DNA from: a virus
Direction: 5' to 3' (one strand)
Length of the DNA: 64,000 bases
Virus record (IMG/VR): IMGVR_UViG_3300035152_000026
Coordinates: 86,002 to 150,001 of that record
Shown: positions 1-64,000 of the stretch, piece after piece
Layout of the letters: each line of letters begins with the position of its first letter
Position numbering within the stretch: position 1 is the stretch's first letter
Position numbers and translations under genes: made by a program
The notes under the pieces: generated by a model
The model's database searches: none
What the model was told of the DNA's origin: nothing
The model's input: only the letters and a program-made list of their open reading frames with translations

Positions 1-15
1 TCCTCGGGGTGCTCC

Positions 16-1165
16 CCGGAATGCTAGCTCGATGGCTACTCAATCGAGACCGTATCGAGCCGAGCCCGAAGGCGTTCGCGCCCCAGACCCGGAATGCTAG
101 CTCGATGGCTACCCAATCGAGACTACAAAACGGGGCCAGCGGTGTTTTTCCGTGGCCGGCCCCCCGGAATGCTAGCTCGATGGCTATTCAATCAAGACGC
201 CACGCCAGGATGTAGACACGGAGGACTGAAATGGGAATGAAACCGAGACCGAAGAAAAGAACGGATCCACAGGTCCGTGAAACGTTGGTGTCTGCCGCCG
301 ACCGATTGATCGAGACTCTGGAAGACCTCCTACAACCATATGAGCGGGAAAAGGCGGAGGTGGTGATCAATGTGGCTCGGGAGGCTATTTACGAGTTGCA
401 GTACGCCAATCCGAACACCGAGATCGTACTCAAAAGCGTGCTACAGGCGTACCTGACGCCGGACGTCGGTATCTACCATTCCGGGTACGAAGCCGCCTTC
501 ACGAAGAAGTACGCCAAACTCGAAAAGATCATCAAGAAGGTCGTCGAGGCGACTGGCATGTAGCAGCTTGAATGCTTCCTTGTCGGTCAGGGGAGCATCC
601 CTTTTCAATCGAGACTTGAGCACCAAGGGCGACGACAATCATGCTAGCTCGATGGCTATTCAATCGAGACTTGAGCACCAAGGGCGACGACAACCATGCT
701 AGCTCGATGACTATTCAATCGAGACCTCGGCCCCGCAACCAACGAAGACCCGGAATGCTAGCTCGATGACTACTCAATCGAGACGTCGGATTTGGGATCG
801 AGGCTACCCAATCGAGACAGCCTAGCTCGTCTTTCGACGCGTCGAGATCGAACCCAGAATGCTAGCTCGATGGCTACCCAATCGAGACGCGAGCGACAAC
901 CTGGCGCGCGGTCTCAAAGTCGCGACCCGGAATGCTAGCTCGAAGATGATGAATCCGATGCAATTGAATCAGCCATGATCCGTGCTGGACTCATTTGGAA
1001 ATGTGTCGAGTGCGGCTACAACAACGAACCAGACTACACTGCGTGCGATAACTGTGACAGAGAACGCGAGGACGGGTGTCCCGGAATGCTAGCTCGATGG
1101 CTACCCAATCGAGACGCCGTAGATCAACACCAGGTGGTCCCAGAATGCTGGCTCGATGGCTAGAC
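16..1165 (+). CRISPR. CRISPR-like direct-repeat array. About 11 copies (8 full, 3 truncated) of a 36-bp repeat CCCGGAATGCTAGCTCGATGGCTACYCAATCGAGAC. Spacers are 23-39 bp; the last repeat is degenerate (1139..1165); ORF 231..563 is embedded.
   Basis: Full repeat copies at 16-50, 88-123, 163-198, 749-784, 853-888, 1080-1115. The 5'-divergent copies are at 639-670 and 694-725. Truncated copies are at 604-615, 801-818, 926-942 and 1139-1165. The repeat has an internal hairpin (CTCGAT / ATCGAG) followed by an 8-nt ATCGAGAC tail, which resembles a crRNA handle. No cas genes are present in the window. Confidence 0.45.
231..563 (+). CDS. hypothetical protein embedded between repeat units of the CRISPR-like array
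   Basis: 110-aa ORF with AGGA upstream of the ATG. It is flanked on both sides by repeat copies. Confidence 0.45.
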   Translation: MGMKPRPKKRTDPQVRETLVSAADRLIETLEDLLQPYEREKAEVVINVAREAIYELQYANPNTEIVLKSVLQAYLTPDVGIYHSGYEAAFTKKYAKLEKIIKKVVEATGM

Positions 1166-1208
1166 GTGTCCGGGTCCGGCAGAAAACAAGAAAGAGGAGT
1201 TTAGTGAC

Positions 1209-1448
1209 GTGGACAGCGACGATCCGATCGTGGTGCGTGTGAAGAAGGCACGGTGGGAAACACTCGGGCTCGACATGCCTCGGGATACCTACAGTGTCAT
1301 GGCGATTGAGCTACCGAGCGGTCGCCGCCTTGTAGCTATTGTTCCTTCTGGCATTGACGAAGCAGACGCCAGGTTTGCTGAACAGGAGCTGCGCAGCCTG
1401 GCCGATGTGATCGCTGGATTTTTTGGTCCTGCATCGACGAATTCATAG
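1209..1448 (+). CDS. hypothetical protein
   Basis: 79-aa ORF immediately after the array. Confidence 0.35.
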   Translation: MDSDDPIVVRVKKARWETLGLDMPRDTYSVMAIELPSGRRLVAIVPSGIDEADARFAEQELRSLADVIAGFFGPASTNS

Positions 1449-1492
1449 CGCGTTTTTTTGGGTACTTCACGATGGTGGTATGGCACGCTAAA

Positions 1493-1506
1493 ATCGCGTC
1501 CGCGAT
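1493..1506. promoter_or_regulatory. palindromic motif ATCGCGTCCGCGAT (copy 1 of 7), upstream of the 1625 gene
   Basis: Perfect inverted repeat ATCGCG-TC-CGCGAT preceded by an A-run. It lies in the intergenic region 1449-1624. Confidence 0.4.
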
Positions 1507-1624
1507 CATCGACGTGAAGCTTGCACGCAGCATCAATTCTAGGTAAAAACGAGGTAGGACGCGTCCCTGTACTACTGCTCTCAACTCCTCGACGCGTGGG
1601 GAGCAAACCGAAAGACGAGAACGA

Positions 1625-2239
1625 ATGCCAGTTCCTCCCGTGAAGTCCACCGCGGCGTGGCTGTCAGCTCATGATGCTGCAAAGCTGCTCGACGTAACCC
1701 CTGACTACATCGCGAAGTTGGGGCGCTCAAAGCGTATCCGCAGCAAACGGCTCGGGCCGAACCGCAACGCTTACTCCAAAGCTGATGTTGCGAAGTTCGC
1801 CGCTCAGCGAAAGCCACGCAAGAAGCCACGCAAGAGGTCACGCAAGCCTGGATCGAACGGTGCCGCCGGCAAGCCTGGATCGAATGGTGCCATTGACACA
1901 GACCGGTGGGTTGACGTGGCTGAAGCTGCGCGGATCACAGGCCTGACCAAAGGCGGTGTGAACTGGGCTGCTAAGCAGGGGCGCATTCCTACCGTCAACA
2001 TGGACGGCCACCCGAGGCGTTATCTCTACTCGGCTGACGCCTGCGAAAACTACAAGCGCACGAACAACGGACCCAAAGCGCAAACGTCGAAGTCAGACCC
2101 TGCCACGCGGATGGCACCGAAGCGCGCGCAGACTGCCATCCAGAAAGCACGCTGGGTGTTCGATGGAATCGCGATGGGTGCTATTACCTCTGAGAGCGAA
2201 GCTCTAGAACTTCTTCGCGGCATTCTCTACGAAGACTGA
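1625..2239 (+). CDS. DNA-binding protein with two helix-turn-helix-like segments and a basic KPRK repeat linker
   Basis: Two HTH-like stretches (LSAHDAAKLLDVTPDYIAKLG and WVDVAEAARITGLTKGGVNWAAKQG), similar to excisionase/MerR-type HTH. An internal 21-bp tandem duplication encodes KPGSNGA x2. Confidence 0.5.
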   Translation: MPVPPVKSTAAWLSAHDAAKLLDVTPDYIAKLGRSKRIRSKRLGPNRNAYSKADVAKFAAQRKPRKKPRKRSRKPGSNGAAGKPGSNGAIDTDRWVDVAEAARITGLTKGGVNWAAKQGRIPTVNMDGHPRRYLYSADACENYKRTNNGPKAQTSKSDPATRMAPKRAQTAIQKARWVFDGIAMGAITSESEALELLRGILYED

Positions 2240-2253
2240 GAAAGGAGCGTACG

Positions 2254-2823
2254 ATGATCAAACTACGTGGACTGTCCTGGTCTCGTATCGAGAGTGCCTG
2301 GCACGGCATGCGAACACGCCGCGATACGGTCGCGTTGGAACGCGCACTCATTCTACGGCAGCTGCGAGACATGGCGCCGTGGACGGATCGCAAACGGTAC
2401 GCGTCGCAGGCTGCGTACGACGAGCTGGCTGAGTACAGCTTTCACGACATACTTCGTCACCGTCTCTACGAGAACCCCAGAGAGGTCCGCAACACGTTGG
2501 CTGTGCTGGATACCTTCGGGGAGAAAGCCTTCCGACGCTACGGCCGCGCGGTGCTCGTCCGCATCCACAATCGCACGAGCAATCAACGCAAGCGGACGCG
2601 TGCGCTGCGTGAGCTGGACAAGATCATGCGGAAAGAGGATCGACCACCGTGCCCAACGACCGTGTCTCTGGTGCTCAACAAGATCGAGCCCGCCAAACGG
2701 CGCCCGAGCCACATCGAGTTGGTTCGCAAACTCAAAGAACGTATTCGCGCGTTGGAGACGGAGAACGCGCAGCTCAAGCACAAACTGCGTACAGGACGCG
2801 CACGTAAACGCAAGGCGGCCTAG
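2254..2823 (+). CDS. hypothetical basic protein with a C-terminal coiled coil
   Basis: 189 aa. The C-terminus (KLKERIRALETENAQLKHKL) is coiled-coil-like. An overlapping ORF in another frame (2267..2842) was judged less likely. Confidence 0.45.
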   Translation: MIKLRGLSWSRIESAWHGMRTRRDTVALERALILRQLRDMAPWTDRKRYASQAAYDELAEYSFHDILRHRLYENPREVRNTLAVLDTFGEKAFRRYGRAVLVRIHNRTSNQRKRTRALRELDKIMRKEDRPPCPTTVSLVLNKIEPAKRRPSHIELVRKLKERIRALETENAQLKHKLRTGRARKRKAA

Positions 2824-2838
2824 CCAGAAAGTAGTACT

Positions 2839-3381
2839 ATGAAGAAGCTCATGCAAACACTGGATGCCGAAGTTGATCGTCGCGTCGAGCAGCTGATCGA
2901 ACGTTTGCGGCCGCAACTCCATCACCTCGTACGCACCGAAGTCGTCAACGCTCTCGCCTACACGGTCAAAGTAGATGCCGGGCCGATCACGCCGAAGCAA
3001 GCTCAGAAGATAGTCACTGACGTCAATGCCACAGCAGCCATCACTTCGATACGAGGCATCGTAGAGACACCAAACGGTTGGGCGTGTGTTCACTGCGGCA
3101 CGACATTCAAGACCCAGCGAGCTGCTTCTATTCACGCACGTGCGTGCAAGCCCGAAGAGAAGCAGAAACCGCAAGGCTCACGTCGTGGCCCGCGCCGGGG
3201 CCCGCGTCGTTGCATCAAGCCAGGATGCAACGCACAAAGCAAGGGACCTCGTTTTCACCACCTCTGCGCAAAACACATCAACGCACCGAAGAAGCAGTGG
3301 CAAGCGTGGCAGAAGCAGGCACGGAAGCAGCCGCGAAAGAAAACACGTGCCGCGGCGACCACTGGACGGATAGAGGGATGA
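2839..3381 (+). CDS. zinc-finger protein, basic C-terminus
   Basis: CVHCG...HARAC and CIKPGC...HHLCAKH cysteine/histidine clusters. The C-terminus is lysine/arginine-rich. Confidence 0.45.
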   Translation: MKKLMQTLDAEVDRRVEQLIERLRPQLHHLVRTEVVNALAYTVKVDAGPITPKQAQKIVTDVNATAAITSIRGIVETPNGWACVHCGTTFKTQRAASIHARACKPEEKQKPQGSRRGPRRGPRRCIKPGCNAQSKGPRFHHLCAKHINAPKKQWQAWQKQARKQPRKKTRAAATTGRIEG

Positions 3382-3782
3382 CGATGCCCGAAAGCTTCAC
3401 TGACCCCATGGTCTACACAGAGGAATGGGCCGTCTGCGGGCGCCTCGATCAGCCTGTGACCGACTACATGAAGGACCCTAACAACCCCTGGAAGTGGAAT
3501 CGTGGGCTCCTGGTTCGAGCGGGCGGCGTTGGAAGGCTTTGGCTCAGGGCGATCCCAGATCCACAGGGACGCCTCGACGGGTCAACTCCTCCAGAGGTCT
3601 CAGCCCACACCCGAGCGAAGCTTGCCGCCGCAGCTCCCTGCATGTTCCGCCTCCTGATGGACATCTACGAGAACCCTGACAAGGACTGGTCCCAGGAGAT
3701 CACCAACGTTACGCGCCGTGCTCTCGCAGGCCAAGGTTACTATTACTACCGTTGGAAGGAGCCCCGTGACCTCACCGAATGA
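3378..3782 (+). CDS. hypothetical protein
   Basis: The start ATG at 3378 overlaps the upstream stop (ATGA). The N-terminal part of ORF 3078..3782 is an alternate frame of the upstream gene. Confidence 0.45.
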   Translation: MTMPESFTDPMVYTEEWAVCGRLDQPVTDYMKDPNNPWKWNRGLLVRAGGVGRLWLRAIPDPQGRLDGSTPPEVSAHTRAKLAAAAPCMFRLLMDIYENPDKDWSQEITNVTRRALAGQGYYYYRWKEPRDLTE

Positions 3783-4182
3783 AGACCTGATAGAGCAGAT
3801 CGCTGAAGTCATCTATCGGCATGCTGGTGGAATCTGCCCTGAAGAGTTCGAGAACGTCTTCGGCAAGCCGCAGCGACACTGGAAGACCGACGCCCCTCGG
3901 GACACTCGCGATGACGAACTGCAAGAGCATGAACGCGATGAGTATCGGCTCCAGGCCCGCAAGGTTGTTGAGACCGTCGCCTCCTACCTCTTACTCGATG
4001 GCAAAGACAAGCTCATGGTGACGTTGCGAACGAAGGCCGAGCGCGACCGCTACCGCAAGCATGTCGCCAAATTGCGCGGAATGCTCTACCAGTGGTTACT
4101 GGTGCCCGAGGATCGTGATGCGCAACTGGAGCAAGAAACAAGCGCGTTGCTGGCTGAAACTGCCGACAAGGAGGCGCCGTGA
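3718..4182 (+). CDS. hypothetical acidic protein (true start probably internal, e.g. GTG near 3766)
   Basis: 154-aa ORF. The 5' part overlaps the previous gene, so the start is uncertain. Confidence 0.4.
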   Translation: MLSQAKVTITTVGRSPVTSPNEDLIEQIAEVIYRHAGGICPEEFENVFGKPQRHWKTDAPRDTRDDELQEHERDEYRLQARKVVETVASYLLLDGKDKLMVTLRTKAERDRYRKHVAKLRGMLYQWLLVPEDRDAQLEQETSALLAETADKEAP

Positions 4183-4471
4183 GCGCGATGAGGCAAGAAC
4201 ACGAAGTACGGCAACTGCGCAAACAGCTCGATACCTACAGAAAACAGCACAATGTGTGACGCTCCGCTCTGCAACCGGCCCGCGCTCAAGTGGGATCTCT
4301 GCACTGCACATCTCGTGCTGTTCTGCCATCTCCTCGACCGCCGAATCGAAATCCCAGAATTTGACCGGCTCATGTCGTTGCCTACTGAAACCATGCTACA
4401 GGAACTCAACCGGCGTTTTCAGGTGCCCCAGTAAAAGACCCGACCGTCATTACCACTCCAGATGGTTTCAG

Positions 4472-4696
4472 ATTCGCGCGATGAATAGGCACTGGTGCTG
4501 CATTTGCGGAGCGGGATTCGAGACGGCGGGCGGACTGCGGCGCCATCTTCGGAACGTTCACTCCGAGGATACGGTAACCGATCACTCCTTTCGAGCGATT
4601 CGCTATTCGCACAACGGGCAACTACGAACAGGGAATTGCGCGATCTGCTATCGGCCCGCGCAATTGCACATGCGAGGTGAGCATGGAGACAGTTGA
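4472..4696 (+). CDS. C2H2-type zinc-finger protein
   Basis: MNRHWCCICGAGFETAGGLRRHLRNVH is a classic C2H2 finger. The upstream part of ORF 4061..4696 is probably non-coding overlap. Confidence 0.4.
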   Translation: MRAMNRHWCCICGAGFETAGGLRRHLRNVHSEDTVTDHSFRAIRYSHNGQLRTGNCAICYRPAQLHMRGEHGDS

Positions 4697-5040
4697 GTGC
4701 GCACGATGCCATGGTCGGATCGTGGTGAACAAAGAACTATACTGGGCGGACGTCCCGAGCGTCGGCGTGCTTTGCAATGCGTGCCACGAACGATGGCTAG
4801 AAGGTGAGCTAGCGGAAACAACCGATCCAGCTGAGGTGAAGAACGATGGCTGATCCCGAATTCAAAGACATGACAGGAGAGCCACGTTCGGACGCAGAGC
4901 TGCAAGAAGCGGTCGAACGGCATCTGGTTCGCAGCATGAACAAGCTGATTGATGGAAGTGCCCGATTTGTTCATGGCGCTCACGACGATTCACGATGCGT
5001 TGCAAGAGCTGCTCGCGATTCGCGGTGAGGGAATGAAAGG

Positions 5041-5712
5041 ATGCCGCTAGAGCTACGGCAAGTAAAGCGTAGTGTGTATTGCATGACCTATGTGCCCGCG
5101 TACGACGAGCCTCACCTCTGGTTGTGGTTGGGGTGGCGTAACACCCACTACGTGATGCGTTTCGCGTACGAACTCGTAGATCGCGAACTCGCAAAGTTGG
5201 ACCGATTCGGGCGTAGACCGAGCAAGAGTCGCCGATGGCGCGGCGTGGGCATACGATCGAGGCATGTAAAAACGATACGTTCTGTGATGAAGTTCCTCCG
5301 CAATGCACATGCTCGCGCAGCGGATAACGCTATGCGGTTGTCCAATATGAGAAATAGTCGTCCCCGACCTGAAAGTGTAGAAATGGTCAGCGAACTGAAA
5401 GACGTTTTCTGGGCTCACCTATTAACAGGTCCAGACGCTTACGGTGCGCGAATCGCGGACCAACTATATCAACGACTCACGATTCCCGAAAAAGACCTCA
5501 CCGAGGTCCACCTTCAGTACCGCCTCAACGATCTCACCAACGGTCGAGGCAGCCAAATACATGATGTTGACGTCGGCTATGCTTGCTTGGCCGCTTGCGA
5601 GATAGGACACTGGGATATCGCGCGCGACATCGCCCTATCTGCTCTGGTGCACGATGATGAACATACGTTGGGTGAGATCCCCGAAACAAAACAGACCCAC
5701 TCCCGAATATGA
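5041..5712 (+). CDS. hypothetical protein
   Basis: 223-aa ORF with GGA-rich upstream sequence. Confidence 0.45.
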   Translation: MPLELRQVKRSVYCMTYVPAYDEPHLWLWLGWRNTHYVMRFAYELVDRELAKLDRFGRRPSKSRRWRGVGIRSRHVKTIRSVMKFLRNAHARAADNAMRLSNMRNSRPRPESVEMVSELKDVFWAHLLTGPDAYGARIADQLYQRLTIPEKDLTEVHLQYRLNDLTNGRGSQIHDVDVGYACLAACEIGHWDIARDIALSALVHDDEHTLGEIPETKQTHSRI

Positions 5713-5902
5713 TCTGACTGTTGTGCAGCAAGCGCTCAGGTCAGCAATCGACATAGGCCGCTATGACGTCGCCCAACAGATCGTAGAGGAAGCGAAGGCT
5801 GATGTGTGCATCATCTGCGGGACCGCGCTTGCCACCTGCTCAGTGCTTCACGCCGGAACCAATATGCAGCTCTGTGACGAGTGTGCCTCTGAGTGGCAGT
5901 AG
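5654..5902 (+). CDS. hypothetical Cys-rich protein
   Basis: CIICG...CSVLH...CDEC cysteine pattern. Confidence 0.35.
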   Translation: MMNIRWVRSPKQNRPTPEYDLTVVQQALRSAIDIGRYDVAQQIVEEAKADVCIICGTALATCSVLHAGTNMQLCDECASEWQ

Positions 5903-6240
5903 CAATGGCTTGCGGTAGCTACAAACGGCACCGTTTCACCGAGCACGGATGTAAACGTGCTGCTTGTGTGCGCTGTGGTGCGCCGAACCCGAATTGGGAG
6001 ATCGTACTTCTCGTCAAGCCCGCACGGCGCCCTTCCTGGTGGCCCAAGAACGGCAAGAAGGGCGCAGCCTGGGCTACCATCAACTGGGATGGCGAGTGGA
6101 TACTCGGCTATTCGATAGGTGTGGACTTCAAGAAACAGTTTCGGCGGTCGCAGGCAAGAGCTGCTCGGAATCTTTGGGAGGAAGAGTACGACTTCCGAAA
6201 GTGGGTCTTCAGGGAGGTGCTAGGTCGAACGTCTAGCTAG
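5893..6240 (+). CDS. hypothetical protein with an N-terminal Cys cluster
   Basis: 115 aa, with a CGS...HGCKRAACVRCG cluster. Confidence 0.4.
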   Translation: MAVAMACGSYKRHRFTEHGCKRAACVRCGAPNPNWEIVLLVKPARRPSWWPKNGKKGAAWATINWDGEWILGYSIGVDFKKQFRRSQARAARNLWEEEYDFRKWVFREVLGRTSS

Positions 6241-6267
6241 AAGCCGAGCAGTCAATGCAGTACCATC

Positions 6268-6714
<447 letters not shown>

Positions 6715-6733
6715 CCCTGCTGGCGCCCACAAA

Positions 6734-7018
6734 CTAGTCAGCATCTCCATTACCATCGCTTGGTGGCTTGGGTTTGTTGATCACCGTCAGGCCAGGCAGT
6801 TTCAAGGGCTCATCAAGCGTCGCGACGCTGGCGAGTGCACGTGACAGTCGCATGGCTTGTGGAATCGTCAAACTTAGCTTGCGGCGCTCCGTCCACTTCT
6901 TGGTGACTGGCTGGACGATAGCGATGATGACCTCCTGATTGCCGTTTTCACGCACTACGTAGAGCGCGTGACCGTCGCCGAGGTCAATACGTACGCTATT
7001 TCGGCCGTAAGGCACCAC
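6734..7018 (-). CDS. hypothetical protein
   Basis: 94-aa ORF on the minus strand between plus-strand genes. Confidence 0.35.
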   Translation of the reverse strand: MVPYGRNSVRIDLGDGHALYVVRENGNQEVIIAIVQPVTKKWTERRKLSLTIPQAMRLSRALASVATLDEPLKLPGLTVINKPKPPSDGNGDAD

Positions 7019-7068
7019 GTGCAGTCTAACAGATGATCGCGGACAGGATCTCGTGATAGTGTGGCTTT

Positions 7069-7713
7069 ATGCTCTTCTACGCACACAACTCACAAGGCCT
7101 CGGCGCGGTGCTCATCGAGGGCACGAACTACAAATGCGGCGCGAAGCTCTGTTACGGAGTCGATGGGGCCACGAACACGCATAGGCTGTTTCAGGATCTG
7201 CAACAGGCTGCCAACCAGGTCGCCGCACTCTTCGGGTTGGCGCCCATCGCTGTCGATGGACTCATCGGTGTCAACACCGTAACGCTCATCCGGGAGATCG
7301 CCGCACGGGTACCTGCCGCAACCGGTGCGCTCGGGCAAGCTCGGGGAGCCTTTAGCAAGGAAGTCGCAGCCAAGACTGCAACTGAGTTGACTACTCAGTT
7401 GAAGGCCCTCCTGGTGCCTCGCCCCGTCGCGACACCTTCCACGTCTCAACCGTCACCTACTGTACTCACCCCGACAACGACTGCACCGGCACAGTCCGGG
7501 GCCTCTCCCATGACCACGCCTGCTGCACAAGCCACGACGTCTGCGCCATCAACACAGGCGACGACGCCAACGCAATCAGCAGCAGCTGCGATGACATCAA
7601 TGACACCCACGCCCAAGAAGACTCCAGTACTTGCCATCGCCGGAGTCATCGGCGGAGTTGCACTCCTCGGAACGATCATCGCAGTTATCGCCGTGAGGCG
7701 CAGCGGTCACTAG
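7069..7713 (+). CDS. peptidoglycan-binding domain protein with a Thr/Pro-rich linker and a C-terminal transmembrane anchor
   Basis: IAVDGLIGVNTVTLIREI resembles a PG_binding_1 domain. A long T/P/S/A linker follows. The C-terminus VLAIAGVIGGVALLGTIIAVIAV is hydrophobic. Confidence 0.55.
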   Translation: MLFYAHNSQGLGAVLIEGTNYKCGAKLCYGVDGATNTHRLFQDLQQAANQVAALFGLAPIAVDGLIGVNTVTLIREIAARVPAATGALGQARGAFSKEVAAKTATELTTQLKALLVPRPVATPSTSQPSPTVLTPTTTAPAQSGASPMTTPAAQATTSAPSTQATTPTQSAAAAMTSMTPTPKKTPVLAIAGVIGGVALLGTIIAVIAVRRSGH

Positions 7714-7805
7714 ACCGTTGTCAAGGCTTCACGCCTGACTTCTGCGTTTCTTCTCCTCACTCACGGACAAACAATAGGTTCCACCACGTGTCGCGCGGTT
7801 AGCTG

Positions 7806-7819
7806 ATCGCGGCCGCGAT
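7806..7819. promoter_or_regulatory. palindromic motif ATCGCGGCCGCGAT (copy 2), upstream of the ribonucleotide reductase gene
   Basis: Perfect 14-bp palindrome about 120 bp upstream of the 7940 start. Confidence 0.4.
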
Positions 7820-7939
7820 TTCTTCGTCGCGTATGACAACGGACAGTTTCTTGTCAGGCCGCGATGCTAGTATGGCCTGCGTCGGGGCGGCACCGAGGCG
7901 CCCGACGTTTGAGCCCTACACAACCGAGGACGGAGACTC

Positions 7940-10294
7940 GTGGAACTGCTGCAACCGAATCTGACCACTATTGGGGAGAGTGTCCTAGCGAAACGGTATC
8001 TGAAGCGGAACGAGAAAGGGGAAGTCATCGAGACGCCACGCGACCGCTTCGTTGCAGTAGCCAAGCATGTCGCACGAGCAGAACGCAATCACGGCGTCGA
8101 TCCGGAGACGGTGTGGCCCTCCTTCTATCGCATGATGGCCGCCCGAGATTTCATGCCAAACACGCCCTGCTTGGTAAATGCGGGACTGTCCGCCGGGCTC
8201 CTGTCCGCCTGCATCGTGTTGCCCATCGAGGACTCGATGCCGAGCATCTTCGGAACACTGCGCGACATGGCATTGAGCCACCAACAGGGCGCTGGGACGG
8301 GGTTCAGTTTTTCGCGGCTGCGCCCCAAAGACGACTTCGTGCGATCCACTACCGGACTTGCGAGTGGTCCGATCAGCTTCATGAAGGCATACAACAACGT
8401 TACGGAGTGCGTGAAGCAAAGCGGCGTTCGGCGCGGGGCGAACATAAGCGTCTTGCGTTGCGACCACCCGGATATTCTCGACTTCATCGACTGCAAGAAA
8501 GATCCGAGCGAGCTACAGAACTTCAACATCAGTGTCGGGATCACGAACGCCTTCATGGACGCGTTGGCAGCAGACGCAATGTACGCGCTGGTCAACCCAC
8601 GCACGAATGAGGTTGTGAGCGAGCTAGCAGCTCGAATGGTTTTCGATCGGGTCGTTCGCAACGCACATGCCACAGGTGAGCCAGGGCTCTTCTTCCTAGA
8701 TCGTGTGAATGAACTCGATCCGTTGACGACGGCCGACGATCCGATTGAAGCCCCAAATCCATGCGGCGAGCAGCCACTTCACCCGTATGACGCTTGCGAT
8801 CTGGGATCGATCAATCTCGTCAACTTCTACGACGTAGCAAATCGAGAATTGGACTTCAAGCGACTCGAAGCTACGACGCAGCTCGCTGTGCGCTTCCTCG
8901 ATGACATCCACGACGTCAACCAGTACCCGATTCCTCAGTTGGCAGAACGCACACGGGAAAATCGCCGTGTTGGCCTCGGCGTCATGGGCTGGGCGGACCT
9001 CCTGATCAAGATGGGTGTTCCCTACGCGTCACAGCAAGCGCGCGACCTCGCCGGCAACGTGATGAAGTTCATCAACACGCAGGCAATCGAAGCCAGCGAG
9101 GAGCTAGCAGCGCTTCGTGGACCGTTTCCAGCATTCGAGCGTTCAAAACACTTCACGGCGGGGCGCAAACACCGTCGCAACGGGACGGTGACCACGATTG
9201 CGCCAACCGGATCCATCTCGATCATCGCGGGATGTTCTAGCGGCATAGAGCCGTTGTTTGCCATCGTCCAGACGCGCAGGCAAGCCGACATGGAGATGGT
9301 AGACGTCAACCCAGACTTCGTCGAGATCGCGAAGCGGGAAGGCTTCTACAGTGATGCGCTCATGGAACGCGTCAAAGAGAACGGCACCGTTCGAGACGAT
9401 CCCGACGTGCCCACACGATGGCAACGTGTCTTCGCGGTCGCCAACGAAATCGATCCAGCTGCGCATGTGCAGATGCAAGCCGCATTTCAGCAGCACGTCG
9501 AGTGCGCGGTGTCCAAAACGATCAACATGCCCAAAGACGCGACCGTTGCTGACGTAGAACGCGCCTACAAGCTCGCCTGGGAAGAAGGTTGCAAGGGCAT
9601 CACGGTCTATCGCGATCAGTGCCGTGCGAATCAAACCCTGACGCTTGGTACCGGCAAGCGCCCCGAGCTGCACCCCATCCCGACGGGTACATATGATCTC
9701 CTCGGCGAGATGATCAAGACGCCCACAGGCAAGCTCAGCGTCAAGGTCGGGTTGGACATCAACGACCGGCCGTTTGAAACCTGGCTCGCTGTCAGCCGTG
9801 CTGGCACAGCAGTCAGCGCCGACTGTGAGGCCATTGCCCGGCTGGGATCCCTGGTGCTCCGGCTGGACAGCCCGATCAGCCCCGAGCGGCGCCTCCAGCT
9901 CATCGCGGACCAGCTCTCGGGCATCGGCGGGGGGGATTCGGTGGGATTTGGGCAAGAACGGGTCCTGTCACTCCCAGATGGGGTCGCCAAGGCCCTCCGT
10001 TCGCTCGCTGACGCGCTCGAAAGCCGCCGAGCGTCTACGCAGGCCTCGCCAGCAGAGGCCGTCGTAGAGCCTCCAGGGGCACCTAAGGGGGATAGCCACG
10101 GCAACGGGCACGGCAATGGGCACGGGCACGGAAATGGCCATGGAAACGGCAACGGGAATGGGAATGGCAACGGTAACGGCAACGGCCACAAACACGTTGC
10201 CTTCGGCGACATCTGCCCAGATTGCCACCAGGTCGCGCTGTACTACGCCGAGGGCTGCGCCAAGTGCGCGCTGTGCGGCTTCTCGCGTTGTTGA
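7940..10294 (+). CDS. nrdJ: ribonucleotide reductase, class II-like monomeric (adenosylcobalamin-dependent type), with a (GHGN)n low-complexity insert and a C-terminal zinc ribbon
   Basis: NPCGEQPLHPYDACDLGSINL is the RNR active-site motif. The length (784 aa) and the C-terminal CPDCH...CAKCALCGFSRC zinc ribbon fit the class II monomeric type. The GHGNGHGNGHGHGNGHGNGNGNGNGNGNGH insert lies at 10086-10190. Confidence 0.75.
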   Translation: MELLQPNLTTIGESVLAKRYLKRNEKGEVIETPRDRFVAVAKHVARAERNHGVDPETVWPSFYRMMAARDFMPNTPCLVNAGLSAGLLSACIVLPIEDSMPSIFGTLRDMALSHQQGAGTGFSFSRLRPKDDFVRSTTGLASGPISFMKAYNNVTECVKQSGVRRGANISVLRCDHPDILDFIDCKKDPSELQNFNISVGITNAFMDALAADAMYALVNPRTNEVVSELAARMVFDRVVRNAHATGEPGLFFLDRVNELDPLTTADDPIEAPNPCGEQPLHPYDACDLGSINLVNFYDVANRELDFKRLEATTQLAVRFLDDIHDVNQYPIPQLAERTRENRRVGLGVMGWADLLIKMGVPYASQQARDLAGNVMKFINTQAIEASEELAALRGPFPAFERSKHFTAGRKHRRNGTVTTIAPTGSISIIAGCSSGIEPLFAIVQTRRQADMEMVDVNPDFVEIAKREGFYSDALMERVKENGTVRDDPDVPTRWQRVFAVANEIDPAAHVQMQAAFQQHVECAVSKTINMPKDATVADVERAYKLAWEEGCKGITVYRDQCRANQTLTLGTGKRPELHPIPTGTYDLLGEMIKTPTGKLSVKVGLDINDRPFETWLAVSRAGTAVSADCEAIARLGSLVLRLDSPISPERRLQLIADQLSGIGGGDSVGFGQERVLSLPDGVAKALRSLADALESRRASTQASPAEAVVEPPGAPKGDSHGNGHGNGHGHGNGHGNGNGNGNGNGNGNGHKHVAFGDICPDCHQVALYYAEGCAKCALCGFSRC

Positions 10295-10360
10295 TACACG
10301 CAGCTTGCCTACGCAGACAACACTAGTGGGGCTGTCACACCTCTGTGTTATGGCATAGAC

Positions 10361-10702
10361 GTGAACTCTCCTGATCCCGCCTTTGCCAACCAAATCATTT
10401 GCTGCTGGAGCACGACCATGTTTGCTGCTGCTGATCCTCGAATCCAGGAAGCCGCCGCCGTAGCCGCCAATGCTCTGTCGAAGTTCGAGGAAGCTCGCAG
10501 GGAGGTTGTTGAGCGCGTTCAACAAGTCGCGCAGCAGACCGCTGCCAGCATGGAAATTGGCTGGGCCGCGAGCGAGGAAGGCAAGCGTGAGGCTGAGGCG
10601 TTCATCGAGGAGAGCGCGGCCGGCAGAAACGGGTTCTCGGACCTGTACTCCAACGTCCTTGCTGACTGGATCATCAGTCAGGCCCGCGATCGACTCGCCT
10701 AG
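10361..10702 (+). CDS. hypothetical protein
   Basis: 113-aa ORF. Confidence 0.35.
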   Translation: MNSPDPAFANQIICCWSTTMFAAADPRIQEAAAVAANALSKFEEARREVVERVQQVAQQTAASMEIGWAASEEGKREAEAFIEESAAGRNGFSDLYSNVLADWIISQARDRLA

Positions 10703-10733
10703 ACTGTCTACCCCCGCACAGAACCCTATTTTG

Positions 10734-10747
10734 ATCGCGTGAGCGAT
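10734..10747. promoter_or_regulatory. palindromic motif variant ATCGCGTGAGCGAT (copy 3), upstream of the 10765 gene
   Basis: Imperfect member of the ATCGCG-N-CGCGAT family, 18 bp upstream of the ATG. Confidence 0.3.
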
Positions 10748-10764
10748 CATGATAGGGTAGTTTC

Positions 10765-11097
10765 ATGCCGAAAAAGAGCTACCAGTACTGGGGCGTCTAC
10801 GAGACAGGCGTCGCGGCCACTCCGCGCGGTCCGAAGAAGATCGTCGAGGAGATGGCGGGGATGCTCTCCAAGCCGGACAACACCGGGCGCCAGGTATGCA
10901 TCAAGAAGGGCGAGCGTGGGTTTGGAACGCTGGGTGAGGCGACGGGCGTTTGCTACATCAACGGCGTGCGGCAACTAAGCCGCAAACCGCGGGCGCCGCG
11001 TCCGCGCAAACCCAAGCCACTCGCGGCCCCTATCTCAGCTCCAGCGCCAACGCTAGCCGCCCCGGAGCTGCCTCCCGAACCAAAAAAGCCTGAATAG
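10765..11097 (+). CDS. hypothetical protein, basic/proline-rich C-terminus
   Basis: 110-aa ORF. Confidence 0.35.
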   Translation: MPKKSYQYWGVYETGVAATPRGPKKIVEEMAGMLSKPDNTGRQVCIKKGERGFGTLGEATGVCYINGVRQLSRKPRAPRPRKPKPLAAPISAPAPTLAAPELPPEPKKPE

Positions 11098-11106
11098 GAG
11101 AGAGTC

Positions 11107-11508
11107 ATGCTAGCTACGTCAGAGTCGTGCCCACCTGAGGTACTCCAAGATTTCATCACCCACATGGGCATTCCAACGACGGGCACCGGGAAGTACGAGG
11201 TCCGCTCGCAGGTCATCAAAGACAACAAGCTCTACTACGCCGTGGAGAGCTACGAAGAAGAAACCGATGCGAAGGGCCAATTCGATCGGGAAGAGATCAG
11301 CGGCGGCAAAGTTGTCAGCGCAATCGTCGTCGCACCAAACGGCCAGCTCACTTCCTCCAAGGGTTGCCCGGTGAAGCGTGAAGACGTCGAGAAGAGTGGA
11401 GGCCTGACCAAACGCAAGTGGTTCTGGCCCGTCGTCATCACCATCGTTGCAGCAGCAGGCATCGGCGCGACCATCTACTTCGTCCGTAGGCGCAAAGCTC
11501 AAGCGTAG
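11107..11508 (+). CDS. hypothetical protein with a C-terminal transmembrane helix
   Basis: WFWPVVITIVAAAGIGATIYFV hydrophobic segment. Confidence 0.4.
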   Translation: MLATSESCPPEVLQDFITHMGIPTTGTGKYEVRSQVIKDNKLYYAVESYEEETDAKGQFDREEISGGKVVSAIVVAPNGQLTSSKGCPVKREDVEKSGGLTKRKWFWPVVITIVAAAGIGATIYFVRRRKAQA

Positions 11509-11780
11509 CCATGCGCAAGACGAATCACCTCAAGCTCGACGCCTTCTGCCGGAACGGTAAACAAACCGAGGACGGCGTCAGCAAGTGCTACACGCGGATG
11601 TGCTATCGGGCAGCACCTGGTATGCCCGTCTACTGTGGCAAAGGATGGGGTGAGGATCGTGTTACGTCCGAAAAGATGGCGATGGAAAATCTGTTTTTCG
11701 CTTTGGAAAAAGCTATCTTCCCGTGACCGGCTGACACTGGGCTCGCGCAGACTTAGCAATCCTATGGTAGCGTAGAAGCC

Positions 11781-12179
11781 ATGTCGATCTCGAAAATTCC
11801 CGTATGGGTCTGGTGGGCCGGCGGTACGATGTTGCTAATCGGAGCTGGTACAGCGACCGCACTAGCGGTCCGTGGTCGGAAGGGCGGCACTGTCGGCGCC
11901 TGGGAAGAAGACTACGACTACGACGACGAGGAAGAGTACCTGTCCCCGTGGGAGGAGCAGGTCGAGGCCTTTCAACATCGTCACCCGCAAGCGCCGGGTT
12001 GCAGCCGTGAATACGACATGGCTGACGCGCTCGCAAAGGCATACCGCACGAGTGCTGCGATGCATTGCGAGAACGTGGATGCACTGCACTCAGCCATCAA
12101 GGCAGCCTGGGAGGGCAAGTGCAAAGTCGCGCGTAGACTCATCCGCAAGGCGCGCTGCGACCACAACCCGAGAAGATAA
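11781..12179 (+). CDS. hypothetical membrane protein (N-terminal TM helix)
   Basis: VWVWWAGGTMLLIGAGTATALAV hydrophobic segment. Confidence 0.4.
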   Translation: MSISKIPVWVWWAGGTMLLIGAGTATALAVRGRKGGTVGAWEEDYDYDDEEEYLSPWEEQVEAFQHRHPQAPGCSREYDMADALAKAYRTSAAMHCENVDALHSAIKAAWEGKCKVARRLIRKARCDHNPRR

Positions 12180-12182
12180 CCG

Positions 12183-12395
12183 ATGGCGAAGCGAAAGATT
12201 ACCGCCTGTGATGCCAAACGCCGGTTGATTGCCGAGGGCATCGATTTCCGACAAGACTTCCATCAGCTTCGCAATGACGACGTCTGCAAGATCCTTGACG
12301 CCGCGAAGGCAGCTCGCTACCACAAGAGCAAGAACGCGCCAGGCTCGCGAGCGCGCATGTACTACCAGTATCTCAAGCGAAAACGCGGCTGCTAG
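12183..12395 (+). CDS. hypothetical small basic protein
   Basis: 70-aa ORF. Confidence 0.3.
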   Translation: MAKRKITACDAKRRLIAEGIDFRQDFHQLRNDDVCKILDAAKAARYHKSKNAPGSRARMYYQYLKRKRGC

Positions 12396-12913
12396 CATGG
12401 GCACGGACGCGAAGACAGAAGCCTACTCCGCGGCGCGCTACTTCGTCGCCGCGATCATCATCCGGCTTGGCTGGGAGGTCGGCGGCTGGATCTGGCTGAA
12501 GCTCGCAGCATAGGGAGCGCCATGAAAGCCTCGAAAAGTTTCAACAAGCACGCCGCTACAACGTGAGGTTAGCACCCGAGTGTGGCGCCGTGGTACGTTG
12601 AGACATGATCGGAGGAAGGAGACTAGGAATGAAATGGCTCGTTGCACCAGTTGATCAGGGCCAGGCGGTTGAGGTGAGCTTCGCCTTCGACGAGAACGGC
12701 TGGTATCGCAAGACCCGAGATCGTTCGCTGCCTAGTACGCACCGCGACGCGATCGAATGCCACCGCGTCTCCTAGCGCGCGGTCGAAAAAGAGTTCGGCT
12801 CCGACGTCGAGTTCGAGCCGCAGAACGGCATGCCGTCACGTTACGCGACCCGCAAGCTGCCGTGGAAGCGTATCGCCTGTCCGCGTCGTCGCTAGCCGAG
12901 GCAGCTATTAGCT

Positions 12914-13195
12914 GTGCAGCGCCTGAACGGCTACACGCGTGATTGCGGAACCTGTGATATCTTGGCTTCGGAGGTAATCATGCGAAAGAGCTGCGGCCGA
13001 CCGAGCGATCCCTTCTACACACTGCGCCGAGGCGACATCGGAAAGGCGCGGATCTGTGCCTTCGGCAAATGGTGGCCGACCGAAGACTTCATCGGCCGTG
13101 TGCTCACCAAGGACGTCGGCAAGCGTGTCTACAAGCGCAGAGGCATTCTTCAAGTCGAGAACGACGCACAGCGCGCACGTCGGCTGCGACGCTGA
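12914..13195 (+). CDS. hypothetical protein
   Basis: 93-aa ORF. Confidence 0.3.
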   Translation: MQRLNGYTRDCGTCDILASEVIMRKSCGRPSDPFYTLRRGDIGKARICAFGKWWPTEDFIGRVLTKDVGKRVYKRRGILQVENDAQRARRLRR

Positions 13196-13270
13196 TACAT
13201 TCCATGGGCCGTAACCCGCGGTGAGCGTCAAAAAGACGGCACCACCAACACGACTACGCAAGCCGGTAAC

Positions 13271-13633
13271 ATGAAGTATATGCGTTGGTACCATGGGACA
13301 TCAACCGCAGCAGATCTAGCCGTTGGAGACTTTCTCGATCCCGCTTACGCTACTCATGAGGCATTCGTTTGGGCAACGGCCTCACCTCGGCATGCTCAGT
13401 ACTTTGCGGAAAGTCGGGCCGCTATCGACGACGGCGAGCCAATCGTTTTCGTTGTACGTCTTACGGAGTACGCTACGGTCAGCACACTCACTAGGTACGA
13501 CGAGGAAGCCTTAGAGGAGCTGCAAGAAGAAGGTGTTGATGCGGTCATCATTCCCGAGGGTGAGGACGGCAATCCAGAACTGGCAATTTTGAGCTGCTCA
13601 GCTGCCTTCGTTTCCGGTATCGTAGAGTTGTGA
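13271..13633 (+). CDS. hypothetical acidic protein
   Basis: 120-aa ORF. Confidence 0.35.
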   Translation: MKYMRWYHGTSTAADLAVGDFLDPAYATHEAFVWATASPRHAQYFAESRAAIDDGEPIVFVVRLTEYATVSTLTRYDEEALEELQEEGVDAVIIPEGEDGNPELAILSCSAAFVSGIVEL

Positions 13634-13778
13634 GCGACCGACTCAAATTCCGGCGCGTCCGTAAGGGCCTCTGGCGGCACCGCACGTACACGGCTGAGAA
13701 GCAAGGCTCGAAGTGGACCGTTCGCAAAGGGGGCCGCGTGGTTTGCGACGGTGCAAAGGATCTGACAGCTGCAAGTAG

Positions 13779-14279
13779 TTGCATCGTCGAGGACAGGAAC
13801 AAGTAATGCCCAGCTACCCGAAGTGCAGTCGCGTCGAAATCCGCACGTACCTCGTAGATGAGTACGAAGGCGGACGCGACTACGAGCTGACTGCGTTCAT
13901 GGGTGGCAGTACTGTCGGCAGTATGGATCTGTCTACACAGGAACTCGAAGGCCGCCCTATCCTGGGCGTAGAGTACGCGAAGGTGCTGACGCCCCGATGC
14001 GGTATCGGAACGAAGCTCTACGAACGTGCGCTACAACTTGCTTGTGAGAACGGCATACCGCTCGCATCTGATACGGCAAGGACCGTGGCTTCTGAAGGCT
14101 TCTGGGCGAAGCAGACAACGAAGGGTCGTGCGCATTGCTATCTGGGAGATCGACCTGGAAGGCGGCTACGACACACGCCAGGCGGGTTTGATACCGAGGG
14201 CACGTGGCCCTGCTACAGGTATGCAATGCGTGAGGCATGCCCACGCAAGCTGGATCTCAGCGGCCGCCGCCGTCGCTAG
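13779..14279 (+). CDS. putative GNAT-family acetyltransferase-like protein
   Basis: RCGIGTKLYERALQLA resembles the acetyl-CoA binding motif (R/Q-x-x-G-x-G/A). This is a weak assignment. Confidence 0.35.
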   Translation: MHRRGQEQVMPSYPKCSRVEIRTYLVDEYEGGRDYELTAFMGGSTVGSMDLSTQELEGRPILGVEYAKVLTPRCGIGTKLYERALQLACENGIPLASDTARTVASEGFWAKQTTKGRAHCYLGDRPGRRLRHTPGGFDTEGTWPCYRYAMREACPRKLDLSGRRRR

Positions 14280-14569
14280 ACAGGGCTGACCGACTTCGCG
14301 GTCTTGAGGGCCTCGCGGACTGGTGGAAACGCTGCGATGAGGAAACCCATCGCGAGCCCCATCACACCCATCAAAAGGATGGTAGTGGTCGCTGGCTGCC
14401 GAAACCAGCGAGCGTAGCTACAATGCCAGGCTTGGTCGTCAGGGTTGTACCGGCATTGGAGTGGCACGTCCTCGGGGATGACTGGCGCGACGATACGGTT
14501 CGCCGTGTATGCGGTAGGGGTCGGCGAGAGTGCTGATGTAACCGTGCCCGCTTGCTGCAATGTCAACAT
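14276..14569 (-). CDS. hypothetical membrane protein
   Basis: 97 aa with a hydrophobic C-terminal segment. Confidence 0.3.
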   Translation of the reverse strand: MLTLQQAGTVTSALSPTPTAYTANRIVAPVIPEDVPLQCRYNPDDQAWHCSYARWFRQPATTTILLMGVMGLAMGFLIAAFPPVREALKTAKSVSPV

Positions 14570-14579
14570 ACGTCAGCCT

Positions 14580-14825
14580 CTACCGGCAGCGTTTCTCAGC
14601 CTTCGTCAGCCATTGCAGGAAGGATCGCGGATAGGTCAGGTCACCTGCACCAGACTTCATCGCGCGCTCTGCTGCTTTGTCCGTAGTCTCTTCAACGAAA
14701 CGGATGGTCTTCGGATCGTTTGGGATCGCGAAGTTGTAGAAGTTCGACCGTCGGGGCTCCCTTTTACGGATCAGTCCCGTTTGCGGCTCGAAGAATACAC
14801 ACCGTGGGTACTGTGCGCGTGCCAT
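14580..14825 (-). CDS. hypothetical protein
   Basis: 81-aa ORF. Confidence 0.3.
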   Translation of the reverse strand: MARAQYPRCVFFEPQTGLIRKREPRRSNFYNFAIPNDPKTIRFVEETTDKAAERAMKSGAGDLTYPRSFLQWLTKAEKRCR

Positions 14826-15038
14826 GTCGCCAGTCTATCAACTCCAACCAGAATATGGTAGCGCGTCGTCAAATGCGCATAAAGACGACGCTGCTGGCTG
14901 CGATTGTCGCTCCGGTAGCCAGTGCTGTAGGCAGCGGTCGCGCGCCTAGCACCTGCGCTAGCAGCCCCACGATGAGCCCGGCGCCGAGACTCACAGCAAC
15001 GGCTGCAATCTCTGCCCGACGCTGTTCTTCAGTGGTGA

Positions 15039-15341
15039 CTAGCGCAAGCATCGGTCTGTGAAACTCGCGTGAAAGAGAATGATACGGCGTTGCAGCTTCA
15101 CCGCGGCGCTGTACAAACGCTTGGCTTGTGTCACTTGGCCTTTGCTGAGCTGACCTACCTGAGCCTTCGCCGCGCGTGACTCCGATAGCGCCTTACCGAT
15201 TCGGTTGGCGCTGAGAAGAAACGCGGTCGCAGCCTCTTTGCAGGCAACTGCATCGCGGGCACGTTTCAGCTCTTGCGCAGCTTCTTTGACTGCCTGTTTG
15301 CCGTTCTGGAGGTGTTCGTACGCCGGTGCACCGAGTCTCAT
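15039..15341 (-). CDS. hypothetical protein
   Basis: 100-aa ORF, alanine/lysine-rich. Confidence 0.3.
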   Translation of the reverse strand: MRLGAPAYEHLQNGKQAVKEAAQELKRARDAVACKEAATAFLLSANRIGKALSESRAAKAQVGQLSKGQVTQAKRLYSAAVKLQRRIILFHASFTDRCLR

Positions 15342-15359
15342 TCGACTAACGTATCACGT

Positions 15360-16460
15360 CTACGGATTGGCTGCGACTGTCTCGGTTTTATCCCGCGTAC
15401 GATAACGGATCGCGACGTTGCTAGGGTGCAGTACAAGCCGTTGCCACACCGTGCGGCCGCCCTTCGGCTTCCAATCCTCCCATACGCCTCCTACCCAGGC
15501 TGGGCGTGGGTCCGGGCCGTGTTGGTGGAAGGCCAATTCGGTCGCGCGTGTAGCGAACCTGAGGGCCGGTAGCGCGTCTGTGATCTGCTTGAGTCGCTGG
15601 GTGGCGTTGTTCATCGAGCGGGGCTTCCCGAACTTGCCGTGGAGGCCCGGTTGGACGTCCACAATAGCCTCGAACGCGGTCACGACGACCTTCTCGGCCG
15701 GACCGATCTCGGTAACCTCTGGCTTGACGTAGTCCTTCTTGGGCTCGTCTACGCGACGTTCCTTGATCCAGGCACGCAGCGCGCGTGCTTCCTCTTCCAT
15801 GCGTGCGATAAGGACCTTTGTTGCGAGGTAGTACTTGCCGTAGAAGCTCGGCCAGCGGTTCGGGTGGACGAAGTTCTTGAAGACGATCTTGTTGCCGGTC
15901 CAGAGCTTCTTGTCGTTGATCCAGTCGTTCTCCTTCGCGGTGGGAACGAACTCGATGGTCTTCCAACCTGAATGCCAGGTGCCGTCGATATCAACGATCA
16001 TGAAGTTGCGGAAGGCGCCAACGTCCTGCACGTCGTCAGCGGACGTCATCACGTTCATGTCCTTGACCAACACACCAAAGCTGAAGACGTCTTTGTTCGA
16101 GCGCAGACCAACGATGTGTCCGTGTCGGTTGTCCTTCGAGATGACGTGCTCGGTGGACTTCTTCGTCGTGGGCCGGCGATTCCGGTAGGTGGGTAGATTG
16201 ATGACCGCGCGGCGGTCAACGAGCGCAGCCAGGAAGCAGCTCAGGTCGAGGTCAGTTGGGGATAGCACACCGTTGTCGAGGAGCGCCGGACCTGGCTTCC
16301 GGGCGTAGAGATCGTAGGCCCAGTAGTTTGTCAACGTCGTCGTTAGCTCGGCTACGTCGTTGCTGCGGTCACTGATCGGCGCAAGCAGATCGCCGAGAGT
16401 CTTGTCTTTGAGGGGCGAGCGGGTTGCCATGATTTCCTCCGTATGGAGACACCATAGCAA
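15360..16460 (-). CDS. hypothetical protein (366 aa). Nucleotidyltransferase or ligase function was considered but is not supported.
   Basis: Long clean ORF. No KxDG ligase motif is present. Confidence 0.5.
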   Translation of the reverse strand: MLWCLHTEEIMATRSPLKDKTLGDLLAPISDRSNDVAELTTTLTNYWAYDLYARKPGPALLDNGVLSPTDLDLSCFLAALVDRRAVINLPTYRNRRPTTKKSTEHVISKDNRHGHIVGLRSNKDVFSFGVLVKDMNVMTSADDVQDVGAFRNFMIVDIDGTWHSGWKTIEFVPTAKENDWINDKKLWTGNKIVFKNFVHPNRWPSFYGKYYLATKVLIARMEEEARALRAWIKERRVDEPKKDYVKPEVTEIGPAEKVVVTAFEAIVDVQPGLHGKFGKPRSMNNATQRLKQITDALPALRFATRATELAFHQHGPDPRPAWVGGVWEDWKPKGGRTVWQRLVLHPSNVAIRYRTRDKTETVAANP

Positions 16461-16472
16461 CCGGGTGTGACA

Positions 16473-16799
16473 CTAGTGGCCAGCCCAGGCGCAGCTGTTG
16501 CGCACGCCTTTTTGCTCGGCCTTCTTCGCGATACGCGCGTACTTGGCCGCGTCCTTCTTGCGGCCCGCGTTCTTGGACCGCGTCACCATCTGAGCCGCTC
16601 GGCCCTTGGCTGCGAGGAGCCCCTGACAGTCCACCACGCACGGCCCACTCTTGGCGATGATAGGGAAGCTGAGGTTCTTCGGATCGAGGAACGCTTTGCG
16701 GCCGCATCGATCGAAGAGCTGCCGGCGCTGCTTCATCGTCTTCGGTGACACTTTGTGCCAGCCGCGGGTAATCGTGAATTCTTGCTTTTTTGCCATCAT
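16473..16799 (-). CDS. hypothetical basic protein
   Basis: 108 aa, lysine/arginine-rich. A palindromic motif lies directly upstream. Confidence 0.4.
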   Translation of the reverse strand: MMAKKQEFTITRGWHKVSPKTMKQRRQLFDRCGRKAFLDPKNLSFPIIAKSGPCVVDCQGLLAAKGRAAQMVTRSKNAGRKKDAAKYARIAKKAEQKGVRNSCAWAGH

Positions 16800-16811
16800 A
16801 GCCTCGTAGAA

Positions 16812-16825
16812 ATCGCGTCTGCGAT
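16812..16825. promoter_or_regulatory. palindromic motif ATCGCGTCTGCGAT (copy 4), 13 bp upstream of the minus-strand gene start at 16799
   Basis: Family member between two minus-strand genes. Confidence 0.35.
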
Positions 16826-16856
16826 CTTCACTCTACTACGATTCTAGCTGGCCGCA

Positions 16857-17249
16857 CTAGGCCTCGATGATTGGCTCGAACTTGCCCGAATAGTCAACGG
16901 CGCGTACCCAACCACACTTGCTCGGCATCCACCCGTGCCCAAACGACAGCTTGCGTGGGTCGAGCCCCAGCTCTTCGCCGATAGCTGTGAGCAACTCGCG
17001 CTCTTCGTCCCAATCGTTCTCGATGACTTGGTGGTAGTACCAGTCAATGTAGACGTCGATCGAAAGCATTGGCCGGATGTTCCGTCCGGGCCACCAACTT
17101 GCCGGCACTTGGCGTTCTTGCCACTCGCCTGACCACTTGTCTTTCTCACGCCTCCAAAAGATGACGTCTACATCCAGGTCGGCCACGTAGGGCCCAACGC
17201 CGGTTTCATAGATGCCCGGCCGGATCTTGGCTAACGGTTGTCGTGGCAT
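16857..17249 (-). CDS. hypothetical protein (Trp-rich)
   Basis: 130-aa ORF. Confidence 0.4.
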   Translation of the reverse strand: MPRQPLAKIRPGIYETGVGPYVADLDVDVIFWRREKDKWSGEWQERQVPASWWPGRNIRPMLSIDVYIDWYYHQVIENDWDEERELLTAIGEELGLDPRKLSFGHGWMPSKCGWVRAVDYSGKFEPIIEA

Positions 17250-17351
17250 GGTTTAGTCTAACTCGAAACCGCTGCCAATCGCGTCTCTGATCGAATTTCT
17301 TGCTGTCCCCCGGTCTCTCTGTCAGGGGCCGCCGGGCAACGAATCGTCGGC

Positions 17352-17582
17352 CTATAGATCGGCCGGCTTCTTCTTTGGCCAGGCATCCATCTTCGTCGCC
17401 TGTTCACGAGCGCGACGGGACAGCTCTGGGTCACCGCCGCGTTCGTCGTTGAGTTTCGCCCAGTGCCGTACAGCATCACCGGACACAGCGTCCTGGCCTC
17501 GAATCAGGAACACAGGTTCGTTCTCCGGGATCGCGTTCGTCGGATCTTGAATTCGGTTGTAGTCATCTCGTGCATGCTTCAT
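17352..17582 (-). CDS. hypothetical protein
   Basis: 76-aa ORF. Confidence 0.3.
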   Translation of the reverse strand: MKHARDDYNRIQDPTNAIPENEPVFLIRGQDAVSGDAVRHWAKLNDERGGDPELSRRAREQATKMDAWPKKKPADL

Positions 17583-17634
17583 TTTTCTGTTCCTCTCGAC
17601 GTTTTCGCGACACCATCGCTACGTTAACCGTGGG

Positions 17635-18372
17635 TTAGGCAACAACCTGAATGCGAAATGGACGATTGCTGGTTGGGTCAATGGCTGCGTCGTGCGGCAG
17701 CTCCTTCTCCCAGCGCTTCATGTCCTTGTTCCACCGAAAGCCGGCCTTCTTAGCTAGCTCGCGGTCGTCGTAGGAAACGAGCGCCTGGAAAACAGCTCGC
17801 GGCTTCATGGCCTCGACGATCTGCTCATCAAGGTCCTCGACGTGTGTAAGCAGCTCGCAGGTCAGGAGTACATCTGAGAGCGCGCGGTGAAGCTGGTTGC
17901 TGATCGGGATACCGTGATCAACTGCCAGGTAACGCAGCGCCTTCGATTTCTGCTGATGGGGATAGGTGAGGTCCATCGTGCAGAACCATGGAATGGGCGT
18001 GCGGTCCTGACTGCGTAGCAGTGGAGGATCTTCTGCAAGTGCGTCGATGAACGCCTGGTCGAACTTTCGGTTGTGTGCTGTGCAGACGTCCACCGCACCC
18101 GAATCGCAGAGTTGCAGAATCGGGGCGAGTGGTCCATCCACGTCACAGAACACAGGCCGCCACGCGTACAGGTTGACAGCCGCAGCCAAGATGTCCGAGG
18201 TGATGTTGTTGATCTTCACTATGGGGTTCTCGACCTGGATCGGCATGATGGTCGAGTAGGCCCAAATCATAGCTTTGACTTCGGAGTCAAAGACAGCCGC
18301 AGCCACTTCGAGGAGCGCGTCACGGCCAGCTTTGAGGCCTGTGGTTTCGACATCTAGTACCAGAATACGCAT
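17635..18372 (-). CDS. DnaQ-like 3'-5' exonuclease (DEDD family)
   Basis: The N-terminal ILVLDVETTGL is the Exo I motif. An H..ALSD (Exo III-like) region is also present. Confidence 0.7.
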   Translation of the reverse strand: MRILVLDVETTGLKAGRDALLEVAAAVFDSEVKAMIWAYSTIMPIQVENPIVKINNITSDILAAAVNLYAWRPVFCDVDGPLAPILQLCDSGAVDVCTAHNRKFDQAFIDALAEDPPLLRSQDRTPIPWFCTMDLTYPHQQKSKALRYLAVDHGIPISNQLHRALSDVLLTCELLTHVEDLDEQIVEAMKPRAVFQALVSYDDRELAKKAGFRWNKDMKRWEKELPHDAAIDPTSNRPFRIQVVA

Positions 18373-18819
18373 ACCCTGTTTCTACCAGCTCGGTGTGACA
18401 TCATCTGTGTTGAGCTGTCTGAGCCTGCAAAACGCTTGACAAACTAAACAGTCATCCGCACGATGAAGATCATGCAGCCACGACCACAGCGTTAGTCTCA
18501 CCCACTACGTCGTAGTCCGACGTGACTTACCGCTCGGCGACCTCGCAGCCCAGCTCGCGCACGCTGCTGGAGAGTCGCTGAAACTCCCCCGACCGTACGG
18601 TACCGAGCCGGTCGTCTACGCTGTCATTCTAGCAGCCGAGGACGAAGCCCAGCTCGAATGGGCTGCGTATCGGCTCGACCAAGCTGCCATCCCCCACGTT
18701 GTCATCCGAGAACCTGACCCGCCGTATTGCGGCGCAGCCACGGCCATCGGTGTGTTGCCAGTCGAGAACCGTCGTGGGGTGCGGCGGGCGCTCAGCCGGT
18801 TGGAGCTGTTGCGATGACG

Positions 18820-19302
18820 CTACCAATCCTCTGGAGCCAGCTCGTAGTGGCACACTGCATGTTGAGCATCGAGCACAAGCGCTGTGTCTTCATCCCAGAA
18901 AAGCACGAGCTGGACCCCACGCGCGGTCAACCATTGTTGGAAGGACTGCGAGTCGTATATCGAATTTCCTCGGATCTGGTGTGGCGCGATCTCTTCTTCG
19001 AGTATCTCGAACACTTCGGAGGGGGCACGTCGCTCCCGCCTAAACTGTCGGAAAATACCATCAAGCTCAGGATCGAGTACGTCCGAGCGGTAATCCTGCC
19101 AGAGCGCACGGACAACGGACGCGACCTCCGTCCGATCCGACGTATCAAAAACCATCAACCCTGGGCACAGTGTGATCTCGTAGACGTCTCCGTACCCCTC
19201 TGCGAAGTCAAAGTCGTTCGTCAAGAACAACGAGCCGTAGCGCGCGATGGCTCCCAGCAACGAACCACGCCGCCCGTGGAGCCATTTCTGAGGATACGAC
19301 AT
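18820..19302 (-). CDS. hypothetical protein (start taken at the internal Met; the upstream part of ORF 18820..19599 is low-complexity, likely non-coding)
   Basis: MSYPQKW... begins right after the upstream gene's stop at 19313. Confidence 0.35.
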   Translation of the reverse strand: MSYPQKWLHGRRGSLLGAIARYGSLFLTNDFDFAEGYGDVYEITLCPGLMVFDTSDRTEVASVVRALWQDYRSDVLDPELDGIFRQFRRERRAPSEVFEILEEEIAPHQIRGNSIYDSQSFQQWLTARGVQLVLFWDEDTALVLDAQHAVCHYELAPEDW

Positions 19303-19312
19303 CGCCCCAACG

Positions 19313-19540
19313 CTAGATACGCAGGTCAAAAAGTTTGGGTGCACGGTCGCAGCTGTACGCCTCGACGACGACGTTTGCAGCTTGCCCGCCCTCTTTACGC
19401 TGCAACGACGCAGCGAGTCTCTGTGCGGCCGCTTTGCCCATGGTGCCACGGACGAAACCGCGAGGCTTCGGTTTGGCGCCTGGGCGGTCGCCTGCGTAGT
19501 AGGAGACGACGAACCAACAGCTGGGTTTCCGCTTTGCCAT
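19313..19540 (-). CDS. hypothetical small basic protein
   Basis: 75-aa ORF. Confidence 0.35.
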   Translation of the reverse strand: MAKRKPSCWFVVSYYAGDRPGAKPKPRGFVRGTMGKAAAQRLAASLQRKEGGQAANVVVEAYSCDRAPKLFDLRI

Positions 19541-19586
19541 GTACTCAATCTACCAAAAGAAGCCAATGACTGAAAGGACGTAAGCA

Positions 19587-20060
19587 ATGATGCAAGCAAC
19601 AGCAGAGATTACCGAAGATGTATGGGCCCAACGACGTGCAGTGCGAGACCGCCTGAAAGCTGCGGTCAAACAGGCCAGCGGACGCAAAGCAACAGTCCTC
19701 TGCATGATGATTTCGCACATGCGGGGAAAGCTCCACTGCCAGAGCTATCAGAAGTACCACGGCGGCTGGCGATCCGTAGCGCAGCAACATGTCGAGGCCA
19801 TGCGCGCACGCAACCGGTTCGAGGAGCGGCTCGGGCCCGGCCAGGAACGCAAGTGGACCGAGTATCTCTTCGCCAGCTCGGTCATCGACACGCTCGACGA
19901 CCAAGCAGCATTTCTCCGCAAGTTCCTCGACGAGGAAGCCGTACAACGACGACGCTACGAGGAGGTCACGCAGAACGGGCGCCGCAAGCCGTACGTGTGG
20001 GAAACTCCTATGTTCGACGAGGAGTTGTGCAACATCTGCAAGGAGGTTTCGGCGACCTGA
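19587..20060 (+). CDS. hypothetical protein
   Basis: 157-aa ORF with GAAAGGA upstream. Confidence 0.4.
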   Translation: MMQATAEITEDVWAQRRAVRDRLKAAVKQASGRKATVLCMMISHMRGKLHCQSYQKYHGGWRSVAQQHVEAMRARNRFEERLGPGQERKWTEYLFASSVIDTLDDQAAFLRKFLDEEAVQRRRYEEVTQNGRRKPYVWETPMFDEELCNICKEVSAT

Positions 20061-20095
20061 CAGAATACGTCAGGCCTGGCCAGTATAGTCAGGCC

Positions 20096-21154
20096 ATGCT
20101 CACATCACCCTGTGACCTAGATCGGCCACCATTCGATGACCTGCACAGCTTCCGGTATTGGCGTAGGCAGGGCTATGTGCCTACCGCGCGGCTCGATGGC
20201 CGGAAAGAGTGGGGAGAGGTCTGTCATCTCCGCTGCCAATCGGATTCAAGTGTCGTAGCGTGTCCTAACAACATTGCCGGTGTACTTGCGTTAGAACGCC
20301 TCCACCAGGCTGTGGTCACGCGAACGTTCTTCGATCCGAAGACAGCACATGACACGGGTACGATCTACGTGACATTGATCCCACGTCCTGTCGTAGACTG
20401 GTTCTCGACATGCACGACGTCGGACGTCCACGAACAGATTGTGCTCTATCTCGGATTGCACATTGCACTCGGAGGCGACCAAGCGCTAATCCTACGTGAC
20501 ACTGCTCGTAAGTATCACGACAAGATTGTCAAACGCGTTGATACGTTACTCCGTGATCACCCCGATCTCCGCAACGATGAGCACGTCGTTGACTTGTCAC
20601 GTTACACGTCGAGTTTGCCTCCTTGGTTTCGACCCGAGCAAGTAACGTACGATAACCGTCGCCTGTGGACACTGCCGCCGCTGTGTCATATACCCTGGCC
20701 GAGGCGCACCAACCGGTGGGACACTTTTGGGATCATCAACTACCGGCTGACGGAAGTTGACGAAAAAAGGATCGACGACCACGAAAGCGATCCGCTTGAT
20801 CGCGCTGAGTCCTGCCCAGACGCGTTCGAGCACTTGCTCTATGCGCGTCACGCGAAAGACGCTTGGGCGACGATGTTTCAATCCGAGGATGACAACACAG
20901 GTGCTATCTATCTCATCCAGGATGGGCGTGGGCGTGTCAAAATCGGATGGACGGATAGTACACCTGCGAAGCGGCTAGCCGCACTACAGACCGGCAACGC
21001 TGATACGCTGCGGCTGCTAGGCACTATCCCCGGAACGCGAGAACAAGAGAAATATCTACACGCGAGATACGCCGACCAGAAAGCCCGTGACGAACGAACC
21101 GAATGGTTTTGTCTCACGCCAGCTGACGTGTTGGAGATTCTACGTGTGTCATAG
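20096..21154 (+). CDS. T5orf172 / GIY-YIG-like domain protein (C-terminal domain)
   Basis: The C-terminus (GAIYLIQDGRGRVKIGWT...RLAALQTGN...EQEKYLHARYA...EWF) matches the T5orf172/MUG113 family. The start is set at the first plausible Met; the 5' 474 nt of ORF 19622..21154 is the alternate frame of the upstream gene. Confidence 0.5.
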   Translation: MLTSPCDLDRPPFDDLHSFRYWRRQGYVPTARLDGRKEWGEVCHLRCQSDSSVVACPNNIAGVLALERLHQAVVTRTFFDPKTAHDTGTIYVTLIPRPVVDWFSTCTTSDVHEQIVLYLGLHIALGGDQALILRDTARKYHDKIVKRVDTLLRDHPDLRNDEHVVDLSRYTSSLPPWFRPEQVTYDNRRLWTLPPLCHIPWPRRTNRWDTFGIINYRLTEVDEKRIDDHESDPLDRAESCPDAFEHLLYARHAKDAWATMFQSEDDNTGAIYLIQDGRGRVKIGWTDSTPAKRLAALQTGNADTLRLLGTIPGTREQEKYLHARYADQKARDERTEWFCLTPADVLEILRVS

Positions 21155-21178
21155 CCGTGTGGTAGCGTCGCAGACCAC

Positions 21179-21251
21179 ACACCCGTAGCTCGAAGGCCGA
21201 GCGTGCAGTCTGTGGAGCTGCAAGGTGGGGGTTCGATTCCCTCCGGGTGTA
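21179..21251 (+). tRNA. isolated tRNA-like gene with an ambiguous anticodon arm (9-nt loop, or 6-bp stem with GTG)
   Basis: Acceptor ACACCCG/CGGGTGT, D-arm GCTC/GAGC, T-arm GGGGG-TTCGATT-CCCTC (identical to the T-arm of tRNA-Thr at 54409). The anticodon region is TGCAG-TCTGTGGAG-CTGCA. Confidence 0.45.
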
Positions 21252-21262
21252 CCGGAGGATCG

Positions 21263-21478
21263 ATGACGCCGAAAGAAGCAGTGAACCATCCAGCACACTA
21301 CGCGTTCAGTCGCATCGAAGTCATCGACGCGATCGAGGCCTGGCAGCTAGGTTTTCACGAAGGCAACGTAGTGAAGTACGTTGCGCGCGCACGCCACAAA
21401 GGAAACGAGCTAGAAGACCTTCAGAAGGCGCAGTGGTATCTGTCGCGACGAATCAACCAACTCACAGAGGGAAGCTAG
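21263..21478 (+). CDS. DUF3310-family phage protein
   Basis: NHPAHY...IEVIDAIEAW...GNVVKYVARARHKG...EDLQKAQWYL matches the DUF3310 signature. GGAGGA lies upstream of ATG 21263. Confidence 0.5.
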   Translation: MTPKEAVNHPAHYAFSRIEVIDAIEAWQLGFHEGNVVKYVARARHKGNELEDLQKAQWYLSRRINQLTEGS

Positions 21479-22165
21479 ATGAACATTGAACGGATTCACG
21501 TGTATGGTTTCGAGGCGGCCCTTCGCGGCATGCGCAATCCGATGAACAGCTGGGACAAGTCCGACACGCAGTTCAATCAGTATTGGGAGGAGAGAGAACA
21601 AGAAATGTTTGCTCACCTCACTTGCCCGGAGCGCCCGCTGATTGGGCCGAAGGACATGCAGCGCGCCTGCAAGCTCATCAAAGCAGGTACCGACCACCGC
21701 AAGTTTCTGCGTCAGATCATGGTCTGGTGGGACATCACAATTCCGCGTTGTGTCTGGCAAGAGCTGGACACTTACAAAGTGGCGACAGTGCGGAACAGTT
21801 GCTCGACCATGCACAAGCTTGGCAGCCGCGATCTGGAACCCAGTGACTTCCAGGACAGCGACGTGAATGCTGACGTATTGGGGGAACAAAACGCGATGGG
21901 CGCAGCTTACCGCGAACACCGCGCGTATCACGCCGCCAACGGCCAAGACTACGAAGGCGTCGCGTTGCTCGCTCACATGAAGCGCCGGCTTCCCGAAGGT
22001 TTCTTGCAGATGGCCACCTACTCGTTCTCATACGAGACCGGCCTTGCGATGTACCGGTCGCGGCACAACCACCGAATGCCCGAGTGGAGTGGCCCCGGCG
22101 GAATCTGCGAAACGCTGCTACGCCTGCCGTACTTCAAGGAGTTCGTTGAGGCAGCCATGATGTGA
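21479..22165 (+). CDS. hypothetical protein (228 aa)
   Basis: Clean ORF. A distant ThyX-like resemblance was considered and rejected. Confidence 0.45.
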   Translation: MNIERIHVYGFEAALRGMRNPMNSWDKSDTQFNQYWEEREQEMFAHLTCPERPLIGPKDMQRACKLIKAGTDHRKFLRQIMVWWDITIPRCVWQELDTYKVATVRNSCSTMHKLGSRDLEPSDFQDSDVNADVLGEQNAMGAAYREHRAYHAANGQDYEGVALLAHMKRRLPEGFLQMATYSFSYETGLAMYRSRHNHRMPEWSGPGGICETLLRLPYFKEFVEAAMM

Positions 22166-22177
22166 TACGCTGGCACT

Positions 22178-22588
22178 ATGCCCGCGTCCACTACTGCCCT
22201 TGAAGCTCTCCAACGGTTCCGCGCATTCGTAGAGGCACTACCACCGAGTGCAAACGTGTTCGTCTACGAACTCAATGTGGCACCCCATGAATTCTGGATC
22301 GAGAACGGCCGCGGTTGGGTTTCGTCGATATTCATCGATCAGCTCAACAAGGAATTCCGCGTCAGCATCCCCGAATTTCCGACGACGGTTGTTGGAGCAC
22401 GGACGTCGCTCGGGCCCGCGGCAGAGCTGCAAGCAGTGCTCGCCCGCGTAGGTCAAAAGAAGCGCTACAGCCGAAAGACTGCAATCGGCGTAGCGACAGC
22501 GGTCGGGGTAGCTGCCGCGCTCGGATCCTTTGCCGTCGGTTGGACACGCAGGCCAGGCCCGTCAAGAATCCTCTATCCAGGGCCGTAA
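22178..22588 (+). CDS. hypothetical protein
   Basis: 136-aa ORF. Confidence 0.35.
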   Translation: MPASTTALEALQRFRAFVEALPPSANVFVYELNVAPHEFWIENGRGWVSSIFIDQLNKEFRVSIPEFPTTVVGARTSLGPAAELQAVLARVGQKKRYSRKTAIGVATAVGVAAALGSFAVGWTRRPGPSRILYPGP

Positions 22589-22618
22589 CCTGCCAAAACT
22601 GCTACGATATATTTTCAA

Positions 22619-22700
22619 GACGAATCGCGTCCGCGATTAGAATATCCGGTCGTGTACCTCGTCTCACTATAAGACGGCCCCGAGGGGCGAAGGAGACGAG
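22619..22700 (+). promoter_or_regulatory. conserved ~80-bp leader (palindrome copy 5 ATCGCGTCCGCGAT at 22623-22636, CCCCGAGGGG element, AAGGAG Shine-Dalgarno) upstream of the UvrD-like helicase gene. Paralogous to 58820-58902.
   Basis: Long alignment with the region upstream of the SNF2 gene at 58903: AATCGCGTCYGCGA...GAATAT...CCCCGAGGGG.GAAGGAGA..AGATG. Confidence 0.5.
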
Positions 22701-24161
22701 ATGGGAACCTGGAACTGGAGCGAACAACAGGAAGAAATCTTCAGCTGGTTCGAGCACGGGCACGGCAACCTGGTGGTGGTCGCCCGCGCGGGCACCGGCA
22801 AGACCACGACCGTGCTCGAAGGCGCCAACCGCGCCCCCGAGCGCAGCATCCTGTTCGCGGCCTTCAACAAGAAGATCGCGACCGAGCTTCAGACCAAGAT
22901 CACGAACCGCAATGCAGAGGCCAAGACGCTGCACGCGCTCGGCTTCGCATTCCTCCGCCAGTACGACCGTCGCCTCCGCGTGGACGGGCAGCGCGGCTAC
23001 AAGATCGCGCGCGACGTCTGCGGCCAGGACGTCCCCGAGGACATCGTGTCGCTCGTCGCCAAGCTCGCCTCGCGTGGCAAGGGCATGGCGCCGTTCGCCG
23101 AGAAGATGGGCGACCTGACCGACATCGCGTACGACCATGACTGCGTACCCGATGAGGAGTGGGAGCGCGACGGCTACGACCTCGCCTATGTCGAGCGCCA
23201 CGCCCTCAAGGCGATGGACAAGGCTTGTGACCGCGACGGCAGCATCGACTTCGACGACATGGTGTTCATCCCCGTGCGTCGGCAGCTCACCCGCGCCTGG
23301 TACAACCTCGTGATCATCGACGAGTGCCAGGATATGAACGCCGCCCAGATCACGCTCGCGATGAAGGCCTGCAAGCGCGGCGGCCGCATCGCTGTCATCG
23401 GCGACAACCGTCAGGCCATCTACGGCTTCCGCGGCGCCGACTCCGAGAGCATCAGCCGGCTCAAGGCTGAGCTGAACGCGGCCGAGCTGAAGCTCACCAC
23501 GACCTATCGCTGTGGCAAGGTCATCGTGGCCGAGGCCGCTCAGCTCGTTCCCGACTACGAGGCCGCGCCGACCGCGCCCGAGGGCGAGATCACCACGCTC
23601 CCCAAGACCAAGCTTGCTGAGACGGCCGTCGAGGGTGACTTCATCCTGAGCCGCACCAACGCGCCGCTCGTGAGCGTCTGCCTCAAGTGCCTGCGCCTCG
23701 GCAAGCGTGCCCGCATCGAGGGCCGTGACATCGGCGCCGGGCTGCTCGCCCTGGTCAAGAAGCTCGCAACGGGCCCTGCCCGCAAGTCCATCGCGAGCCT
23801 TCTGGAGAAGCTCACGGCCTGGGAGGAGCGCGAGGTCGCCCGTGCTCGCAAGAGCAGCGACAAGAACGCCGAGACGCGTGTCGAGACTATCGAGGACAAG
23901 GCTGAAACCCTTCGTCTGCTGGCCGAAGGTCTCGCCAACGTCGAGGAGCTGAAGACCCGTCTCGACGAGCTGTTTGAGGACTCGAACGGCCACCGGCCGA
24001 AGATCGTGTGCAGTACGGTTCACAAGGCCAAGGGCCTCGAAGCTGACCGCGCATTCCTGTTGTCGAGCACCTTCCGTCCTGTTGGTACTGCCCTCGAAGA
24101 GGACAACATCCGCTACGTTGCGGTGACTCGCGCAAAGAGCGTCCTGACCTGGGTCGAGTAA
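22701..24161 (+). CDS. SF1 DNA helicase, UvrD/Rep/PcrA family
   Basis: Walker A (ARAGTGKTTT), Walker B/DExx (VIIDECQDM), TYRCG (motif IV), STVHKAKGLEADRAF (motif V) and VAVTRAKSVL (motif VI). Confidence 0.8.
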   Translation: MGTWNWSEQQEEIFSWFEHGHGNLVVVARAGTGKTTTVLEGANRAPERSILFAAFNKKIATELQTKITNRNAEAKTLHALGFAFLRQYDRRLRVDGQRGYKIARDVCGQDVPEDIVSLVAKLASRGKGMAPFAEKMGDLTDIAYDHDCVPDEEWERDGYDLAYVERHALKAMDKACDRDGSIDFDDMVFIPVRRQLTRAWYNLVIIDECQDMNAAQITLAMKACKRGGRIAVIGDNRQAIYGFRGADSESISRLKAELNAAELKLTTTYRCGKVIVAEAAQLVPDYEAAPTAPEGEITTLPKTKLAETAVEGDFILSRTNAPLVSVCLKCLRLGKRARIEGRDIGAGLLALVKKLATGPARKSIASLLEKLTAWEEREVARARKSSDKNAETRVETIEDKAETLRLLAEGLANVEELKTRLDELFEDSNGHRPKIVCSTVHKAKGLEADRAFLLSSTFRPVGTALEEDNIRYVAVTRAKSVLTWVE

Positions 24162-24213
24162 GGCGCCAATTCCGTTTGGGCCTCGGGGGCTGGTGCGATT
24201 CCAGCCATCCCGA

Positions 24214-24561
24214 CTAGCGAGTGGTGACACGCACACCAGAGCCGCGTGGATAGCGCGCGACAATCCGCTGAGCGAAAGCCTGCGGCGTTCTACGAGGGAG
24301 ATCCACGTAGTCATAGGTGACCTGGTCGGCGTCGAACGCGTCTAGTACAGCCTCTAGGTGACGCACCGGAACGTAGGCATACGCATCGCCGTAGGTCATT
24401 CCCTCGTCGTCGTGGTAGCTCCACTGGACGCTGCCTTGATACTGGCTCGCGATTGTGTCAGCCCGTTGCCACATCATCTGCGTAGCTGCTGCCGCGCACC
24501 CCTCTGCGTAGGTCGCTCCGTGGCGGATGTTCACGCATAGCAGCTCGATACGTGCGTTCAT
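24214..24561 (-). CDS. hypothetical protein
   Basis: 115-aa ORF. Confidence 0.35.
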   Translation of the reverse strand: MNARIELLCVNIRHGATYAEGCAAAATQMMWQRADTIASQYQGSVQWSYHDDEGMTYGDAYAYVPVRHLEAVLDAFDADQVTYDYVDLPRRTPQAFAQRIVARYPRGSGVRVTTR

Positions 24562-24703
24562 CGCACTACGGTATCACGGTGTCACATCCGGGTGCTACGG
24601 TCCGCGCATGGGCGGTGTGTGGGATGTACGGGATGTGCAGGATGTGATAGGGGTGCAAGCGCAAGCTCGTGCAGATGTCGGTTGGCGACCGCGCTGCAAT
24701 TCT

Positions 24704-25057
24704 CTACGCGGGCTCGTAACAGCGTATCTCACGTCTACGGCCCGGCACGCTACCTATCGAAGACGATAGTCGTCCCTCGCGGCGCAGCTTTTCCAACACG
24801 ATACGTACCATCGTTCGCTGTCGGCGTTTCGACGCGAACTCGAAGTCGGCTGGCATTGATTGCTGGCGCAACATGTCGGTGACCTCACCAACACTCCAAC
24901 ACGGCTCGTGGCTGCTGTAGCGCACACCGCGTTTTTCCATTTCAGCGCGCATCGAATTGTAGGTGCGGTACGAGTGCGCGATCATGTCCAACGCCAAGTC
25001 AGCGATCTTGGCCTTTGTTATCGGATGCGCTGGACGCGGCTTGCTTCGATAGGTCAT
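24704..25057 (-). CDS. hypothetical protein
   Basis: 117-aa ORF. Confidence 0.35.
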   Translation of the reverse strand: MTYRSKPRPAHPITKAKIADLALDMIAHSYRTYNSMRAEMEKRGVRYSSHEPCWSVGEVTDMLRQQSMPADFEFASKRRQRTMVRIVLEKLRREGRLSSSIGSVPGRRREIRCYEPA

Positions 25058-25070
25058 CTCATGCCTTCCG

Positions 25071-25355
25071 TCAGTAGCGGTAGAGCCGATAGGCCGGGCG
25101 ATCCCGTTTTTTGCGCTTGCCTAGATGCGGCGGCATCAGGTGCTCACCGTCACCGCAGTTCTTCGCGTAGGCGCGGTCTGCGTTGATCATGTAGCGAAAC
25201 AACGTGTCGCCGATGTAGCTCTCGCGTAGCATCCGCTGATACCTGAAAGCGTCCTCGAAGGCGTTCTTCGCCCAACGACACGCACCTTTGTGGGCTTGCT
25301 GCGCAGCCGTTCTATACCGCTCGGCGGCGTACTTCTGTATCTCAGCTGGTGTCAT
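25071..25355 (-). CDS. hypothetical protein
   Basis: 94-aa ORF. Confidence 0.3.
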   Translation of the reverse strand: MTPAEIQKYAAERYRTAAQQAHKGACRWAKNAFEDAFRYQRMLRESYIGDTLFRYMINADRAYAKNCGDGEHLMPPHLGKRKKRDRPAYRLYRY

Positions 25356-25374
25356 CGATTGTGCCCCAAATCAA

Positions 25375-25878
25375 TTACGCCCAGGGATCGTACCTGAACA
25401 GCTTCGCGATGCGGTCACGTTGTTTCGTGATCTGATCGCTGACCAACTCCACCTCGCGTTGGGTCATACCGTCCATCTCCTCGTAATAAGCCCAATCGCT
25501 ATCGCTTTCTAGGCTGTGGATTTGGCACAGGATCATCTCTTGGGCTTTTCGCTTGGGTGTTAGTCGGTCAGCGAAGAGTCCCTTGATTCGACCCAAATCG
25601 GAGCATCCTGGAAGCGCCTGTCCACGGGTAGCGGCGAGCCCGTGCTGACGTCGTCGCTGACAGAGCCCAAAACCCACCGCTGCACCCAGGATTCCTACGG
25701 CCCCAAGGGCAAGTGCCAATCGGAGGCTCAGAGGGCTCGGAGAGGGCTCAGAATCGCCTCTGAGGGGCGTTGGCTGAGCAGCGCCCACAGACGACGCCCA
25801 GTCAACGAACGCGTAGGCGCCCGGATTTGGCCCCAGCAGGGCCAGATTGGGGCCTTCCAGAGTGAAGACGCTGGGCAT
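25375..25878 (-). CDS. hypothetical membrane protein
   Basis: LALALGAVGILGAAVGFGLC hydrophobic helix. Confidence 0.35.
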   Translation of the reverse strand: MPSVFTLEGPNLALLGPNPGAYAFVDWASSVGAAQPTPLRGDSEPSPSPLSLRLALALGAVGILGAAVGFGLCQRRRQHGLAATRGQALPGCSDLGRIKGLFADRLTPKRKAQEMILCQIHSLESDSDWAYYEEMDGMTQREVELVSDQITKQRDRIAKLFRYDPWA

Positions 25879-26191
25879 TTACCTTCTCCTGTGCTTCTTG
25901 GCCGGGGTTTCGAGCCAGTAGCCGTAGGGATACTGCTCGGGTCTGTCCATCACCCCCACCCCTCATCAACTATGGACTCCTTCGCATCTCTCAGTGTGGG
26001 ATGCATTGTCGCAATGCCCCAACCCAAGATGGGCCCGTACCATTGCCTACGTTTCCACTCACGCCCAACCCGTTCGACTTGCCAATAGGTGTTTCCATAC
26101 GTGATCTCGTAGAAACCATCGCGCCGTTTTGTGTTGAGTCTCATTGCCCAGCTGGGGGCACACTTCTCGCCCTGACGCATCCTCTGCCAAT

Positions 26192-26509
26192 TCAAACCAC
26201 GCGCGAGGCGAGGTAGCCGGCGCCCGCACCGATAACGGCAGCAAGCGCAGCGTAGAGCGCCAAGCGTTTCGCGCTGTAGCCTTGCTCTGCTTGCCCGAAA
26301 ACGGGGGGCACAACCGTGATGGTCTCGCCGCTTTGCGGATCCATGTAGCGCGGCAACTCAGGCCCGACGAGGGTCGTCGTGTTGGGAATCTGGTTGTAGT
26401 AGAACGTCGAGTAGCCGCCAGGAAGGCCCGTGTAGTGAACGACGCCTCGCTGTGCTGGATTCCAGGGCTCGTACTCGAACGTCTCTTTCCAGTGGGTCTG
26501 TGTAAGCAT
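26192..26509 (-). CDS. hypothetical membrane protein (C-terminal TM helix)
   Basis: LALYAALAAVIGAGAGYLA hydrophobic helix. Confidence 0.35.
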   Translation of the reverse strand: MLTQTHWKETFEYEPWNPAQRGVVHYTGLPGGYSTFYYNQIPNTTTLVGPELPRYMDPQSGETITVVPPVFGQAEQGYSAKRLALYAALAAVIGAGAGYLASRVV

Positions 26510-26525
26510 CGCGGGCTCTTTCTCC

Positions 26526-26942
26526 TCAGTAGGCCCAACGGCGCATCAATTCGCCGAGGGTCAGCTGAAGCGGATACTGATCGAATTCGTGCCAGCCGTA
26601 ATGACTGGCGGCGTCCCAAATCGCGAATGCGCGGTCACGCACTGACTTCAAGCGCGAAGGTCGATACACGTCCACGTCCTGACCTGTGGAGTCAGCAACG
26701 TCTTCCCAATCAATCCAGTCGTACCAGTTGAGAAACTCGCGGGCGTTGCTATGCAGATCGACACGGTAGACGGTGGCCAGAAGGTGAGGTACGTCCTCGG
26801 GGTCCTCTTCTACGTTTGGCAGCTCCGACTCCATCCCGTAGTAGTACTCGACCCACGGACCGTCAATATCCGGCGCGCTGAAGATGTACCCGCCACCGTA
26901 CTCGATGGGGTTGACGTCGCCAATCGAACCGATCTTGCGCAT
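26526..26942 (-). CDS. hypothetical acidic protein
   Basis: 138-aa ORF. Confidence 0.4.
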   Translation of the reverse strand: MRKIGSIGDVNPIEYGGGYIFSAPDIDGPWVEYYYGMESELPNVEEDPEDVPHLLATVYRVDLHSNAREFLNWYDWIDWEDVADSTGQDVDVYRPSRLKSVRDRAFAIWDAASHYGWHEFDQYPLQLTLGELMRRWAY

Positions 26943-27034
26943 ACACCAATACTATACTGATTGAGCCCTAAACGAAAGACGGCGCGCGAGCCTAGGGCCC
27001 GTACGCCGCCTTCCGTCGTTGGACGCTTGACCTA

Positions 27035-27138
27035 CTTCTTGGCGCAGCGACGAACACACGCGCGGAATGCGCGCATCTTCTTGCCTTTGCACTTCTTGGC
27101 GCAGGTAGCGACTTTTGGTCTACGACGACGTGCCATGA
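27035..27138 (-). CDS. small basic Cys-containing peptide (about 34 aa, MARRRRPKVATCAKKCKGKKMRAFRACVRRCAKK); not in the ORF track
   Basis: Minus-strand ATG at 27136-27138. First of two tandem MARR-type peptides. The stop coordinate is approximate. Confidence 0.3.
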
Positions 27139-27181
27139 TGTCTCCCTCGTGGTTGCGTTCCGGTGATGATAGGTGATCAGC

Positions 27182-27293
27182 GCGTTACTTGCGGCGCCGA
27201 CGACTCTTCTTGCGAGCCTTCTTGCAGTAGTGCATCCGACCGCTCGAATCGCGATACGGCTTCTTCAGCTTCCCGAATTTGCATCTGCGTGCC
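27182..27293 (-). CDS. small basic peptide (about 36 aa, MARRCKFGKLKKPYRDSSGRMHYCKKARKKSRRRRK); not in the ORF track
   Basis: Minus-strand ATG at 27291-27293. Paralogous in style to the previous peptide. The stop coordinate is approximate. Confidence 0.3.
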
Positions 27294-27304
27294 ATCTTGA
27301 CCTC

Positions 27305-27574
27305 CTACTTGGTCTTTGCCTTCGTCGCAGAGGGCTTGCGCGTAGCCACAACCTTCGCTTTGCGTTGCTTCGCTTTGCGTTGCCGCTTTGGCTTCGGTTT
27401 CGACTTCGGCTTTGCCGGACTGCTTGCCGTCGGCGTTTCTGGCGGCCGGAAGCGAGCGCAGCGCCAGGGCTTCCCATTGCGCATGTGCCACTTCACGCAC
27501 TGCATTCCGATGGGGCCCTGTTTCTTCTTTTCCGCCAACTTCGCGACCTCGTTAGGGTTTGTGTGATCCAACAT
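27305..27574 (-). CDS. hypothetical basic protein (lysine/proline-rich tail)
   Basis: 89 aa with PAKPKSKPKPKRQRKAKQRKAK. Confidence 0.4.
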   Translation of the reverse strand: MLDHTNPNEVAKLAEKKKQGPIGMQCVKWHMRNGKPWRCARFRPPETPTASSPAKPKSKPKPKRQRKAKQRKAKVVATRKPSATKAKTK

Positions 27575-27605
27575 GTCACGGACCCCAAGACCGAGTCAAG
27601 TCGTT

Positions 27606-27619
27606 GATCGCGGATCCGA
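27606..27619. promoter_or_regulatory. palindromic motif variant ATCGCGGATCCGAT (copy 6), upstream of the minus-strand gene start at 27574
   Basis: Imperfect family member. It contains GATC and GGATCC. Confidence 0.3.
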
Positions 27620-27627
27620 TCAAATCG

Positions 27628-28500
27628 CTACTGCTGTCGCAGCACGTTTCGATGTGAAGTGATGAGCAAACAAGCGACTTTGCCACGTTTCTTCGCGTCG
27701 CAATTCACACGGCGAAGCTCGCCTGTACGCGTAAGGTGTGCCCAACGATAGAGCTTGCGTACTTCAGGTAGATCGTTGTTGGCTGCAACGAATGCGGCAC
27801 CGCGCTTTGCAGCATCCTGTAGCTCGTCGGCGAGAGCTGCATGGTCACCGACGCTAAAACCTTCTTTGAGGTAGTTCGAGAAGACGCCGTAGTACGGCGG
27901 GTCCACGAACAAGAAGTCACCGGCGCCAGCACGGCGAATCACCTGACGGAAGTCCGCAGCGGTAAGCTCAGAGCTACGGATGGCAGCGATGAAAGGATCT
28001 GCTTTCGTCTGCGTGAGAAATGATGGCTTCTGCGACTTCCGAGATCCGTGCGGCACGTTGTACTCGCCCTTCGAGTTCTCGCGGTAGACGCCGTTGAAGC
28101 CAGTCGCGTTCATGTAGAGAAACCAGGCCGCGCGTTGAACCTTCCCTTGGGGATGCTCCGCGCGGATCTTGTAGTACGCGTCTGCGTCCGTCCCACGCCG
28201 TCGATAGTTCTTGAGCGACCAGAGCACAACGTCTCGGTTGCGACACAGTTGCTCGAAGGCATTGATCAGCGGTTCACAAAGATCTGCGAGCAGCATGTTG
28301 GGTAGCCCGAGGTCTGCTGCGACTGCGCCACCTCCAAGGAAGGGCTCGATGTACCGTCCACCAGTGCTTTGCAGATGCGCGTAGGCCACGTCTGAAACAA
28401 TGGGCACGAGCCAGCGTTTGCCGCCTACCCACCGGACAATGGGCTTCGCATGCGCACGCTCGGGCAACTCAGACGGCAACGGCTTCAGCCTGGTCATCAT
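27628..28500 (-). CDS. dam: DNA adenine methyltransferase, Dam/D12 class
   Basis: VRWVGGKRWLVPIV (motif I region), FLGGGAV, and DPPY (motif IV). Confidence 0.8.
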   Translation of the reverse strand: MMTRLKPLPSELPERAHAKPIVRWVGGKRWLVPIVSDVAYAHLQSTGGRYIEPFLGGGAVAADLGLPNMLLADLCEPLINAFEQLCRNRDVVLWSLKNYRRRGTDADAYYKIRAEHPQGKVQRAAWFLYMNATGFNGVYRENSKGEYNVPHGSRKSQKPSFLTQTKADPFIAAIRSSELTAADFRQVIRRAGAGDFLFVDPPYYGVFSNYLKEGFSVGDHAALADELQDAAKRGAAFVAANNDLPEVRKLYRWAHLTRTGELRRVNCDAKKRGKVACLLITSHRNVLRQQ

Positions 28501-30724
28501 ATTGCTTCAGGAAGGGTTCGAGGAGGTAGAGTTCGTCCGTGCGGATCGGTTCGCCGAAGGGGAGGCTACGACGAATCAAGCTAGCGTAGGCCCATTTGTC
28601 GGTCATGCGGCGATCCATGCAAACGATGAATCCGTAGTCTCCTCTTCGACGAAGCAGACGTCCGCATCCTTGTTTGAGCTTCGTGATCATCCAGGGGTAG
28701 TACCGTTGCTTGAAGTAGACGTCCTGCGGCAGTCGCCTCTGGATTGCCTTGAGTACGACGTCTGGGTAGGGAAAGGGCAACTTGTGGATGATGATCGCCT
28801 TCGGGCCCGGTACGTCGATGCCTGTCCAGAAGCTGTCAACTCCCATCAGTATCGATTGAGGATCTTCGCGGAACCACTGCGCGAGCTGCGGACGCGGTGC
28901 ATCACCCTGCTTGAAAACGTTGCGCTCACCCTGATTCGCGAGTTTGGCATGCAACCAATCGAGGTCTGTTTTTGCCGTGAACAGACAAAGGATTCGACCA
29001 GACCAGAAATCGAAGATTTCTTCGTAGACCGGCAACGTAGCTTCGTTGAACGCTTCCCGGTTTTTGCTCGCCGGTACGATCTCCTCTTCGCTCATCACCA
29101 CTAGGCGTGTGTTGGCATGGAAGTCGAACGGCGACTCAGCGATGTACGTCATCGCATCGGATATACCCAACTCGCTCCGCACCAAGTCGAAGCTTCCTGC
29201 CGCTGTCAGCGTGGCTGACGTCAACGTAAGTGACTGCGTAAGCGGGCGAACCGATGATCGGAATACGTCGGCGACGTCCAGGTAGCGCCCTTCAACACGC
29301 GTTGGATGATCTTTGCTGACCTCGATCCAGTAGACCTTGTCGGCGCTCGGCTCACGGAAGACCTCATGAACGTCAGTAGTCAACGCCACGATTCGCCGTG
29401 TAGCTACCATTGCCTTGTTATATGTTTCGTAATCCTTTGAGCGCTCTGCATCAGCCGCGATGGACGAAACCTGATCTCCGATGGTTTCCAGCACGTTCAA
29501 CGTGTACTCGACGTCTACTGTGTTGGGGCGATGAATGTATTGCCACGCACGATACTCCATCGTGTGGTAGTAGTCCTCGATGGCCGCTATGAGTTGCTGA
29601 CCGCTCTGGACAAAACGCGTCGTTTGCCTATCGGAGAAGGCCAGACTGTGTTTGAGCAACTCAGCGATACGCCTAAAACGCGCGTAAGAGATTCGTATAC
29701 CGAAAAACTCACGTGCGATGCGTGCGGCCTCATGAGCTTCGTCGAGAACTAGATTGTCGATCTGCGGCAAGATGCCCTGGGATGCGCTCCAACCGCAGAT
29801 CTTCGCGTGTGCGTAGAGCACATGGTAGTTGGTGACGATGATCTGAGCTTGCTGCGCTGCTGTGCGATGATTGTTGGCCCAACACTTCCCTTCTCGCGCA
29901 AAGCTACAGCCGTTGCCAAGGCATTCGCCTTCGCCTGCGGACAGCAAGTGCCATACACCGTCTTCCGACGCGGGCGCTACTACGTCGTCGGGGAAGCTCT
30001 CACGGTCGCCGGTCGGCGTCACTTGCCCCCACGCTAGCCCCGCCTCGACCCGCTTAACCTGTTCGCTCGTCAAACCGAACATCTGACCGAATCTAGGACC
30101 CCACACACTTCGTGCAGCATCCGTTCTGGTTGCCTTCTCAGGACAGTAGAAGTTGCTACGGCCCTTCAAGAGAGCAAAGGTGAAGTCTCCTGGTAATGCG
30201 GTCGCGAGTGCTGGAAGGTCCTTCTCTATGAGCTGCGATTGCAGCGCGATATTGGCCGTGACGATGACCGTACGTTTCCCTTCCTGCTGTGCGCGTTCAA
30301 TGGCTGGCACGGCATAGGCGAAGCCCTTCCCGGAGCCACAGGGTGCTTCTGTGAGCAACACGCACTCTTGCTCCATCGCCGCACGCACCTTGTGTGAGAG
30401 CGCGACCTGCCCATCACGTACTTCGTAATCGTCAGGCGCTTGACGGGCCAGATAGCCACCGCGGCAGAATGTTTCGTCGATCAGATTCATGTCATTGCCG
30501 TTCCGCGCGTAGGGTGAGCAATGCTGCCATGTCAGGCGGCGGCTCTCTCGGTATGTGTCGCGAAGCGCAAATACGGAGATACGCACTGTTGGTGTTGTCA
30601 AGGGAGTGAAACCCGGCATGGATAAGCGTTGGAGCATCAACGCTTTGCCAGCTCGCAGCGAGCGCCAGGTAGGCAGCGTGCACGACGCAGTCAGGTGCGT
30701 CGGGACGCAACCCGAGGACGGCAT
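28469..30724 (-). CDS. dinG: ATP-dependent helicase, DinG/XPD (Rad3) family with an Fe-S cluster domain
   Basis: APCGSGKGFAY (Walker A), four-Cys cluster (FYCPEK...CLGNGCSF...GKCW), LVLDEAHE (DEAH box), and a C-terminal helicase domain. Confidence 0.75.
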   Translation of the reverse strand: MPSSGCVPTHLTASCTLPTWRSLRAGKALMLQRLSMPGFTPLTTPTVRISVFALRDTYRESRRLTWQHCSPYARNGNDMNLIDETFCRGGYLARQAPDDYEVRDGQVALSHKVRAAMEQECVLLTEAPCGSGKGFAYAVPAIERAQQEGKRTVIVTANIALQSQLIEKDLPALATALPGDFTFALLKGRSNFYCPEKATRTDAARSVWGPRFGQMFGLTSEQVKRVEAGLAWGQVTPTGDRESFPDDVVAPASEDGVWHLLSAGEGECLGNGCSFAREGKCWANNHRTAAQQAQIIVTNYHVLYAHAKICGWSASQGILPQIDNLVLDEAHEAARIAREFFGIRISYARFRRIAELLKHSLAFSDRQTTRFVQSGQQLIAAIEDYYHTMEYRAWQYIHRPNTVDVEYTLNVLETIGDQVSSIAADAERSKDYETYNKAMVATRRIVALTTDVHEVFREPSADKVYWIEVSKDHPTRVEGRYLDVADVFRSSVRPLTQSLTLTSATLTAAGSFDLVRSELGISDAMTYIAESPFDFHANTRLVVMSEEEIVPASKNREAFNEATLPVYEEIFDFWSGRILCLFTAKTDLDWLHAKLANQGERNVFKQGDAPRPQLAQWFREDPQSILMGVDSFWTGIDVPGPKAIIIHKLPFPYPDVVLKAIQRRLPQDVYFKQRYYPWMITKLKQGCGRLLRRRGDYGFIVCMDRRMTDKWAYASLIRRSLPFGEPIRTDELYLLEPFLKQYDDQAEAVAV

Positions 30725-31016
30725 AATCTTGTGCGCTCACCACTACATCTCCAGCGTCAGGCTCCACCAAGATGTCCGCAGCCTGTGCCATTTCTCCTAG
30801 CTGGAACTGCCCGTTTGGGTAGTGTTTGCGCAGCAGCTCCTGCGCTGTATCCCAGTAGGTACGTGATACACACCAGGCACGCTCCTCCGAGACCCAACGA
30901 CGGTTCGGTGGTGGAATGCGCGCTTTCAGCTCGGAGATGAAGACGGGATTGTACGGCGTGTAGAAGACGAACCAAGCGCCGGTGCGATCAAGATCTATGA
31001 AGATGTCCGACATCAT
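30492..31016 (-). CDS. hypothetical protein
   Basis: 174-aa ORF. Confidence 0.4.
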   Translation of the reverse strand: MMSDIFIDLDRTGAWFVFYTPYNPVFISELKARIPPPNRRWVSEERAWCVSRTYWDTAQELLRKHYPNGQFQLGEMAQAADILVEPDAGDVVVSAQDYAVLGLRPDAPDCVVHAAYLALAASWQSVDAPTLIHAGFHSLDNTNSAYLRICASRHIPREPPPDMAALLTLRAERQ

Positions 31017-31636
31017 TCCCCCAATCGTAGATCAGCAAGCACTCGCGCGACATTCTCCTCGACGGGCTGCAATCCGTCGAGGACTTTGATGCTGCGAGCC
31101 CAAAAACTCACCCAGTCAGGAAGCTTGCGGTAGCGAGCCGCAAGCTGATCTATTTTCTCGACTTCCGTCGGCTCGTAGAACGTATTGCGGTTCTTGGTAC
31201 GCTTCGCCTGACGTTCCAGTGCAACCTCAGCGGAGACGTCGATCAGATACGTATGTGTTGGCGGCGCTGGCTCAATCGCTCGCATGGTTGTGTCTACAAC
31301 GTCGTAGCCATGGATCGGCTCTTGGTAGACGAACGACGAGAACATCGTATGACGGTCGGAGACAACCATGACACCCTTTGCGCGCATCGCTTCTACGCGA
31401 GGTTCAAGATCGGCCAGCTCGGCTGCGAAGAGCCACAGCATCGCCTTCGGCTCGAAGACAACACGACCGGAGAACACCTCGTGGATGAGTTGACCAGCTT
31501 GGGAGACGCTACCAGGCTGTCGTAGATGCGCGACTGCGCCGCCGCGGTTTCTGATTGCAGCTACGACCGCTGTTGAGATCGTGGTCTTGCCGCAGCCATT
31601 GATGCCCTCGAAGACGATGTAGGGAGTAGCAGTCAT
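31013..31636 (-). CDS. tmk: thymidylate (dTMP) kinase
   Basis: N-terminal IVFEGINGCGKTT P-loop, typical of Tmk. 207 aa. The ATGA overlap with the downstream gene suggests a coupled operon. Confidence 0.75.
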   Translation of the reverse strand: MTATPYIVFEGINGCGKTTISTAVVAAIRNRGGAVAHLRQPGSVSQAGQLIHEVFSGRVVFEPKAMLWLFAAELADLEPRVEAMRAKGVMVVSDRHTMFSSFVYQEPIHGYDVVDTTMRAIEPAPPTHTYLIDVSAEVALERQAKRTKNRNTFYEPTEVEKIDQLAARYRKLPDWVSFWARSIKVLDGLQPVEENVARVLADLRLGE

Positions 31637-31986
31637 GGTAACGTTCTTTTAGCACGTGGGTGTGACCACCCTGCTCGACGCCGCAAACGAGCCTCCCTGA
31701 CTAGCTCAGCGTTTCGATGCACTTCAGCTTCCGCTACGATACGGGTAGCGCCAGCCTTGTGATCAGACTGCGGATTTGGTCCGATGAGGCTGACGAAGTC
31801 GGGCAACGAATCCGCAGCGACAAGCGTCGCAGTGTAGGAGTCCAACACGTAAGCCTTGACTTCCCCGACACACGTCACCCAGCCGACCACGTTCCGCAAT
31901 CGTGGCTGCGTGGCGTCGTGGTCCTCATAGATCGCGAAGTAGCCCGAAGCTGCGGTACAGAAAGTCATTTGCGCAGGTTTAGACAT
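31633..31986 (-). CDS. hypothetical protein
   Basis: 117-aa ORF overlapping its neighbours by 4-8 nt. Confidence 0.4.
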   Translation of the reverse strand: MSKPAQMTFCTAASGYFAIYEDHDATQPRLRNVVGWVTCVGEVKAYVLDSYTATLVAADSLPDFVSLIGPNPQSDHKAGATRIVAEAEVHRNAELVREARLRRRAGWSHPRAKRTLP

Positions 31987-34900
31987 CTGCCCAGCTCCGG
32001 CCTTTCGCAGGGTCTACCGAGAAGTGAATCGTGACGCCGTTATGTGTGTGAGTCTGCTCGAAGCAGTCTTTGACGTCAGTCATCAAGCGGTCGCCGTCAG
32101 CCTCGTCGCACTCGAAAACGATGGCGTCGTGGATCTGGATGATCGGGTCAGCGTTGGAGTATTCGTTGCGTAGCTTTGGCATCAAACGGAGGAGCCCAGT
32201 GGCCATGATGTCAGCTCCAGTCGACTGAACCGGGAAGTTGTACACGTCGTTCATGTCAGCGTTGCCCAGAGGGAAACACCGTCGCCGACCGTAGATTGCC
32301 GACCGCAGCTCGTGCGGTGGCTGGGCAACGTCTCGCAGAAGCTTCTGATGCCACGCCGTAACGCCGGGCATCCGCGCGGTCATCAACGCGACCATCCGCG
32401 CGATGTCAGCCTGCTTTACGTCCGGGTAGTCCTTGACCACGTTCTTCCAGAGCGTGTCGATCGACCCTCCGTAGAATGCCCCATACTCGGGCCGCTTGAC
32501 CGTATCGCGGAGAACCTTGCGGCGCTCATAAGGTAACTCGTCGAAGTTGGGCCAAACGATGCGTGCGAACTCGCTGTGGATATCCTTCCCGTCGTTGAAG
32601 ATCGCGCACAGGAATGGATCGCCGGAAAGAAGTGCGATGATTCGTGCTTCTAGCTGCGCGAAGTCGAAGCCAACAAGGATCCGTCCAAGGCGTGCTTCAA
32701 ACTGTTTGCGGAGATTTGGGCGCCCCTTCTTCGCGTCAGCTTTCGGCACGTTCTGGCAGACTGGATCTTCAGCACTCCATCGGCCTGTGATCCGATGGAC
32801 ATTCCACCGCGGATGCACGCGACTGTTCGCGTCTGCATAGCCGTACTTGACGATGTTGCCCTGTTCGTCATATCGATCAAAGAGCGCGTAGACGAAGGTA
32901 GAGAACAGTTTCTGATTCTCGCGGTAGTCCAACAGGCTACGTACTTCGGGGATGTGCGCGAAGCTTTCCAGGATCTCTTTCTTCGTGGACGTCGAACCCT
33001 TCTCGGTCAGGAAGTAGAGCGGCACTCCACGAGCCTTTAGATAACCAACGATGTGATCCGAGGAGCCAACGTTCCACTCCCACGTAGCTTTATCGATGGA
33101 ATCGAGCAGCTCTTGCAGGCGTACCTTTTGTCGCTCCCGATAGTCTTCCGGATCTGGCTCTTTACCTTTTGGGTTACGTGCGAACTTCGCTTGCTCGGCT
33201 GCAATGCCAACCCATAGCTCTTCCTGGATCTCAGGCCGGGCAGCGTCGTCCTCAACGATCTTACGGAGCGCTTCGTTTTCCTTGTCGCTACGCCACGCGT
33301 AGAGTGCTTGGATGGCTGGGTGCTTGTCCGCGTGATCTTTGAGCCACGCCTTCGTGATGCTGGCCGCACCCTTTTTGGTCAGGGGCACATCAAGCCCGTG
33401 GACCTTCAACCAACCAGCAAGATGCGCCGACGAATTGATTTGCCACTTCCAAGCGCCTCTGTCTGCGGCGATCCGAATTTCGTCCAAGCGAACCTGTTGT
33501 CGGGCCTCGTAGCGTTCGGGGTCCTGTTTGGCCGCAGTCCCTTTGCGAACACGCTTGGCTTGCTCTGCCGCGATGCGATCAAGCAGCTTGTCGCGGATCT
33601 CAGGGTTGTTAGCCTTCTCTTCGATTTCTGCACGCGCCCGCTGCATGTTCTGCCAGAACTGATCGTAGAGCTGTTGATTCACCTCCTGTGAAACCGGGAT
33701 GCCCGCGTCGTACATCCATTCCGCGGCTTCTGCGCACAGAAGATCAATCTCGTAGCACTTCGCAGACTGTGTGCGCGCGATGGCGATATCGAGGGGCTCG
33801 TCGAGGCGTGCGGTAACTAGTGTGTCCTTGGCGTTATAGATTACGAGGTTCTCAACCGTGTCTTTGCCTTCACGGAACTCCGATTTCCACGGCGTGATCG
33901 CGAAGTACTGCGTAGCCGCGCGTTGCAGGTTGTGCGAAAGGCCAGGAAAGGCTGCGTGGTGTTTGAGCAACGTGTCATCGACTGGACCGTGTACGGGCAT
34001 TCCATGCCGTTTCAAAACACCACGGTCATATATCGAGTTGTGGAACACGACACGAACAAGCGGATCGGCCATAAGCGCAGCCATGAGGCGCTTGGCCATC
34101 GGTGTGACGATGTTCCATGCTATCGAAAGGCCCCACTTTGGGGTAGCGAAGCCGATGGCGGTCAACTTTGCGTTGATGGGCTGTAGTGCAGAATGCTGTT
34201 GCTCGTTGTCTACGTAGGTCTCGGTGTCGCAGGCTACCATGCGCTCTCTGCGAGCATCTTGCACCATCCGACGCATAAGCATCTCGGCGCGTCTGGCGTC
34301 AGCGTACTCGACGACGATGTCCTCCTCGCGGAAGACGATATCGCGTCCGGCAGCGATGGCCTTCACCTTCGCTGCGTCGTACATCAGATTCCAGAAAGCA
34401 ATGTCTGGCGAGTGCGCGCCGCCAATTCCGGCGCCCCCGCGGAGGATTGCCGCAGGGTGAATCGTTGGGATGACTGCGCGGTAGCCTGAACCGTCCGCGT
34501 TGACCTGATGATAGGAGCCCGCCAACGCCTGGATCGAAGTGTTGCGCCCGAGGAATGCGCGAGTTGCCACAGCACCGAGGGCGAGCACAGGAAGGCCTGG
34601 GCGCTCAACCATCTCTGCGGTAAAACGTGGCTCGCAGCACTTGCGGGCCTTTTCTTTCAAGTTGTCGTCAGCCTCTGGTGGCGGTCGGCACAACGTAACG
34701 TTAGACACCCACAAGCGGCGCCGATCTTGCCCAACGGCTGTGAGTGCTTTGTTGACCAACTGCCCGCTAGCGCCAACGAACGGACGGCCTAAAGCAGCTT
34801 CGTGCTGACCCGGACCTTCACCAATGACAATCCATTCCGGCGTCGCTGACCCCTCCCCAACAACAGGTTGGTTAGGTTGTCTATTTCTGGCTAGTGGACA

Positions 34901-34993
34901 ATCTTCACACAGCGCGCCCTCGATGCGCCCACGAATCATCGGTGCAGGTCCTGCACGTAGAACAGGACTCTGTCCTTGCGGACGTAACCGCAT
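31979..34993 (-). CDS. polA: DNA polymerase I-family (family A) polymerase with an N-terminal family-4 uracil-DNA glycosylase-like domain (UDG-PolA fusion)
   Basis: N-terminus: GEGPGQHEAALGRPFVGASGQLVNKAL...HPAAILR (UDG family 4 motifs). C-terminus: DFAQLEARI (motif A), RRKVLRD...YGAFYG (motif B), QIHDAIVFE (motif C). 1004 aa. Confidence 0.85.
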   Translation of the reverse strand: MRLRPQGQSPVLRAGPAPMIRGRIEGALCEDCPLARNRQPNQPVVGEGSATPEWIVIGEGPGQHEAALGRPFVGASGQLVNKALTAVGQDRRRLWVSNVTLCRPPPEADDNLKEKARKCCEPRFTAEMVERPGLPVLALGAVATRAFLGRNTSIQALAGSYHQVNADGSGYRAVIPTIHPAAILRGGAGIGGAHSPDIAFWNLMYDAAKVKAIAAGRDIVFREEDIVVEYADARRAEMLMRRMVQDARRERMVACDTETYVDNEQQHSALQPINAKLTAIGFATPKWGLSIAWNIVTPMAKRLMAALMADPLVRVVFHNSIYDRGVLKRHGMPVHGPVDDTLLKHHAAFPGLSHNLQRAATQYFAITPWKSEFREGKDTVENLVIYNAKDTLVTARLDEPLDIAIARTQSAKCYEIDLLCAEAAEWMYDAGIPVSQEVNQQLYDQFWQNMQRARAEIEEKANNPEIRDKLLDRIAAEQAKRVRKGTAAKQDPERYEARQQVRLDEIRIAADRGAWKWQINSSAHLAGWLKVHGLDVPLTKKGAASITKAWLKDHADKHPAIQALYAWRSDKENEALRKIVEDDAARPEIQEELWVGIAAEQAKFARNPKGKEPDPEDYRERQKVRLQELLDSIDKATWEWNVGSSDHIVGYLKARGVPLYFLTEKGSTSTKKEILESFAHIPEVRSLLDYRENQKLFSTFVYALFDRYDEQGNIVKYGYADANSRVHPRWNVHRITGRWSAEDPVCQNVPKADAKKGRPNLRKQFEARLGRILVGFDFAQLEARIIALLSGDPFLCAIFNDGKDIHSEFARIVWPNFDELPYERRKVLRDTVKRPEYGAFYGGSIDTLWKNVVKDYPDVKQADIARMVALMTARMPGVTAWHQKLLRDVAQPPHELRSAIYGRRRCFPLGNADMNDVYNFPVQSTGADIMATGLLRLMPKLRNEYSNADPIIQIHDAIVFECDEADGDRLMTDVKDCFEQTHTHNGVTIHFSVDPAKGRSWADV

Positions 34994-34996
34994 TGA

Positions 34997-35563
34997 TCAT
35001 GCCCAGCTCGTCGGGCGTGTCTCCGCCAATGTATCGATCAGGAAATCGCGGCCGTCAGCGTCCGCTAGCAACGGACTGTTGCTTCGGACGTATCCACCTG
35101 GCGGCCGTTTGGTTTTACGTTCCTTGGTAGGCGGCAACGTGACGCTGATGATCTGTTCGCGGAGGAGAAGTGTCTTGAGTGCGCGGTAAACTGCTCGCGC
35201 ATTCACCTGACCGTAGTCTTCGAGGACATCGCTGTACAGGTCCTGGAATGGCTTGCAGTAACGTACGGGAATGTGGTCGTAGATGACCTCGCACAACGTC
35301 TCCCCGTGACGTTCACGGCAATGCGGGTACGCCGCGTCGTAGAGCGGGTCCTCGGCACCCTGAAAATCGATAGGGTGTGCTGCATGAATGTCAACCCGCG
35401 GACAACGATCGTCGCGACAGATCCGAACACCTCCGTAAAATTCGTCGAGTTCAACAACCGCCGCACGCTGGGCGCGCGCTGCGATCACATTGTCATAGCG
35501 CTCCTGTGAGCGTGACTTTGAACGCGCTCGCTTCTTTCGCGAGCATGACTTCGACCGTTTCAT
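34997..35563 (-). CDS. hypothetical protein sharing a Cys/His motif (GV.ICRD..CP...IHAAHPI) with ORF 37107..37439; possible HNH-like or zinc-binding module
   Basis: VELDEFYGGVRICRDDRCPRVDIHAAHPI here aligns with VEEGVEICRDEACPIIEIHAAHPI in the paralog. The N-terminus is basic. Confidence 0.4.
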   Translation of the reverse strand: MKRSKSCSRKKRARSKSRSQERYDNVIAARAQRAAVVELDEFYGGVRICRDDRCPRVDIHAAHPIDFQGAEDPLYDAAYPHCRERHGETLCEVIYDHIPVRYCKPFQDLYSDVLEDYGQVNARAVYRALKTLLLREQIISVTLPPTKERKTKRPPGGYVRSNSPLLADADGRDFLIDTLAETRPTSWA

Positions 35564-35653
35564 CTCTTCGTCCTGTATTCATCAACTGCCCAGAGTTCAG
35601 TCCTGACGAGAGGCACTACGTCACTACGTGCCTCCCGTCAGGACGCGAAACAG

Positions 35654-36241
35654 CTACCGACGGACCTGTGGGCCCTGGTTGTTGCCTGGCCGACGCTGCG
35701 CCACAGGGCGTCCCTGCGGCGCCTGACGCTGCTGTACGGGCGCCTGACGCTGCTGTGGCGCTGGTGCCTCCTCGACCATGAGGGGCTCCTCGCCCACGAT
35801 CCTGACAGCCTCCTTGGTCACGTTCTGTCCGGTGCGCGAGTCGAAGTCCGTGTAGGGCTCGATGATGGCCTCGGCGCGCATCTGCGTACCGACCATGCTC
35901 GCGGGCGCGAACCGGTGGTTCTCGTCGGTCTCCACCCCGAGGGCGTCGATCAGGTTCTTCATGCGGCGACGCGCTCCATCGTTGTCGGGCAGAATCGCGT
36001 AGCTCTGTCGCGTGGTGCGGCCCTGCATCGGACCTTCCGAGATCACCCGGTAGGTCAAGCGTAGGGTAGGGTTTCCCTTCCCGCTCACGCCCATCGCAGC
36101 CTCGGTAACCTCCAGGTCATAGAAGCCTGGATCGATTCGGCTGCTCCGGCCGTCCCACCCCTCCAGGTTGGGATCGCCGAGACCCATGTCGATGTACTCG
36201 ACGTAGCTTGAGTCGTTGCTGTTGTCGTTCTGTTGCGGCAT
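35654..36241 (-). CDS. DUF669-like phage protein (ssDNA-binding-like partner of Sak4), Gln/Pro-rich C-terminus
   Basis: Lies immediately downstream of the AAA_24 ATPase, as in the Sak4-DUF669 module. The C-terminal tail is APAPQQRQAPVQQRQAPQGRP. Confidence 0.5.
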   Translation of the reverse strand: MPQQNDNSNDSSYVEYIDMGLGDPNLEGWDGRSSRIDPGFYDLEVTEAAMGVSGKGNPTLRLTYRVISEGPMQGRTTRQSYAILPDNDGARRRMKNLIDALGVETDENHRFAPASMVGTQMRAEAIIEPYTDFDSRTGQNVTKEAVRIVGEEPLMVEEAPAPQQRQAPVQQRQAPQGRPVAQRRPGNNQGPQVRR

Positions 36242-36268
36242 ATGGTTCTCCTATGGACTGATTGGTTG

Positions 36269-37102
36269 TTACTGCTGTTGCGTCACGGCGGCACTAGCGC
36301 CGACCGGTTGGCCTGTAGGGGCTTGCATGGGCATTGGAGTGAGGTTCAACGCCTCGGCGAAGGTTCGATAGGTACAGTCCGGCACGAAGATTTCGTTGTC
36401 GGGATCCTCTTCAGTGGTAGTCCAGTACCCTAGCGGGTCAGGCAACGCACCTTCGTCACGACCACCTGCGGCGTACTGTTGCCAACGCTTCGTACGGATC
36501 TCGAACTGTAGTGAGCCGTCCTGTAACGTGTAAGCCCGATGATAGAGAATGTAGTCAGTGCCCGCAGCGAACTTCATCGCCTGCTGACCGCTGATCATGG
36601 GTGTGCCGATGGGGTTGTCGCTGTCGGGTGTCTTCTCTAGGCAGACCCACAACACGTTCACTGGCAAGTTGTGAATCTGCACTCGCAGCGAGCGTAAGTT
36701 GGCACCGAGTGAACCGTACACTCGCCGCATGTCAGGCATGCTGCCGTTTTTCGACATTGCTCGCGTGAGCGTGTCGAGAAGCAAATCGTTGTAGAAGGTC
36801 AGTGAATCGACGACGAGTGTTTGAACCTCACCAGCACGAATCAACGAATCTGCATCGCCGATCGCTTCCATCATGTCGGCGATCCGCTCGATGGCCCAAA
36901 CGCGTGGACGGCGCTCTGGTTCCCAAAGCGCTCCGGGGTCCATATTGATGACCGTCGTCCAGCCACCTTCACTAGCCTCGGATAGGAACAACGGTCTGGG
37001 CCAACTTGCCGCCCAGCGCGTTTTCCCGGAGCGCATCGCACCGTAAGACAGACACGTGATACGTTGCGCCTGGATCGGATCGTCCAAATCGATCTTACGC
37101 AT
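36269..37102 (-). CDS. AAA_24 family ATPase (Sak4-like RecA-fold recombination protein)
   Basis: Walker A (SYGAMRSGKT), Walker B (LVVDSL), 277 aa. Typical phage Sak4 context. Confidence 0.65.
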   Translation of the reverse strand: MRKIDLDDPIQAQRITCLSYGAMRSGKTRWAASWPRPLFLSEASEGGWTTVINMDPGALWEPERRPRVWAIERIADMMEAIGDADSLIRAGEVQTLVVDSLTFYNDLLLDTLTRAMSKNGSMPDMRRVYGSLGANLRSLRVQIHNLPVNVLWVCLEKTPDSDNPIGTPMISGQQAMKFAAGTDYILYHRAYTLQDGSLQFEIRTKRWQQYAAGGRDEGALPDPLGYWTTTEEDPDNEIFVPDCTYRTFAEALNLTPMPMQAPTGQPVGASAAVTQQQ

Positions 37103-37106
37103 TCGG

Positions 37107-37439
37107 TTATTTCCCTTTCTTCGTGGGTGTGCGTATGAAGGAGTTGCGTCGATCCCAGCCGCAAGCTAGACACCGTGCGCCTTGACCTACCGGTATCGAT
37201 GCAAAACACTGCGGGCAGGTTTTTGGTGCACGTCCTCGCATAGACGGTATGATTGGGTGCGCAGCGTGTATCTCTATAATGGGGCAGGCTTCGTCCCGGC
37301 AAATCTCCACACCCTCTTCGACTTCGTCGATTGACAGTGCAATCAGCTGCTTGGTAGTGCCCATGTCTCGCCCCCCACAGCGATACGTTGATCCAACCGC
37401 GCGATGTCTGCGTCGGCTAGTACGAGACGGTATTCCCAC
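37107..37439 (-). CDS. small Cys/His-motif protein, paralog of 34997..35563
   Basis: Shared motif plus a C-terminal CPQC. Confidence 0.4.
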   Translation of the reverse strand: MGIPSRTSRRRHRAVGSTYRCGGRDMGTTKQLIALSIDEVEEGVEICRDEACPIIEIHAAHPIIPSMRGRAPKTCPQCFASIPVGQGARCLACGWDRRNSFIRTPTKKGK

Positions 37440-37667
37440 AGTCCTTGGGTACGGCGCCGAGCGTCTACCTGATGGCCGCCAAATTTGGGTTTACGAAAAT
37501 CTCGTAGTCGCGCGCTGATAGCTGCTTCACTACCACCTACGACACGATAGATCTCGTTCAACGTACGCCATTGGCCGTCGCGCATGAGAGCCAACACACG
37601 GCCGAGTTGTCCCGTCAAACGAATTTGATCGAGCGCGGGATCGTAGGTGTGTCCGCCGAACGGCACG

Positions 37668-39053
37668 CTAGCCCTCCCGATGCGCGCAGTGATCCCACTG
37701 GCTGCACATGCCGTAGCGGCTGACGCAATTAGCACGCGCTCGGGGGAAGATACCGCCGGCCATCATGAAGAGCCGCATCCCTTGCCACATCCGCAAGTCG
37801 TTCGCGTGCTGCTTTATTTGCCAGCGCTGCGGAACGACAAGCGTACGGTGGAATTGTTGTTGGCGCTGCTTACCAATGATGTTCATCATCACGCCGGTCA
37901 GCTTGCCGAATTTGCGGGTCAGCTTGAGACGCTGCCAAAGCATGATCTGGCCAATGACCTCGCCGTCGTTCTGCCAACCATCGAGTGTGGCAGTATCGAA
38001 CCTGCCAGTCGTCTTGTGTTCGACCACATACGTTCCAGCAGGAAAACGCGAGTCCGCCTTTTCAACTTTGGCAATCAGGTCGTAGCGAGCTGACTCTTTT
38101 GTCTCTGAGTCCACCACGTGGTACTCGACTGCAAGCGGTGTGATGAAGTCTTGCTCGTAGAAGAGCGCGTAGCCTGCCCAAAGGCGCCACGCTTCCATCA
38201 GAACTGCGGCATCACAACCCGCGTCGAGCAACGCCTTGTTCAGAATCTCAGGCGTGAGCGGGTAGGCTGGATCAATGAATTGCTGGTAGTACACCGCGAG
38301 GAAGGCATGAACCGCTGAACCGATCTCGATATAGTTTGGTGGACGTTCCTCTACGTACCGCAAGCCGTCGATGTATAGCCGCTTGAAGAGGTAGGGGCAG
38401 CGCTGGTACGTCGAGAAGCTTGACCAACCCAGGTCGCCCGACGCGCCACCCAACCGCGGCACCTCGTACGCCTTGAAAACCTGATGTAGGCCTTTGTCCA
38501 GCGGCGTGATGGTGAGATCACGTTCGGTAGGCAAGAGCAACGTGCCATCTTCCGCGGTAGCCGCACCTGCCGGCAATATCGACGGCACTATGTCGGCTTT
38601 CTTTGTCCGCCGCTTCCTGGGTTTGGGCGGCGGTGGCGCCGAAGGAAGCACCGGTAGTTCGTCTTCGTAGTCTTCGTCTTCGTCTACGTCTGAAATCCCG
38701 TCTGCGATCTCAGACGCAACGTCAGGTGAGTCAGTCGCGTCCGCGATAACGTCCTCGGGAGGTACCGGTGCTGCATCAACGACCGGTTGCGTGACCTCAT
38801 AGATGAAACCATCATCGGCAATGAAGTACTGACGATCGAGGCTTTCTCCCGCTGCATCTACTAGGATAGCAATGCAGGGTGCGTCGGCGTCGTGCTCGAA
38901 GATGCCTTCAGCACCGGTCGCGATGCAACGAGTACCGCAGACAACGCAGTAAACGTCGTCCTGCGTCGTCTTGATCGCGTCCGCGATCCCGTCAATACCA
39001 TAGTTTTGGGTGTCAGGTGCCGTTGTAGGCGTCATCCCGCCCTGTCTTGCCAT
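37668..39053 (-). CDS. PD-(D/E)XK nuclease, Cas4/RecB-like exonuclease with Fe-S Cys cluster and an extra acidic N-terminal domain
   Basis: Four-Cys pattern: N-proximal QRCPYLFKR plus C-terminal CVSRYGMCSQWDHC. Adjacent to the Sak4/DUF669 genes (classic phage recombination module). Confidence 0.6.
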   Translation of the reverse strand: MARQGGMTPTTAPDTQNYGIDGIADAIKTTQDDVYCVVCGTRCIATGAEGIFEHDADAPCIAILVDAAGESLDRQYFIADDGFIYEVTQPVVDAAPVPPEDVIADATDSPDVASEIADGISDVDEDEDYEDELPVLPSAPPPPKPRKRRTKKADIVPSILPAGAATAEDGTLLLPTERDLTITPLDKGLHQVFKAYEVPRLGGASGDLGWSSFSTYQRCPYLFKRLYIDGLRYVEERPPNYIEIGSAVHAFLAVYYQQFIDPAYPLTPEILNKALLDAGCDAAVLMEAWRLWAGYALFYEQDFITPLAVEYHVVDSETKESARYDLIAKVEKADSRFPAGTYVVEHKTTGRFDTATLDGWQNDGEVIGQIMLWQRLKLTRKFGKLTGVMMNIIGKQRQQQFHRTLVVPQRWQIKQHANDLRMWQGMRLFMMAGGIFPRARANCVSRYGMCSQWDHCAHREG

Positions 39054-39143
39054 TCGATCCCCCGATCAAATGAGCGAATGCCCGGTTGCTGTGAAACGCG
39101 TCCGGTTTACTTATCACTTCGGTGTGACAATCTGCAATCGGTT

Positions 39144-40742
39144 TCACCCGACATCTTCTGCGCCCGCAAGAAATGCTTCCATAAGACGCTGCATATCGGG
39201 TTCGACGGGATCGATTTGGAAGGCCTGAGCAATGACGTCAATCGCACTATCCGCCGCAGGGACATTGAGGCTGTTGGCCCTCGCGCACTTCTCTTGCAAG
39301 GCGGTTACCAATCCGCGATCTACAGGATGATCGACGACCAGATACGTCACGGACATCGGTTTATCCGGGGAGAACGTGCGCATTTCGGCTTGCGCAACGG
39401 TCGCGGGTGTGAAGTCCACCTCGGCAAAGATCGCTTGCCGCGCGTGCGAGAGATCAATGGCAACCTGACCGACGGGGATCGTGCAGACGAGCGCCGCGAT
39501 GGCGTTCTTCTTCCAGTCTTCTATTGTCTTTTCGCGGCTATCCACAGAATCGCCACCAGTAGCCGCGAACGCAGGATAGCCCTTCTTCGAGATCGCAGCC
39601 GCGATCTTCCGTGCAACCGTTCGATGCCAGGTCCATACGACGACGGGCTCCCCGTTCGCGAGCACCCGGTCAGCAACATCGACAGCGAGAGGAGCCTTCA
39701 GCCGGCCCAGCAGCTTACGTAACCTCGCCTGACTGCCGATTTTCGTCGGCTTTTTGGTGACGTCTCGCGCGGCCTCGACGGCGAGATCCAGCTCGAATAG
39801 CTGGCGCTCTGTCACGTCAGCGACCTCCACAGATCGTTCGATGGGCGGAAGATCACTACGAACGTCTTCCCACGTGCGTCGAATCATCACTTCTGCAATA
39901 CGAGCGCGAAACTCCTCGACATTGCTTACGCCGTTGTACTTGGTCCCGTAGGCCGTAAGCTCCGGCCCGGCGTACCGCTGCCGGAAGGTGTAGTGAGTGC
40001 CCCACCCGCCGGGATTCAAGCAAGAGAGGATCGCCCAGAGCCCTCCAGGACGGTTCCACAGGGGCGTGCCAGTTGCTGCGATGACTTTCTCTGCCCGAGA
40101 CGCGAGCAGCTGCGCAGCCTGTGTCCGCTTCGCCCGTGGATTACTCAGTAGATGCGCTTCGTCGAAGACCAGCGTGCCAGGACGGCGCAGTGCAAAGTTC
40201 TGCCAGGCAGTGAGGATGTCATAGTGTGCAAAGATACACTCTGCTTCGCGCAGCTGATCGGGACTGTACGTGCGGCCACGGAGCACGATAGGTTCGATGT
40301 CAGGCCAGCGGAGCTTCATCCACCGAGTCCACACCTCGCGTGCGGCCAACGGTCCTACGATCAGCAACGGCCCGCGTGCGGGATCGTGAGCCATAACAGA
40401 TGACAATGTCTTGCCGAGTCTCATCATGTCAGCCAGGAGTACGCCTCGACGCGGTTCGATGTACTCCCGCGCTTCGTGTTGGTACGGCCGTAGCGTGAAA
40501 CCCAACTGCGCCGTCTCGTTGTCCAACGCAGCACGTGCCTGATCGACTTTCGGCACTGTCAATAGGCGTTGTGCACTTTCATGCCCAAGCTGCGCAAGCA
40601 GTGGTAGATGCGTGCGGTGAACTCCGACGTTGTCCCTGCCGAACAGCTGTATTCCAGGCGCTTCTGAGATCTGTACAGCCCACTCCCGCGGAATCAAATA
40701 CCAATCACGGCGCCGTGCGTACGGCACGATCTCGGTGACCAT
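39144..40742 (-). CDS. SNF2-family helicase (SNF2_N plus helicase C domains)
   Basis: LRPYQ (motif Q/I region), GKT Walker A, LVFDEAHLLSN (DEAH box), and a C-terminal helicase domain. Confidence 0.75.
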   Translation of the reverse strand: MVTEIVPYARRRDWYLIPREWAVQISEAPGIQLFGRDNVGVHRTHLPLLAQLGHESAQRLLTVPKVDQARAALDNETAQLGFTLRPYQHEAREYIEPRRGVLLADMMRLGKTLSSVMAHDPARGPLLIVGPLAAREVWTRWMKLRWPDIEPIVLRGRTYSPDQLREAECIFAHYDILTAWQNFALRRPGTLVFDEAHLLSNPRAKRTQAAQLLASRAEKVIAATGTPLWNRPGGLWAILSCLNPGGWGTHYTFRQRYAGPELTAYGTKYNGVSNVEEFRARIAEVMIRRTWEDVRSDLPPIERSVEVADVTERQLFELDLAVEAARDVTKKPTKIGSQARLRKLLGRLKAPLAVDVADRVLANGEPVVVWTWHRTVARKIAAAISKKGYPAFAATGGDSVDSREKTIEDWKKNAIAALVCTIPVGQVAIDLSHARQAIFAEVDFTPATVAQAEMRTFSPDKPMSVTYLVVDHPVDRGLVTALQEKCARANSLNVPAADSAIDVIAQAFQIDPVEPDMQRLMEAFLAGAEDVG

Positions 40743-41094
40743 TCCGTGCCTCTAACACACGGCACTGACAGGCGAGATCTCCTCCAAAAAAGTCGCGGTG
40801 GGTAACCTGTGGACAAGCTATGGAAGTCACCGGAAGTGCGAACAGGCAGTCGCAACTGCAAAAAAGTTGACAGCGTAGAACGAGCAAAACCTCGTTGACT
40901 CACAGGATCTGATGTTGTATCGAAGACGAAGAAAGCGACCGAGGTCACCGGAGGACAGACGGGGGGTGTATAGTGGTCATTCACGTCAGCCACAGCAGCC
41001 GGGACGATGATCAAAAACTTACCTCTGAAAACTGCCTATCGAAAACTCTGCGCCATCACGGCTCCGTGGGTCATACAGCCAAAGAGAGGGGCCG
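40743..41094. promoter_or_regulatory. divergent intergenic region with direct repeats GARGTCACCGGARG (40820s and 40940s), A-runs and TTGACA/TTGACT boxes; candidate bidirectional promoter or origin region
   Basis: Strand switch between a minus-strand and a plus-strand gene block. Lower GC than the flanks. Repeated 16-mer. Confidence 0.35.
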
Positions 41095-42717
41095 ATGGCA
41101 TCGAGTGGAAAGGTAATTCAAGGCAGTTTTGGACAGCAGGGAACGAGTAGCGCAGCACCGCCGAACACGCCGCGAACCGTTACGCAGACACGCTACGCGA
41201 TCTACATGATCCGGCATGATCACCGGGTCAAGACGCGTGACGCAGCGACCCGCCTGATCTACAACTACATTTGGGATACCGAGATCCGCGACAGTCAGGG
41301 GAGCGTGATCTTGTCAGTCCCGGAGAAGCGCTGCTATCTCCAATCAGGGCTCACCCACCAGCTCTACGAGATCAGCCTCCGCGATGACGATTTTTTGGCG
41401 TATCTCTGGTACCGCTACGGGCTGCTGGAAACCGAAGCGCCGACGAAACACACGGTCGCAGCGCTCAAGGCCTACTGCCGAGTGTGCGGCCGTTTACGCG
41501 ACGTGCGCCGCTTCACGTTCTTCGACACGACCTCCAACACGCTCTACTTGAGCTGCTACAACGGACGTTGCTGGCAGCTCGATGGTGAGAATTTTGCCAA
41601 GGTCAACAACGGTACTGGCACTGGAGTTTTCCTAGACGACGACGAGGGTATACCCGTCGTTGACGAGCCTCTCATCGGGCACCACGGCAAACTCCTACCT
41701 ACCCTGATTGACGGAGTCCAGTTCGTGGACAGTACACAGAGTGGCATGACGCGAGATCAGCAGCGACTCGCGCTTGCCGTCTGGTTGTTCGCCGTCGCGT
41801 TTCCTGACCTTATGCCCTCGAAGCCCATGCTCCTCTGTGAGGGGGAGCGAGGATCCGGCAAAAGCGTGGCTGTGCAGCTCATTCAACGCGTGATCCACGG
41901 TGAGCAAAAGACGCATCAGGTCAGTAAAAATGACGAGAAGGACTTCGGCGTGAAGATCCTCCGCTCGCCGATTTGTCTGCTCGACAACATGGACAACTTC
42001 GTGGATTGGCTCCAGGACACGCTGGCAGCATTCACGACGGGCGAGGGCTGGACACGCCGCAAGCTATTCACGGACGATCAAGAAGTCAAAGTACAGCCAC
42101 AAGGATTCATCGCGATCACGACGCGCAACCCAATCACGTTCAAGCGTGATGACATCGCCGACCGCTGTGTGATTCTGCGCCTCGAACGCCGCGAGGACAA
42201 CCAGGCACTCTCCCTGCTCTTTCGCCGCGTCTTCGATGAGCGCGCGGTCTTGTTCGGGGAGTGGCTCTGGTACCTGAACGAGATCGTCAAAGAGATTCGT
42301 GCTGGCACGTTGACCAAACATGCTCAAAAGAGCCGTCACCGCCTAGCAGACTTCGCCGCGCTTGCTCACGTCATCGGCAAGGTCATTGGCGCCAGCTATG
42401 ACGAGGTCAGCGAAATGCTCACAGCGATGCAGGCTGAGCGTGACGTCCTCGTCACCGAGGGCGACCCGTTGGTAGACCTCCTGGACCGCTGGCTTGAAAA
42501 CACCAACAACGTCGGCAAGGCAGTGACGGCGGCTGAGCTGCACCGCGATCTCTCCAACATCGCAAAGCAGTTCAATCGTAGTTTCTACAAGTCGCCCGCG
42601 ACATTGGCTCAGAAACTGCGCGTCCATACACTGCAAAAACAGTTCGACGTTCGGGTTGTTGGTCAGCGCGGCAACGCGAAGCTCTACGAATTCCGCCGTC
42701 TCAAAGAGGATCGTTGA
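41095..42717 (+). CDS. P-loop NTPase, probable primase-associated/SF3-type helicase (P4-primase C-terminal or VirE-like)
   Basis: CEGERGSGKSVAVQL (Walker A), CLLDNMD (Walker B-like), ITTRNP (sensor). 540 aa. Confidence 0.45.
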   Translation: MASSGKVIQGSFGQQGTSSAAPPNTPRTVTQTRYAIYMIRHDHRVKTRDAATRLIYNYIWDTEIRDSQGSVILSVPEKRCYLQSGLTHQLYEISLRDDDFLAYLWYRYGLLETEAPTKHTVAALKAYCRVCGRLRDVRRFTFFDTTSNTLYLSCYNGRCWQLDGENFAKVNNGTGTGVFLDDDEGIPVVDEPLIGHHGKLLPTLIDGVQFVDSTQSGMTRDQQRLALAVWLFAVAFPDLMPSKPMLLCEGERGSGKSVAVQLIQRVIHGEQKTHQVSKNDEKDFGVKILRSPICLLDNMDNFVDWLQDTLAAFTTGEGWTRRKLFTDDQEVKVQPQGFIAITTRNPITFKRDDIADRCVILRLERREDNQALSLLFRRVFDERAVLFGEWLWYLNEIVKEIRAGTLTKHAQKSRHRLADFAALAHVIGKVIGASYDEVSEMLTAMQAERDVLVTEGDPLVDLLDRWLENTNNVGKAVTAAELHRDLSNIAKQFNRSFYKSPATLAQKLRVHTLQKQFDVRVVGQRGNAKLYEFRRLKEDR

Positions 42718-43043
42718 TGGAAGACTGGGTTCCCAATGAAGATGACTGGATTCCCGATGACGAGTATGAGGACGTGGAGTGCGCCCAAATCCTCGCGGTC
42801 ACAACTTTGGCTGTAATGATCGAAAGCGACGTGTGGATACCACGTTCAGTGATCGCAGGTGGAGACACGTTGGAAGTGGGTGACCCTGGACCTCTCAAAG
42901 TCCAACGTTGGTTCGTGGACTTACCCAAGCTGAGATCCAGCGGCTTGCTGGTGCTGGCATTACGTACCCATGGACGCCCTAGCAGATGCTCAAGCTGCTC
43001 GACCAGCTCACTGCAACAAGCGCTCCGCAAGGTGAACCGCTAA
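42714..43043 (+). CDS. hypothetical acidic protein
   Basis: ATGA overlap with the upstream gene. Confidence 0.3.
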   Translation: MMEDWVPNEDDWIPDDEYEDVECAQILAVTTLAVMIESDVWIPRSVIAGGDTLEVGDPGPLKVQRWFVDLPKLRSSGLLVLALRTHGRPSRCSSCSTSSLQQALRKVNR

Positions 43044-43648
43044 TGGACCTCTCGAAGATCAACCCAAGAGCGGACTTCATGTGCCCGACCTGCGGGCAGG
43101 AAGTCACCTCGAACGAGGCCCATGAGCACGTCACCAAAACTGTCGTTGAGCGGTACGCCCGCTACGACCAAACATACACCTGCCTAGTGAGTGGCAACGC
43201 GGTCGGAACGGACACGCACCCGCTCGGTGCAGGTTGTGACTGTCAGGTCTGCCGTCTGGTCGAGGAGATCATTCAGCTCCGCGTTGAACTGGACGTGTCG
43301 GACCCGAGCCCGATACGGGCCGAGCTGGACAACCTGAAAGCGGAAATGGACGAGCTGCGTCGTGAGCTAGCTGTAAACACTCCGCGGTGTGATCACGACT
43401 GGCAACCCCCGCCAGGTGGTCGCGGTGCGTCGATCTGCACCAAGTGCAAACAGCACGCAGTCGAGACGTTTCGCACTAGCTCGACGCTGACCTTCGAGTT
43501 TCCCGATGTAGAAGCCGCCAACGACTTCAAGACTTGGCTCTGTAACAGTGGCGAACAGCAGTACTGGAATGACGCGGAGCGTTTCGTGGATTTTGACTAC
43601 TTCCAGGGCAGCGTCGTGCCCTGCGAATGGCGAAAAAGCGATGCCTGA
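42986..43648 (+). CDS. hypothetical Cys-rich (zinc-binding) protein
   Basis: CPTCGQ...CDCQVC...CTKC clusters. Confidence 0.4.
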   Translation: MLKLLDQLTATSAPQGEPLMDLSKINPRADFMCPTCGQEVTSNEAHEHVTKTVVERYARYDQTYTCLVSGNAVGTDTHPLGAGCDCQVCRLVEEIIQLRVELDVSDPSPIRAELDNLKAEMDELRRELAVNTPRCDHDWQPPPGGRGASICTKCKQHAVETFRTSSTLTFEFPDVEAANDFKTWLCNSGEQQYWNDAERFVDFDYFQGSVVPCEWRKSDA

Positions 43649-43934
43649 CATCACGCGTGTGGTCAACTTGCACCGTGAACGGCATGACGTGTACGTCGGC
43701 CGGCCGTCGCCGTTCGGCAACCCGTTCCACACGAAGCCAGGCCAGGACCGCATGGCGGTGATCGAGCAGTACAAGAACTACTTCCTCGAACGGGTTAGGA
43801 ACGACCCCGAATTCCGCGCGGAAGTCGAGAAGCTGCGCGGTAAGGTCCTCGGCTGTCATTGCGTGCCAAAGCCGTGTCACGCACATGTAATTGCAGCCTA
43901 TCTAAACGGAGAACTGGATGTCCCGGCAGTATGA
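43641..43934 (+). CDS. DUF4326-family protein
   Basis: VVNLHRERHDVYVGRPSPFGNPF...LGCHCVPKPCHAHV signature. The start ATG overlaps the upstream stop (ATGCCTGA). Confidence 0.5.
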   Translation: MPDITRVVNLHRERHDVYVGRPSPFGNPFHTKPGQDRMAVIEQYKNYFLERVRNDPEFRAEVEKLRGKVLGCHCVPKPCHAHVIAAYLNGELDVPAV

Positions 43935-44118
43935 TGTACGCGTCTGCGCGAAGATTGAACTCATCGTGCGGGTGCCCGCAGAAAACGTGCGAGAAGCTGC
44001 ACATGAAGCAGCACTCCGTGCGTTGAATTCTTTAGAAGGTTTGGGCCAACGTCCCAATATCGTCGATCAAGAAATCCTCTTTACACGCGCGACTCTTATT
44101 ACTGAGAACGCTGCCTAA
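43918..44118 (+). CDS. hypothetical protein
   Basis: 66-aa ORF. Confidence 0.3.
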   Translation: MSRQYDVRVCAKIELIVRVPAENVREAAHEAALRALNSLEGLGQRPNIVDQEILFTRATLITENAA

Positions 44119-44125
44119 CACCGAG

Positions 44126-44425
44126 GTGTACACAGTGCCTGACAAGCTTCAGCGTAAGCTCATTGATGACGTATTTGAGGTCATTGCCGGTACCACGGAT
44201 CAAGACGTCGCTACCGTAATGCTGCATGACATAACGGGGGCGTATCTACAAACACGTGTGCTTGTTGGGCCTGACGCCTCGAACGCACCGTGCGGAGTCG
44301 TGATCGTTGGCCACAAAGACGCTGACACGGCCAACGCCAAAGCACGCGCGCTCGTACAGGCGCTTGAATTCGCAGCCGAGACTATCCGAAATCAGATTGA
44401 CGGGGACTGCGACCGTTATGCCTAA
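44126..44425 (+). CDS. hypothetical protein
   Basis: 99-aa ORF. Confidence 0.35.
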   Translation: MYTVPDKLQRKLIDDVFEVIAGTTDQDVATVMLHDITGAYLQTRVLVGPDASNAPCGVVIVGHKDADTANAKARALVQALEFAAETIRNQIDGDCDRYA

Positions 44426-44578
44426 CCATCTCGGGCTTGGTGTCGCTGGGAGCATCAAGTCTAAACGGTCCAAGAAGAAGGCCAAGGCCAAGGCCGAGAA
44501 GACAGAGGCCTACAATACGCGGGGGCGTTCAGTCGTGTCGAATCCCAGTGTTGTGAAGAGAAAAGGACGGTTGTAAAG

Positions 44579-44914
44579 TTGAAGCCAAACGAGTACCAAG
44601 AAAACGCATTGCGTACTGAAAGCCTGTACTCACGTGACCCGGAGGCTGAGAAAAAGGCCATGGACACGCAGCGGTTGGACCGCAAGGTGCTTCGTGCTGT
44701 ACATGACACGCAATTTGGGAATACCAAGAGGTCGGCTGTAGGCTATGCGACAGTGAAAGGGCTGGCAGATCGTCTCGGGCTTTCCACGAGTGTCGTGCGT
44801 CTCTGCCTTATACGGCTAGAGGGTGCAGGGGATGTTTGGCGGAGTGGAGGAGGAGGTAACCTCCCGCGCGAATGGCGGTTGACGGCCCACGGAATGGGCG
44901 ACGCAGGCCGGTGA
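44579..44914 (+). CDS. hypothetical protein
   Basis: 111-aa ORF. Confidence 0.3.
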   Translation: MKPNEYQENALRTESLYSRDPEAEKKAMDTQRLDRKVLRAVHDTQFGNTKRSAVGYATVKGLADRLGLSTSVVRLCLIRLEGAGDVWRSGGGGNLPREWRLTAHGMGDAGR

Positions 44915-45153
44915 GACGCAGACATAATACGATGCACGATTGTGTAGAACGCCTCCGTACTCTCCCGGGAGACTTCCAGACACTCACCATCGAGACCCTC
45001 TCGGACGGCTCGTTCTCGATCACTCGTACTTCTCGCCAACGAATCAACGTGGTCTACGACTGTAACCGATGCAAAGACACCGGTTACCTGGATCCAAACG
45101 ACCACGGTGGCAATCTCTTCGAGTGCTCGTGCAAGCATGGATCTGGTTGCTGA
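44872..45153 (+). CDS. hypothetical Cys-containing protein
   Basis: CNRCKDTGY...CSCKHGSGC. Confidence 0.3.
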   Translation: MAVDGPRNGRRRPVRRRHNTMHDCVERLRTLPGDFQTLTIETLSDGSFSITRTSRQRINVVYDCNRCKDTGYLDPNDHGGNLFECSCKHGSGC

Positions 45154-45485
45154 CTACGTAGCGCTCTGCCTCGTCGGCGCACACCTTGGTGCATGCTTGG
45201 CGTGGAGATTTAATCGTTGGTGTAACCCTGGGCCACTCATTAGCATTCATGGCAAGCGTGGCCGCCGGGAAACCTACTTGTTCCGTGGTGGTAGATGAAA
45301 ATCCTCGTCAACAAAGTTGGGCGAACAAAATCGTTCCACCCGACGTGATGTAAAGCCTTCTGGCAGGGCTGAGGTTACCTTCCGGCGTAGCTCCAACGAA
45401 ACCGAAACCACAGCCTCAGTCCTGCCAATCTCATCTCCATTGCCCGCGGTCCATCAACCAGCGGGCGCAGGAAAGGATAATAGGT

Positions 45486-54480: not shown

Positions 54481-54484
54481 CTGA

Positions 54485-54558
54485 TCCCTCGTAGCTCAAT
54501 TGGTAGCAGCACCTGGCCGTTAACCAGGGGGTTATCCGTTCAAGTCGGATCGAGGGAG
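54485..54558 (+). tRNA. trnN: tRNA-Asn (GTT), D-stem with a one-base insertion
   Basis: Acceptor TCCCTCG/CGAGGGA, anticodon CCTGG-CCGTTAA-CCAGG, T ATCCG-TTCAAGT-CGGAT. Confidence 0.55.
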
Positions 54559-54626
54559 CTACTGGTAGTCAAAGGAAAGGCCCTCGTTGACTAACGCAGG
54601 ATCGTACTCTCAGGTACCTTAGAGCT

Positions 54627-55136
54627 ATGGAATGCGCCAAGTGCCACGAAGAGTTTCCTACTCGAATAGTCATAGACGGGAAGGTGCGGAACCTGTCGAG
54701 TCGTAGGTACTGCGTTTCCTGCTCCCCATTTGGGGCTAACAATCGGAAGAAGATCCACATCCACGATATAAGACGTAAGCCGACTAGGTGTAGGTTGTGC
54801 TCAGGGAAGCTAGTCCCCGGGAAAGGGGATGTATGCTACACCTGTCGATCTAGGATTAGGCGATATCGGGTGAAGGTTGCGGCTATAACCCTCCTTGGCG
54901 GAAAGTGTCAACGCTGTGGTTTCTCAGGGAGTCCAGCAGCCTTTGAGTTCCACCACAACGGTAAGAAGGACTTTCAGATCAGCGAGAACAGCAACCGAGC
55001 GTGGGCTGTAGTCAAGAAGGAAGTTCTGAAATGCGAACTCCTGTGTTCCAATTGCCATCGACAGGAGCACACTGGAGATAGGGGGGAGGCGTTCCTTCGT
55101 GCCGTAGCGGAGTACAGAGGGATGCCCCTGACCTGA
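54627..55136 (+). CDS. HNH endonuclease inserted in the tRNA array (homing-endonuclease-like)
   Basis: Cys pairs CAKCH/CVSC and CQRCG; FEFHH...CSNCHRQEH is the HNH motif. Local GC is lower than the flanks. Confidence 0.7.
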   Translation: MECAKCHEEFPTRIVIDGKVRNLSSRRYCVSCSPFGANNRKKIHIHDIRRKPTRCRLCSGKLVPGKGDVCYTCRSRIRRYRVKVAAITLLGGKCQRCGFSGSPAAFEFHHNGKKDFQISENSNRAWAVVKKEVLKCELLCSNCHRQEHTGDRGEAFLRAVAEYRGMPLT

Positions 55137-55138
55137 CT

Positions 55139-55209
55139 GGCTTCGTAGTCAAGTGGCAAGGCACGGGTCTGCAAAACCTGTATCGTGGGTTCGACTCCCA
55201 CCGAAGCCT
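55139..55209 (+). tRNA. trnC: tRNA-Cys (GCA)
   Basis: Acceptor GGCTTCG/CGAAGCC, anticodon loop CTGCAAA, T GTGGG-TTCGACT-CCCAC. Confidence 0.6.
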
Positions 55210-55253
55210 CCGCAAAGCAAGCATTCCCAGTGACGAGGGAAAACACGTCCTCT

Positions 55254-55325
55254 GGCCTCGTCTGCTAACGGTCAAGCAGCTGGTCTTTCAAGCCAGCAAT
55301 CCGAGTTCGATTCTCGGCGGGGTCA
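55254..55325 (+). tRNA. trnE: tRNA-Glu (TTC)
   Basis: Acceptor GGCCTCG/CGGGGTC (two G-U pairs), anticodon CTGGT-CTTTCAA-GCCAG, T CCGAG-TTCGATT-CTCGG. Confidence 0.55.
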
Positions 55326-55329
55326 CAAC

Positions 55330-55402
55330 CGGAGCGTAGGGTATTTGGCAACCCGCTTGGTTTGGGACCAAGAGCATGCAGGTTCGAGTCCTGTCGCTCC
55401 GA
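55330..55402 (+). tRNA. trnP: tRNA-Pro (TGG)
   Basis: Acceptor CGGAGCG/CGCTCCG, anticodon CTTGG-TTTGGGA-CCAAG, T GCAGG-TTCGAGT-CCTGT. Confidence 0.7.
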
Positions 55403-55403
55403 C

Positions 55404-55475
55404 CGGGGTGTAGCGAAGCGGTATCGCGCATGGTTCGGGACCATGAGATCGCTGGTTCGATCCCAGCCACTCCGA
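55404..55475 (+). tRNA. trnP: tRNA-Pro (CGG)
   Basis: Acceptor CGGGGTG/CACTCCG, anticodon CATGG-TTCGGGA-CCATG, T GCTGG-TTCGATC-CCAGC. Confidence 0.7.
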
Positions 55476-55479
55476 CTGA

Positions 55480-55550
55480 TCCCCTGTAGCTCAACAGGAG
55501 AGCACTCGCTTGATAAGCGAGAGATGACAGCGCAACTCTGTCCGGGGGAA
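55480..55550 (+). tRNA. trnI: tRNA-Ile (GAT), atypical T-loop CGCAACT
   Basis: Acceptor TCCCCTG/CGGGGGA, anticodon CTCGC-TTGATAA-GCGAG. Confidence 0.55.
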
Positions 55551-55555
55551 CTGAT

Positions 55556-55630
55556 GGTGGGCGTAGCTCAATGGCAGAGCGCGCGGTTGTGGCCCGCGTG
55601 ATGGAAGTTCGATTCTTCTCGCTCACCCCA
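55556..55630 (+). tRNA. trnH: tRNA-His (GTG) with encoded G-1, C73 discriminator and CCA
   Basis: G-1 precedes acceptor GTGGGCG/CGCTCAC. Anticodon CGCGG-TTGTGGC-CCGCG. T GGAAG-TTCGATT-CTTCT. Confidence 0.7.
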
Positions 55631-55644
55631 AGAAGTCATAGTTA

Positions 55645-55680
55645 GAGCGGGAAGTGCAGGTTCGATTCCTGTCGGTTGCG
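55645..55680 (+). pseudogene. orphan tRNA 3' fragment (T-arm GCAGG-TTCGATT-CCTGT plus acceptor-like 3' strand); decayed partial duplicate of the tRNA-Pro(TGG) 3' half
   Basis: AGTGCAGGTTCGATTCCTGTCGGTTGCG vs the Pro 3' half GCATGCAGGTTCGAGTCCTGTCGCTCCG. There is no room for a 5' half after tRNA-His. Confidence 0.4.
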
Positions 55681-55721
55681 GTCGCCGCGCCGTGGTGTAA
55701 CAAGGGAGCACGCTCGCGTTT

Positions 55722-55793
55722 GGAGCTGTAAGCATCTGGTGAGGCTACCGGTCTGTCTAACCGGCGAGGCGGGTTCAATTCCCGTCAGCTCCG
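55722..55793 (+). tRNA. trnD: tRNA-Asp (GTC)
   Basis: Acceptor GGAGCTG/CAGCTCC, anticodon CCGGT-CTGTCTA-ACCGG, T GCGGG-TTCAATT-CCCGT. Confidence 0.65.
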
Positions 55794-55865
55794 CGGCTAG
55801 AGGTGTGGCGCGAAAGCGAAGCCCTAAACCGTCACCTCCGAGCGGGTGCGAGGCCCGCATTTGTT

Positions 55866-55936
55866 GGCCCAGTAGCACAACGGCAGGGCGCTTGCCTTAT
55901 AAGCGAGTGATCTAGGTTCAACTCCTAGCTGGGCTA
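55866..55936 (+). tRNA. tRNA-Ile (TAT) (rare AUA-reading anticodon as encoded)
   Basis: Acceptor GGCCCAG/CTGGGCT, anticodon CTTGC-CTTATAA-GCGAG, T CTAGG-TTCAACT-CCTAG. Confidence 0.5.
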
Positions 55937-55947
55937 CAAATCCGTTT

Positions 55948-56020
55948 GCCACCCAAGCTAACCAAGTGGAAGCGCCGGCCTGAAAAGCCGGAGGGCTCGG
56001 AGCGTTACCGAGGAGTGGCA
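55948..56020 (+). tRNA. tRNA-Phe (GAA)-like with a non-canonical T-loop
   Basis: Acceptor GCCACCC/GAGTGGC (one mismatch), anticodon CCGGC-CTGAAAA-GCCGG (canonical Phe loop), T-like CTCGG-AGCGTTA-CCGAG. Confidence 0.35.
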
Positions 56021-56067
56021 CGGCCAAGAGACGGACGCGTCTCCGAGCGGGTGGAAGGCCCGCACAA

Positions 56068-56139
56068 GGGCCAATAGTGATAAAGGGAACACGCTGCTTT
56101 CGCACGGCAGAGATCTGGGTTCGATTCCCAGTTGGTCCA
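56068..56139 (+). tRNA. trnA: tRNA-Ala (CGC)
   Basis: Acceptor GGGCCAA/TTGGTCC, anticodon CTGCT-TTCGCAC-GGCAG, T CTGGG-TTCGATT-CCCAG. Confidence 0.55.
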
Positions 56140-56306
56140 CAATGCAGGAGCACGTACCTGCCTTGCTGCTGGGCGAACAGACAGCGTAGTCGGGCTTAGC
56201 TAGCTGCGGACTTGCTGGGAGCTTCCAGTATTGGCCTCTGAGGAGGGACGCCTCTGTTCGAGGAGGAGACAAAAACGTGTCGGCGGGGTTAGTTCCTCGT
56301 CGTTAT

Positions 56307-56379
56307 GGGCACCCATGTACCAAGGGGGCGATCTGGCCTTGCAAGCCGGATGTGGTCGGTTCGATCCCGACGGTGTCCA
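56307..56379 (+). tRNA. tRNA-like, Ala (TGC)-type anticodon loop CTTGCAA, irregular D-arm
   Basis: Acceptor GGGCACC/GGTGTCC, T GTCGG-TTCGATC-CCGAC. The D region does not fold canonically. Confidence 0.35.
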
Positions 56380-56403
56380 CGAGCGGGTGGAAGGCCCGCC
56401 TAA

Positions 56404-56475
56404 GGGCTGCTAGTGATAACGGGAACACATCTGGTTTGCACCCAGAAGATCGGGGTTCGATTCCCCGGCGGTCCA
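56404..56475 (+). tRNA. trnA: tRNA-Ala (TGC)
   Basis: Acceptor GGGCTGC/GCGGTCC, anticodon TCTGG-TTTGCAC-CCAGA, T CGGGG-TTCGATT-CCCCG. Confidence 0.55.
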
Positions 56476-56479
56476 CGAC

Positions 56480-56551
56480 GCCCTCGTAGCTCAATGGAGA
56501 GAGCACTCGCCCGGTACGCGAGAGATGACAGTTCGATTCTGTCCTTGGGCT
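56480..56551 (+). tRNA. tRNA-Thr (GGT)-like, two acceptor-stem mismatches
   Basis: D GCTC/GAGC, anticodon CTCGC-CCGGTAC-GCGAG, T GACAG-TTCGATT-CTGTC. Acceptor GCCCTCG vs CTTGGGC. Confidence 0.4.
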
Positions 56552-56558
56552 CTGATTC

Positions 56559-56627
56559 GCCTCTGCCGGTGGAGCCGGACTCCGGGCTACGAACTCGGAA
56601 GACGAGGTTCGATTCCTCGTAGAGGCA
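56559..56627 (+). tRNA. trnR: tRNA-Arg (ACG), compact D-arm (69 nt)
   Basis: Acceptor GCCTCTG/TAGAGGC, anticodon CCGGG-CTACGAA-CTCGG, T CGAGG-TTCGATT-CCTCG. Confidence 0.55.
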
Positions 56628-56631
56628 CGAT

Positions 56632-56699
56632 GCCACTGCTGGTGGAACAGATTCGGGTCTCCTAAACCTGAAGAGATGGTTCGACTCCGTCCAGTGGTA
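56632..56699 (+). tRNA. trnR: tRNA-Arg (CCT), compact D-arm (68 nt)
   Basis: Acceptor GCCACTG/CAGTGGT, anticodon CGGGT-CTCCTAA-ACCTG, T GATGG-TTCGACT-CCGTC. Confidence 0.55.
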
Positions 56700-56702
56700 C
56701 TT

Positions 56703-56770
56703 GCCTCTACTCATGGATGAGGCGCTGCTCTTCTAAAGCAGCTACTCGGGTTCGATTCCTGATGGAGGCG
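56703..56770 (+). tRNA. trnR: tRNA-Arg (TCT), compact D-arm (68 nt)
   Basis: Acceptor GCCTCTA/TGGAGGC, anticodon CTGCT-CTTCTAA-AGCAG, T TCGGG-TTCGATT-CCTGA. Confidence 0.55.
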
Positions 56771-56774
56771 CTTT

Positions 56775-56849
56775 TGCGGGGAGGTTGCTAGTTACCTGTC
56801 AGGTCTCATAAGCCTGACCACGCTGGTGCAATTCCAGCCCCCGCTACCA
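56775..56849 (+). tRNA. trnM: tRNA-Met (CAT) with unpaired 1:72 and encoded CCA, T-loop TGCAATT
   Basis: Acceptor TGCGGGG/CCCCGCT (T-T at 1:72), anticodon CAGGT-CTCATAA-GCCTG. Confidence 0.5.
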
Positions 56850-56923
56850 CGCAGCGACCTACGGGTTAGGCGGCTCGTCTCATAAGCGAGACCGTGAGGG
56901 TCCGATTCCCTCCGCTGCGACCA
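56850..56923 (+). tRNA. tRNA (CAT): elongator Met or Ile2 (lysidine) type
   Basis: Acceptor CGCAGCG/CGCTGCG, anticodon CTCGT-CTCATAA-GCGAG, T GAGGG-TCCGATT-CCCTC, CCA encoded. Confidence 0.55.
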
Positions 56924-56924
56924 C

Positions 56925-56997
56925 GCCGGTCAGCTCACCTGGGGGTGGGACCTGCCTTACAAGCAGGACGCGCTGAGTTCGATTCTCAGGACCGGTA
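56925..56997 (+). tRNA. trnV: tRNA-Val (TAC)
   Basis: Acceptor GCCGGTC/GACCGGT, anticodon CCTGC-CTTACAA-GCAGG, T CTGAG-TTCGATT-CTCAG. Confidence 0.65.
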
Positions 56998-57131
56998 CTG
57001 ATGCGGCCACAGCTAGTCGAAGTTTCGGCAGGGCGGTTGTAGTGACCGTCCCTAGTGGATCGATTCACGGGCTCTAAGGGATTGGAGAGAAGGTCTCCAT
57101 CGGGCGATGGGCTGCATCTTTTGCCTGTGTA

Positions 57132-57205
57132 CCCCAATTGGAAGAGGGAGCGCGCTCAGAACGCGTACAGTGTCAGTTCGAGTCTGACCACAGGTACTCG
57201 CCTCC
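57132..57205 (+). tRNA. tRNA with anticodon CAG (a Leu codon reader) on a class-I scaffold (short variable arm)
   Basis: Acceptor GCCTGTG/CACAGGT, anticodon GCGCG-CTCAGAA-CGCGT, T GTCAG-TTCGAGT-CTGAC. The variable arm is only 4 nt. Confidence 0.45.
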
Positions 57206-57208
57206 GTG

Positions 57209-57279
57209 ATGAAGTGGTGTCATACCTGACCTTTAATCAGGCTACGAGGGTTCGAGTCCTTCCGGGGGCACAAAGCGGG
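57209..57279 (+). tRNA. trnK: tRNA-Lys (TTT)
   Basis: Acceptor GCCTCCG/CGGGGGC, D ATGA/TCAT, anticodon CCTGA-CCTTTAA-TCAGG, T GAGGG-TTCGAGT-CCTTC. Confidence 0.6.
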
Positions 57280-57283
57280 CGTG

Positions 57284-57357
57284 ATGTTCAACGGCCAGCA
57301 TGCGAGGCTTCCAACCTCGTCGTATGGGTTCGAGTCCCATCGTCCGCTCTACTCGGG
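57284..57357 (+). tRNA. trnG: tRNA-Gly (TCC)
   Basis: Acceptor GCGGGCG/CGTCCGC, anticodon CGAGG-CTTCCAA-CCTCG, T ATGGG-TTCGAGT-CCCAT. Confidence 0.65.
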
Positions 57358-57361
57358 GTTG

Positions 57362-57435
57362 ATCCAATGGCAAGATACTCGGCTTTGACCCGAGCAATCT
57401 GGGTTCGAGTCCCAGACCCCGAACCATTCCGGCTT
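57362..57435 (+). tRNA. trnQ: tRNA-Gln (TTG), CCA encoded
   Basis: Acceptor TCGGGGT/ACCCCGA, anticodon CTCGG-CTTTGAC-CCGAG, T CTGGG-TTCGAGT-CCCAG. Confidence 0.65.
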
Positions 57436-57436
57436 C

Positions 57437-57507
57437 GTCTAACGGTAGGACCCACGACTCTGGATCGTGGTATCGGGGTTCGAGTCCCTGAGCCGGAGCT
57501 GCCACCG
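57437..57507 (+). tRNA. trnQ: tRNA-Gln (CTG)
   Basis: Acceptor TCCGGCT/AGCCGGA, anticodon CACGA-CTCTGGA-TCGTG, T CGGGG-TTCGAGT-CCCTG. Confidence 0.65.
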
Positions 57508-57509
57508 TG

Positions 57510-57583
57510 CCCCAATTGGAAGAGGGTCTCGGCTAAGGACCGAGGTGTTGAGAGTTCGAGTCTCTCCGGTGGTACGACGCCCG
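57510..57583 (+). tRNA. tRNA with anticodon AAG (Leu CUN reader if inosine-modified) on a class-I scaffold
   Basis: Acceptor GCCACCG/CGGTGGT, anticodon CTCGG-CTAAGGA-CCGAG, T GAGAG-TTCGAGT-CTCTC. Paralog of the CAG tRNA (shared D region CCCCAATTGGAAGAGGG). Confidence 0.45.
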
Positions 57584-57587
57584 AGTG

Positions 57588-57666
57588 GTGGAAGGGCATA
57601 CACGGCTGGCCTAAACCCAGCTGCTTCGGCGTGAGAGTTCAAATCTCTCCTCGGGCACGATAAGCT
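57588..57666 (+). tRNA. trnL: tRNA-Leu (TAA), class II
   Basis: Acceptor GCCCGAG/CTCGGGC, anticodon GCTGG-CCTAAAC-CCAGC, variable arm TGCTTCGGCGT, T GAGAG-TTCAAAT-CTCTC. Confidence 0.6.
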
Positions 57667-57672
57667 CAGATG

Positions 57673-57752
57673 GTGGAATAGGCATACACGTCCGTCTCAA
57701 AAGCGGATGCTTCGGCGTGAGGGTTCGAGTCCCTCTCTGAGCACGGACAGCA
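57673..57752 (+). tRNA. trnL: tRNA-Leu (CAA), class II
   Basis: Acceptor GCTCAGA/TCTGAGC, anticodon TCCGT-CTCAAAA-GCGGA, variable arm TGCTTCGGCGT, T GAGGG-TTCGAGT-CCCTC. Confidence 0.6.
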
Positions 57753-57770
57753 ACCAGAAAGGAGCGAGTC

Positions 57771-58319
57771 ATGGACACGTTGGTTCTCGATCAGTCCTAC
57801 TTGCCCGTGGCGCGGATCCACTGGCAACGTGCAATCACTTTGCTCTTCCTTGGCAAGGTAGAGGTCGTGGATGAATACACCGACAGAAACATCCGGTCGG
57901 TGACGTTCTCGATCAAGATGCCATCCGTCGTTCGATTCATCACGCGGATGCGACGAAAGAAGCGTGTCGTGAAGTTCTCACGCGAGAACGTCTACACACG
58001 CGATCACGGAAGGTGCCAGTACTGTGGAGATCAAGTGCCACGTCTGGAGGCTACCTATGATCACGTTGTGCCGCGAACGCTCGGCGGGCAAACGACCTGG
58101 GAGAACGTAGTCATCTGTTGCGTAGCGTGCAACCAACAGAAGGGTGGACGAACGCCACAACAAGCCGGCATGCGACTACGATCGAAGCCGGTGAAGCCAA
58201 AGAAGCTGCCTGACGTACACATCACAGTGACGTGGACGCCCGGCATGCCCGAGGCGTGGCGTGCATGGACATGGAAGGTAAACCAGGCGGGGCCTGGGCC
58301 TGCCTCGAAAGCAGCGTGA
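57771..58319 (+). CDS. HNH endonuclease (HNHc domain) inserted in the tRNA array
   Basis: CQYCG...YDHVVPRTLGG...NVVICCVACNQQKG is the canonical HNH motif. Confidence 0.75.
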   Translation: MDTLVLDQSYLPVARIHWQRAITLLFLGKVEVVDEYTDRNIRSVTFSIKMPSVVRFITRMRRKKRVVKFSRENVYTRDHGRCQYCGDQVPRLEATYDHVVPRTLGGQTTWENVVICCVACNQQKGGRTPQQAGMRLRSKPVKPKKLPDVHITVTWTPGMPEAWRAWTWKVNQAGPGPASKAA

Positions 58320-58363
58320 GCGCAAGCTTGGGGATCGAGACCTCTGCCTTCCGCATGCAGTTG

Positions 58364-58447
58364 GAGAATGAATCAGGTGTGGACCTGAGCCCGGTTGGAA
58401 ACCGGTGCGTGCGCAGCTGCGCATAGTGTTCGACTCACTCGTTCTCC
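58364..58447 (+). tRNA. trnS: tRNA-Ser (GGA), class II
   Basis: Acceptor GAGAATG/CGTTCTC, D TCAG/CTGA, anticodon loop TTGGAAA, palindromic variable arm GCGCAGCTGCGC, T AGTG-TTCGACT-CACT. Confidence 0.5.
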
Positions 58448-58525
58448 GCCGGTTCGGTAGTAAAGCATTCGGTTACTTCGCTTGAGGAGCGAGAGATGTT
58501 GGTTCGACTCCAACCCGGGTTACCG
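58448..58525 (+). tRNA. tRNA-like with anticodon loop TTGAGGA (GAG) and canonical T-arm GTTGG-TTCGACT-CCAAC; no acceptor pairing found
   Basis: The T-arm and an anticodon arm TTCGC-TTGAGGA-GCGAG are clear. The 3' strand CCGGGTT has no complementary 5' partner. Confidence 0.3.
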
Positions 58526-58582
58526 GTGGTGTAATGGCAACACGCTAAACAAACCGAGCGCATCGTTCTCCGAACCACTTTT

Positions 58583-58665
58583 GGAAGCGCTAGCCGACAG
58601 GTGACGGCACTCGGCTTGAACCCGAGCGAGCATATGCCTTGGGGGTTCGATTCCCTCCGCTTCCG
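58583..58665 (+). tRNA. trnS: tRNA-Ser (TGA), class II
   Basis: Acceptor GGAAGCG/CGCTTCC, anticodon CTCGG-CTTGAAC-CCGAG, variable arm containing GCATATGC, T GGGGG-TTCGATT-CCCTC. Confidence 0.6.
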
Positions 58666-58675
58666 CTTTCGCCCT

Positions 58676-58759
58676 GGAAGGTAAATTCGTGGTGGCGCGA
58701 AGCCCGGCTGCTAACCGGTGCGTCCCTGACGGGATCAGGTTCGACTCCTGTACCTTCCG
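58676..58759 (+). tRNA. trnS: tRNA-Ser (GCT), class II
   Basis: Acceptor GGAAGGT/ACCTTCC, anticodon loop CTGCTAA, long variable arm, T TCAGG-TTCGACT-CCTGT. Confidence 0.55.
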
Positions 58760-58819
58760 CGGCTAACCCAACGCAATAGAGTCCTAACCGTGCAGAATCG
58801 TTGTTGATTGTCGTGTAAG

Positions 58820-58902
58820 AAAAATCGCGTCTGCGAATCGAATATTCCCGCCCGCGTAGCGTCATACTCCTGACGGTCCCCGAGGGGACGAAGGAGAGGC
58901 AG
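58820..58902 (+). promoter_or_regulatory. conserved ~80-bp leader (palindrome copy 7 ATCGCGTCTGCGAAT at 58824-58838, CCCCGAGGGG element, AAGGAG Shine-Dalgarno) upstream of the SNF2 helicase gene. Paralogous to 22619-22700.
   Basis: See the alignment described for 22619-22700. Confidence 0.5.

Positions 58903-64000: not shown

Follow-up and report, generated by a model that had tools for sequence, protein, structure and literature searches.

Positions 1-1165 of the 64,000-nt window (the whole stretch of viral DNA that was analysed) very probably represent the distal array of a phage type V-M-like system of the Cas12m family, with no adaptation genes nearby. The repeats form a genuine CRISPR array in the genome of a large phage, as the original prediction had considered: they are real and local, and a Cas12m-like effector gene adjoins them. 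Any cas genes had been expected upstream of coordinate 1, and a Cas12m-like gene does end about 190 nt before it. The array looked Cas-less because the window starts just after the end of this gene, and the earlier suggestion that it depends on host Cas proteins was given up, since the phage encodes its own effector fused to the array.

The 36-nt repeat is confined to positions 15-1165, with every copy in the 64-kb window on the plus strand, and the family comprises eight full units, one truncated terminal unit, two half units and one tail. The constant unit length (within 23-55 nt), the single orientation and the single locus are those of CRISPR direct repeats. A search with the 30-nt core ATGCTAGCTCGATGGCTACCCAATCGAGAC, allowing up to three mismatches, recovered eight copies on the plus strand from 21 to 1115, the expectation from shuffled sequences being 0.00. 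Shorter probes detected no extra copy in the 64 kb, each giving one chance-level match (at 49259 and 28849). Dispersed hairpins, which had been named as a sign against a CRISPR array, were not seen in the window, where no copy lies beyond 15-1165. The features of the array are the following.

1..14, plus strand: last 14 nt of spacer sC, present in its complete 35-nt form in contigs L002, L004 and L005
15..50, plus strand: repeat with intact scaffold, unit 4 counted from the cas12m-like gene
51..87, plus strand: spacer s1, 37 nt
88..123, plus strand: repeat with intact scaffold
124..162, plus strand: spacer s2, 39 nt, with a hairpin of its own that is not above shuffled sequence (z = -0.19)
163..198, plus strand: repeat with G32A, one stem pair lost, followed by the 5' UTR of orf110
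231..563, plus strand: orf110, 110 aa, inside the array, with a GGAGG Shine-Dalgarno sequence
568..615, plus strand: strong unrelated hairpin (~573-599) and bare repeat 3' tail TCAATCGAGAC (605-615)
616..640, plus strand: spacer s3, 25 nt
635..670, plus strand: repeat with its 30-nt core (641-670) intact and its first 6 nt divergent
671..695, plus strand: spacer s4, a near-copy of s3
690..725, plus strand: repeat with G21A, one pseudoknot pair lost, first 6 nt divergent
726..748, plus strand: spacer s5, 23 nt
749..784, plus strand: repeat with G21A
785..818, plus strand: 17-nt spacer-like piece (785-801) and repeat 3' half (802-818)
819..852, plus strand: spacer s7, 34 nt
853..888, plus strand: repeat with intact scaffold
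889..925, plus strand: spacer s8, 37 nt
926..947, plus strand: repeat 5' half, ending after GCTCGA
975..1163, plus strand: 62-aa ORF encoding a RanBP2-type zinc ribbon, which starts in the insertion at 948-1079 and crosses the last two repeats
1080..1115, plus strand: repeat with intact scaffold
1116..1138, plus strand: spacer s9, 23 nt
1139..1165, plus strand: degenerate, truncated terminal repeat without the 3' stem arm

The hairpin at ~573-599 occurs in inverted orientation in the sister lineage L028. Nine intervals resembling spacers were counted in the window, rather than the eight given previously, with lengths in order of 37, 39, 25, 25, 23, 17, 34, 37 and 23 nt. The gene-proximal units carry unique spacers of 35-39 nt, and the distal units have 17-25 nt spacers, including one near-duplicate (s3/s4, both 25 nt, TRF period 55), as well as half repeats. 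The truncated terminal repeat, the 110-aa ORF and the insert described in the original prediction were all found again, the insert as a non-repeat block of 132 nt (948-1079). A spacer gain in L004 relative to L003 was considered and rejected; a deletion is likelier, given identical repeats on both sides and the distal occurrence of spacer sB in L001 as well.

The effector gene was identified on contig L002, which matches window positions 1-8691 with 0 mismatches and adds three upstream repeat-spacer units, so that the adjacent cas gene expected of a CRISPR locus lies on a contig identical to the window. The gene encodes a protein of 527 aa and is located upstream on the plus strand, like the array; the first 769 nt of L002 encode its last 259 aa, and the complete ORF is present in L003 and L004. 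Its stop codon falls within repeat 1 in all six loci checked (6/6), and no leader separates the gene from the repeats. Comparison of the effector with PADLOC gave Cas12u1 (1e-35), and a Cas12f1-like TNB domain was detected above the Pfam cutoff. When a profile of the effector family was compared with PDB sequences, it matched Cas12m 23vw (E = 4.7e-44, positions 8-465 of 491) and Cas12m2 8hio (3e-24); a search of the PDB sequences with the single sequence did not reach Cas12m. The AF2 model (pLDDT 87) had Cas12m2 8hhl as its best Foldseek match (3e-21, TM 0.64), Cas12m 8pm4 was also found, and the top four matches were all Cas12m structures. Cysteines C459, C462, C476 and C479 are invariant in the family alignment. 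The protein accordingly shows the features of a type V-M effector: Cas12m homology along its full length and a RuvC domain that a TNB zinc finger interrupts. No matches to the Cas1, Cas2 or Cas4 families were found among the L002 gene calls (window 1-8691), and no cas-like gene was seen among the ORFs scanned, which were the three small ones adjoining the array (Pfam, NCBIfam and PADLOC) and ten large ones (PHROGs and Pfam).

The structure of the repeat leads to the same assignment. The internal hairpin that had been predicted is present, with CTCGAT (nt 14-19) pairing with ATCGAG (nt 29-34). Since ATCGAG is paired with nt 14-19, the tail ATCGAGAC, previously likened to the 8-nt type I/III crRNA handle, consists of the stem's 3' arm and a final AC and is not a single-stranded handle; its pairing is supported by covariation, and the neighbouring gene is a single Cas12m-like effector, both of which speak against type I/III. 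In the orthologous loci the repeat sequences differ and the architecture is shared. The scaffold consists of a pseudoknot (nt 9-11/20-22), a 6-bp stem (nt 14-19/29-34) and a terminal GAC. In 15 repeats from 13 loci, the same sequences from which the structure was derived, 94.8% of cells are paired and compensatory changes occur in eight of the nine pairs; none of 500 shuffles reached the observed level, and slid controls gave ~36%. C14, G34, A35 and C36 are invariant in these 15 repeats, and G13 is nearly so. The paired segments coincide with those solved for the crRNAs of PmCas12m and Cas12m2, and G13, A35 and C36 match the published G(-23):A(-2) pair and C(-1), so that the pseudoknot and stem, the G:A pair and the terminal C by the guide of a type V-M scaffold are all present. 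Single-sequence folding of the repeats was no better than that of shuffles (z between -0.5 and -1.4) and is not significant; the repeat structure therefore rests on covariation. In the window and in L003, neither strand contains a full-length anti-repeat. Positions 1-1300 matched no Rfam family at E up to 10, including the CRISPR-DR models, and the only matches at gathering scores were tRNAs.

The effector belongs to a compact clade with an unusual nuclease site. Its RuvC triad, D276, K405 and D486, is invariant across 35 homologues, and the residues aligned with K405 are E in 23vw and D485 in Cas12m2. The D-K-D combination was observed in 42 of the 181 relatives collected; together with two fragments (-KD), these have a median length of 498 aa, compared with 597 aa for the D-E-D members, and the clade ranges from 472 to 531 aa. 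Relatives of the effector are encoded on 18 IMG/VR viral contigs, and the compact clade is distributed over viral and unclassified metagenome contigs; a pattern-based scan of 185,579 cellular genomes, in which absence is not proof, found none. D-K-D is outside the published Cas12m triads (HEK/HQK, HDD, DED/NED, DND, NDD), which, judged from sequence, points to a separate subclade within type V-M. It is no argument against the subtype itself, because triad variation is known there. Given the invariant lysine at RuvC-II and by analogy with characterised Cas12m proteins, the effector most probably acts through DNA binding, silencing or blocking its targets without cutting them.

The phage genome encodes a ribonucleotide reductase, a family A DNA polymerase, helicases, a primase-like gene and 33 tRNA genes. 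Two positions in this genome are matched by spacers of sister arrays.

20233..20268, minus strand: protospacer of the first spacer of L001, 34/36 nt matching, 5' flank GTTG
41407..41430, plus strand: protospacer of the first spacer of L006, 22/24 nt matching, E ~1e-3, 5' flank TCTC

The former (BLAST segment 33/34, E ~1e-11) lies inside ORF 19622-21154, the C-terminus of which is a T5orf172/MUG113 domain, and the latter inside the primase-like ORF 41095-42717. The flanks TTG and CTC fit 5'-YTN, the PAM of PmCas12m. Support for the PAM and for an anti-phage role thus consists of two protospacers, both of sister arrays and with two mismatches each. The spacers differ from lineage to lineage. Checking the spacers of this array against GenBank phages and the window, as proposed earlier, gave no match: for the nine window and three upstream spacers, no target was found in the window, the collected loci or GenBank phages. 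Exact IMG/VR scans with four of them returned nothing, nor did a search of GenBank phages with 16 concatenated spacers (10 of this array and 6 of L001). Megablast of window 1-8000 against GenBank phages gave no match, no relatives of ORF 41095-42717 were found in IMG/VR, and exact scans with the repeat yielded nothing in IMG/VR and only L001 in metagenomes. The likeliest role of the system is competition among related phages in co-infection.

Published Cas12m work suggests how the system would operate. The effector gene and the array would be transcribed together, from left to right, and the effector would bind the pseudoknot and stem of each repeat and trim the precursor close to the repeat's 5' end. 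The resulting crRNA would carry ~33 nt from the repeat followed by ~17-20 nt from the spacer downstream, with no tracrRNA required, and the effector-crRNA complex would bind double-stranded DNA beside 5'-YTN. Repeat-to-repeat recombination, in an array with no dedicated adaptation machinery, best accounts for the half repeats, the short or duplicated spacers and the embedded ORFs.

The embedded ORFs gave few hints as to their function. For orf110, searches of Pfam, NCBIfam and PADLOC returned only noise and no family, one homologue was found among 5.8 billion proteins, and the AF2 model (pLDDT 57) is below use for a fold search. Window positions 473-486, inside orf110, form a 14-nt complement of the 5' part of the repeat. 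The ORF occupies the same place within the array in the sister lineage L028, so that its synteny is kept in two lineages. In relatives, solitary repeats are placed immediately 5' of ORFs, and the 36 nt downstream of each solitary repeat had no other match among the loci collected.

Two readings that dispense with a cognate effector have little in their favour. A Cas-less mini-array that mimics a host repeat and borrows host Cas proteins would be in line with the window, which shows no cas gene near the array, and virus-borne examples have been described in the literature. However, the phage has its own effector gene, which is fused to the array, and repeat and effector family covary. Exact scanning of 185,579 species genomes for the repeat, in line with the search in host genomes proposed originally, gave no match, and the scan above gave no relative of the effector; we consider this reading very unlikely. 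An RNA anti-CRISPR decoy was rejected on similar grounds, as the cognate effector adjoins the repeats and no host repeat matches. The least probable explanation, hardly credible in our view, is that the repeats are not CRISPR at all but belong to an early region of the phage as iterons, promoters or hairpins of terminator type. In its favour are the irregular spacing, the half units and ORFs between the repeats, and the single-sequence folding that does not exceed shuffles. Against it, the repeats are restricted to one locus, adjoin a Cas12m homologue in every orthologous locus, show compensatory covariation that fits a solved crRNA scaffold, and are separated by spacers that vary among lineages and in some cases match phage genes. 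The iteron or terminator reading of the original prediction was discarded on this evidence, which includes the protospacers of the sister arrays.

The remaining alternatives accept the CRISPR nature of the array and concern its use. Instead of defence against phages, the system could serve programmable regulation of self or host, by promoter repression or by RNA processing and control of an early operon; in that case the spacers that match this phage would stem from a lineage's own homologous genes. The RuvC-II lysine would render such self-targeting non-lethal, and L001 and L006 are short contigs with their own target genes outside view. The position of orf110 kept in two lineages, the solitary repeats immediately before ORFs and the effector stop codon in repeat 1 also fit this reading. 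On the other hand, the window spacers have no match in their own 64 kb, the 36 nt after the solitary repeats have no further match in the collected loci, and characterised Cas12m systems act on plasmids and phages, so that we regard regulation as rather improbable. Because the stop codon lies within repeat 1, processing at the start of the repeat would remove it from the effector's own mRNA. Together with orf110 and its 14-nt complement between the array blocks and with the solitary repeats, this suggests a control circuit for early genes. That nuclease-dead Cas12m and the repeats form an RNA-processing or CRISPRi-like circuit for phage early genes, including self-regulation of the effector, and that this circuit acts alongside, or in place of, the targeting of rival phages, is nonetheless a conjecture to which we give a low probability. 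Less remote, yet still on the unlikely side, is the view that the window portion of the array, and 605-1165 above all, is a functionless, decaying relic and that only the gene-adjoining units are used. It is favoured by the half repeats, the duplicated spacer, G21A and G32A, the truncated last repeat and the ORFs running through repeats, and the spacers at the distal ends of L001 and L028 are shorter still, down to 3-11 nt. Against this, five window units combine an intact scaffold with a downstream spacer of at least 23 nt, published guides being ~17 nt, and the distal part is identical in L002 and L003, contigs of separate samples and the only two that span it. Since several distal units have a broken scaffold or spacers below guide length, part of the array region may be inert. 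The reading that we prefer remains a phage-borne Cas12m-family array, probably directed at related phages.

What appeared to be an orphan array belongs to a complete, very small CRISPR system of a large phage, orphaned only by the window cut. Effectors of this clade are shorter than the characterised Cas12m proteins found by searching the literature and the PDB, and have an invariant lysine in the nuclease active site; as natural DNA binders, should they prove to be such, they would be of practical interest for compact CRISPRi, base-editing and epigenome tools. The first spacers of the sister phages, matching genes in the replication region of this phage and with the expected PAM, provide direct sequence evidence for phage-versus-phage targeting. 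The conserved embedded ORF and the overlap of gene and array raise testable questions on the evolution and regulation of arrays without Cas1-Cas2.

Among known systems, the type V-M Cas12m proteins (MmCas12m2, GoCas12m, PmCas12m; formerly V-U1) are closest. They share full-length homology by profile and fold, the arrangement of WED, REC, RuvC and a TNB zinc finger, 36-nt repeats that agree in pseudoknot, stem and terminal G-A-C and have the guide 3' of them, the absence of a full-length anti-repeat, a lone effector gene directly beside the array, YTN-type protospacer flanks and a non-canonical RuvC triad, a known trend in the subtype. In contrast, the present clade is smaller (472-531 aa compared with 577-614 aa for characterised Cas12m), has a D-K-D triad absent from the published combinations, carries the stop codon within repeat 1 and ORFs inside the array, and has so far come from viral or unclassified metagenome contigs, with none in the cellular genomes scanned.

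Cas-less mini-arrays and RNA anti-CRISPRs likewise place repeats on a virus, some as isolated or degenerate units, similar to the solitary repeats in our relatives. However, such elements imitate the repeat of a host system and either rely on the host's Cas proteins or poison them, whereas here the cognate effector is encoded alongside and the genomes scanned contain no matching host repeat. CasPhi (Cas12j) of huge phages is also a compact single effector; it has no adaptation genes and uses no tracrRNA, as is predicted here. Its 36-nt repeat ends in a hairpin plus AC, and a role in phage-phage conflict has been proposed for it. It is only remotely related to the present effector (Foldseek E ~1e-6, TM 0.37), with sequence similarity confined to the zinc ribbon and RuvC-III, and CasPhi is an active nuclease, in contrast to the probable DNA binder here.

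Phage-encoded Cas12m is already known. MvCas12m of myxophage MV-1 has 610 aa, an intact D-E-D triad and no confident protospacers (bioRxiv 10.64898/2026.09.14.751636), and 24 viral Cas12m-like proteins are described from landfill viromes (PMC12607003), with no protospacers mentioned in the passages considered, so that neither report gave such targeting evidence. Both share with our system a phage-encoded Cas12m, an adjacent array, the lack of cas1/cas2/cas4, here as far as the genes near the array show, and the independence of a tracrRNA, which is predicted here. The present clade differs in being ~100 aa shorter, in its D-K-D triad and in the identifiable phage targets of its sister arrays.

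Reading the repeat array at the left edge of the window unit by unit bore out the original prediction, which had described repeats interrupted by an ORF and an insertion and closed by a truncated copy; only the nature of the repeat tail was misjudged. The repeat family is real: allowing at most 3 mismatches, its 30-nt core recurs 8 times between 21 and 1115, always on the + strand, against 0.00 expected from shuffles. Shorter probes for the stem-loop and the 3' tail found no further convincing copy in the 64 kb. The following units were distinguished:

Starts at 15, 88, 163, 635, 690, 749, 853 and 1080 (+): full 36-nt repeats, from sequence reading
605-615: bare 3' tail of the repeat, preceded by a strong unrelated hairpin
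802-818: 3' half repeat
926-947: 5' half repeat
948-1079: 132-nt repeat-free block directly after the 5' half repeat
975-1163: 62-aa zinc-ribbon ORF, starting within the 948-1079 block and running through the last two repeats
1139-1165: truncated terminal repeat

The spacer-like intervals measure 37 and 39 nt upstream of the ORF at 231-563 (orf110, 110 aa) and 25, 25, 23, 17, 34, 37 and 23 nt downstream of it, the two 25-nt intervals being near-duplicates. This is a bona fide CRISPR array.

Searching metagenome contigs for exact copies of the repeat gave a single match, the 2.9-kb contig L001 of a sister lineage, in which 15 copies of the window repeat lie directly 3' of a 505-aa ORF with a TnpB/Cas12-like C-terminus. 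A look-up of orf110 led to four further contigs of this phage (L002-L005), which come from four JGI samples. L002 corresponds to window 1-8691 with 0 mismatches and reaches 972 nt further left, and L003 and L004 extend beyond it. Jointly, these contigs add three repeat-spacer units and a 527-aa ORF upstream of the window; the TAG stop codon of this ORF forms nt 11-13 of the first repeat, and window 1-14 is the end of the third upstream spacer. Since this effector gene ends ~190 nt before the window start, the array is not Cas-less, contrary to the original prediction; it only appeared so because of where the window begins. The stretch upstream of coordinate 1, where the original prediction placed any cas genes, does hold one, on the contigs extending leftward (L002-L004). 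Within 6-8 kb of the effector, the gene calls of L002, L003 and L006-L009 include no Cas1, Cas2 or Cas4 family match.

Single-sequence searches recognised nothing of the effector beyond its C-terminal zinc ribbon and RuvC-III region, with a Pfam match to the Cas12f1-like TNB and weak PDB matches to Cas12f, TnpB and CasPhi. PADLOC profiles assigned it to Cas12u1 (1e-35, residues 131-495), a label that follows from V-U1 being the earlier name of type V-M. A large protein collection held 36 full-length homologues (472-531 aa, 35-76% identity), none informatively named, followed by three more distant proteins. A family profile built from 35 of these homologues was compared with solved structures and matched Cas12m 23vw end to end (E 4.7e-44), Cas12m2 (8hio) at 3e-24 and UnCas12m4a at 1e-15, with TnpB far behind. 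For the AlphaFold2 model of the effector (pLDDT 87, pTM 0.77), the best four Foldseek matches in the PDB were Cas12m2 (8hhl, 8hio, 8hhm) and Cas12m 8pm4 (E 3e-21 to 2.5e-17, TM ~0.63), followed by TnpB and Cas12f, with CasPhi and CasLambda far weaker. This phage-encoded, adaptation-less system of effector and array is type V-M-like.

In orthologous loci the array lies directly 3' of the gene in the same layout, with differing repeat sequences that all fold into a 6-bp stem (nt 14-19/29-34) with a 9-nt loop and a final AC. Covariation was assessed in 15 repeats from 13 loci for the pairs nt 9-11/20-22 and nt 14-19/29-34. In this structure, itself derived from the same 15 sequences, 94.8% of the cells are paired and both-sided changes occur at 8 of the 9 pairs. 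None of 500 shuffles reached the observed paired cells, both-side-changed cells, further pair types or covariation score, while 2 reached the count of pairs with both-sided change; sliding the partners by 1-3 columns left ~36% paired. In the solved PmCas12m crRNA, the paired segments are -28 to -26/-17 to -15 and -23 to -20/-6 to -3; that of Cas12m2 forms a six-pair helix with a G(-23):A(-2) pair as its cap, and its C(-1) is base-specifically read. The window repeat family has the same paired segments as these complexes. Positions C14, G34, A35 and C36 are invariant in the repeat alignment and G13 is nearly so, G13 and A35 being the counterparts of the Cas12m2 G:A pair and C36 that of C(-1). 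Judged by sequence, the window repeat is a Cas12m crRNA scaffold. Given the nt 14-19/29-34 stem, the 'ATCGAGAC tail', previously likened to an 8-nt handle of the type I/III kind, is the 3' stem arm plus AC; that comparison fails because the tail is paired in the stem and the guide follows the repeat on its 3' side, which is the type V order and unlike type I/III. Neither the window nor L003 contains a reverse-complement repeat copy, which fits the tracrRNA-free mechanism of Cas12m, and no Rfam model matches the repeat.

Residues D276, K405 and D486 are invariant in the family alignment, as are four zinc-ribbon cysteines. Profile alignments place D276 at the RuvC-I residue (D in 23vw, H317 in Cas12m2), K405 at the RuvC-II residue (E in 23vw, D485 in Cas12m2) and D486 at RuvC-III; since K405 is followed by Asn in the effector of the window phage, no acidic side chain is nearby. 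This D-K-D combination is absent from the published Cas12m triads (HEK/HQK, HDD, DED/NED, DND, NDD). A HMMER search of 1.84 billion representatives returned ~1,600 Cas12m-like clusters at E <= 1e-30, with a sharp fall in score from 486 to ~310 bits after 13 full-length representatives. Among 181 collected relatives, 42 are D-K-D and 103 D-E-D, with median lengths of 498 aa (including 2 fragments reading -KD) and 597 aa, respectively; viral relatives at a greater distance (580-780 aa) have D-E-D. These comparisons place the effector in a compact clade with D-K-D at the predicted nuclease site. All characterised Cas12m proteins, D-E-D ones included, bind DNA without cutting it, and this precedent together with the RuvC-II lysine suggests that the D-K-D clade would do the same. 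Its carriers here are viral and unclassified metagenome contigs. Relatives of the effector were found on 18 IMG/VR viral contigs of 13-245 kb, and none in 185,579 species-representative genomes in a pattern-plus-tblastn scan.

Of the 12 spacers in the array of the window phage, 9 lie inside the window and the other 3 upstream of it. The original prediction had looked to spacer matches in phages or in the phage's own genome, but the array's own spacers gave neither a match nor a self-target: BLAST of all 12 against the window and every locus compared found no target, and there was no match for 10 of the 12 among GenBank phages or for 4 of the 12 in exact IMG/VR scans. Two spacers of sister lineages do match the window. 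At 34 of 36 positions, the first spacer of L001 (effector 62-64% identical) agrees with 20233-20268 on the - strand (BLAST segment 33/34, E ~1e-11 for the sequence searched), with the 5' flank GTTG, inside an ORF with a T5orf172/MUG113 domain (19622-21154). The first spacer of L006, whose effector is 76% identical, agrees at 22 of 24 positions with 41407-41430 (+ strand, E ~1e-3); the 5' flank is TCTC, and the site falls inside a primase-like ORF (41095-42717). The sites lie on opposite strands relative to their genes. Both flanks, from two sites only, agree with the 5'-YTN PAM of PmCas12m. As the published Cas12m guide is only ~17 nt, the 23-25-nt spacers of the window are long enough to work; L001 also has spacers of 3-11 nt, which are too short.

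The three gene-proximal units are present in L002, L004 and L005 and absent from L003, where the repeats flanking the gap are identical. Since sB, one of the missing spacers, moreover recurs in L001 far from the gene (92% identical), deletion through recombination between repeats is the likelier origin of the L003 difference. L007 and L008 encode the same effector protein and their arrays differ in the first spacer and one duplicated unit, consistent with turnover at the gene-proximal end.

Among 5.8 billion proteins orf110 has one homologue, on the sister-lineage contig L028, again between two blocks of the same repeat family and in an identical ribosome-binding context. The two differ at 6 synonymous and 22 non-synonymous codons, and thus show no sign of purifying selection; the predicted structure was too poor for use. 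A 14-nt stretch of orf110 (473-486, CTACCATTCCGGGT) is conserved in L028; 13 of its 14 positions are complementary to ACCCGGAATGCTAG in the 5' part of the repeat, a degree of match that only 7 of 2000 codon shuffles reach. A ~26-nt hairpin just after orf110 (573-599) is inverted in L028 (563-593), where it overlaps the ORF end. Solitary local repeats occur outside the main arrays of two loci of effector relatives, L011 (919(-), 8507, 9041, 9162, 9345, 9400 and 16619) and L017 (2472 and 6583), several of them 4-50 nt before ORF start codons; no targets were found for the sequences following them.

The effector stop codon lies within repeat 1 in all six close-family loci checked:

L003, 3549-3551: effector stop codon inside repeat 1
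L001, 1921-1923: the same
L006, 6245-6247: the same
L007, 9534-9536: the same
L011, 11495-11497: the same
L013, 10213-10215: the same

Published Cas12m processing occurs after repeat nt 2-3, so that the effector mRNA would lose its stop codon; by analogy, the effector could possibly regulate itself through processing of repeat 1. In L006 a gene combining WGR with PARP regulatory and PARP catalytic domains (760-3544) precedes the cas12m-like gene by ~1.1 kb, a gene with a DNA polymerase beta thumb domain lies still further upstream, and a 273-aa ORF with Pfam matches to FHA and Yop-YscD_cpl lies downstream of the array. Similar in size is a 274-aa ORF upstream of the effector in L003 (755-1579), which has an (EA)n run from nine GAAGCT repeats and no Pfam match on record.

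The window covers the part of a large phage genome that serves replication and nucleotide metabolism, encoding a ribonucleotide reductase, a family A DNA polymerase, several helicases and a PD-(D/E)XK exonuclease. Its 33 tRNA genes, all on the + strand (32 clustered at 53880-58760, plus tRNA-His at 21179-21253), fit a large phage. The polymerase, a 1004-aa ORF (31979-34993, -), combines an N-terminal uracil-DNA-glycosylase-superfamily domain with 3'-5' exonuclease and polymerase. Unusually for a phage, this replication module also holds an 868-aa ORF (45486-48092, +) in which Pfam recognises the shoulder domain of Major Vault Protein (3e-30) along with a Vault_3 repeat.

Taken together, the system most likely makes repeat-plus-guide RNAs and would, most likely again, bind rival phage DNA beside YTN motifs without cutting it. 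Two very recent accounts describe Cas12m carried by phages (bioRxiv 10.64898/2026.09.14.751636; PMC12607003). The literature consulted gives no description of a compact D-K-D clade, of an effector gene overlapping its array, of a conserved ORF embedded there or of protospacers matched across phages.

Follow-up and report, generated by a model that had tools for sequence, protein, structure and literature searches.

Genomic context of the isolated tRNA gene

The DNA analysed here, referred to as the window, is a 64,000-nt (64-kb) stretch of an IMG/VR virus record. It contains a tRNA gene that stands alone between a gene for a T5orf172-domain protein and a DUF3310 gene. A tRNA-like gene by itself at this place was the core of the original prediction, and ARAGORN and the Rfam tRNA model RF00005 agree on it. 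The features of the locus, and those of the tRNA array located further downstream, are as follows.

20027-21154, plus strand: T5orf172/MUG113-domain gene (domain C-terminal, endonuclease-like; Pfam and gene calls), with its stop 24 nt before the tRNA
21179-21251, plus strand: isolated tRNA gene, 73 nt to the discriminator A73 (ARAGORN, Rfam RF00005 and the sequence)
21179-21185 and 21244-21250, plus strand: acceptor stem, 7/7 Watson-Crick pairs
21188-21202, plus strand: D arm, followed by the junction G at 21203
21204-21209 and 21217-21222, plus strand: anticodon helix, 6 bp (ARAGORN)
21210-21216, plus strand: anticodon loop CUGUGGA, 7 nt, with the anticodon GTG at 21212-21214 (ARAGORN and Infernal alignment)
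21223-21226, plus strand: variable loop
21227-21243, plus strand: T arm
21252-21265, plus strand: junction with the DUF3310 gene, comprising CC at 21252-21253 (tRNA positions 74-75, no encoded terminal A), the Shine-Dalgarno sequence GGAGGA at 21254-21259 and an ATG starting at 21263
21263-21478, plus strand: DUF3310 gene, 71 aa (Pfam annotation on contigs, PHROGs)
21479-24161, plus strand: rest of the run, namely a 228-aa protein (phrog_6721), a small ORF and a UvrD-type helicase (22701-24161)
53880-58760, plus strand: tRNA array, about 40 tRNAs for all 20 amino acids (relaxed ARAGORN and permissive Rfam scoring)
55557-55630, plus strand: canonical tRNA-His(GTG) of the array (g at -1, C73, CCA encoded), to which the isolated tRNA was compared

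The genes at 20027-24161 belong to a plus-strand run of 4.6 kb, which extends from a 157-aa ORF at 19587 to the end of UvrD at 24161 and has minus-strand blocks on both sides. The T5orf172 domain is taken by us to be a member of the GIY-YIG superfamily. The start of the DUF3310 gene at 21263 is given by gene calls on identical contigs, and its homologues align from residues 1-5. It had been proposed that the 3′ end of the tRNA overlaps the ribosome-binding site and start region of this gene; the features in fact abut, A73 (21251) being followed by GGAGGA from 21254 and by the ATG. In addition, CCTCCGG (21240-21246) and CCGGAGG (21252-21258) are exact reverse complements of each other. Neither a sigma-70-like promoter nor an intrinsic terminator was found adjoining the tRNA, and no terminal repeats were found flanking the plus-strand island. 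The 5′ leader is predicted to pair with the anticodon arm, but 10.5% of shuffles do equally well, so that this pairing does not exceed chance.

Detection and fold of the tRNA

Written in RNA letters and spaced by structural element, the tRNA reads ACACCCG UA GCUC GAAGGCC GAGC G UGCAGU CUGUGGA GCUGCA AGGU GGGGG UUCGAUU CCCUC CGGGUGU A. ARAGORN calls it as tRNA-His(gtg) at 21179-21253 with a 7-nt loop, and RF00005 assigns it to the tRNA family with 49.6 bits (E = 1.3e-7 in the 64-kb window), above the gathering score of 29 bits. ARAGORN, one of the programs that the original prediction had named for a check, and covariance scoring thus both came out in favour of a tRNA. The score is mid-range for the window, whose other tRNAs reach 34-70 bits. 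All stems are intact with two G.U pairs, and the perfect 7-bp acceptor stem is as first described. The conserved U8, G18, G19, U33, G53, U54, U55, C56, A58 and C61 are kept, as are A15/U48 and G26/A44-45, and, counted linearly, anticodon, T54 and discriminator fall at their usual positions 34-36, 54 and 73. It is clear that 21179-21251 is a genuine, well-folded tRNA gene.

Among the conserved tRNA positions tested, the sole deviations are G14 and C21, which stand for the near-universal A14 and A21 and can pair to give a 5-bp D stem. The exact D-arm 17-mer TAGCTCGAAGGCCGAGC was found in five IMG/VR contigs, four of which carry it within tRNAs: Gly-TCC, Met-CAT (from a Brevibacillus phage Jenst-like contig), Thr-GGT, and one unassigned. 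Because the G14/C21 arrangement recurs in four unrelated phage tRNAs, it does not indicate decay, and TAGCTCGAAGGCCGAGC is a recurrent and presumably workable variant of phage tRNAs.

As had also been noticed, tRNA-Thr(TGT) in the array has an identical T arm. The identity covers GGGGG-TTCGATT-CCCTC plus the next C, and about 33.2 kb separate the two genes (tRNA-Thr at 54409-54481). It is uninformative on relatedness, since tRNA-Ser(TGA) and many unrelated tRNAs also carry this T arm.

The anticodon arm

The anticodon arm has the sequence on which the original prediction based its description as odd, and the oddity can be traced to one inserted nucleotide at the junction with the D arm. ARAGORN draws a helix of U-A, G-C, C-G, A-U, G-C and U.G, separated from the D stem by a single spacer G and followed by a variable loop of 4 nt. 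Infernal aligns the same bases as a 5-bp stem, with a U inserted behind G26 and 5 nt in the variable loop. In either case, the loop is the canonical C32 U33 G34 U35 G36 G37 A38, closed by the U.G pair. The extra junction nucleotide pairs with A44 to give the six-pair helix, and the D loop is one base short; overall length and numbering are canonical. A six-pair helix is not rare in itself: ARAGORN drew one in 24/90 tRNAs sampled because positions 26 and 44 were complementary. The unusual feature of the isolated tRNA is therefore six pairs plus a spacer, not six pairs as such. The same combination was also observed in five low-scoring tRNAs of the array (Trp, one Ala, Arg-CCT, Arg-TCT and one Met).

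The original prediction had left two structures open, a 9-nt loop or a 6-bp stem presenting GTG. Both programs place a 7-nt loop presenting GTG, and the 9-nt loop is not supported. Nor is the suggestion of a frameshift-suppressor-type tRNA, in which an expanded 9-nt loop, UCUGUGGAG, would read more than three bases. The loop would indeed have nine nucleotides if the U.G closing pair opened, but ARAGORN and Infernal both place U33 and G37 in their canonical positions, and the arm is extended by one base on both sides, a symmetry that fits an additional pair better than an enlarged anticodon. The 8-9-nt loop and enlarged anticodon of such suppressors are absent from the gene, and this explanation is hardly credible.

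An arginine-type body

The body of the tRNA is of another type than its anticodon. The 3′-terminal 22-mer GGTTCGATTCCCTCCGGGTGTA, which spans the T loop, the 3′ strand of the T stem, the acceptor stem's 3′ strand and A73, was searched for in 185,579 species genomes and in IMG/VR contigs. Exact matches were found in nine genomes and three viral contigs, and all 12/12 lie in tRNA-Arg genes, with anticodons TCG, ACG, CCG or CCT and the acceptor GCACCCG/CGGGTGT-A. Global identity is 61/73 (84%) with tRNA-Arg(UCG) of a Pirellulales MAG and 75-78% with three other bacterial or phage tRNA-Arg, compared with 46/73 (63%) for the phage's own canonical tRNA-His. When the anticodon arms are aligned, CAGU-CU-UCG-GA-ACUG of the Pirellulales tRNA stands against CAGU-CU-GUG-GA-GCUG. 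Among GenBank phages, a near full-length match was obtained only once, to the tRNA-Arg(ACG) that Streptomyces phage LuckySocke encodes with the loop CU-ACG-GA. As a side observation, the Pirellulales MAG, being the source of the closest cellular tRNA, provides a weak lead to the host and nothing firmer.

By the sequence of its acceptor stem and T arm, the gene is thus of the tRNA-Arg type, and its acceptor stem, T arm and anticodon-loop flanks correspond to a bacterial-type tRNA-Arg(NCG). Shared with bacterial and phage tRNA-Arg(NCG) are the acceptor stem (6/7 positions of the 5′ strand and 7/7 of the 3′ strand), U72, A73, the T arm, C32, U33, G36, G37, A38, and the anticodon stem core CAGU/NCUG. 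The isolated tRNA differs from them by a GUG anticodon with U35 instead of C35, A1 instead of G1, a 7-nt D loop without A20, an extra anticodon-helix pair, and a variable loop with 4 unpaired nucleotides. The simplest history suggested by these comparisons would start from a tRNA-Arg(NCG) gene, with changes at anticodon positions 34 and 35, replacement or shortening of the D loop, and the gain of one pair in the anticodon helix. Descent from the phage's own three tRNA-Arg genes was considered and rejected, as their acceptor stems differ (GCCUCU, GCCACU).

Identity elements and charging

The GUG anticodon (21212-21214) is that of a tRNA-His. However, the G-1/C73 pair of tRNA-His is missing, with C at position -1 (21178) and A at position 73 (21251), in line with the original statement that the His identity elements are lacking. 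ArgRS recognizes C35 and, in bacteria, also A20. These marks are likewise absent, as U occupies position 35 and C position 20, the latter within the D loop GAAGGCC. The tRNA is therefore without the marks normally needed by either HisRS or ArgRS, which makes its job uncertain.

In E. coli and yeast HisRS, loss of G-1 alone lowers catalytic efficiency by a factor of more than 100 (PMC3064791). On the other hand, an anticodon-reading HisRS of some alphaproteobacteria uses A73, U72 with G1, GUG, and a 9-nt D loop with U20a (PMC3064791). The isolated tRNA shares with the G-1-less tRNA-His of these bacteria the absence of G-1, U72, A73, GUG and G37 (PMC3064791), but it has A1-U72 rather than G1-U72, and its 7-nt D loop without U20a differs from the required 9 nt. 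Compared with the canonical tRNA-His of the array, it has the same GUG and G37 and a similar D stem (GUAGCUC...GAGCG), while G-1 and the encoded CCA are absent and A73 replaces C73. The G-1/C73 pair of the array tRNA-His argues for a host with an ordinary (canonical) HisRS. The missing G-1 has phage precedents: the tRNA-His of phage T5 has U, not G, at -1 according to its GenBank record, and a tRNA-His on another viral contig (L114) has t at -1 and A73. The T5 record also describes its tRNA-His as an effective amber suppressor after anticodon replacement. A second His decoder, as originally proposed, is possible on these comparisons.

The tRNA array and codon supply

The array includes three tandem tRNA-Arg genes (ACG, CCT, TCT) as well as Phe, Tyr and two Met. 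All 20 amino acids are covered, and the isolated tRNA is hence an extra one that fills no gap. In the codon usage of the phage, CGC/CGU are preferred for Arg, and CAC is preferred to CAU for His. Several array tRNAs are degenerate-looking, and two HNH endonuclease genes are located within the array.

Conservation and relatives

The same phage is present in six metagenome/SRA contigs with 98.8-100% identity, and the tRNA is identical in all five contigs that span it (L001-L005), which represent one phage population. No DNA match to the locus was found in GenBank phages in either near or distant mode. Four exact or degenerate patterns were built from the anticodon arm with its GUG loop, together with either the D arm or the Arg-type 3′ half. 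They gave no match elsewhere in IMG/VR, and the anticodon-arm pattern alone gave none in the 185,579 species genomes.

The neighbouring genes were followed in the same way. The 228-aa protein has thousands of relatives, but synteny is not kept: among 80 metagenome loci examined, no Rfam-confirmed tRNA lies beside the 228-aa gene, and the one that was found is a tRNA-Leu about 900 nt upstream (L060). The pair of DUF3310 and 228-aa genes is retained in a single locus (L021), which is without the tRNA. A 95-nt 'tRNA-His' reported by ARAGORN in two loci (L051 and L053) was rejected as a false positive, as Rfam finds nothing there. The T5orf172 protein has a single homologue (P0122, 39% identity over about 370 aa) with no tRNA beside it, and its gene has a frameshifting indel in one metagenome variant. 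UvrD relatives in the IMG/VR searches have at most 53% identity and are not syntenic.

True relatives of the phage were recognized through ribonucleotide reductase, namely the L116 and P0124 contigs, which are collinear with 5.9-16.5 kb of the window. The proteins of L116 are 60-85% identical to those of the phage. L116 has an integrase, and its UvrD (77.6% identical) is situated upstream of the reductase, near ThyX. Beside UvrD of L116 and relatives, neither a tRNA nor a T5orf172 gene was found in the stretches covered, the contigs ending before the equivalent of 17-21 kb. Homology with L116 starts only at window position 22660, which places the tRNA within a segment apparently unique to the phage. 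No BLASTP or Pfam similarity was found between the 228-aa protein and ThyX of L116, which lies upstream of UvrD with one gene between. More distantly, homologues in cultured phages are about 25-30% identical, and cellular ribonucleotide reductase matches are about 46% identical and taxonomically mixed.

Possible roles of the isolated tRNA

Our tentative preference, held with somewhat less than even confidence, is for a remodelled accessory tRNA that would be excised from an operon transcript and would probably serve as an auxiliary, weakly charged reader of CAY codons. Fold, arginine-type body, missing identity elements and context are observed, whereas decoding and charging, like expression and processing, are inferred. 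The genes around the tRNA form a run on one strand, and no promoter- or terminator-like site adjoins it, which makes co-transcription and excision likely. It would be transcribed together with the T5orf172 gene, the DUF3310 gene, the 228-aa gene and UvrD. RNase P would then cut its 5′ end and a 3′ endonuclease would cut after A73, followed by the addition of CCA, and the 3′ cut would leave a DUF3310 message starting two bases before the Shine-Dalgarno sequence. The mature tRNA would most likely supplement the reading of CAC and CAU, the codons for His. Since G-1 and C73 are missing, its charging would be inefficient or driven by the anticodon. Against a role as a His reader stand this missing pair, the 7-nt D loop, and the lack of a decoding gap to fill. 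Signs of conservation are also lacking, given identical copies throughout, pattern scans without further matches, and partial relatives with no tRNA in the stretches covered.

A serious rival is a tRNA-like RNA that does not decode, either a substrate for processing by RNase P and 3′ endonucleases or a decoy for host defences that target tRNAs. According to this explanation, cleavage would separate the endonuclease-like message from the DUF3310-helicase message and set a 5′ end next to the ribosome-binding site. The marks for HisRS and ArgRS are absent, yet the acceptor stem and T arm, which are read by processing enzymes, are perfect; the Shine-Dalgarno sequence begins 3 nt past the discriminator, and the complementarity of CCTCCGG and CCGGAGG could allow an unprocessed or misfolded precursor to hide the ribosome-binding site. 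In addition, 'tRNA-like stable RNAs with unknown functions' are annotated in T5, and phage tRNAs counter tRNA-cleaving defences (PMC10264068, PMC11464382, PMC11555353). However, the anticodon loop is fully canonical (U33, G37, C32/A38), which is needless for a pure processing signal, CCUCC is a common T-stem sequence that also occurs in the Thr and Ser tRNAs, and the leader-anticodon pairing is at chance level. Such a non-decoding role is somewhat unlikely overall, as is the case for a neutral passenger or young pseudogene, that is, a now functionless tRNA-Arg copy whose anticodon drifted from NCG to GUG after recombination linked to the neighbouring endonuclease-like gene had moved it out of a tRNA cluster. 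Useless DNA is usually shed by phage genomes, which speaks against a passenger, and so do the absence of any stem mismatch, the retention of all tertiary positions, the D arm as a well-formed recurrent variant, and the sole T5orf172 homologue (39%) without a tRNA beside it. On the other side are the arginine-type body with C35 and A20 lost, the distance of 24 nt to the T5orf172-domain gene, the two HNH genes within the array, and the 19.6-24.2 kb plus-strand island between minus-strand blocks, with UvrD elsewhere in L116. The frameshifting indel of the T5orf172 gene in one variant and the degenerate-looking array tRNAs point in the same direction, and precedents are provided by SegB (PMC2330249) and by nuclease exchange boundaries (PMC10448857).

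An arginine-type acceptor/T domain combined with a His anticodon also raises the question of a mismatched tRNA, charged with Arg (or another amino acid) via its body and inserting it at His codons, comparable to the mistranslating bacterial tRNAPro-like family. Here C35 and A20, generally required by ArgRS, are absent, and no aminoacyl-tRNA synthetase gene was found in the approximately 55 larger ORFs of the window that were scanned; natural mismatched tRNAs do exist (PMC10404621), but mischarging of this kind is very improbable. A wider version, which is improbable but less so, is that the phage keeps a tRNA with mismatched body and anticodon either for non-cognate insertion at His codons or, uncharged, for misleading or soaking up a host system that targets tRNAs. 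Within that reading, the lengthened anticodon helix would be part of the adaptation, and the 'spacer plus six pairs' of several array tRNAs could reflect a phage-wide strategy. The original prediction had further considered a tRNA-derived attachment element, which in specific terms would be an attP formed by a tRNA-Arg 3′ end, through which the phage would integrate into a tRNA-Arg gene of its host. In nine bacterial species, tRNA-Arg genes share their last 22-27 bases with the isolated tRNA, weaker matches of the 3′ segment occur at unannotated corynephage beta sites and, in Corynebacterium prophage records, at terminal tRNA-Arg features, and two related phages have integrases. Nevertheless, the gene is a complete cloverleaf with a matching 5′ acceptor strand and not the 3′ fragment with an adjoining integrase of a tRNA-based attachment site. 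No integrase was detected by Pfam among the approximately 55 larger ORFs of the 64-kb window, tblastn with the integrases of the two related phages against the window gave E > 1 only, and no phage genes were found beside the bacterial tRNA-Arg genes sharing the 3′ end. PolA, ribonucleotide reductase, several helicases and about 40 tRNAs are, moreover, more typical of a large lytic phage. An attachment site is thus highly improbable.

If the isolated tRNA is made and charged, it would represent a natural change of tRNA amino-acid family, from Arg to His, without the usual His marks, and would bear on the evolution of tRNA identity and on the need of HisRS for G-1 in the host of this phage. If it is uncharged, it would add to the poorly understood stable tRNA-like RNAs of phage genomes and would also be a case of tRNA processing setting the start of a neighbouring message. 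The practical weight is modest, as a single gene in one uncultured phage population is concerned.

Comparison with known systems

The six-pair anticodon stem with a 7-nt loop is also known from tRNASec, tRNAPyl and mitochondrial tRNASer(UCN) (PMC7609411). These tRNAs compensate for it by a single connector nucleotide, a 3-nt variable loop, or a 13-bp acceptor/T helix (PMC7609411). In contrast, the sixth pair of the isolated tRNA is formed by an inserted U with A44, and its connector, T arm and length are standard.

Close parallels in genome arrangement are found in phages T4 and T5. In T4, the GIY-YIG endonuclease SegB is encoded within a tRNA cluster and drives the inheritance of that region (PMC2330249), and nuclease genes mark exchange boundaries in phages (PMC10448857). 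The tRNA region of phage T5 (NC_005859), like that of the present phage, has tRNA genes interspersed with homing-endonuclease genes and small ORFs. The endonuclease genes next to tRNAs in the window mirror the arrangement in T5 and in T4 (SegB). One tRNA-Arg of T5 is positioned about 3.5 kb outside the main cluster, as the isolated tRNA is here, and the T5 region includes a pseudo-tRNA together with the stable RNAs mentioned above, as annotated in GenBank. The T5 elements are recorded there as stable RNAs, whereas the RNA of the isolated tRNA gene is predicted from the sequence. Finally, tRNA-His of T5 resembles the isolated tRNA in having no encoded G-1, but unlike the isolated tRNA it has kept C73.

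Recurrent features of phage tRNAs

Identical copies of an unusual D arm (GCUC-GAAGGCC-GAGC; G14, C21) were found in tRNAs of differing specificity from unrelated phages, and each of these tRNAs has a variable loop of 4 nt. The arm seems to be a tRNA scaffold that recurs in phages. The tRNAs carrying it lie on the following viral contigs:

L094, 3233-3306
L095, 830-903 (-)
L096, 2236-2309
L098, 10738-10811 (-)

In the L096 tRNA, the anticodon called by ARAGORN has four bases (tgta) and the loop around it 8 nt; a tRNA-Met is present on the same viral contig.

With regard to position -1 of tRNA-His, phage T5 (NC_005859 30206-30283, or 10207-10284 of the compared region L117) has U rather than G there and keeps C73, and the tRNA-His of a 107-kb viral contig (L114:6755-6830) has t at -1 together with C1:G72 and A73. 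Phages may be able to do without an encoded G-1 more often than bacteria can.

Possible hairpin over the DUF3310 ribosome-binding site

At window 21240-21258, the CCTCCGG of the isolated tRNA gene (T-stem plus acceptor 3′ strand) is perfectly complementary in antiparallel orientation to CCGGAGG, which comprises CC and the Shine-Dalgarno sequence of the DUF3310 gene, so that a 7-bp hairpin can be drawn. Such a hairpin could hide the DUF3310 ribosome-binding site when the tRNA precursor misfolds. The complementarity may simply follow from the T-stem sequence, which is a common one.

Plasticity of the plus-strand gene island

These genes belong to a plus-strand island (window 19587-24166) flanked on either side by long minus-strand blocks. 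The UvrD helicase of the island is 77.6% identical to that of L116, a relative, in which it is located upstream of the ribonucleotide reductase gene; this difference in placement indicates rearrangement. Indels were also detected between otherwise identical metagenome contigs, with 5 or 24 extra bases at window 19824/19825 and one extra base at window 20763 in L004, a contig of the same phage. The T5orf172-domain gene is split in the gene calls of L004, which is consistent with a frameshift through the extra base at 20763.

The gene for a 228-aa protein (window 21479-22165; phrog_6721, no Pfam family) also lies in the island. Its family is very large among phages, with 8000 scored matches at E <= 1e-10, and at least one distant phage of low GC content (L021:3685-4690) has its gene and the DUF3310 gene as an overlapping pair. 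A related temperate phage (L100:2-1271, the same as L007) carries an integrase gene, a 71-aa gene and the 228-aa gene (74% identical); the genes that come next share 85-95% identity with window 3718-4696, which shows mosaic exchange among these phages.

Other proteins

An 868-aa protein (window 45486-48092) matches the shoulder and repeat domains of the major vault protein (PF11978, E = 3e-30), a match rarely met in a phage. The family-A DNA polymerase (window 31979-34993, -) carries a fused N-terminal domain of the uracil-DNA-glycosylase superfamily, and its homologues in cultured phages are only ~25-30% identical. The nearest relatives of the ribonucleotide reductase (window 7940-10294), P0124 and P0125, have intein and homing-endonuclease domain insertions, whereas the enzyme of the window is free of them.

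tRNA array and its endonuclease genes

Relaxed ARAGORN settings and permissive Rfam scoring revealed more tRNAs in the array (window 53880-58760) than the default ARAGORN list contains:

54318-54402, tRNA-Tyr
55480-55551, tRNA-Ile-GAT
55948-56021, tRNA-Phe
56559-56628, tRNA-Arg-ACG
56774-56845 and 56850-56923, two tRNA-Met
58273-58354, tRNA-Ser-CGA

About one quarter of the array tRNAs fall below the Rfam tRNA threshold, with either a short D arm or an anticodon helix that combines a spacer with six pairs. Two HNH endonuclease genes (window 54627-55136 and 57771-58319) are inserted among the tRNA genes of the array, an organization that resembles that of phage T5, in which homing-endonuclease genes likewise occur among tRNA genes.

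Follow-up and report, generated by a model that had tools for sequence, protein, structure and literature searches.

Two helicase genes of a large uncultivated phage share cis-elements at the same spacing in front of their start codons, far beyond what chance would give. These shared elements are most simply read, judging from the sequence, as common transcriptional and translational signals, and we hold with moderate confidence that both genes are preceded by the same compact cis-regulatory module, which would consist of an operator, an ECF-type promoter, a hairpin and a Shine-Dalgarno (SD) sequence and would have been kept by selection. The window, i.e., the whole stretch of 64,000 nt that was analysed (58.5% G+C), is part of a genome of at least 150 kb and encodes a ribonucleotide reductase, a DNA polymerase, several helicases, a primase, a Dam-like methyltransferase and a Sak4-like annealing protein. 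No close cultured phage was found, either by megablast against 50,697 phage records (no match) or by tblastn against cultured phages, where the best identity was only 35%. The two genes, whose UvrD-like and SNF2-like character had been proposed in the initial annotation and is borne out by Pfam, are the following:

22701-24161, + strand: UvrD/PcrA-like SF1 helicase gene, 486 aa (Pfam PF00580, UvrD/REP family, 2e-29)
58903-61200, + strand: SNF2-family helicase gene, 765 aa (Pfam PF00176, 5e-29; PF00271, 1e-10)

The matches of the UvrD-like helicase to the NCBIfam rep, pcrA and uvrD families are all below cutoff, and the N-termini of both proteins are backed by homologues (e.g., MRHRTNRY is kept in a 60% relative, L016). 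Several metagenome contigs carry identical copies of the UvrD gene together with its leader. Regarding the surroundings, the window contains 33 tRNA genes, of which 32 form one array (53880-58760); given that the lists of ARAGORN and Rfam disagree (Rfam places a tRNA at 55480-55550, with 59.9 bits, that ARAGORN does not list, and ARAGORN lists several that Rfam misses), the array may exceed 32 tRNAs. Upstream of the UvrD leader lie a homing-endonuclease-like T5orf172/MUG113 gene and then a tRNA-His (19622-21253), and upstream of the SNF2 leader a homing-endonuclease-like HNH gene and then four tRNAs (57771-58760). An unusual neighbour for a phage replication region is an 868-aa protein (45486-48092, + strand) with Major Vault Protein shoulder (3e-30) and Vault_3 domains and without a PHROG match.

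Shared blocks in the two leaders and in related phages

Genes were called in the window by a crude codon-usage method, and the 100 nt upstream of each called gene were aligned in all pairs (n = 3741). The pair formed by the upstream regions of the UvrD and SNF2 genes reached a local alignment score of 57, the best of all window pairs (mean 14.3, sd 2.5), followed by a score of 38 within a repeat array and otherwise by scores of 29 or less (29 for the best unrelated pair). When compared with 2000 mononucleotide shuffles, the same pair gave z = 19.7, with a shuffle maximum of 26. The leader sequences at 22619-22700 (leader A, UvrD) and 58820-58902 (leader B, SNF2) are as initially described, and with the top rank and this z-score the caveat attached to them, namely that their alignment might be no better than that of random intergenic pairs, does not apply: the similarity is real.

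Aligned without gaps at a fixed offset of 36,200 nt, the two leaders are identical at 43 of 70 positions, with the common blocks AAGAnnAATCGCGTCYGCGA, GAATAT, CGTCnnACT and GACGG(T)CCCCGAGGGG(A)CGAAGGAGA. The order in both is palindrome, GAATAT, CGTC (16 nt past GAAT), the hairpin G(T)CCCCGAGGGG(A)C, AAGGAGA and ATG. The 14-nt spacer between GAATAT and CGTC, on the other hand, is identical at 3 of 14 positions, which is the random level, and the DNA flanking the leaders does not align. Matching blocks at fixed spacing around a random spacer thus amount to a string of discrete conserved elements and not to a uniformly similar duplicate. The elements are given below, with their state in three related metagenomic phages (L013, L015 and L142) where it applies.

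Leader A
22600-22608, + strand: candidate host-type extended -10 box TGCTACGAT, in leader A only (TGnTAnnnT class, 15 nt upstream of the palindrome)
22624-22637: palindrome ATCGCGTCCGCGAT, putative operator, perfect ATCGCG-NN-CGCGAT (kept in L013, L015 and L142)
22640-22645, + strand: -35-like box GAATAT (GAAT in 5 of 5 leaders, 16-17 nt before CGTC)
22660-22663, + strand: ECF-type -10-like box CGTC (among the few invariant column runs of the five-sequence alignment)
22677-22688, + strand: hairpin GCCCC-GA-GGGGC (GCCCCGAGGGGC), immediately before the SD (unchanged in L013 and L015)
22690-22696, + strand: SD sequence AAGGAGA, 4 nt before the ATG at 22701
Leader B
58824-58837: palindrome ATCGCGTCTGCGAA, putative operator, with one arm mismatch
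58840-58845, + strand: -35-like box GAATAT
58860-58863, + strand: -10-like box CGTC (five-sequence alignment)
58876-58889, + strand: hairpin GTCCCC-GA-GGGGAC (GTCCCCGAGGGGAC)
58891-58897, + strand: SD sequence AAGGAGA, 5 nt before the ATG at 58903
Motifs of the module: ACGGCCCCGAGGGGCGAAGGAGAC and GAAT-N16-CGTC

The palindrome is present in both leaders, as claimed at the outset, but it is not unique to them (there are nine copies in the window) and one of its arms carries the mismatch noted for B; likewise, the claim of the same spacing is right for the blocks, which keep the constant offset, but not for the distance from SD to ATG, which differs by 1 nt. An nhmmer profile built from five leaders (A, B, L013, L015 and L142) found no third full copy in the window and the loci examined, so that the search for the same leader elsewhere, advised in the initial annotation, yielded only operator copies and one partial match. 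The latter, at 17277-17335 (+ strand), covers the front part of the module (AATCGCGTCTCTGATCGAATTTC... and, further on, GGTC) amid a cluster of minus-strand genes, and might represent either an antisense promoter or a copy in decay.

The contigs of the closest UvrD homologues were fetched for comparison, and three related metagenomic phages, with 61-78% protein identity, keep the blocks. In L013/L014 (UvrD 78% identical at the amino acid level, 64% G+C) the leader reads GATCGCAGCTGCGATC-GAATTT-N-CGTCTGACT-N-GGCCCCGAGGGGCGAAGGAGAC-ATG. In L015 (76%, 54% G+C) it reads GATCACAGTAGCGATC, a 7-nt insertion, GAATAG, CGTC and GGCCCCGAGGGGCG, followed by a different ribosome-site region, and the insertion shifts GAAT and CGTC jointly, preserving GAAT-N16-CGTC. 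L013/L014 and L015 therefore both retain the palindrome, GAAT, CGTC and GGCCCCGAGGGGCG, while the more distant L142 (61%) keeps GATCGTGACTACGATC-GAATATTC-N-CGTCAT and is missing the hairpin. Across the five aligned sequences CGTC is invariant, and the gap between GAAT and CGTC is N16 in A, B and L015 and N17 in L013 and L142. As the blocks common to A and B are those of the orthologous UvrD leaders, they point to functional selection and not to a recent copy; the comparisons number only one paralogous and three orthologous.

Beyond these phages the module fades. It is absent from UvrD relatives with 57-60% identity (L143, L149 and L150), nothing recognisable of the leader is kept in L001-L007 (60% or less), and the UvrD relatives found in IMG/VR (53% identity or less) are without it. 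SNF2 relatives were not found in the IMG/VR search, and a hairpin-plus-SD pattern returned from the same database only chance matches in coding DNA. A metagenome scan for the pattern of palindrome, gap and CCCCGAGGGG gave chance matches among the matches listed, the source leader itself not being among them. The closest SNF2 relatives, L016 (60%) and L017 (55%), have different upstream regions without the module, which makes the SNF2 copy known from this phage alone. Upstream of the SNF2 gene of L016, a TARA contig, there is another perfect palindrome at about 9880-9910 (AAATGCACCAAATGGTGCATTT, ATGCACCA-AA-TGGTGCAT), which suggests the same architecture with another regulator specificity. Within the window, the combination of proposed promoter, hairpin and SD is specific to the two helicase genes, and among these phages it is an ancestral feature of the UvrD gene.

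A dispersed palindrome as predicted operator

The first element of the leaders belongs to a larger set. With at most one mismatch, ATCGCGNNCGCGAT has nine copies in the window against 0.4 expected, and the looser ATCGC-N4-GCGAT has seven perfect copies, five of them in the non-coding 24% of the window (p = 0.011). The related phage L013 carries at least eight intergenic copies in 21 kb, mostly located 4-8 nt upstream of TGnTAnnnT boxes. Apart from those in the leaders, the predicted operator copies in the window include:

1493-1506: upstream of an HTH gene; conserved in L013 at 1533
7806-7819: ahead of the ribonucleotide reductase gene; L013 has the same arrangement at 14566
10734-10747: 2 nt upstream of the extended -10 box TGATAGGGT of a leaderless gene (ATG at 10765)
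16812-16825: between two minus-strand genes
27607-27620: one mismatch; located in the gap of 53 nt that precedes gene 27574 (- strand)

The distance from the palindrome to the extended -10 box is 2-8 nt at most sites and about 45-58 nt at the reductase gene; the palindrome can also sit at -66 or downstream of the -10 box, as does the copy at 16812 with respect to a TAGAAT box. This variable distance argues for a binding site of a regulator and against a core promoter element, and the presence of the palindrome before HTH, ribonucleotide reductase and leaderless genes means that it does not single out the two helicases. From its sequence and distribution, the palindrome is thus predicted to be a phage-wide operator family placed beside many promoters. 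All six copies of TCGCGTCYGCGA are on the + strand, some of them in regions of minus-strand genes, i.e., the orientation does not follow transcription.

The 14-bp ATCGC-N4-GCGAT operator would probably be bound by a DNA-binding regulator of the phage, whose best candidate in the window is the product of the following gene:

1625-2239, + strand: excisionase-family (HTH_17) protein with two HTH stretches (Pfam HTH_17, 8e-11; TIGR01764, 5e-7)

It is favoured because an operator copy lies upstream of its gene, both here and in L013, an arrangement from which we infer that it may bind the operator. It is the only recognisable DNA-binding protein among about 70 window proteins scanned, and a solved relative of it was not found. 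The long upstream region of the same gene contains a second near-palindrome, AGGACGCGTCCCTGT (1556-1570), perfectly conserved in L013 (at about 1600; 78% relative).

Several other sites bear some relation to this family. A 50-nt intergenic region (7019-7068) holds divergent, back-to-back leaderless promoters (TGTTAGACT and TGATAGTGT), with a degenerate operator (7036-7049) 4 nt from each of them. Upstream of the reductase gene the order is operator (7806), inverted repeat TATGACAACGGACAGTTTCTTGTCA (7832-7856) and promoter TGCTAGTAT (7865-7873), and the same order is found in L013 (14566-14650); the inverted repeat may be a site for a reductase-specific regulator. Three operator-like copies lie within 300 nt (38695-38987) in the 5' part of a minus-strand PD-(D/E)XK nuclease gene, where they are translated into recurring I-A-D-A/G peptides within an acidic stretch. 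Furthermore, GATC flanks many operator copies (e.g., GATCGCGTCCGCGATC at 38973), both helicase leaders read AATC, and the window encodes a D12-class (Dam-like) adenine methyltransferase (27628-28500, - strand); methylation might modulate the occupancy of the operator.

Promoter type, hairpin and rival readings

The prevailing promoter type of the window is not that of the helicase leaders. There are 43 TGnTAnnnT boxes, 20 of which fall in non-coding DNA (24% of the window), and at least ten of them sit 4-8 nt before a start codon:

Extended -10 boxes 4-8 nt before starts: 7023 (-), 7054 (+), 10750 (+), 11765 (+), 12591 (+), 14832 (-), 15348 (-), 19547 (-), 24568 (-), 48149 (+)

Such short distances imply leaderless mRNAs for many genes, and the signals suggest a host with Actinobacteria- or Deinococcus-like expression. 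In the codon-usage call an AAGGAG-class SD precedes only six genes, both helicase genes among them. The two helicase genes, having a leader and such an SD, form a class apart from the leaderless extended -10 genes. No TGnTAnnnT box occurs in the shared region of the leaders, nor does any match to the sigma-70 consensus (TTGACA-N16-18-TATAAT, at least 9 of 12 positions, with A2 and T6) in the shared part of either of them; the sole match, at 22541-22569, falls inside the upstream gene.

Promoters recognised by ECF sigma factors typically carry AAC in the -35 box, CGT or CGTC in the -10 box, spacers of 14-17 bp and a close adherence to the consensus (PMC5758882). All five leaders have CGTC, and at a spacing of N16 or N17 from GAAT; their -35 core is AAT and not AAC, the box being GAAT instead of the commoner GAAC. 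GGAAT-type -35 boxes do occur for SigR/SigH, and at mapped ECF promoters transcription starts about 10 nt past the -10 box. The likeness is thus greatest to ECF group 4 promoters (e.g., those of B. subtilis sigma-M/X/V/W and of actinobacterial SigH/SigR), with which the leaders share the AA(C/T) core of the -35, the CGTC of the -10, the separation of about 16 nt, the close consensus adherence and a small gene set apart from the housekeeping promoters. They differ from them in having GAAT and not GAAC or AAAC, in having no cognate sigma gene in the window, in the putative palindromic operator that abuts the promoter and in their location in a phage. On the basis of this likeness we infer that GAAT and CGTC act as -35 and -10 boxes of an ECF-type sigma factor, a reading that explains why they are the sole invariant blocks and why they shift jointly in L015. 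Across the window GAAT-N15-17-CGTC is not over-represented (nine found against about six expected), and a third site of this kind (40958-40982), upstream of another helicase gene (40742, - strand), is within chance expectation and was set aside. A Pfam scan of about 70 window proteins found no sigma factor gene, and extending the window by about 1 kb at its left end and 4 kb at its right end brought in no sigma domain either. A distant relative without the module, L150 (UvrD 57% identical, 36% G+C), does encode a sigma factor 2.4 kb upstream of its UvrD gene (704-1558), but one with Sigma70_r2 and r3 domains.

Under the proposed mechanism, GAAT-N16-CGTC, abutting the operator, would be a two-block promoter for an ECF-type alternative sigma. 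Transcription would start about 10 nt past CGTC, within the conserved GA(C/A)GG that immediately precedes the hairpin, giving a leader of about 30-35 nt, and the centre of the operator would come to lie near -41, where a bound regulator could occlude or recruit the RNA polymerase. The predicted leader would begin with the conserved GC-rich hairpin GCCCCGAGGGGC, likely a 5' stabiliser or a protein-binding site, and would end in the consensus SD AAGGAGA.

The main rival, which we consider unlikely, is a promoter for the housekeeping sigma followed by a structured leader of at least 70 nt, acting as a shared translational operator or riboregulator. The -10 box would be GAATAT (TAGAAT in A, a 5/6 match to TATAAT) or, in A, TGCTACGAT, which at 22600 fits the promoter class of the window; the palindrome would be a repressor site over the spacer, and a helix of CGUC with the SD would enclose the hairpin and control the access of the ribosome. 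Such helices appear in the minimum free energy folds of A, where CUCGUCUC pairs with GAGACGAG over 8 bp and would sequester the SD, and of B, where CUCCU pairs with AGGAG, as well as in L015, where UUUGGCCUUC pairs with GAAGAGCCAAA (z = -3.3), the hairpin being enclosed in each. However, the other fold z-scores are weak (A -1.4, B -0.8, L013 -1.8), L013 has no comparable anti-SD helix, and RNAalifold on four sequences gave no covarying pair. A second, upstream hairpin of 5 bp (CGTCT/AGACG and its equivalents) was discarded, being no better than shuffles (fraction as stable 0.25-0.61). The promoter side fares no better: TGCTACGAT is in neither B nor the orthologous leaders, GAATAG in L015 does not end in the T that a -10 box requires, TCGAAT in B and L013 has no A at position 2, and the candidate boxes are without the TGn extension found at the other promoters of the window. 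A long leader also offers no account of why CGTC is invariant and keeps a fixed distance from GAAT.

The hairpin itself can be read in two ways. Exact matches to CCCCGAGGGG in the 64-kb window are confined to the two leaders, in the same orientation and directly before the SD (about 2-3 nt). Within the short transcript predicted above, the element alone folds at -8 to -10 kcal/mol, and 12-14 nt of it (GGCCCCGAGGGGCG) do not vary between A, L013 and L015 amid diverged flanks, an invariance that suggests specific recognition. In leader B, compared with A, the CCCCGAGGGG core is flanked by one further base on either side; the outer G:C pair is changed to T:A (U:A in RNA) and one G:C pair is added, making the stem longer. 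Being conserved in sequence and not by covariation, the hairpin could equally be a site in double-stranded DNA, and accordingly GCCCCGAGGGGC, a near-palindrome with a 2-bp centre, might be a second operator for another dimeric protein, just past the start site and acting together with the upstream palindrome. We regard this as quite improbable. The invariant core with diverged flanks, the symmetry of the only change in B, as expected in a DNA palindrome, and the lack of G-U pairs or asymmetric changes would all suit it; nevertheless, the element is found only twice in 64 kb, in one orientation and abutting the SD, and no second candidate for a DNA-binding protein came out of the roughly 70 proteins scanned.

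Short stable stem-loops near the 5' end of the mRNA and before the ribosome site are known from the E. coli ompA leader and from the operators of phage T4 gene 43 and gene 32. The likeness to these is a stem-loop directly upstream of the ribosome site at or near the 5' end; the sequences are unrelated, and the role proposed here comes from position alone. Lambdoid nut sites combine a boxA with a boxB hairpin (GCCCUGAAAAAGGGC) that has a GNRA-like pentaloop, and the helicase leaders resemble them in a GCCC...GGGC stem within the leader of a phage transcription unit. A nut site was nonetheless rejected, given that there is no boxA-like sequence and that the loop is CGAG (4 nt) or GA instead of a GNRA-like pentaloop; moreover, antitermination would be of no obvious use to a monocistronic unit such as that of UvrD, behind which the genes are convergent. 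As for Rfam, only tRNAs reach the gathering threshold in the window; the leaders match best to PhotoRC-I, on the opposite strand and at 9.6 and 16.1 bits, where 45 are required.

Finally, the initial annotation spoke of duplicated or co-opted cassettes. A recent duplication or mobile cassette, in which recombination would have copied one leader to the other gene and the likeness would be historical without shared function, is scarcely tenable: a homing-endonuclease-like gene and one or more tRNA genes do lie shortly upstream of both leaders, but the likeness is confined to discrete blocks around a random spacer (3 of 14), the flanks do not align and the leaders of UvrD orthologues with only 61-78% protein identity retain these blocks, which makes them old and constrained.

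Known dispersed operators and significance for the phage

Dispersed operators have well-studied precedents. In cluster A mycobacteriophages a monomer binds the stoperators, asymmetric 13-mers that are oriented in the direction of transcription (PMC9283540, PMC6550527). The palindrome described here shares with them a short motif repeated genome-wide, mainly in short intergenic regions beside promoters: there are many copies (9 against 0.4) and they are biased to intergenic DNA (five of seven non-coding). It differs in being a 5-4-5 palindrome, and so neither asymmetric nor oriented by transcription, and in its variable position with respect to the -10 box. The phiC31 repressor, for its part, binds conserved inverted repeats beside the early promoters of its phage, and the same likeness in repetition and position holds for its sites. 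One motif repeated beside many promoters points to a single phage regulator acting at many sites. A more speculative extension, to which we would give little credence, is that one regulator, possibly the protein with two HTH stretches, represses the leaderless, early extended -10 promoters (operator at about -25) and activates the helicase promoters (about -41, of a weak alternative type), with the hairpin adding a translational or stability checkpoint specific to the helicases.

A different kind of repeated sequence is found at the left end of the window, where about ten copies of a direct repeat of some 40 nt (CCCGGAATGCTAGCTCGATGGCTACYCAATCGAGAC) occupy positions 11-1162, spaced 55-75 nt or more and largely non-coding; a diverged copy lies at 54135-54174. 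Each repeat includes TGCTAGCTC, similar to the extended -10 boxes. The contig L146 (1-972) prolongs this non-coding region leftward, and several metagenome contigs end there. The region might serve as an origin or iteron region, mark the terminus of the genome or constitute an array of promoters.

If the proposed reading is true, a single phage with 33 tRNA genes in the window would combine a dispersed operator family, a class of leaderless extended -10 promoters and a second class, of the alternative-sigma type and with a structured leader, reserved for two DNA-remodelling helicases. This would provide concrete motifs for annotating related metagenomic phages and would tie the time at which the helicases are expressed to one regulator, in a way open to testing. 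Phages are already known to have dispersed operators and distinct promoter classes, and therefore no general concept is changed; the module looks like an ordinary, though previously undescribed, instance of a familiar organisation of phage gene regulation.

Follow-up and report, generated by a model that had tools for sequence, protein, structure and literature searches.

A single uninterrupted gene in the 64,000-nucleotide stretch of viral DNA that we analysed (the window) encodes a uracil-DNA glycosylase (UDG) of family 4, a 3′-5′ proofreading exonuclease and a family-A DNA polymerase in one chain of 1004 amino acids. By analogy with related fusions, the protein is likely to be a replicative polymerase in which one polypeptide carries three active sites (UDG, exonuclease and polymerase) and which would purge uracil during replication. 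The UDG-PolA design is already known, and has been partly solved, from other phages; the protein adds a new branch to this family.

The gene occupies positions 31979..34993 on the minus strand, as do all features below unless stated otherwise. Its reading frame runs through 1004 codons from an ATG at 34993 to a stop codon at 31979-31981 and holds three Pfam domains (UDG, exonuclease and PolA), in agreement with the original prediction that a UDG is fused to PolA in one frame. This ATG lies 4 nt past the stop of the upstream ORF, and a second in-frame ATG is found at codon 19. Residues 1-27 form an N-terminal leader (34913..34993), of which residues 1-13 are predicted to be disordered (pLDDT <50). 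We considered the possibility that adjacent UDG and polymerase genes had been merged through a fault in assembly or sequencing, or through a misread frame. Indeed, the public gene call for an identical protein is only 893 aa long, begins at an internal TTG (codon 112) and carries no UDG Pfam annotation. However, the DNA is open from the first ATG, and a JGI contig from another sample (L001) is 100% identical across 3615 nt, upstream region included. Identity to this independent metagenome contig excludes the frameshift between two genes that the original prediction had named as its possible undoing. Furthermore, a start at codon 112 would halve the UDG fold, both domains are found in a single chain in 91 of 102 database homologues, and they pack together in the AF2 model of the whole protein (pLDDT 92.4, pTM 0.83), so that an artefact is hardly credible. 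The 893-aa call is merely a choice of start site, the TTG falling within the UDG fold. As this call lacks the first 111 codons, automated annotation conceals the fusion, and surveys that rely on such calls will undercount it.

The UDG domain spans residues 28-192 (34418..34912). A domain search of the N-terminus, which had been proposed as a check, showed it to be UDG-like. Pfam UDG PF03167 matches residues 46-186 (E 1.3e-17, 64.7 bits, cut-off 24.3), the top match of a PDB sequence search is the family-4 UDG of T. thermophilus (1ui0, E 6.8e-25), with that of T. maritima (1l9g) also recovered, and NCBIfam TIGR00758 UDG_fam4 is matched with an E value of 2.9e-27. The score of this last match (95.5 bits) is under NCBI's curated cut-off of 125.3 because the fused domain has diverged, and does not contradict homology. 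Both family-4 motifs lie where they had been predicted: motif A, GEGPG, at residues 58-62 (34808..34822) and motif B, HPAAILR, at residues 179-185 (34439..34459). Motif A of family-4 enzymes (UDGa) is GE[A/G]PG (PMC10359453), and HPAAILR conforms to the UDGa motif B pattern HP[S/A]xx[L/V]R with its catalytic histidine. Conservation of the catalytic residues, another point on which the prediction was to be judged, is complete: E59, P61, G62, H179 and P180 are invariant in an alignment of 55 sequences (A1), with conservation of at least 90% for F72 and N98 of the pocket. Most homologues share the exact string HPAAILR, even at overall identities as low as ~40%, and the catalytic residues labelled in the phiLo structure (E53, P55 and H178) align to E59, P61 and H179.

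Four cysteines are presumed to be the ligands of a [4Fe-4S] cluster: the first pair forms a CxxC (C29 and C32; 34898..34909), the third is C102 (34688-34690) and the fourth lies at C119/C120 (34634-34639). In an alignment of the clade (A2), C102 and C120 are invariant while C29 and C32 are at least 90% conserved, and the four align with cysteine positions of the Tth (1ui0) and Tma (1l9g) enzymes. In family-4 UDGs four cysteines bind a [4Fe-4S] cluster, and the UDG described here probably contains Fe-S too.

As judged from these alignments, the UDG active site is under strong purifying selection. Its catalytic motifs are near-invariant in relatives that are only ~40% identical, which makes it very probable that the domain is catalytically active and not a dead clamp. 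The original prediction had offered a non-catalytic uracil-sensing clamp as an alternative, a description that fits the N4-like enzymes, which have lost the motifs, but not a protein in which the catalytic residues are kept. There is precedent in N4-like cluster 17, where the domain has been retained though its catalytic residues were lost (PMC10201439), for a dead UDG-like domain with a role in structure, processivity or uracil sensing. Nevertheless, both motifs are missing in N4 and all are present here in the same alignment, they are invariant clade-wide, and the fold superposes on solved, active family-4 UDGs at 2.0 Å, making it very unlikely that the domain works in the N4-like manner. 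Even less probable is a UdgX-type enzyme, in which excision of uracil is followed by covalent cross-linking of the domain to the abasic site, turning it into a trap instead of a turnover enzyme. UdgX motif A is GEQPG (PMC10359453), whereas the GEGPG found here is of the family-4 kind. Moreover, the alignment to UdgX variants is gapped exactly at the KRRIH R-loop, Tth UDGa aligns through N-x-x-x-C-R-P-P without an R-loop insert, and histidine is absent at the R-loop position.

A helical linker (residues 193-240; 34274..34417), 83% identical to that of the homologue P0002, connects the UDG to the exonuclease. It is modelled as a helix (195-214), a strand (226-229) and the start of a further helix (233-250) with pLDDT >90, except for the less confident loop at the UDG junction (blocks 181-200, pLDDT 72-76). 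The 3′-5′ exonuclease that was to be looked for between the two domains is present at residues 241-399 (33797..34273), without a large insert (Pfam DNA_pol_A_exo1 PF01612 over the same residues, E 2.2e-6, 28 bits, cut-off 23.6). Its motifs are intact (ExoI DTE 256-258, ExoII NSIYD 319-323, ExoIII YNAKD 386-390), with D256, E258, N319, Y386 and D390 invariant and D323 conserved in at least 90% of the sequences of A1. The polymerase domain is complete, as predicted, and all three motifs were found: motif A, DFAQLEAR, at 777-784, motif B, RDTVKRPEYGAFYGG, at 829-843 and motif C, IHDAIVFE, at 954-961. Pfam DNA_pol_A PF00476 matches residues 618-1003 (E 2.6e-51), its last profile position falling on residue 1003 of 1004, and the descending thumb helix, palm and fingers together occupy residues 681-1004 (31982..32953). 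D777/E782, R829/K833/Y837/Y841 and H955/D956 are all present, and the polymerase catalytic residues are invariant in A1. The residue that follows the HD of motif C is Ala where cellular Pol I has Glu; HD[A/S] is also found in phiLo, which is experimentally active, and in N4, SPO1 and StAshley. The protein ends 228 aa past motif A, as does cellular Pol I (224-226), while phiLo continues for 303, and hence it has no C-terminal extension.

The thumb is greatly enlarged in the AF2 model (residues ~436-702). Residues 400-453 (33635..33796), modelled within helices 380-407, 411-430 and 436-461 that rise into the thumb, may be its stem. Beyond them a 104-aa thumb-tip module is present in tandem, copy 1 at residues 454-557 (33323..33634) and copy 2 at residues 577-680 (32954..33265), with 42% identity between them (E 8e-23). 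Copy 2, which holds the start of the Pfam PolA match, is the orthologue of the single module of other members. Copy 1 is a diverged paralogue that obtains a lower score than copy 2 when compared with the one site that single-copy relatives have, and is found only in P0001-P0007, the duplication being limited to the closest relatives. In a HMMER alignment, residue 640 onward corresponds to Taq residue 482 onward. By comparison with the thumb Insert 2 of SP15-like enzymes, the duplicated tip probably adds contacts to duplex DNA that would raise processivity.

The gene lies within a conserved replication module. Immediately upstream, an ORF of 188 aa without family match (34997..35563) stops 4 nt before the polymerase ATG; 6 related loci have a homologue in this place. 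It is followed by the upstream part of a replication and recombination module (35654..40742), which contains a 195-aa protein and, by Pfam, a Sak4-like AAA_24 protein (36269-37102), a PD-(D/E)XK nuclease (37668-39053) and a SNF2 helicase (39144-40742), an order shared by about 25-28 related loci. A primase-like gene on the plus strand (41095..42717; phrog_47 DNA primase, E 8e-7; syntenic in 14 loci) forms the divergently transcribed edge of the module. Downstream, an ORF of 117 aa without family match (31633..31986), also called by JGI, overlaps the polymerase stop by 8 nt and is followed by a thymidylate kinase homologue (31013..31636; PF02223, E 2.4e-22; 14 of 31 related loci have one close to the polymerase), a syntenic DinG/XPD-like helicase (28469..30724; Helicase_C_2, E 2.4e-26) and a D12-class N6-adenine DNA methyltransferase (27628..28500; PF02086, E 2.5e-35; in 19 of the 31 loci). 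The module of primase, SNF2, PD-(D/E)XK, AAA_24, Pol, DinG, Tmk and Dam is conserved in about 30 loci. No other family-A polymerase was detected among the scanned ORFs of the window, which also carries 33 tRNA genes and is part of a contig of at least 150 kb. The source is most likely a large uncultured tailed phage, and the gene its replicative DNA polymerase.

The coupling of uracil excision to replication that had been predicted has been shown experimentally for the related fusions phiLo and YerA41, and would apply to this protein by analogy. Cryo-EM and biochemistry (bioRxiv 10.1101/2025.03.26.645540) show that both excise dU located ahead of the polymerase site in the 5′ template strand. 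In the mechanism that we propose, the polymerase-borne UDG would scan the DNA at a distance of a few nucleotides from where polymerization takes place, in all probability on the single-stranded 5′ template, flip uracil out and excise it, leaving an abasic site. The polymerase would then copy past this site, probably following the A-rule by means of the conserved O-helix tyrosine Y841; alternatively, the abasic site could be passed to recombination or repair factors. As a net result, phage DNA would be cleared of uracil alongside replication without the need for a host UDG or a UDG in trans. Two observations count against this mechanism. The phiLo/YerA41 study ties abasic-site bypass to a C-terminal domain (bioRxiv 10.1101/2025.03.26.645540) that the clade lacks, and neither the 64-kb window, out of a contig of at least 150 kb, nor the ±10-kb flanks of the relatives yielded a PolX, DNA ligase or AP endonuclease. 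Both absences would be in line with a different reaction, hypothesized by Czernecki et al. 2023 (PMC10201439), for which neither PolX, ligase nor the C-terminal domain is needed: the UDG would provide a second mode of editing on the nascent strand, fresh dU being flipped into its pocket upon backtracking and the abasic end trimmed by the 3′-5′ exonuclease. The exonuclease is intact here, and in AF2 models of UDG-PolAs the three active sites are roughly equidistant, 30-35 Å apart (PMC10201439). Still, the sole experimental structures have the 5′ template strand, and not the primer, in the UDG, and we regard nascent-strand editing as improbable.

We also weighed whether the UDG polices a genome in which thymidine is modified (hmU or a hypermodified T), the situation in SPO1, SP-15, YerA41 and Carin-5. 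Pools of dUMP/dUTP are high in phages of this sort, and stray dU must be eliminated to leave the modified base alone; this would refine the purpose of the enzyme and leave the enzyme itself unchanged. The syntenic thymidylate kinase homologue could phosphorylate a modified dUMP. On the other hand, BLAST found no homologues of the SPO1 dUMP hydroxymethylase, dUTPase-like protein or dCMP/dCTP deaminase in the window or the 31 related loci, and no Pfam match to a glycosyltransferase, 5-HMUDK or aGPT-Pplase was obtained among about 40 ORFs of the window (64 of at least 150 kb). Furthermore, the modification enzyme that is conserved in the module is an adenine methylase of the Dam type, and the UDG-PolA of Brevundimonas phage StAshley adjoins deazaguanine genes instead. 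A thymidine-modified genome is therefore doubtful.

The architecture as such had been called unusual, which is overstated: besides the 91 fused homologues mentioned above, UDG-PolA fusions have been described in the lineages of SPO1, SP-10, SP-15, N4, YerA41, phiLo and Carin-5 (PMC10201439; bioRxiv 10.1101/2025.03.26.645540). The protein fits none of the N4-like, SPO1-like and SP15-like subfamilies and belongs to an uncultured clade of about 90 clusters. Distances between polymerase domains, from a rough NJ tree of 394 columns without support values, are at most 0.66 within this clade, against 0.82 to SPO1/JL, 0.84 to cellular Pol I and 0.89 to N4. Among BFVD predicted structures, phage polymerases of 820-1050 aa align over the full length (>1000 columns) with TM scores of 0.58-0.76; several of these we take to be of N4-like or SPO1-like lineages. 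The model superposes poorly on phiLo and YerA41. Together with the pTM of the model, the TM scores suggest a defined domain arrangement; in UDG-PolA fusions generally, the UDG has been described as fixed in place between exonuclease and polymerase (fingers) (PMC10201439).

It is conceivable, though unlikely, that the clade is a fourth, mechanistically distinct UDG-PolA subfamily. This reading jointly supposes a canonical Fe-S family-4 UDG without C-terminal bypass domain and without PolX or ligase partners; resolution of fork abasic sites by the syntenic PD-(D/E)XK nuclease, Sak4-like annealase, SNF2 and DinG-like helicases; and, in the sub-clade of the window, a duplicated thumb tip that acts as a built-in processivity clamp, on thymidine that is possibly unmodified. 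If thymidine is indeed unmodified, large phages would use replication-coupled uracil purging as a general strategy and not as an adaptation to hypermodified DNA. Replicase-fused and apparently active UDGs are by no means confined to the small number of cultured phages with hypermodified T: they also occur across a broad environmental lineage of large phages without visible thymidine-modification genes, which bears on why uracil removal is tied to phage replication. The clade moreover offers natural variants (no C-terminal domain, no exonuclease insert, a doubled thumb tip) for testing what the phiLo/YerA41 mechanism needs.

Comparison with named systems places these features in context. The SPO1-like enzymes of Bacillus phages (SPO1 gp31, JL gp163 and SP-10) share the order UDG, 3′-5′ exonuclease and PolA in a single chain, a UDG that is regarded as active, the absence of a C-terminal extension domain and a motif C with HD[S/A] instead of HDE. 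However, they are just 22-26% identical to our protein and about as distant in the polymerase domain as cellular Pol I. The UDG motifs of SPO1/JL are QENPF/QENPY and HPN.VLK, in contrast to GEGPG and HPAAILR, SPO1 has no CxxC whereas four cysteines are found here, and SPO1/JL have about 60 more residues after motif A (290 versus 228). SPO1-like phages have Firmicutes hosts and hmU genomes.

The SP15-like enzymes (phiLo, PDB 9qhs; YerA41, 9qlh; SP-15, RP13 and Carin-5) provide the sole experimental mechanism for enzymes of this kind. They resemble our protein in their enlarged thumb and, in phiLo, in a canonical family-4 UDG (GEAPG, HPSFVLR and CxxC; 32% identical, catalytic residues aligned). 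They have been described as carrying a helical Insert 1 of ~80-110 aa within the 3′-5′ exonuclease, a helical bundle inserted in the thumb (Insert 2) and a basic beta-loop-beta C-terminal domain of ~80 aa, in phages that co-encode PolX and DNA ligase (bioRxiv 10.1101/2025.03.26.645540). Insert 1 is absent here, the exonuclease having 159 residues for 156 profile positions of PF01612, and so is the C-terminal domain, as seen from the residues that follow motif A. The extra mass of the thumb consists of tandem copies of the tip module that the family itself possesses, and similarity to phiLo was not detectable there.

N4-like enzymes (cluster 17) are alike in their N-terminal UDG fold, exonuclease and PolA, in the HDA of motif C and in a replication neighbourhood with a Sak4-like AAA_24 protein, primase and helicase. 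In contrast, the UDG of N4 has lost both motif A and motif B as well as the cysteines, all of which are kept here; N4 gives no BLAST match in the UDG region and lies at a polymerase-domain distance of 0.89. The UDGa enzymes of Thermus, Thermotoga and Actinomycetota are free-standing repair enzymes of ~200 aa, whereas in our protein such a domain forms the N-terminal part of a replicase. Finally, the poxvirus holoenzyme differs in having a family-B polymerase and a UDG of another family that is bound in trans and non-covalently, so that no homology is implied, but it is analogous in function: a UDG is physically coupled to the replicase and sits in front of the active site on the template, a parallel to UDG-polymerase fusions drawn by Missoury et al. 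(bioRxiv 10.1101/2025.03.26.645540).

The gene at 31979..34993 on the minus strand is an unbroken ORF of 1004 codons, and the overlapping ORFs of the other frames are all short. Pfam places a UDG superfamily domain at residues 46-186 (E 1.3e-17), a Pol I-type 3'-5' exonuclease at residues 241-399 (E 2.2e-6, passing the curated cut-off) and DNA_pol_A at residues 618-1003 (E 2.6e-51). In the PDB, the first 200 residues match family-4 UDGs from Thermus thermophilus (Tth; 1ui0, E 6.8e-25) and Thermotoga maritima (Tma; 1l9g, E 5e-21), and the C-terminal half matches the Taq, Klenow and Bst polymerases; the NCBIfam match is TIGR00758 (UDG family 4, E 2.9e-27). This domain order and these structural matches bear out the original prediction of a UDG fused to a family-A polymerase (PolA), whose quoted peptide strings lie at residues 58-77 and 179-185. 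The exonuclease that was to be looked for between the two is present there.

A frameshift between two separate genes had been named as the finding that would undo this fusion, and none was found. The public database holds an 893-aa protein, P0001, that is 100% identical to the window protein, and its JGI contig (L001), from a different sample, matches the window exactly over 3615 nt, 400 nt upstream included, with the frame continuous. The short JGI call takes as its start an internal TTG at codon 112, midway through the UDG fold. Together, the independent contig and the internal start rule out two genes. Codons 1-111 (34661-34993; loci L001 and L002) are thus dropped in the JGI call, which is why the P0001 entry carries no UDG annotation from Pfam; surveys of UDG-PolAs built on such truncated calls will overlook members. 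The close relative P0002 (82% identity) is called at full length, 1005 aa, with all three domains. Furthermore, the first ATG of the polymerase follows the upstream ORF's stop codon by 4 nt, as is typical of genes with coupled translation.

All three active sites are preserved. Across 55 aligned sequences, the residues that never vary include E59, P61 and G62 (motif A) and H179 and P180 (motif B) of the UDG, D256, E258, N319, Y386 and D390 of the exonuclease, and D777, K833, Y841, H955 and D956 of the polymerase. Conservation is 90% or more at F72 and N98 (UDG), D323 (exonuclease) and E782 (polymerase motif A). The heptapeptide HPAAILR is exact in most homologues, down to about 40% overall identity. 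Cysteines C29, C32, C102 and C119/C120, conserved within the clade, correspond to the four that bind the [4Fe-4S] cluster in family-4 UDGs such as the Tth and Tma enzymes. Residues E53, P55 and H178 of the phiLo enzyme, catalytic according to its cryo-EM study, align with E59, P61 and H179. The original prediction had allowed for a non-catalytic UDG, a reading that does not agree with these intact motifs, unlike those of the degenerate N4-type domain. A covalent trap of the cross-linking UdgX type can be ruled out as well: motif A is GEQPG in UdgX (PMC10359453) and GEGPG here, and the domain aligns with Tth UDGa across N-x-x-x-C-R-P-P, the point at which alignment with UdgX requires insertion of a KRRIH loop, without the extra UdgX residues. 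Because of this alignment and the GEGPG motif, we classify the domain, from its sequence, as a canonical turnover-type family-4 UDG, neither covalent trap nor degenerate. As for the polymerase, its motif C is HDA, whereas that of cellular Pol I is HDE. A crippled polymerase is ruled out by the occurrence of HD[A/S] in phiLo (experimentally active), N4, SPO1 and the Brevundimonas phage StAshley; JL has it too, and it is a trait of these phage polymerases.

The AlphaFold2 model, built on the 55-sequence alignment, has a mean pLDDT of 92.4 and a pTM of 0.83, with disorder only at residues 1-13. Its best matches among predicted viral structures are phage DNA polymerases of 820-1050 aa (TM 0.58-0.76), aligned over more than 1000 columns, which is more than the exonuclease and polymerase alone would cover. 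Within the polymerase, residues 454-557 (copy 1) and 577-680 (copy 2) form a tandem repeat, 42% identical (E 8e-23) at an offset of 123 residues. The Pfam polymerase domain starts within copy 2; residue 640 onward aligns with Taq residue 482 onward, which by the Klentaq domain boundaries lies in the thumb. The model puts the two copies between one long helix that ascends (436-461) and another that descends (682-702), which would place them at the thumb tip. Searched alone against the PDB, copy 1 gave no PolA match and only a marginal one to argininosuccinate synthase (E 0.002); it owes its thumb identity to its similarity to copy 2. Two copies occur only in P0001-P0007, the nearest relatives (58% identity or more), whereas the majority, of about 870 aa, have one. 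Both match the single module of single-copy relatives, copy 2 always with the higher score, and copy 1 is therefore the diverged extra. Between the window protein and P0002 the copies are 76% and 80% identical (82% overall), and the similarity of copy 1 to copy 2 has nearly gone at the DNA level, which argues that the duplication is old and retained and not an assembly artefact.

The polymerase belongs to a replication module in the order primase, SNF2, PD-(D/E)XK, AAA_24, 195-aa protein, (RNR), polymerase, DinG-like, Tmk, Dam. The same order recurs in about 30 related loci, which lie on IMG/VR contigs (the longest 221 kb) and in two MAG records, a Hyphomicrobium (L013) and a Gemmatimonadota chromosome (L014, CP070815.1, 4.7 Mb). 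The latter contains the full module, including a 1427-aa UDG-PolA; this is a prophage, and then a clue to the host, or else a binning or assembly inclusion. In another relative (L011, 21615-22838) an IS605 OrfB/TnpB (Cas12f-like) gene follows the module. About ten homologues of 1200-1570 aa (P0003, P0004, P0006, P0007, P0023, P0029, P0037, P0038, P0065 and P0072) carry inserts within the gene, with intein-splicing, Hint, LAGLIDADG or HNH domains (PF14890, PF13403, PF03161, PF14528 and PF13392). SPO1 gene 31 is likewise interrupted, by an intron with a homing endonuclease; the window gene has no insert of this kind. The exact string HPAAILRGG recurs in free-standing family-4 UDGs from MAGs of Actinomycetota and Acidimicrobiales (L015-L077), which are 35-42% identical to residues 25-188, a likeness that may hint at the cellular source of the domain or at host range.

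The window as a whole is phage-like. It holds 33 tRNA genes, 32 of them in an array on the plus strand (53880-58760; three tRNA-Ala, five tRNA-Leu, three tRNA-Ser and tRNA-Ile(TAT) among them) that small spurious ORFs overlap, and an isolated tRNA-His (21179-21253). Such a dense array is typical of large virulent phages. The window also encodes a class II ribonucleotide reductase, a DnaQ-like exonuclease, a Dam-type methylase, a DinG-like helicase, thymidylate kinase, an AAA_24/Sak4-like protein, a PD-(D/E)XK nuclease, two SNF2 helicases, a primase-like protein, and HNH, NUDIX and CYTH proteins; many ORFs have no family match. The 228-aa ORF adjoining tRNA-His (21479-22165, plus strand) had looked ThyX-like by eye, an assignment dropped for want of any Pfam, NCBIfam or PDB match; its only match is phrog_6721 (function unknown, E 2e-48), a widespread phage protein without assigned role. 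A 510-aa protein (19622-21154, plus strand) has a C-terminal T5orf172/MUG113 (GIY-YIG-like) domain and no match over its N-terminal 420 aa. An 868-aa ORF (45486-48092, plus strand) is kin to eukaryotic major vault protein (MVP), with Pfam MVP_shoulder (E 3e-30), a Vault repeat, a match to solved MVPs over residues 500-805 (E about 5e-19) and an overall length that fits. It was not found in the 10 kb on either side of the relatives' polymerases. Phage-encoded MVPs have one prior report, in gut phages (bioRxiv 10.1101/2023.11.10.566534).

The enzymes of phiLo and YerA41, whose structures have been solved, excise dU from the template at a distance of five nucleotides in front of the polymerase site, and the abasic site is bypassed and then repaired by phage PolX and ligase (Missoury et al. 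2025, bioRxiv 10.1101/2025.03.26.645540). We consider it probable that the gene at 31979..34993 encodes the phage's replicase and that its cis-UDG is active, removing uracil as synthesis proceeds. By analogy with these enzymes, the UDG would scan the template ahead of the polymerase active site; of the original interpretation, the fusion and, on this analogy, the replication-coupled removal of uracil are retained. PolX, ligase and AP endonuclease were not found by BLAST-level probes in the 64-kb window, itself part of a contig at least 150 kb long, or in the relatives' flanks; the search used tblastn with SPO1, N4, SP-15 and StAshley proteins, and about 40 ORFs were scanned against Pfam, PHROG and NCBIfam. 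Their absence, like that of a C-terminal domain, would fit editing of the nascent strand by the UDG (PMC10201439), an alternative that we regard as unlikely beside the template scanning of phiLo and YerA41. Nor were a ThyA-type hydroxymethylase, dUTPase or dCTP/dCMP deaminase found in the same regions at BLAST-level sensitivity, and thymidylate kinase, syntenic with the polymerase, is the sole pointer in the window toward modified thymidine. In StAshley (L008, 2553-8463) a UDG-PolA with intact GESPG and HPAFLMR lies directly downstream of queC, queD and queE (7-deazaguanine synthesis); active UDG-PolAs are thus not restricted to phages that modify thymidine.

The fusion itself is established in the literature, and structure depositions have long titled family-4 UDGs 'phage SPO1 DNA polymerase-related protein'. 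As the domain pair also occurs in 91 of 102 metagenomic homologues, calling the architecture unusual was an overstatement. In N4-like PolAs the N-terminal family-4 UDG is inactive, the SPO1, SP-10 and SP-15 enzymes keep its residues intact, and AF2 models wedge it between exonuclease and polymerase (Czernecki et al. 2023, PMC10201439). Three features, namely Insert 1, Insert 2 and a C-terminal domain, define the SP15-like enzymes (Missoury et al. 2025, bioRxiv 10.1101/2025.03.26.645540), a group extended by a Carin-5 paper. The window protein lacks both their exonuclease insert and their C-terminal domain (motif A is followed by 228 aa here and by 303 aa in phiLo), which rules out SP15-like membership, while its intact UDG motifs rule out the N4-like group, whose UDG is degenerate. 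SPO1-like membership is ruled out too: UDG motif A is QENPF/Y in SPO1/JL and GEGPG here, and in a rough NJ tree without support values the protein does not cluster with SPO1/JL, its polymerase-domain distance being 0.82 to SPO1/JL, 0.84 to cellular Pol I and at most 0.66 within its own clade. Among 50,697 deposited phage genomes no close relative was detected (best matches below 31% identity). Since it falls outside all three definitions and its relatives are metagenomic, we place the protein, on sequence comparison, in an uncharacterised clade inside the known UDG-PolA kind.

Follow-up and report, generated by a model that had tools for sequence, protein, structure and literature searches.

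We found that the recombination and replication genes of an uncultivated phage include two small genes whose products, KR and KW, form an undescribed protein family sharing a predicted metal-binding knuckle of 30 residues. Our preferred reading, held with modest confidence, is that the locus serves single-strand annealing and replication of the phage, with these two new, homologous zinc-knuckle proteins as accessories. The window, that is, the whole analysed stretch of 64,000 nucleotides (IMGVR_UViG_3300035152_000026:86002-150001), carries the following features:

39144-40742, minus strand: SNF2-family helicase (Pfam SNF2-rel_dom 4e-20 and Helicase_C 3e-7)
37668-39053, minus strand: PD-(D/E)XK nuclease, whole ORF (Pfam PDDEXK_1)
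38454-39053, minus strand: ~200-aa extension at the nuclease N-terminus (four-lineage alignment, charge profile)
37668-38453, minus strand: "Cas4-like" core of the nuclease, four candidate Fe-S cysteines (PDDEXK_1; phrog_1218 and phrog_69 "exonuclease")
37343-37666, minus strand: small winged-helix gene, 107 aa (phrog_25381, 1.6e-8)
37107-37364, minus strand: small paralog KR, 85 aa (knuckle, zinc ribbon, ortholog and JGI support)
36269-37102, minus strand: Sak4-type core-only RecA-like ATPase, 277 aa (AAA_24, phrog_124)
35654-36241, minus strand: DUF669-type SSB-like protein, 195 aa (phrog_378 "SSB" 0.026; PF05037 matches of orthologs)
35600-35644, minus strand: GC-rich stem-loop, 17-nt arms and 11-nt loop (folding, consensus of five lineages)
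34997-35563, minus strand: large paralog KW, 188 aa (122 representative homologs, alignment)
31979-34993, minus strand: UDG / 3'-5' exonuclease / family-A DNA polymerase fusion, PolA (Pfam matches)

All module ORFs are minus-strand genes and sit at, or close to, the coordinates given in the first-pass annotation; the genes listed there exist, but the winged-helix gene between the nuclease and KR had been missed. The start codon of this gene is GTG, 3 nt downstream of the nuclease stop codon. Two other lineages (L001 and L004) have no room for it and a third (L009) carries a different ORF at that site, and by this comparison it is an insertion peculiar to this phage. A search for synteny in related phages, as the first-pass annotation had proposed, recovered the order SNF2, nuclease, KR, Sak4, DUF669, KW and PolA recurrently among IMG/VR, JGI and Logan loci; the conserved block starts, among its recognised genes, with the helicase, which keeps this position in all related loci. 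KR stood immediately ahead of Sak4 in 21 of 24 Sak4 lineages and KW upstream of UDG-PolA in 23 of 23, frequencies that are biased upward because the loci were gathered via the knuckle itself or via KW homologs. Since three Sak4 lineages (L014, L024, L055) are without KR, KR is not obligatory for Sak4. KW keeps its place before PolA in two loci without upstream Sak4 and DUF669 genes. The two paralogs do flank the module, as had been described, but KR goes with Sak4 and KW with the PolA block rather than serving as a pair of brackets.

Comparison of KR with KW by BLASTP revealed 17 identical residues of 29 (E = 1e-10), and alignment of the KR family with the KW family by hhalign gave 97.7% and 97.5% probability over 30–33 columns, bearing out the earlier claim of real paralogy. 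The common region is about 30 residues long, with no homology detectable by hhalign beyond it, and reads C-R-D-(D/E)-x-C-x5-H-x2-H after an acidic lead-in. Translating the window in all six frames gave C-x4-C-x5-H-x2-H at the two paralog sites and nowhere else (mean in shuffled sequence 0.12). That the likeness is coincidental, or the small ORF no real gene, could be argued from the shortness of the common stretch and from an ORF that JGI left uncalled, but both ideas are refuted by the BLASTP and hhalign scores, by the conserved position of KR and KW in more than 20 lineages and by a JGI call of the 85-aa KR elsewhere (P0005), and we give them practically no credence. Neither protein matched any Pfam or NCBIfam model, and PHROGs gave isolated single-member matches only. 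A search of 1.84 billion proteins at E ≤ 1e-3 yielded 122 representative homologs, most of which span both the motif and the C-terminal domain; four clusters bear knuckle, ribbon and winged helix in one bridging architecture.

Conservation across the family is limited to four ligand positions (C, C, H and H/C) plus R-D-(D/E). The first three ligands are invariant in 57 aligned members, and the last His stands at +3 with fixed C-x4-C-x5-H-x2-H spacing in 106 of 116 motif-bearing members. Each of the remaining 10 carries a Cys within +8, as against 1 of the 106 with this His (Fisher p = 1.3e-13), indicating a four-ligand metal site. The knuckle is most likely a beta-hairpin around one zinc ion, although the metal could be another. 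AlphaFold models of the two paralogs were poor (mean pLDDT 48 and 54; knuckle below 50), and Foldseek found nothing with them. A classical C2H2 zinc finger (C-x2-4-C-x12-H-x3-5-H) was rejected on its different spacing and the absence of a zf-C2H2 Pfam match.

The ligand swap across the family, together with the invariance of all eight Cys and His residues of KR, agrees with one of two suggestions made for these paralogs earlier, a zinc-binding accessory factor. The other, that they are HNH-like (beta-beta-alpha-metal) nicking endonucleases serving the recombination module, is not supported. The KR pattern C...C...EIHAAHPIIPSMRG...CPxC does recall C..C...HHIxPxxxGG...CxxC when read by eye, but the resemblance is superficial and confined to the window's clade: the stretch HPIIPSMRG and any Asn or His beyond it are missing in distant KR members. 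There is no conserved Asn or third His, and the second His is Cys in 10 of 116 members; a last His replaceable by Cys fits a structural metal site and not a catalytic His. Pfam returned no HNH family for the window proteins at E ≤ 1 or for 57 KW members at E ≤ 0.01, and for nine KR members at E ≤ 10 it returned 20 families, all zinc-binding or sporadic and none of them HNH. We regard nicking activity as very improbable and, as far as these profiles and alignments can tell, neither KR nor KW is a nuclease.

In KR the acidic lead-in precedes the knuckle at nt 37257-37301 (C22-x4-C27-x5-H33-x2-H36); a zinc ribbon follows at nt 37161-37217 (C50-x2-C53-x11-C65-x2-C68-x-W), and after it a basic tail. 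The gene had been placed at 37107-37439; it is real, but it starts at the ATG at 37364 and encodes 85 rather than 110 aa, in agreement with P0005 and with orthologs of 84–86 aa. On two contigs of the same phage, this small ORF is left uncalled by JGI. The eight Cys and His residues, ribbon cysteines C50, C53, C65 and C68 included, are invariant in nine lineages down to 25% identity. Only the ribbon of KR was modelled well by AF2 (pLDDT ~80), and Pfam ribbon families gave sub-threshold matches only. Most of the lineages with KR directly ahead of Sak4 show an 8-nt stop/start overlap of the two genes; in the window copy 4 nt separate the KR stop from the Sak4 ATG downstream.

KW has a basic N-terminus (Ser/Arg/Lys), followed by its knuckle at nt 35375-35419 (C49-x4-C54-x5-H60-x2-H63), a probable winged helix and a conserved C-terminal segment, GGYVRSxSPLL. 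Residues ~90–142 (nt ~35138-35296), in the C-terminal half, form the putative Fur-like winged helix, assigned on sub-threshold scores: against the PDB, the Fur DNA-binding domain 6dk4 gave E = 0.013 and PerR E = 0.074, and Pfam FUR matched 3 of 57 members, with a best value of 1.1e-3. Matches to HTH_20, HTH_11 and Penicillinase_R were sporadic among the 57 members searched, and several KW orthologs carry an added N-terminal HTH_23. This half aligns to Fur helices 2–4 and the wing, the "TVYRxL" recognition helix included; unlike Fur and PerR, KW is without a Fur dimerisation or metal-sensing domain, and has its knuckle N-terminal to the winged helix. The 90-nt gap that separates the DUF669-type gene from KW holds the stem-loop, in whose five-lineage consensus fold 20 pairs are kept, 10 of them with compensatory changes (folding z = -5.7 versus shuffles). 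By its fold the stem-loop looks like a terminator or RNA-stability element, though without a T-run.

These features also bear on an alternative in which both paralogs are independent zinc-finger transcription factors whose knuckle reads DNA and which take no direct part in recombination; on this view KR would act as a small repressor or activator. The probable winged helix of KW and the HTH_23 of several orthologs are in keeping with it, as are the position of KW after a conserved terminator-like hairpin, at the head of a gene block, and, in KR, a basic tail and a ribbon akin, at sub-threshold scores, to TFIIB-type and other DNA-binding ribbons. However, the 8-nt overlap with Sak4 is conserved though KR diverges to 25–35% identity, which argues for stoichiometric co-production with Sak4 and against the low dosage of a regulator, and no operator-like repeat in the gap ahead of KW recurs in other intergenic regions. 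We consider this alternative unlikely, while giving it more weight than any other rival.

The remaining genes support the earlier identification of a single-strand-annealing module, with Pfam and PHROG matches for its members and PF05037 matches among orthologs; the nuclease, Sak4 and SSB set is of an ordinary, known kind, and it is the two added knuckle proteins that are new. PDDEXK_1 covers nuclease residues 211–350 (E = 8.5e-8; 32.9 bits versus a Pfam cut-off of 22). Catalytic residues D325...E345-x-K347 are invariant in the four-lineage alignment, together with Q369 and C219. The candidate Fe-S cysteines are C219 and C443-x6-C450-x5-C456, the last three being kept in the three lineages whose alignment extends to the C-terminus. 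PDDEXK_1 was the sole Pfam family at E ≤ 1, with no match to the Cas_Cas4 profile at that threshold, and there was no match in either NCBIfam or PDB sequences. The acidic N-terminal extension of ~190 aa noted earlier was confirmed: residues 1–200 contain 39 D/E and 15 K/R (net charge -24), including an acidic linker at residues 101–140 (net charge -15), a basic patch (KPRKRRTKK) and a conserved mini-domain, C36-x2-C39...H54...C60 (nt ~38793-38948). It matched nothing in Pfam or the PDB, and nuclease orthologs of more distant relatives (346–353 aa) are without it; it is a real feature, confined to this phage's clade.

Sak4 matched AAA_24 (E = 5.3e-9; 36.6 bits versus a gathering cut-off of 27 in Pfam) and phrog_124 "Sak4-like ssDNA annealing protein" (2e-14); it has Walker A GAMRSGKT and Walker B TLVVD in 277 aa without extra domains. 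A tblastn search of GenBank phages with this Sak4 gave no match at 1e-5. The DUF669-type gene starts 27 nt downstream and is its adjacent cognate SSB gene. The DUF669 assignment made earlier is weaker than described and comes by way of relatives: two orthologs with 67–68% identity to the window copy match PF05037 at 1e-4, and more distant ones, aligned to the window SSB, have precomputed DUF669 matches, but the window copy itself gave no Pfam match even at E ≤ 10 and matched phrog_378 at only 0.026. DUF669 proteins have been argued to be SSBs, with an acidic C-terminal tail as a feature (PMC4889955). The protein here, which has a linker rich in Gln and Pro, ends ...RRPGNNQGPQVRR; its C-terminal tip is conserved as basic (RR, RRA or RG), not acidic, in six lineages.

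In our preferred reading, the nuclease would resect DNA ends, the DUF669-type SSB would coat the single strand and the Sak4 core-RecA ATPase would anneal it, as the Sak4 and SSB families have been established to do; for the present members we infer this role. Judging from gene order and context, KR, translated in overlap with Sak4, would most likely be a stoichiometric Sak4 accessory or mediator, and KW, at the head of the UDG-PolA block after the conserved hairpin, would most likely bind double-stranded DNA and act for that block as regulator or recruiter. A more specific and improbable idea is that the knuckle is a new protein-docking module with which KR and KW, though different, attach to one common partner in the Sak4/SSB machinery. 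If so, the unusual conserved basic tip of this lineage's DUF669 SSB tail would be one candidate site on such a partner, bound by the acidic lead-in of the knuckle. KR would then load Sak4 as its dedicated function, much like a recombination mediator, while KW would hold recombination intermediates at specific DNA sites beside the polymerase genes; the joint effect would be to link annealing with recombination-dependent replication.

Several known systems resemble parts of this block. Small zinc-binding recombination mediators and partners of Rad51 paralogs, such as RecR, RecO and SWS1 (SWIM finger), are made with, or act on, a RecA-family protein and SSB; their likeness to KR and KW is a functional analogy only, without sequence or demonstrated structural similarity. 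Cas4 and AddB-type nucleases, which have a 4-Cys Fe-S cluster, share with the phage nuclease the PDDEXK_1 domain, D...ExK and one N-terminal plus three C-terminal cysteines, but their canonical C-terminal spacing is C-x2-C-x5-C, whereas the phage enzyme has C-x6-C-x5-C and, unlike them, a clade-specific acidic extension of ~200 aa with its own CxxC...H...C mini-domain. The PolA fusion (Pfam UDG 1.3e-17, DNA_pol_A_exo1 2.2e-6, DNA_pol_A 2.6e-51) has the N-terminal UDG, exonuclease and PolA arrangement of UDG-fused family-A polymerases of SP15/YerA41-like phages, as described in bioRxiv 10.1101/2025.03.26.645540, whose passages on gene neighbourhood mention no knuckle gene; it is only about 27% identical to the best GenBank phage PolA. 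A parallel to the annealing genes is hkaL-hkaK of HK620 (PMC5928155), where an AAA_24 core-only RecA-like gene likewise has a DUF669-type SSB gene directly after it. An ssb gene adjoins about 80% of sak4 genes, and the cognate DUF669 SSB stimulates Sak4 annealing (PMC5928155). The PD-(D/E)XK nuclease here stands in for Abc2 of the HK620 system, and the SSB tail ends in a basic instead of an acidic tip. In HK620 a small gene of unknown function, hkaM, precedes sak4; at the same place the present block has, unlike HK620, KR, a conserved zinc knuckle-ribbon protein that usually overlaps Sak4 by 8 nt.

The genes between 31979 and 40742 form a single co-oriented block on the minus strand, in which two genes for small Cys/His proteins lie on either side of a recombinase and its partner. 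We call these KR (knuckle and zinc ribbon) and KW (knuckle and probable winged helix). The block reads as follows:

39144-40742, minus strand: SNF2 helicase (Pfam, PHROGs)
37668-39053, minus strand: PD-(D/E)XK nuclease, 461 aa (Pfam PDDEXK_1, PHROGs)
37343-37666, minus strand: winged-helix gene, 107 aa (phrog_25381, 1.6e-8)
37107-37364, minus strand: KR, Cys/His gene, 85 aa (ATG 37364; P0005 and orthologs)
36269-37102, minus strand: Sak4 (AAA_24/Sak4-like; Pfam, PHROGs)
35654-36241, minus strand: DUF669-type protein (through orthologs)
35564-35653: 90-nt gap with a hairpin, between the DUF669-type gene and KW
34997-35563, minus strand: KW, Cys/His gene, 188 aa (ATG 35563)
31979-34993, minus strand: UDG-exonuclease-PolA fusion (Pfam UDG and PolA)

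The first-pass annotation had described a nuclease, Sak4 and DUF669 module here, and its nuclease and Sak4 parts were confirmed by Pfam and PHROGs. The DUF669 part holds indirectly: the window copy itself gave no match in a Pfam search, but orthologs match PF05037 (1e-4) and DUF669 matches are also recorded for aligned orthologs at greater distance. Since Sak4 is already documented as a partner of DUF669 SSBs (PMC5928155; PMC4889955), the nuclease/Sak4/SSB set is an ordinary module of a known kind, and the new part is the conserved pair of accessory genes. Whereas DUF669 SSBs typically have acidic tails (PMC4889955), the SSB-like protein of this lineage carries a conserved basic tip at its C-terminus (35654-35720; ...RRPGNNQGPQVRR), which in distant relatives is RRA.

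The nuclease residues D325, E345-x-K347 and Q369 do not vary across the aligned lineages, and a four-cysteine pattern is present (C219 plus C443-x6-C450-x5-C456). The acidic N-terminal extension reported earlier is also real: residues 1-200 have a net charge of -24 and include, besides an acidic linker and a basic patch, a mini-domain with conserved C36-x2-C39...H54...C60. This extension is common to four lineages of the window's clade, and nuclease orthologs of more distant relatives (346-353 aa) are without it. Neither the extension, searched against Pfam, NCBIfam and PDB sequences, nor the nuclease profile, searched against PDB sequences, found a match. The PolA contains an internal tandem duplication of ~110-120 aa (window ~32900-33604; residues 464-586 vs 587-698 within 464-698; 39% identity, E=2e-24), of which the PolA of the related locus L009 apparently has one copy. 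Inteins or LAGLIDADG insertions occur in the SNF2 (L009, L017), nuclease (L009, L012) and PolA (L001, L009) genes of relatives; all three genes are intein-free in the window.

KR had previously been given a start at 37439, which we revise to the ATG at 37364, the start of the 85-aa JGI protein P0005 and in keeping with 84-86-aa orthologs. Beyond that ATG, as far as 37439, the sequence is part of an overlapping winged-helix gene that had gone unmentioned, which lies between the nuclease stop and KR and overlaps KR by 22 nt. L001 and L004, the nearest relatives, lack that gene at its site, which in L009 is occupied by an unrelated 90-aa ORF; insertions at this point thus seem to vary. The ATG of KW at 35563 is backed by N-terminal similarity to the homolog P0002; the JGI call uses an internal GTG (163 aa).

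KR and KW share 17/29 identities (BLASTP, E=1e-10), and profile-profile comparison paired their ortholog sets with 97.7% probability over 33 columns and their extended families with 97.5% over 30 columns. As judged from these alignments, the paralogy proposed earlier is real but short, being confined to the knuckle, C-x4-C-x5-H-x2-H. Translated in six frames, the window shows this pattern at the KR and KW sites only (shuffles: mean 0.12), and the close relatives each show it at the two corresponding positions. The retrieved set, made up of 50%-identity representatives and closer homologs, contains at least 116 proteins with the motif, and 106 of these have a His three residues past the first His. 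The 10 members without this second His all carry a nearby Cys (within eight residues, most often at +5), as against 1/106 of the others (Fisher p=1.3e-13). Because the last His is swapped for Cys, the pattern marks the knuckle as a predicted four-ligand structural metal site, CCHH or CCHC, and the zinc binding predicted for both paralogs is well supported by sequence. The metal-binding half of the earlier suggestion thus gained ground from the conserved ligands, and its other half, HNH-like nicking, found no support. Pfam returned sub-threshold zinc-ribbon families and no HNH family for KR, and an HNH nuclease identity failed every test applied (Pfam on the window proteins, on KW members and on KR members; conservation). 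The internal R-D-(D/E), invariant and exposed, and the acidic lead-in are likewise conserved, which suggests that the two knuckles may have a common ligand; the conserved basic tail tip of the lineage's SSB is a speculative candidate.

Beyond the knuckle, KR consists of C50-x2-C53-x11-C65-x2-C68-x-W70 followed by a basic tail. None of its eight Cys/His residues varies in nine lineages, down to 25% identity, and the same holds for R23, E25, P51 and W70. AlphaFold2 models of both paralog families, built from four-sequence alignments, had mean pLDDT of 48 and 54 and were unusable except for the KR ribbon, the sole confidently modelled part (pLDDT ~80). Foldseek against PDB with both models gave nothing better than E>=3, and NCBIfam had no match for any of six proteins. 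Four representative clusters (P0040, P0043, P0049, P0063) combine the knuckle, a CxxC...CxxC ribbon and a winged helix in one protein, an architecture that links those of KR and KW and may be their ancestral or fused form.

Searched against 1.84 billion proteins, a profile of four KW orthologs retrieved 122 representatives at E<=1e-3, with both the motif and the C-terminal domain covered in most; among 57 aligned members, C49, C54 and H60 never vary. Neither Pfam nor NCBIfam has a model for this family, and PHROGs gave three isolated matches, each to one member. One of these, phrog_270 'replication initiation protein', was found in 1/57 members, was not recovered among ten scanned individually, and was judged sporadic. 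The C-terminal half aligns with the Fur winged-helix DNA-binding domain (6dk4, E=0.013), recognition helix included, and with PerR (E=0.074), and individual members showed sporadic sub-threshold matches to FUR, HTH_20, HTH_11 and Penicillinase_R. Shallow profiles of the paralogs against PDB sequences gave weak PerR and RING hints only. Several orthologs have an extra N-terminal HTH_23-like helix-turn-helix (compared: P0003, P0004, P0009, P0010, P0014), which a basic Ser/Arg/Lys-rich stretch replaces in the window. KW most likely binds DNA and is tied to the polymerase block.

Gene order was compared in 40 IMG/VR loci, retrieved by a degenerate DNA pattern for the knuckle, scored with HMMs built from sequences of this analysis and, for lineage counts, clustered at 90% identity. 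Because the loci were gathered via the knuckle or KW, the following frequencies are upper estimates: the order SNF2-NUC-KR-SAK4-DUF669-KW-POLA recurs in about 30 of the 40 loci, KR lies directly upstream of Sak4 in 21/24 Sak4 lineages, DUF669 is upstream of KW in 21/23, and PolA is downstream in all 23 of the 25 KW lineages that have downstream sequence. KR stop and Sak4 start overlap by 8 nt in most lineages; in the window, 4 nt separate the two genes. Five distant KW-family members (26-30% identity) keep the window's order (SNF2 ... PDDEXK_1 ... AAA_24, DUF669, gap, family member, UDG-PolA ... UvrD), and in two members that diverge further the family gene starts a PolA-UvrD block, with Sak4/DUF669 absent from the upstream part of the locus.

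Just 3' of the DUF669 stop is a GC-rich stem-loop with 17-bp arms (35600-35644), which recurs in L001 (9910-9952) and L009 (7785-7827) and is kept in five lineages of the clade with compensatory changes in 10/20 pairs; in several distant lineages, too, this gap folds into unusually stable structures. The hairpin is without a T-run, and a consensus scan at the relevant sites found no sigma-70-like promoter and no T-tailed terminator. We infer that it may be a terminator or RNA-stability element between the Sak4-SSB and KW-PolA units. A conserved box, CTGGGCAGT(A/T)G (CTGGGCAGTWG), follows upstream of KW. The rest of the window shows no enrichment of this box, and since no 10-mer is common to the gap and the window's other intergenic regions, no operator was found and the box was set aside as one.

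INPHARED/GenBank phages gave no DNA match to this lineage, tblastn of KW and Sak4 against INPHARED phages found none, and PolA reached ~27% identity at best in GenBank phages. An alignment of one KW subgroup, drawn from the 122 representatives, found nothing in genome contigs or IMG/VR; for that subgroup it gave no prophage copy and no link to a host. Knuckle-family phages are large, with many inteins and tRNAs and UDG-PolA fusions. Elsewhere on the plus strand, the window encodes a ribonucleotide reductase with a C-terminal TSCPD domain (7940-10294), a 510-aa protein with a terminal T5orf172/MUG113 (GIY-YIG-like) domain (19622-21154), and an 868-aa protein (45486-48092) with a major-vault-protein shoulder domain (PF11978, 3e-30) and vault repeat, which is unusual in phage and has a counterpart in L001. 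Thirty-two tRNA genes, densely arrayed at 53880-58760 (plus strand), together cover most of the amino acids, so several ORFs listed there are probably spurious; a further tRNA-His lies at 21179-21253. Ten copies of a ~40-nt repeat (11-1174, plus strand) have the core ATGCTAGCTCGATGRCTAYYCAATCGAGAC with the inverted repeat CTCGAT-n9-ATCGAG (eight core matches observed vs 0 expected). They occur at irregular 55-470-nt spacing within the first 1.2 kb only, and could serve as promoters, operators or an origin.

Sak4 recombinases are common across phages and are employed for recombineering, and to our knowledge the cognate SSB is their sole known helper. Because the overlap is conserved, KR would be made together with Sak4 and act alongside it, and we propose that it is a mediator or accessory of Sak4. 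Overlapping Sak4 in most of more than 20 divergent KR-bearing lineages, KR is a candidate third component beside Sak4 and SSB, and the knuckle family gives a name and a candidate metal site to "hypothetical" genes of a large uncultivated phage group. The role is proposed for KR, with its predicted zinc binding, by analogy with the zinc-binding proteins RecO/RecR and SWS1.
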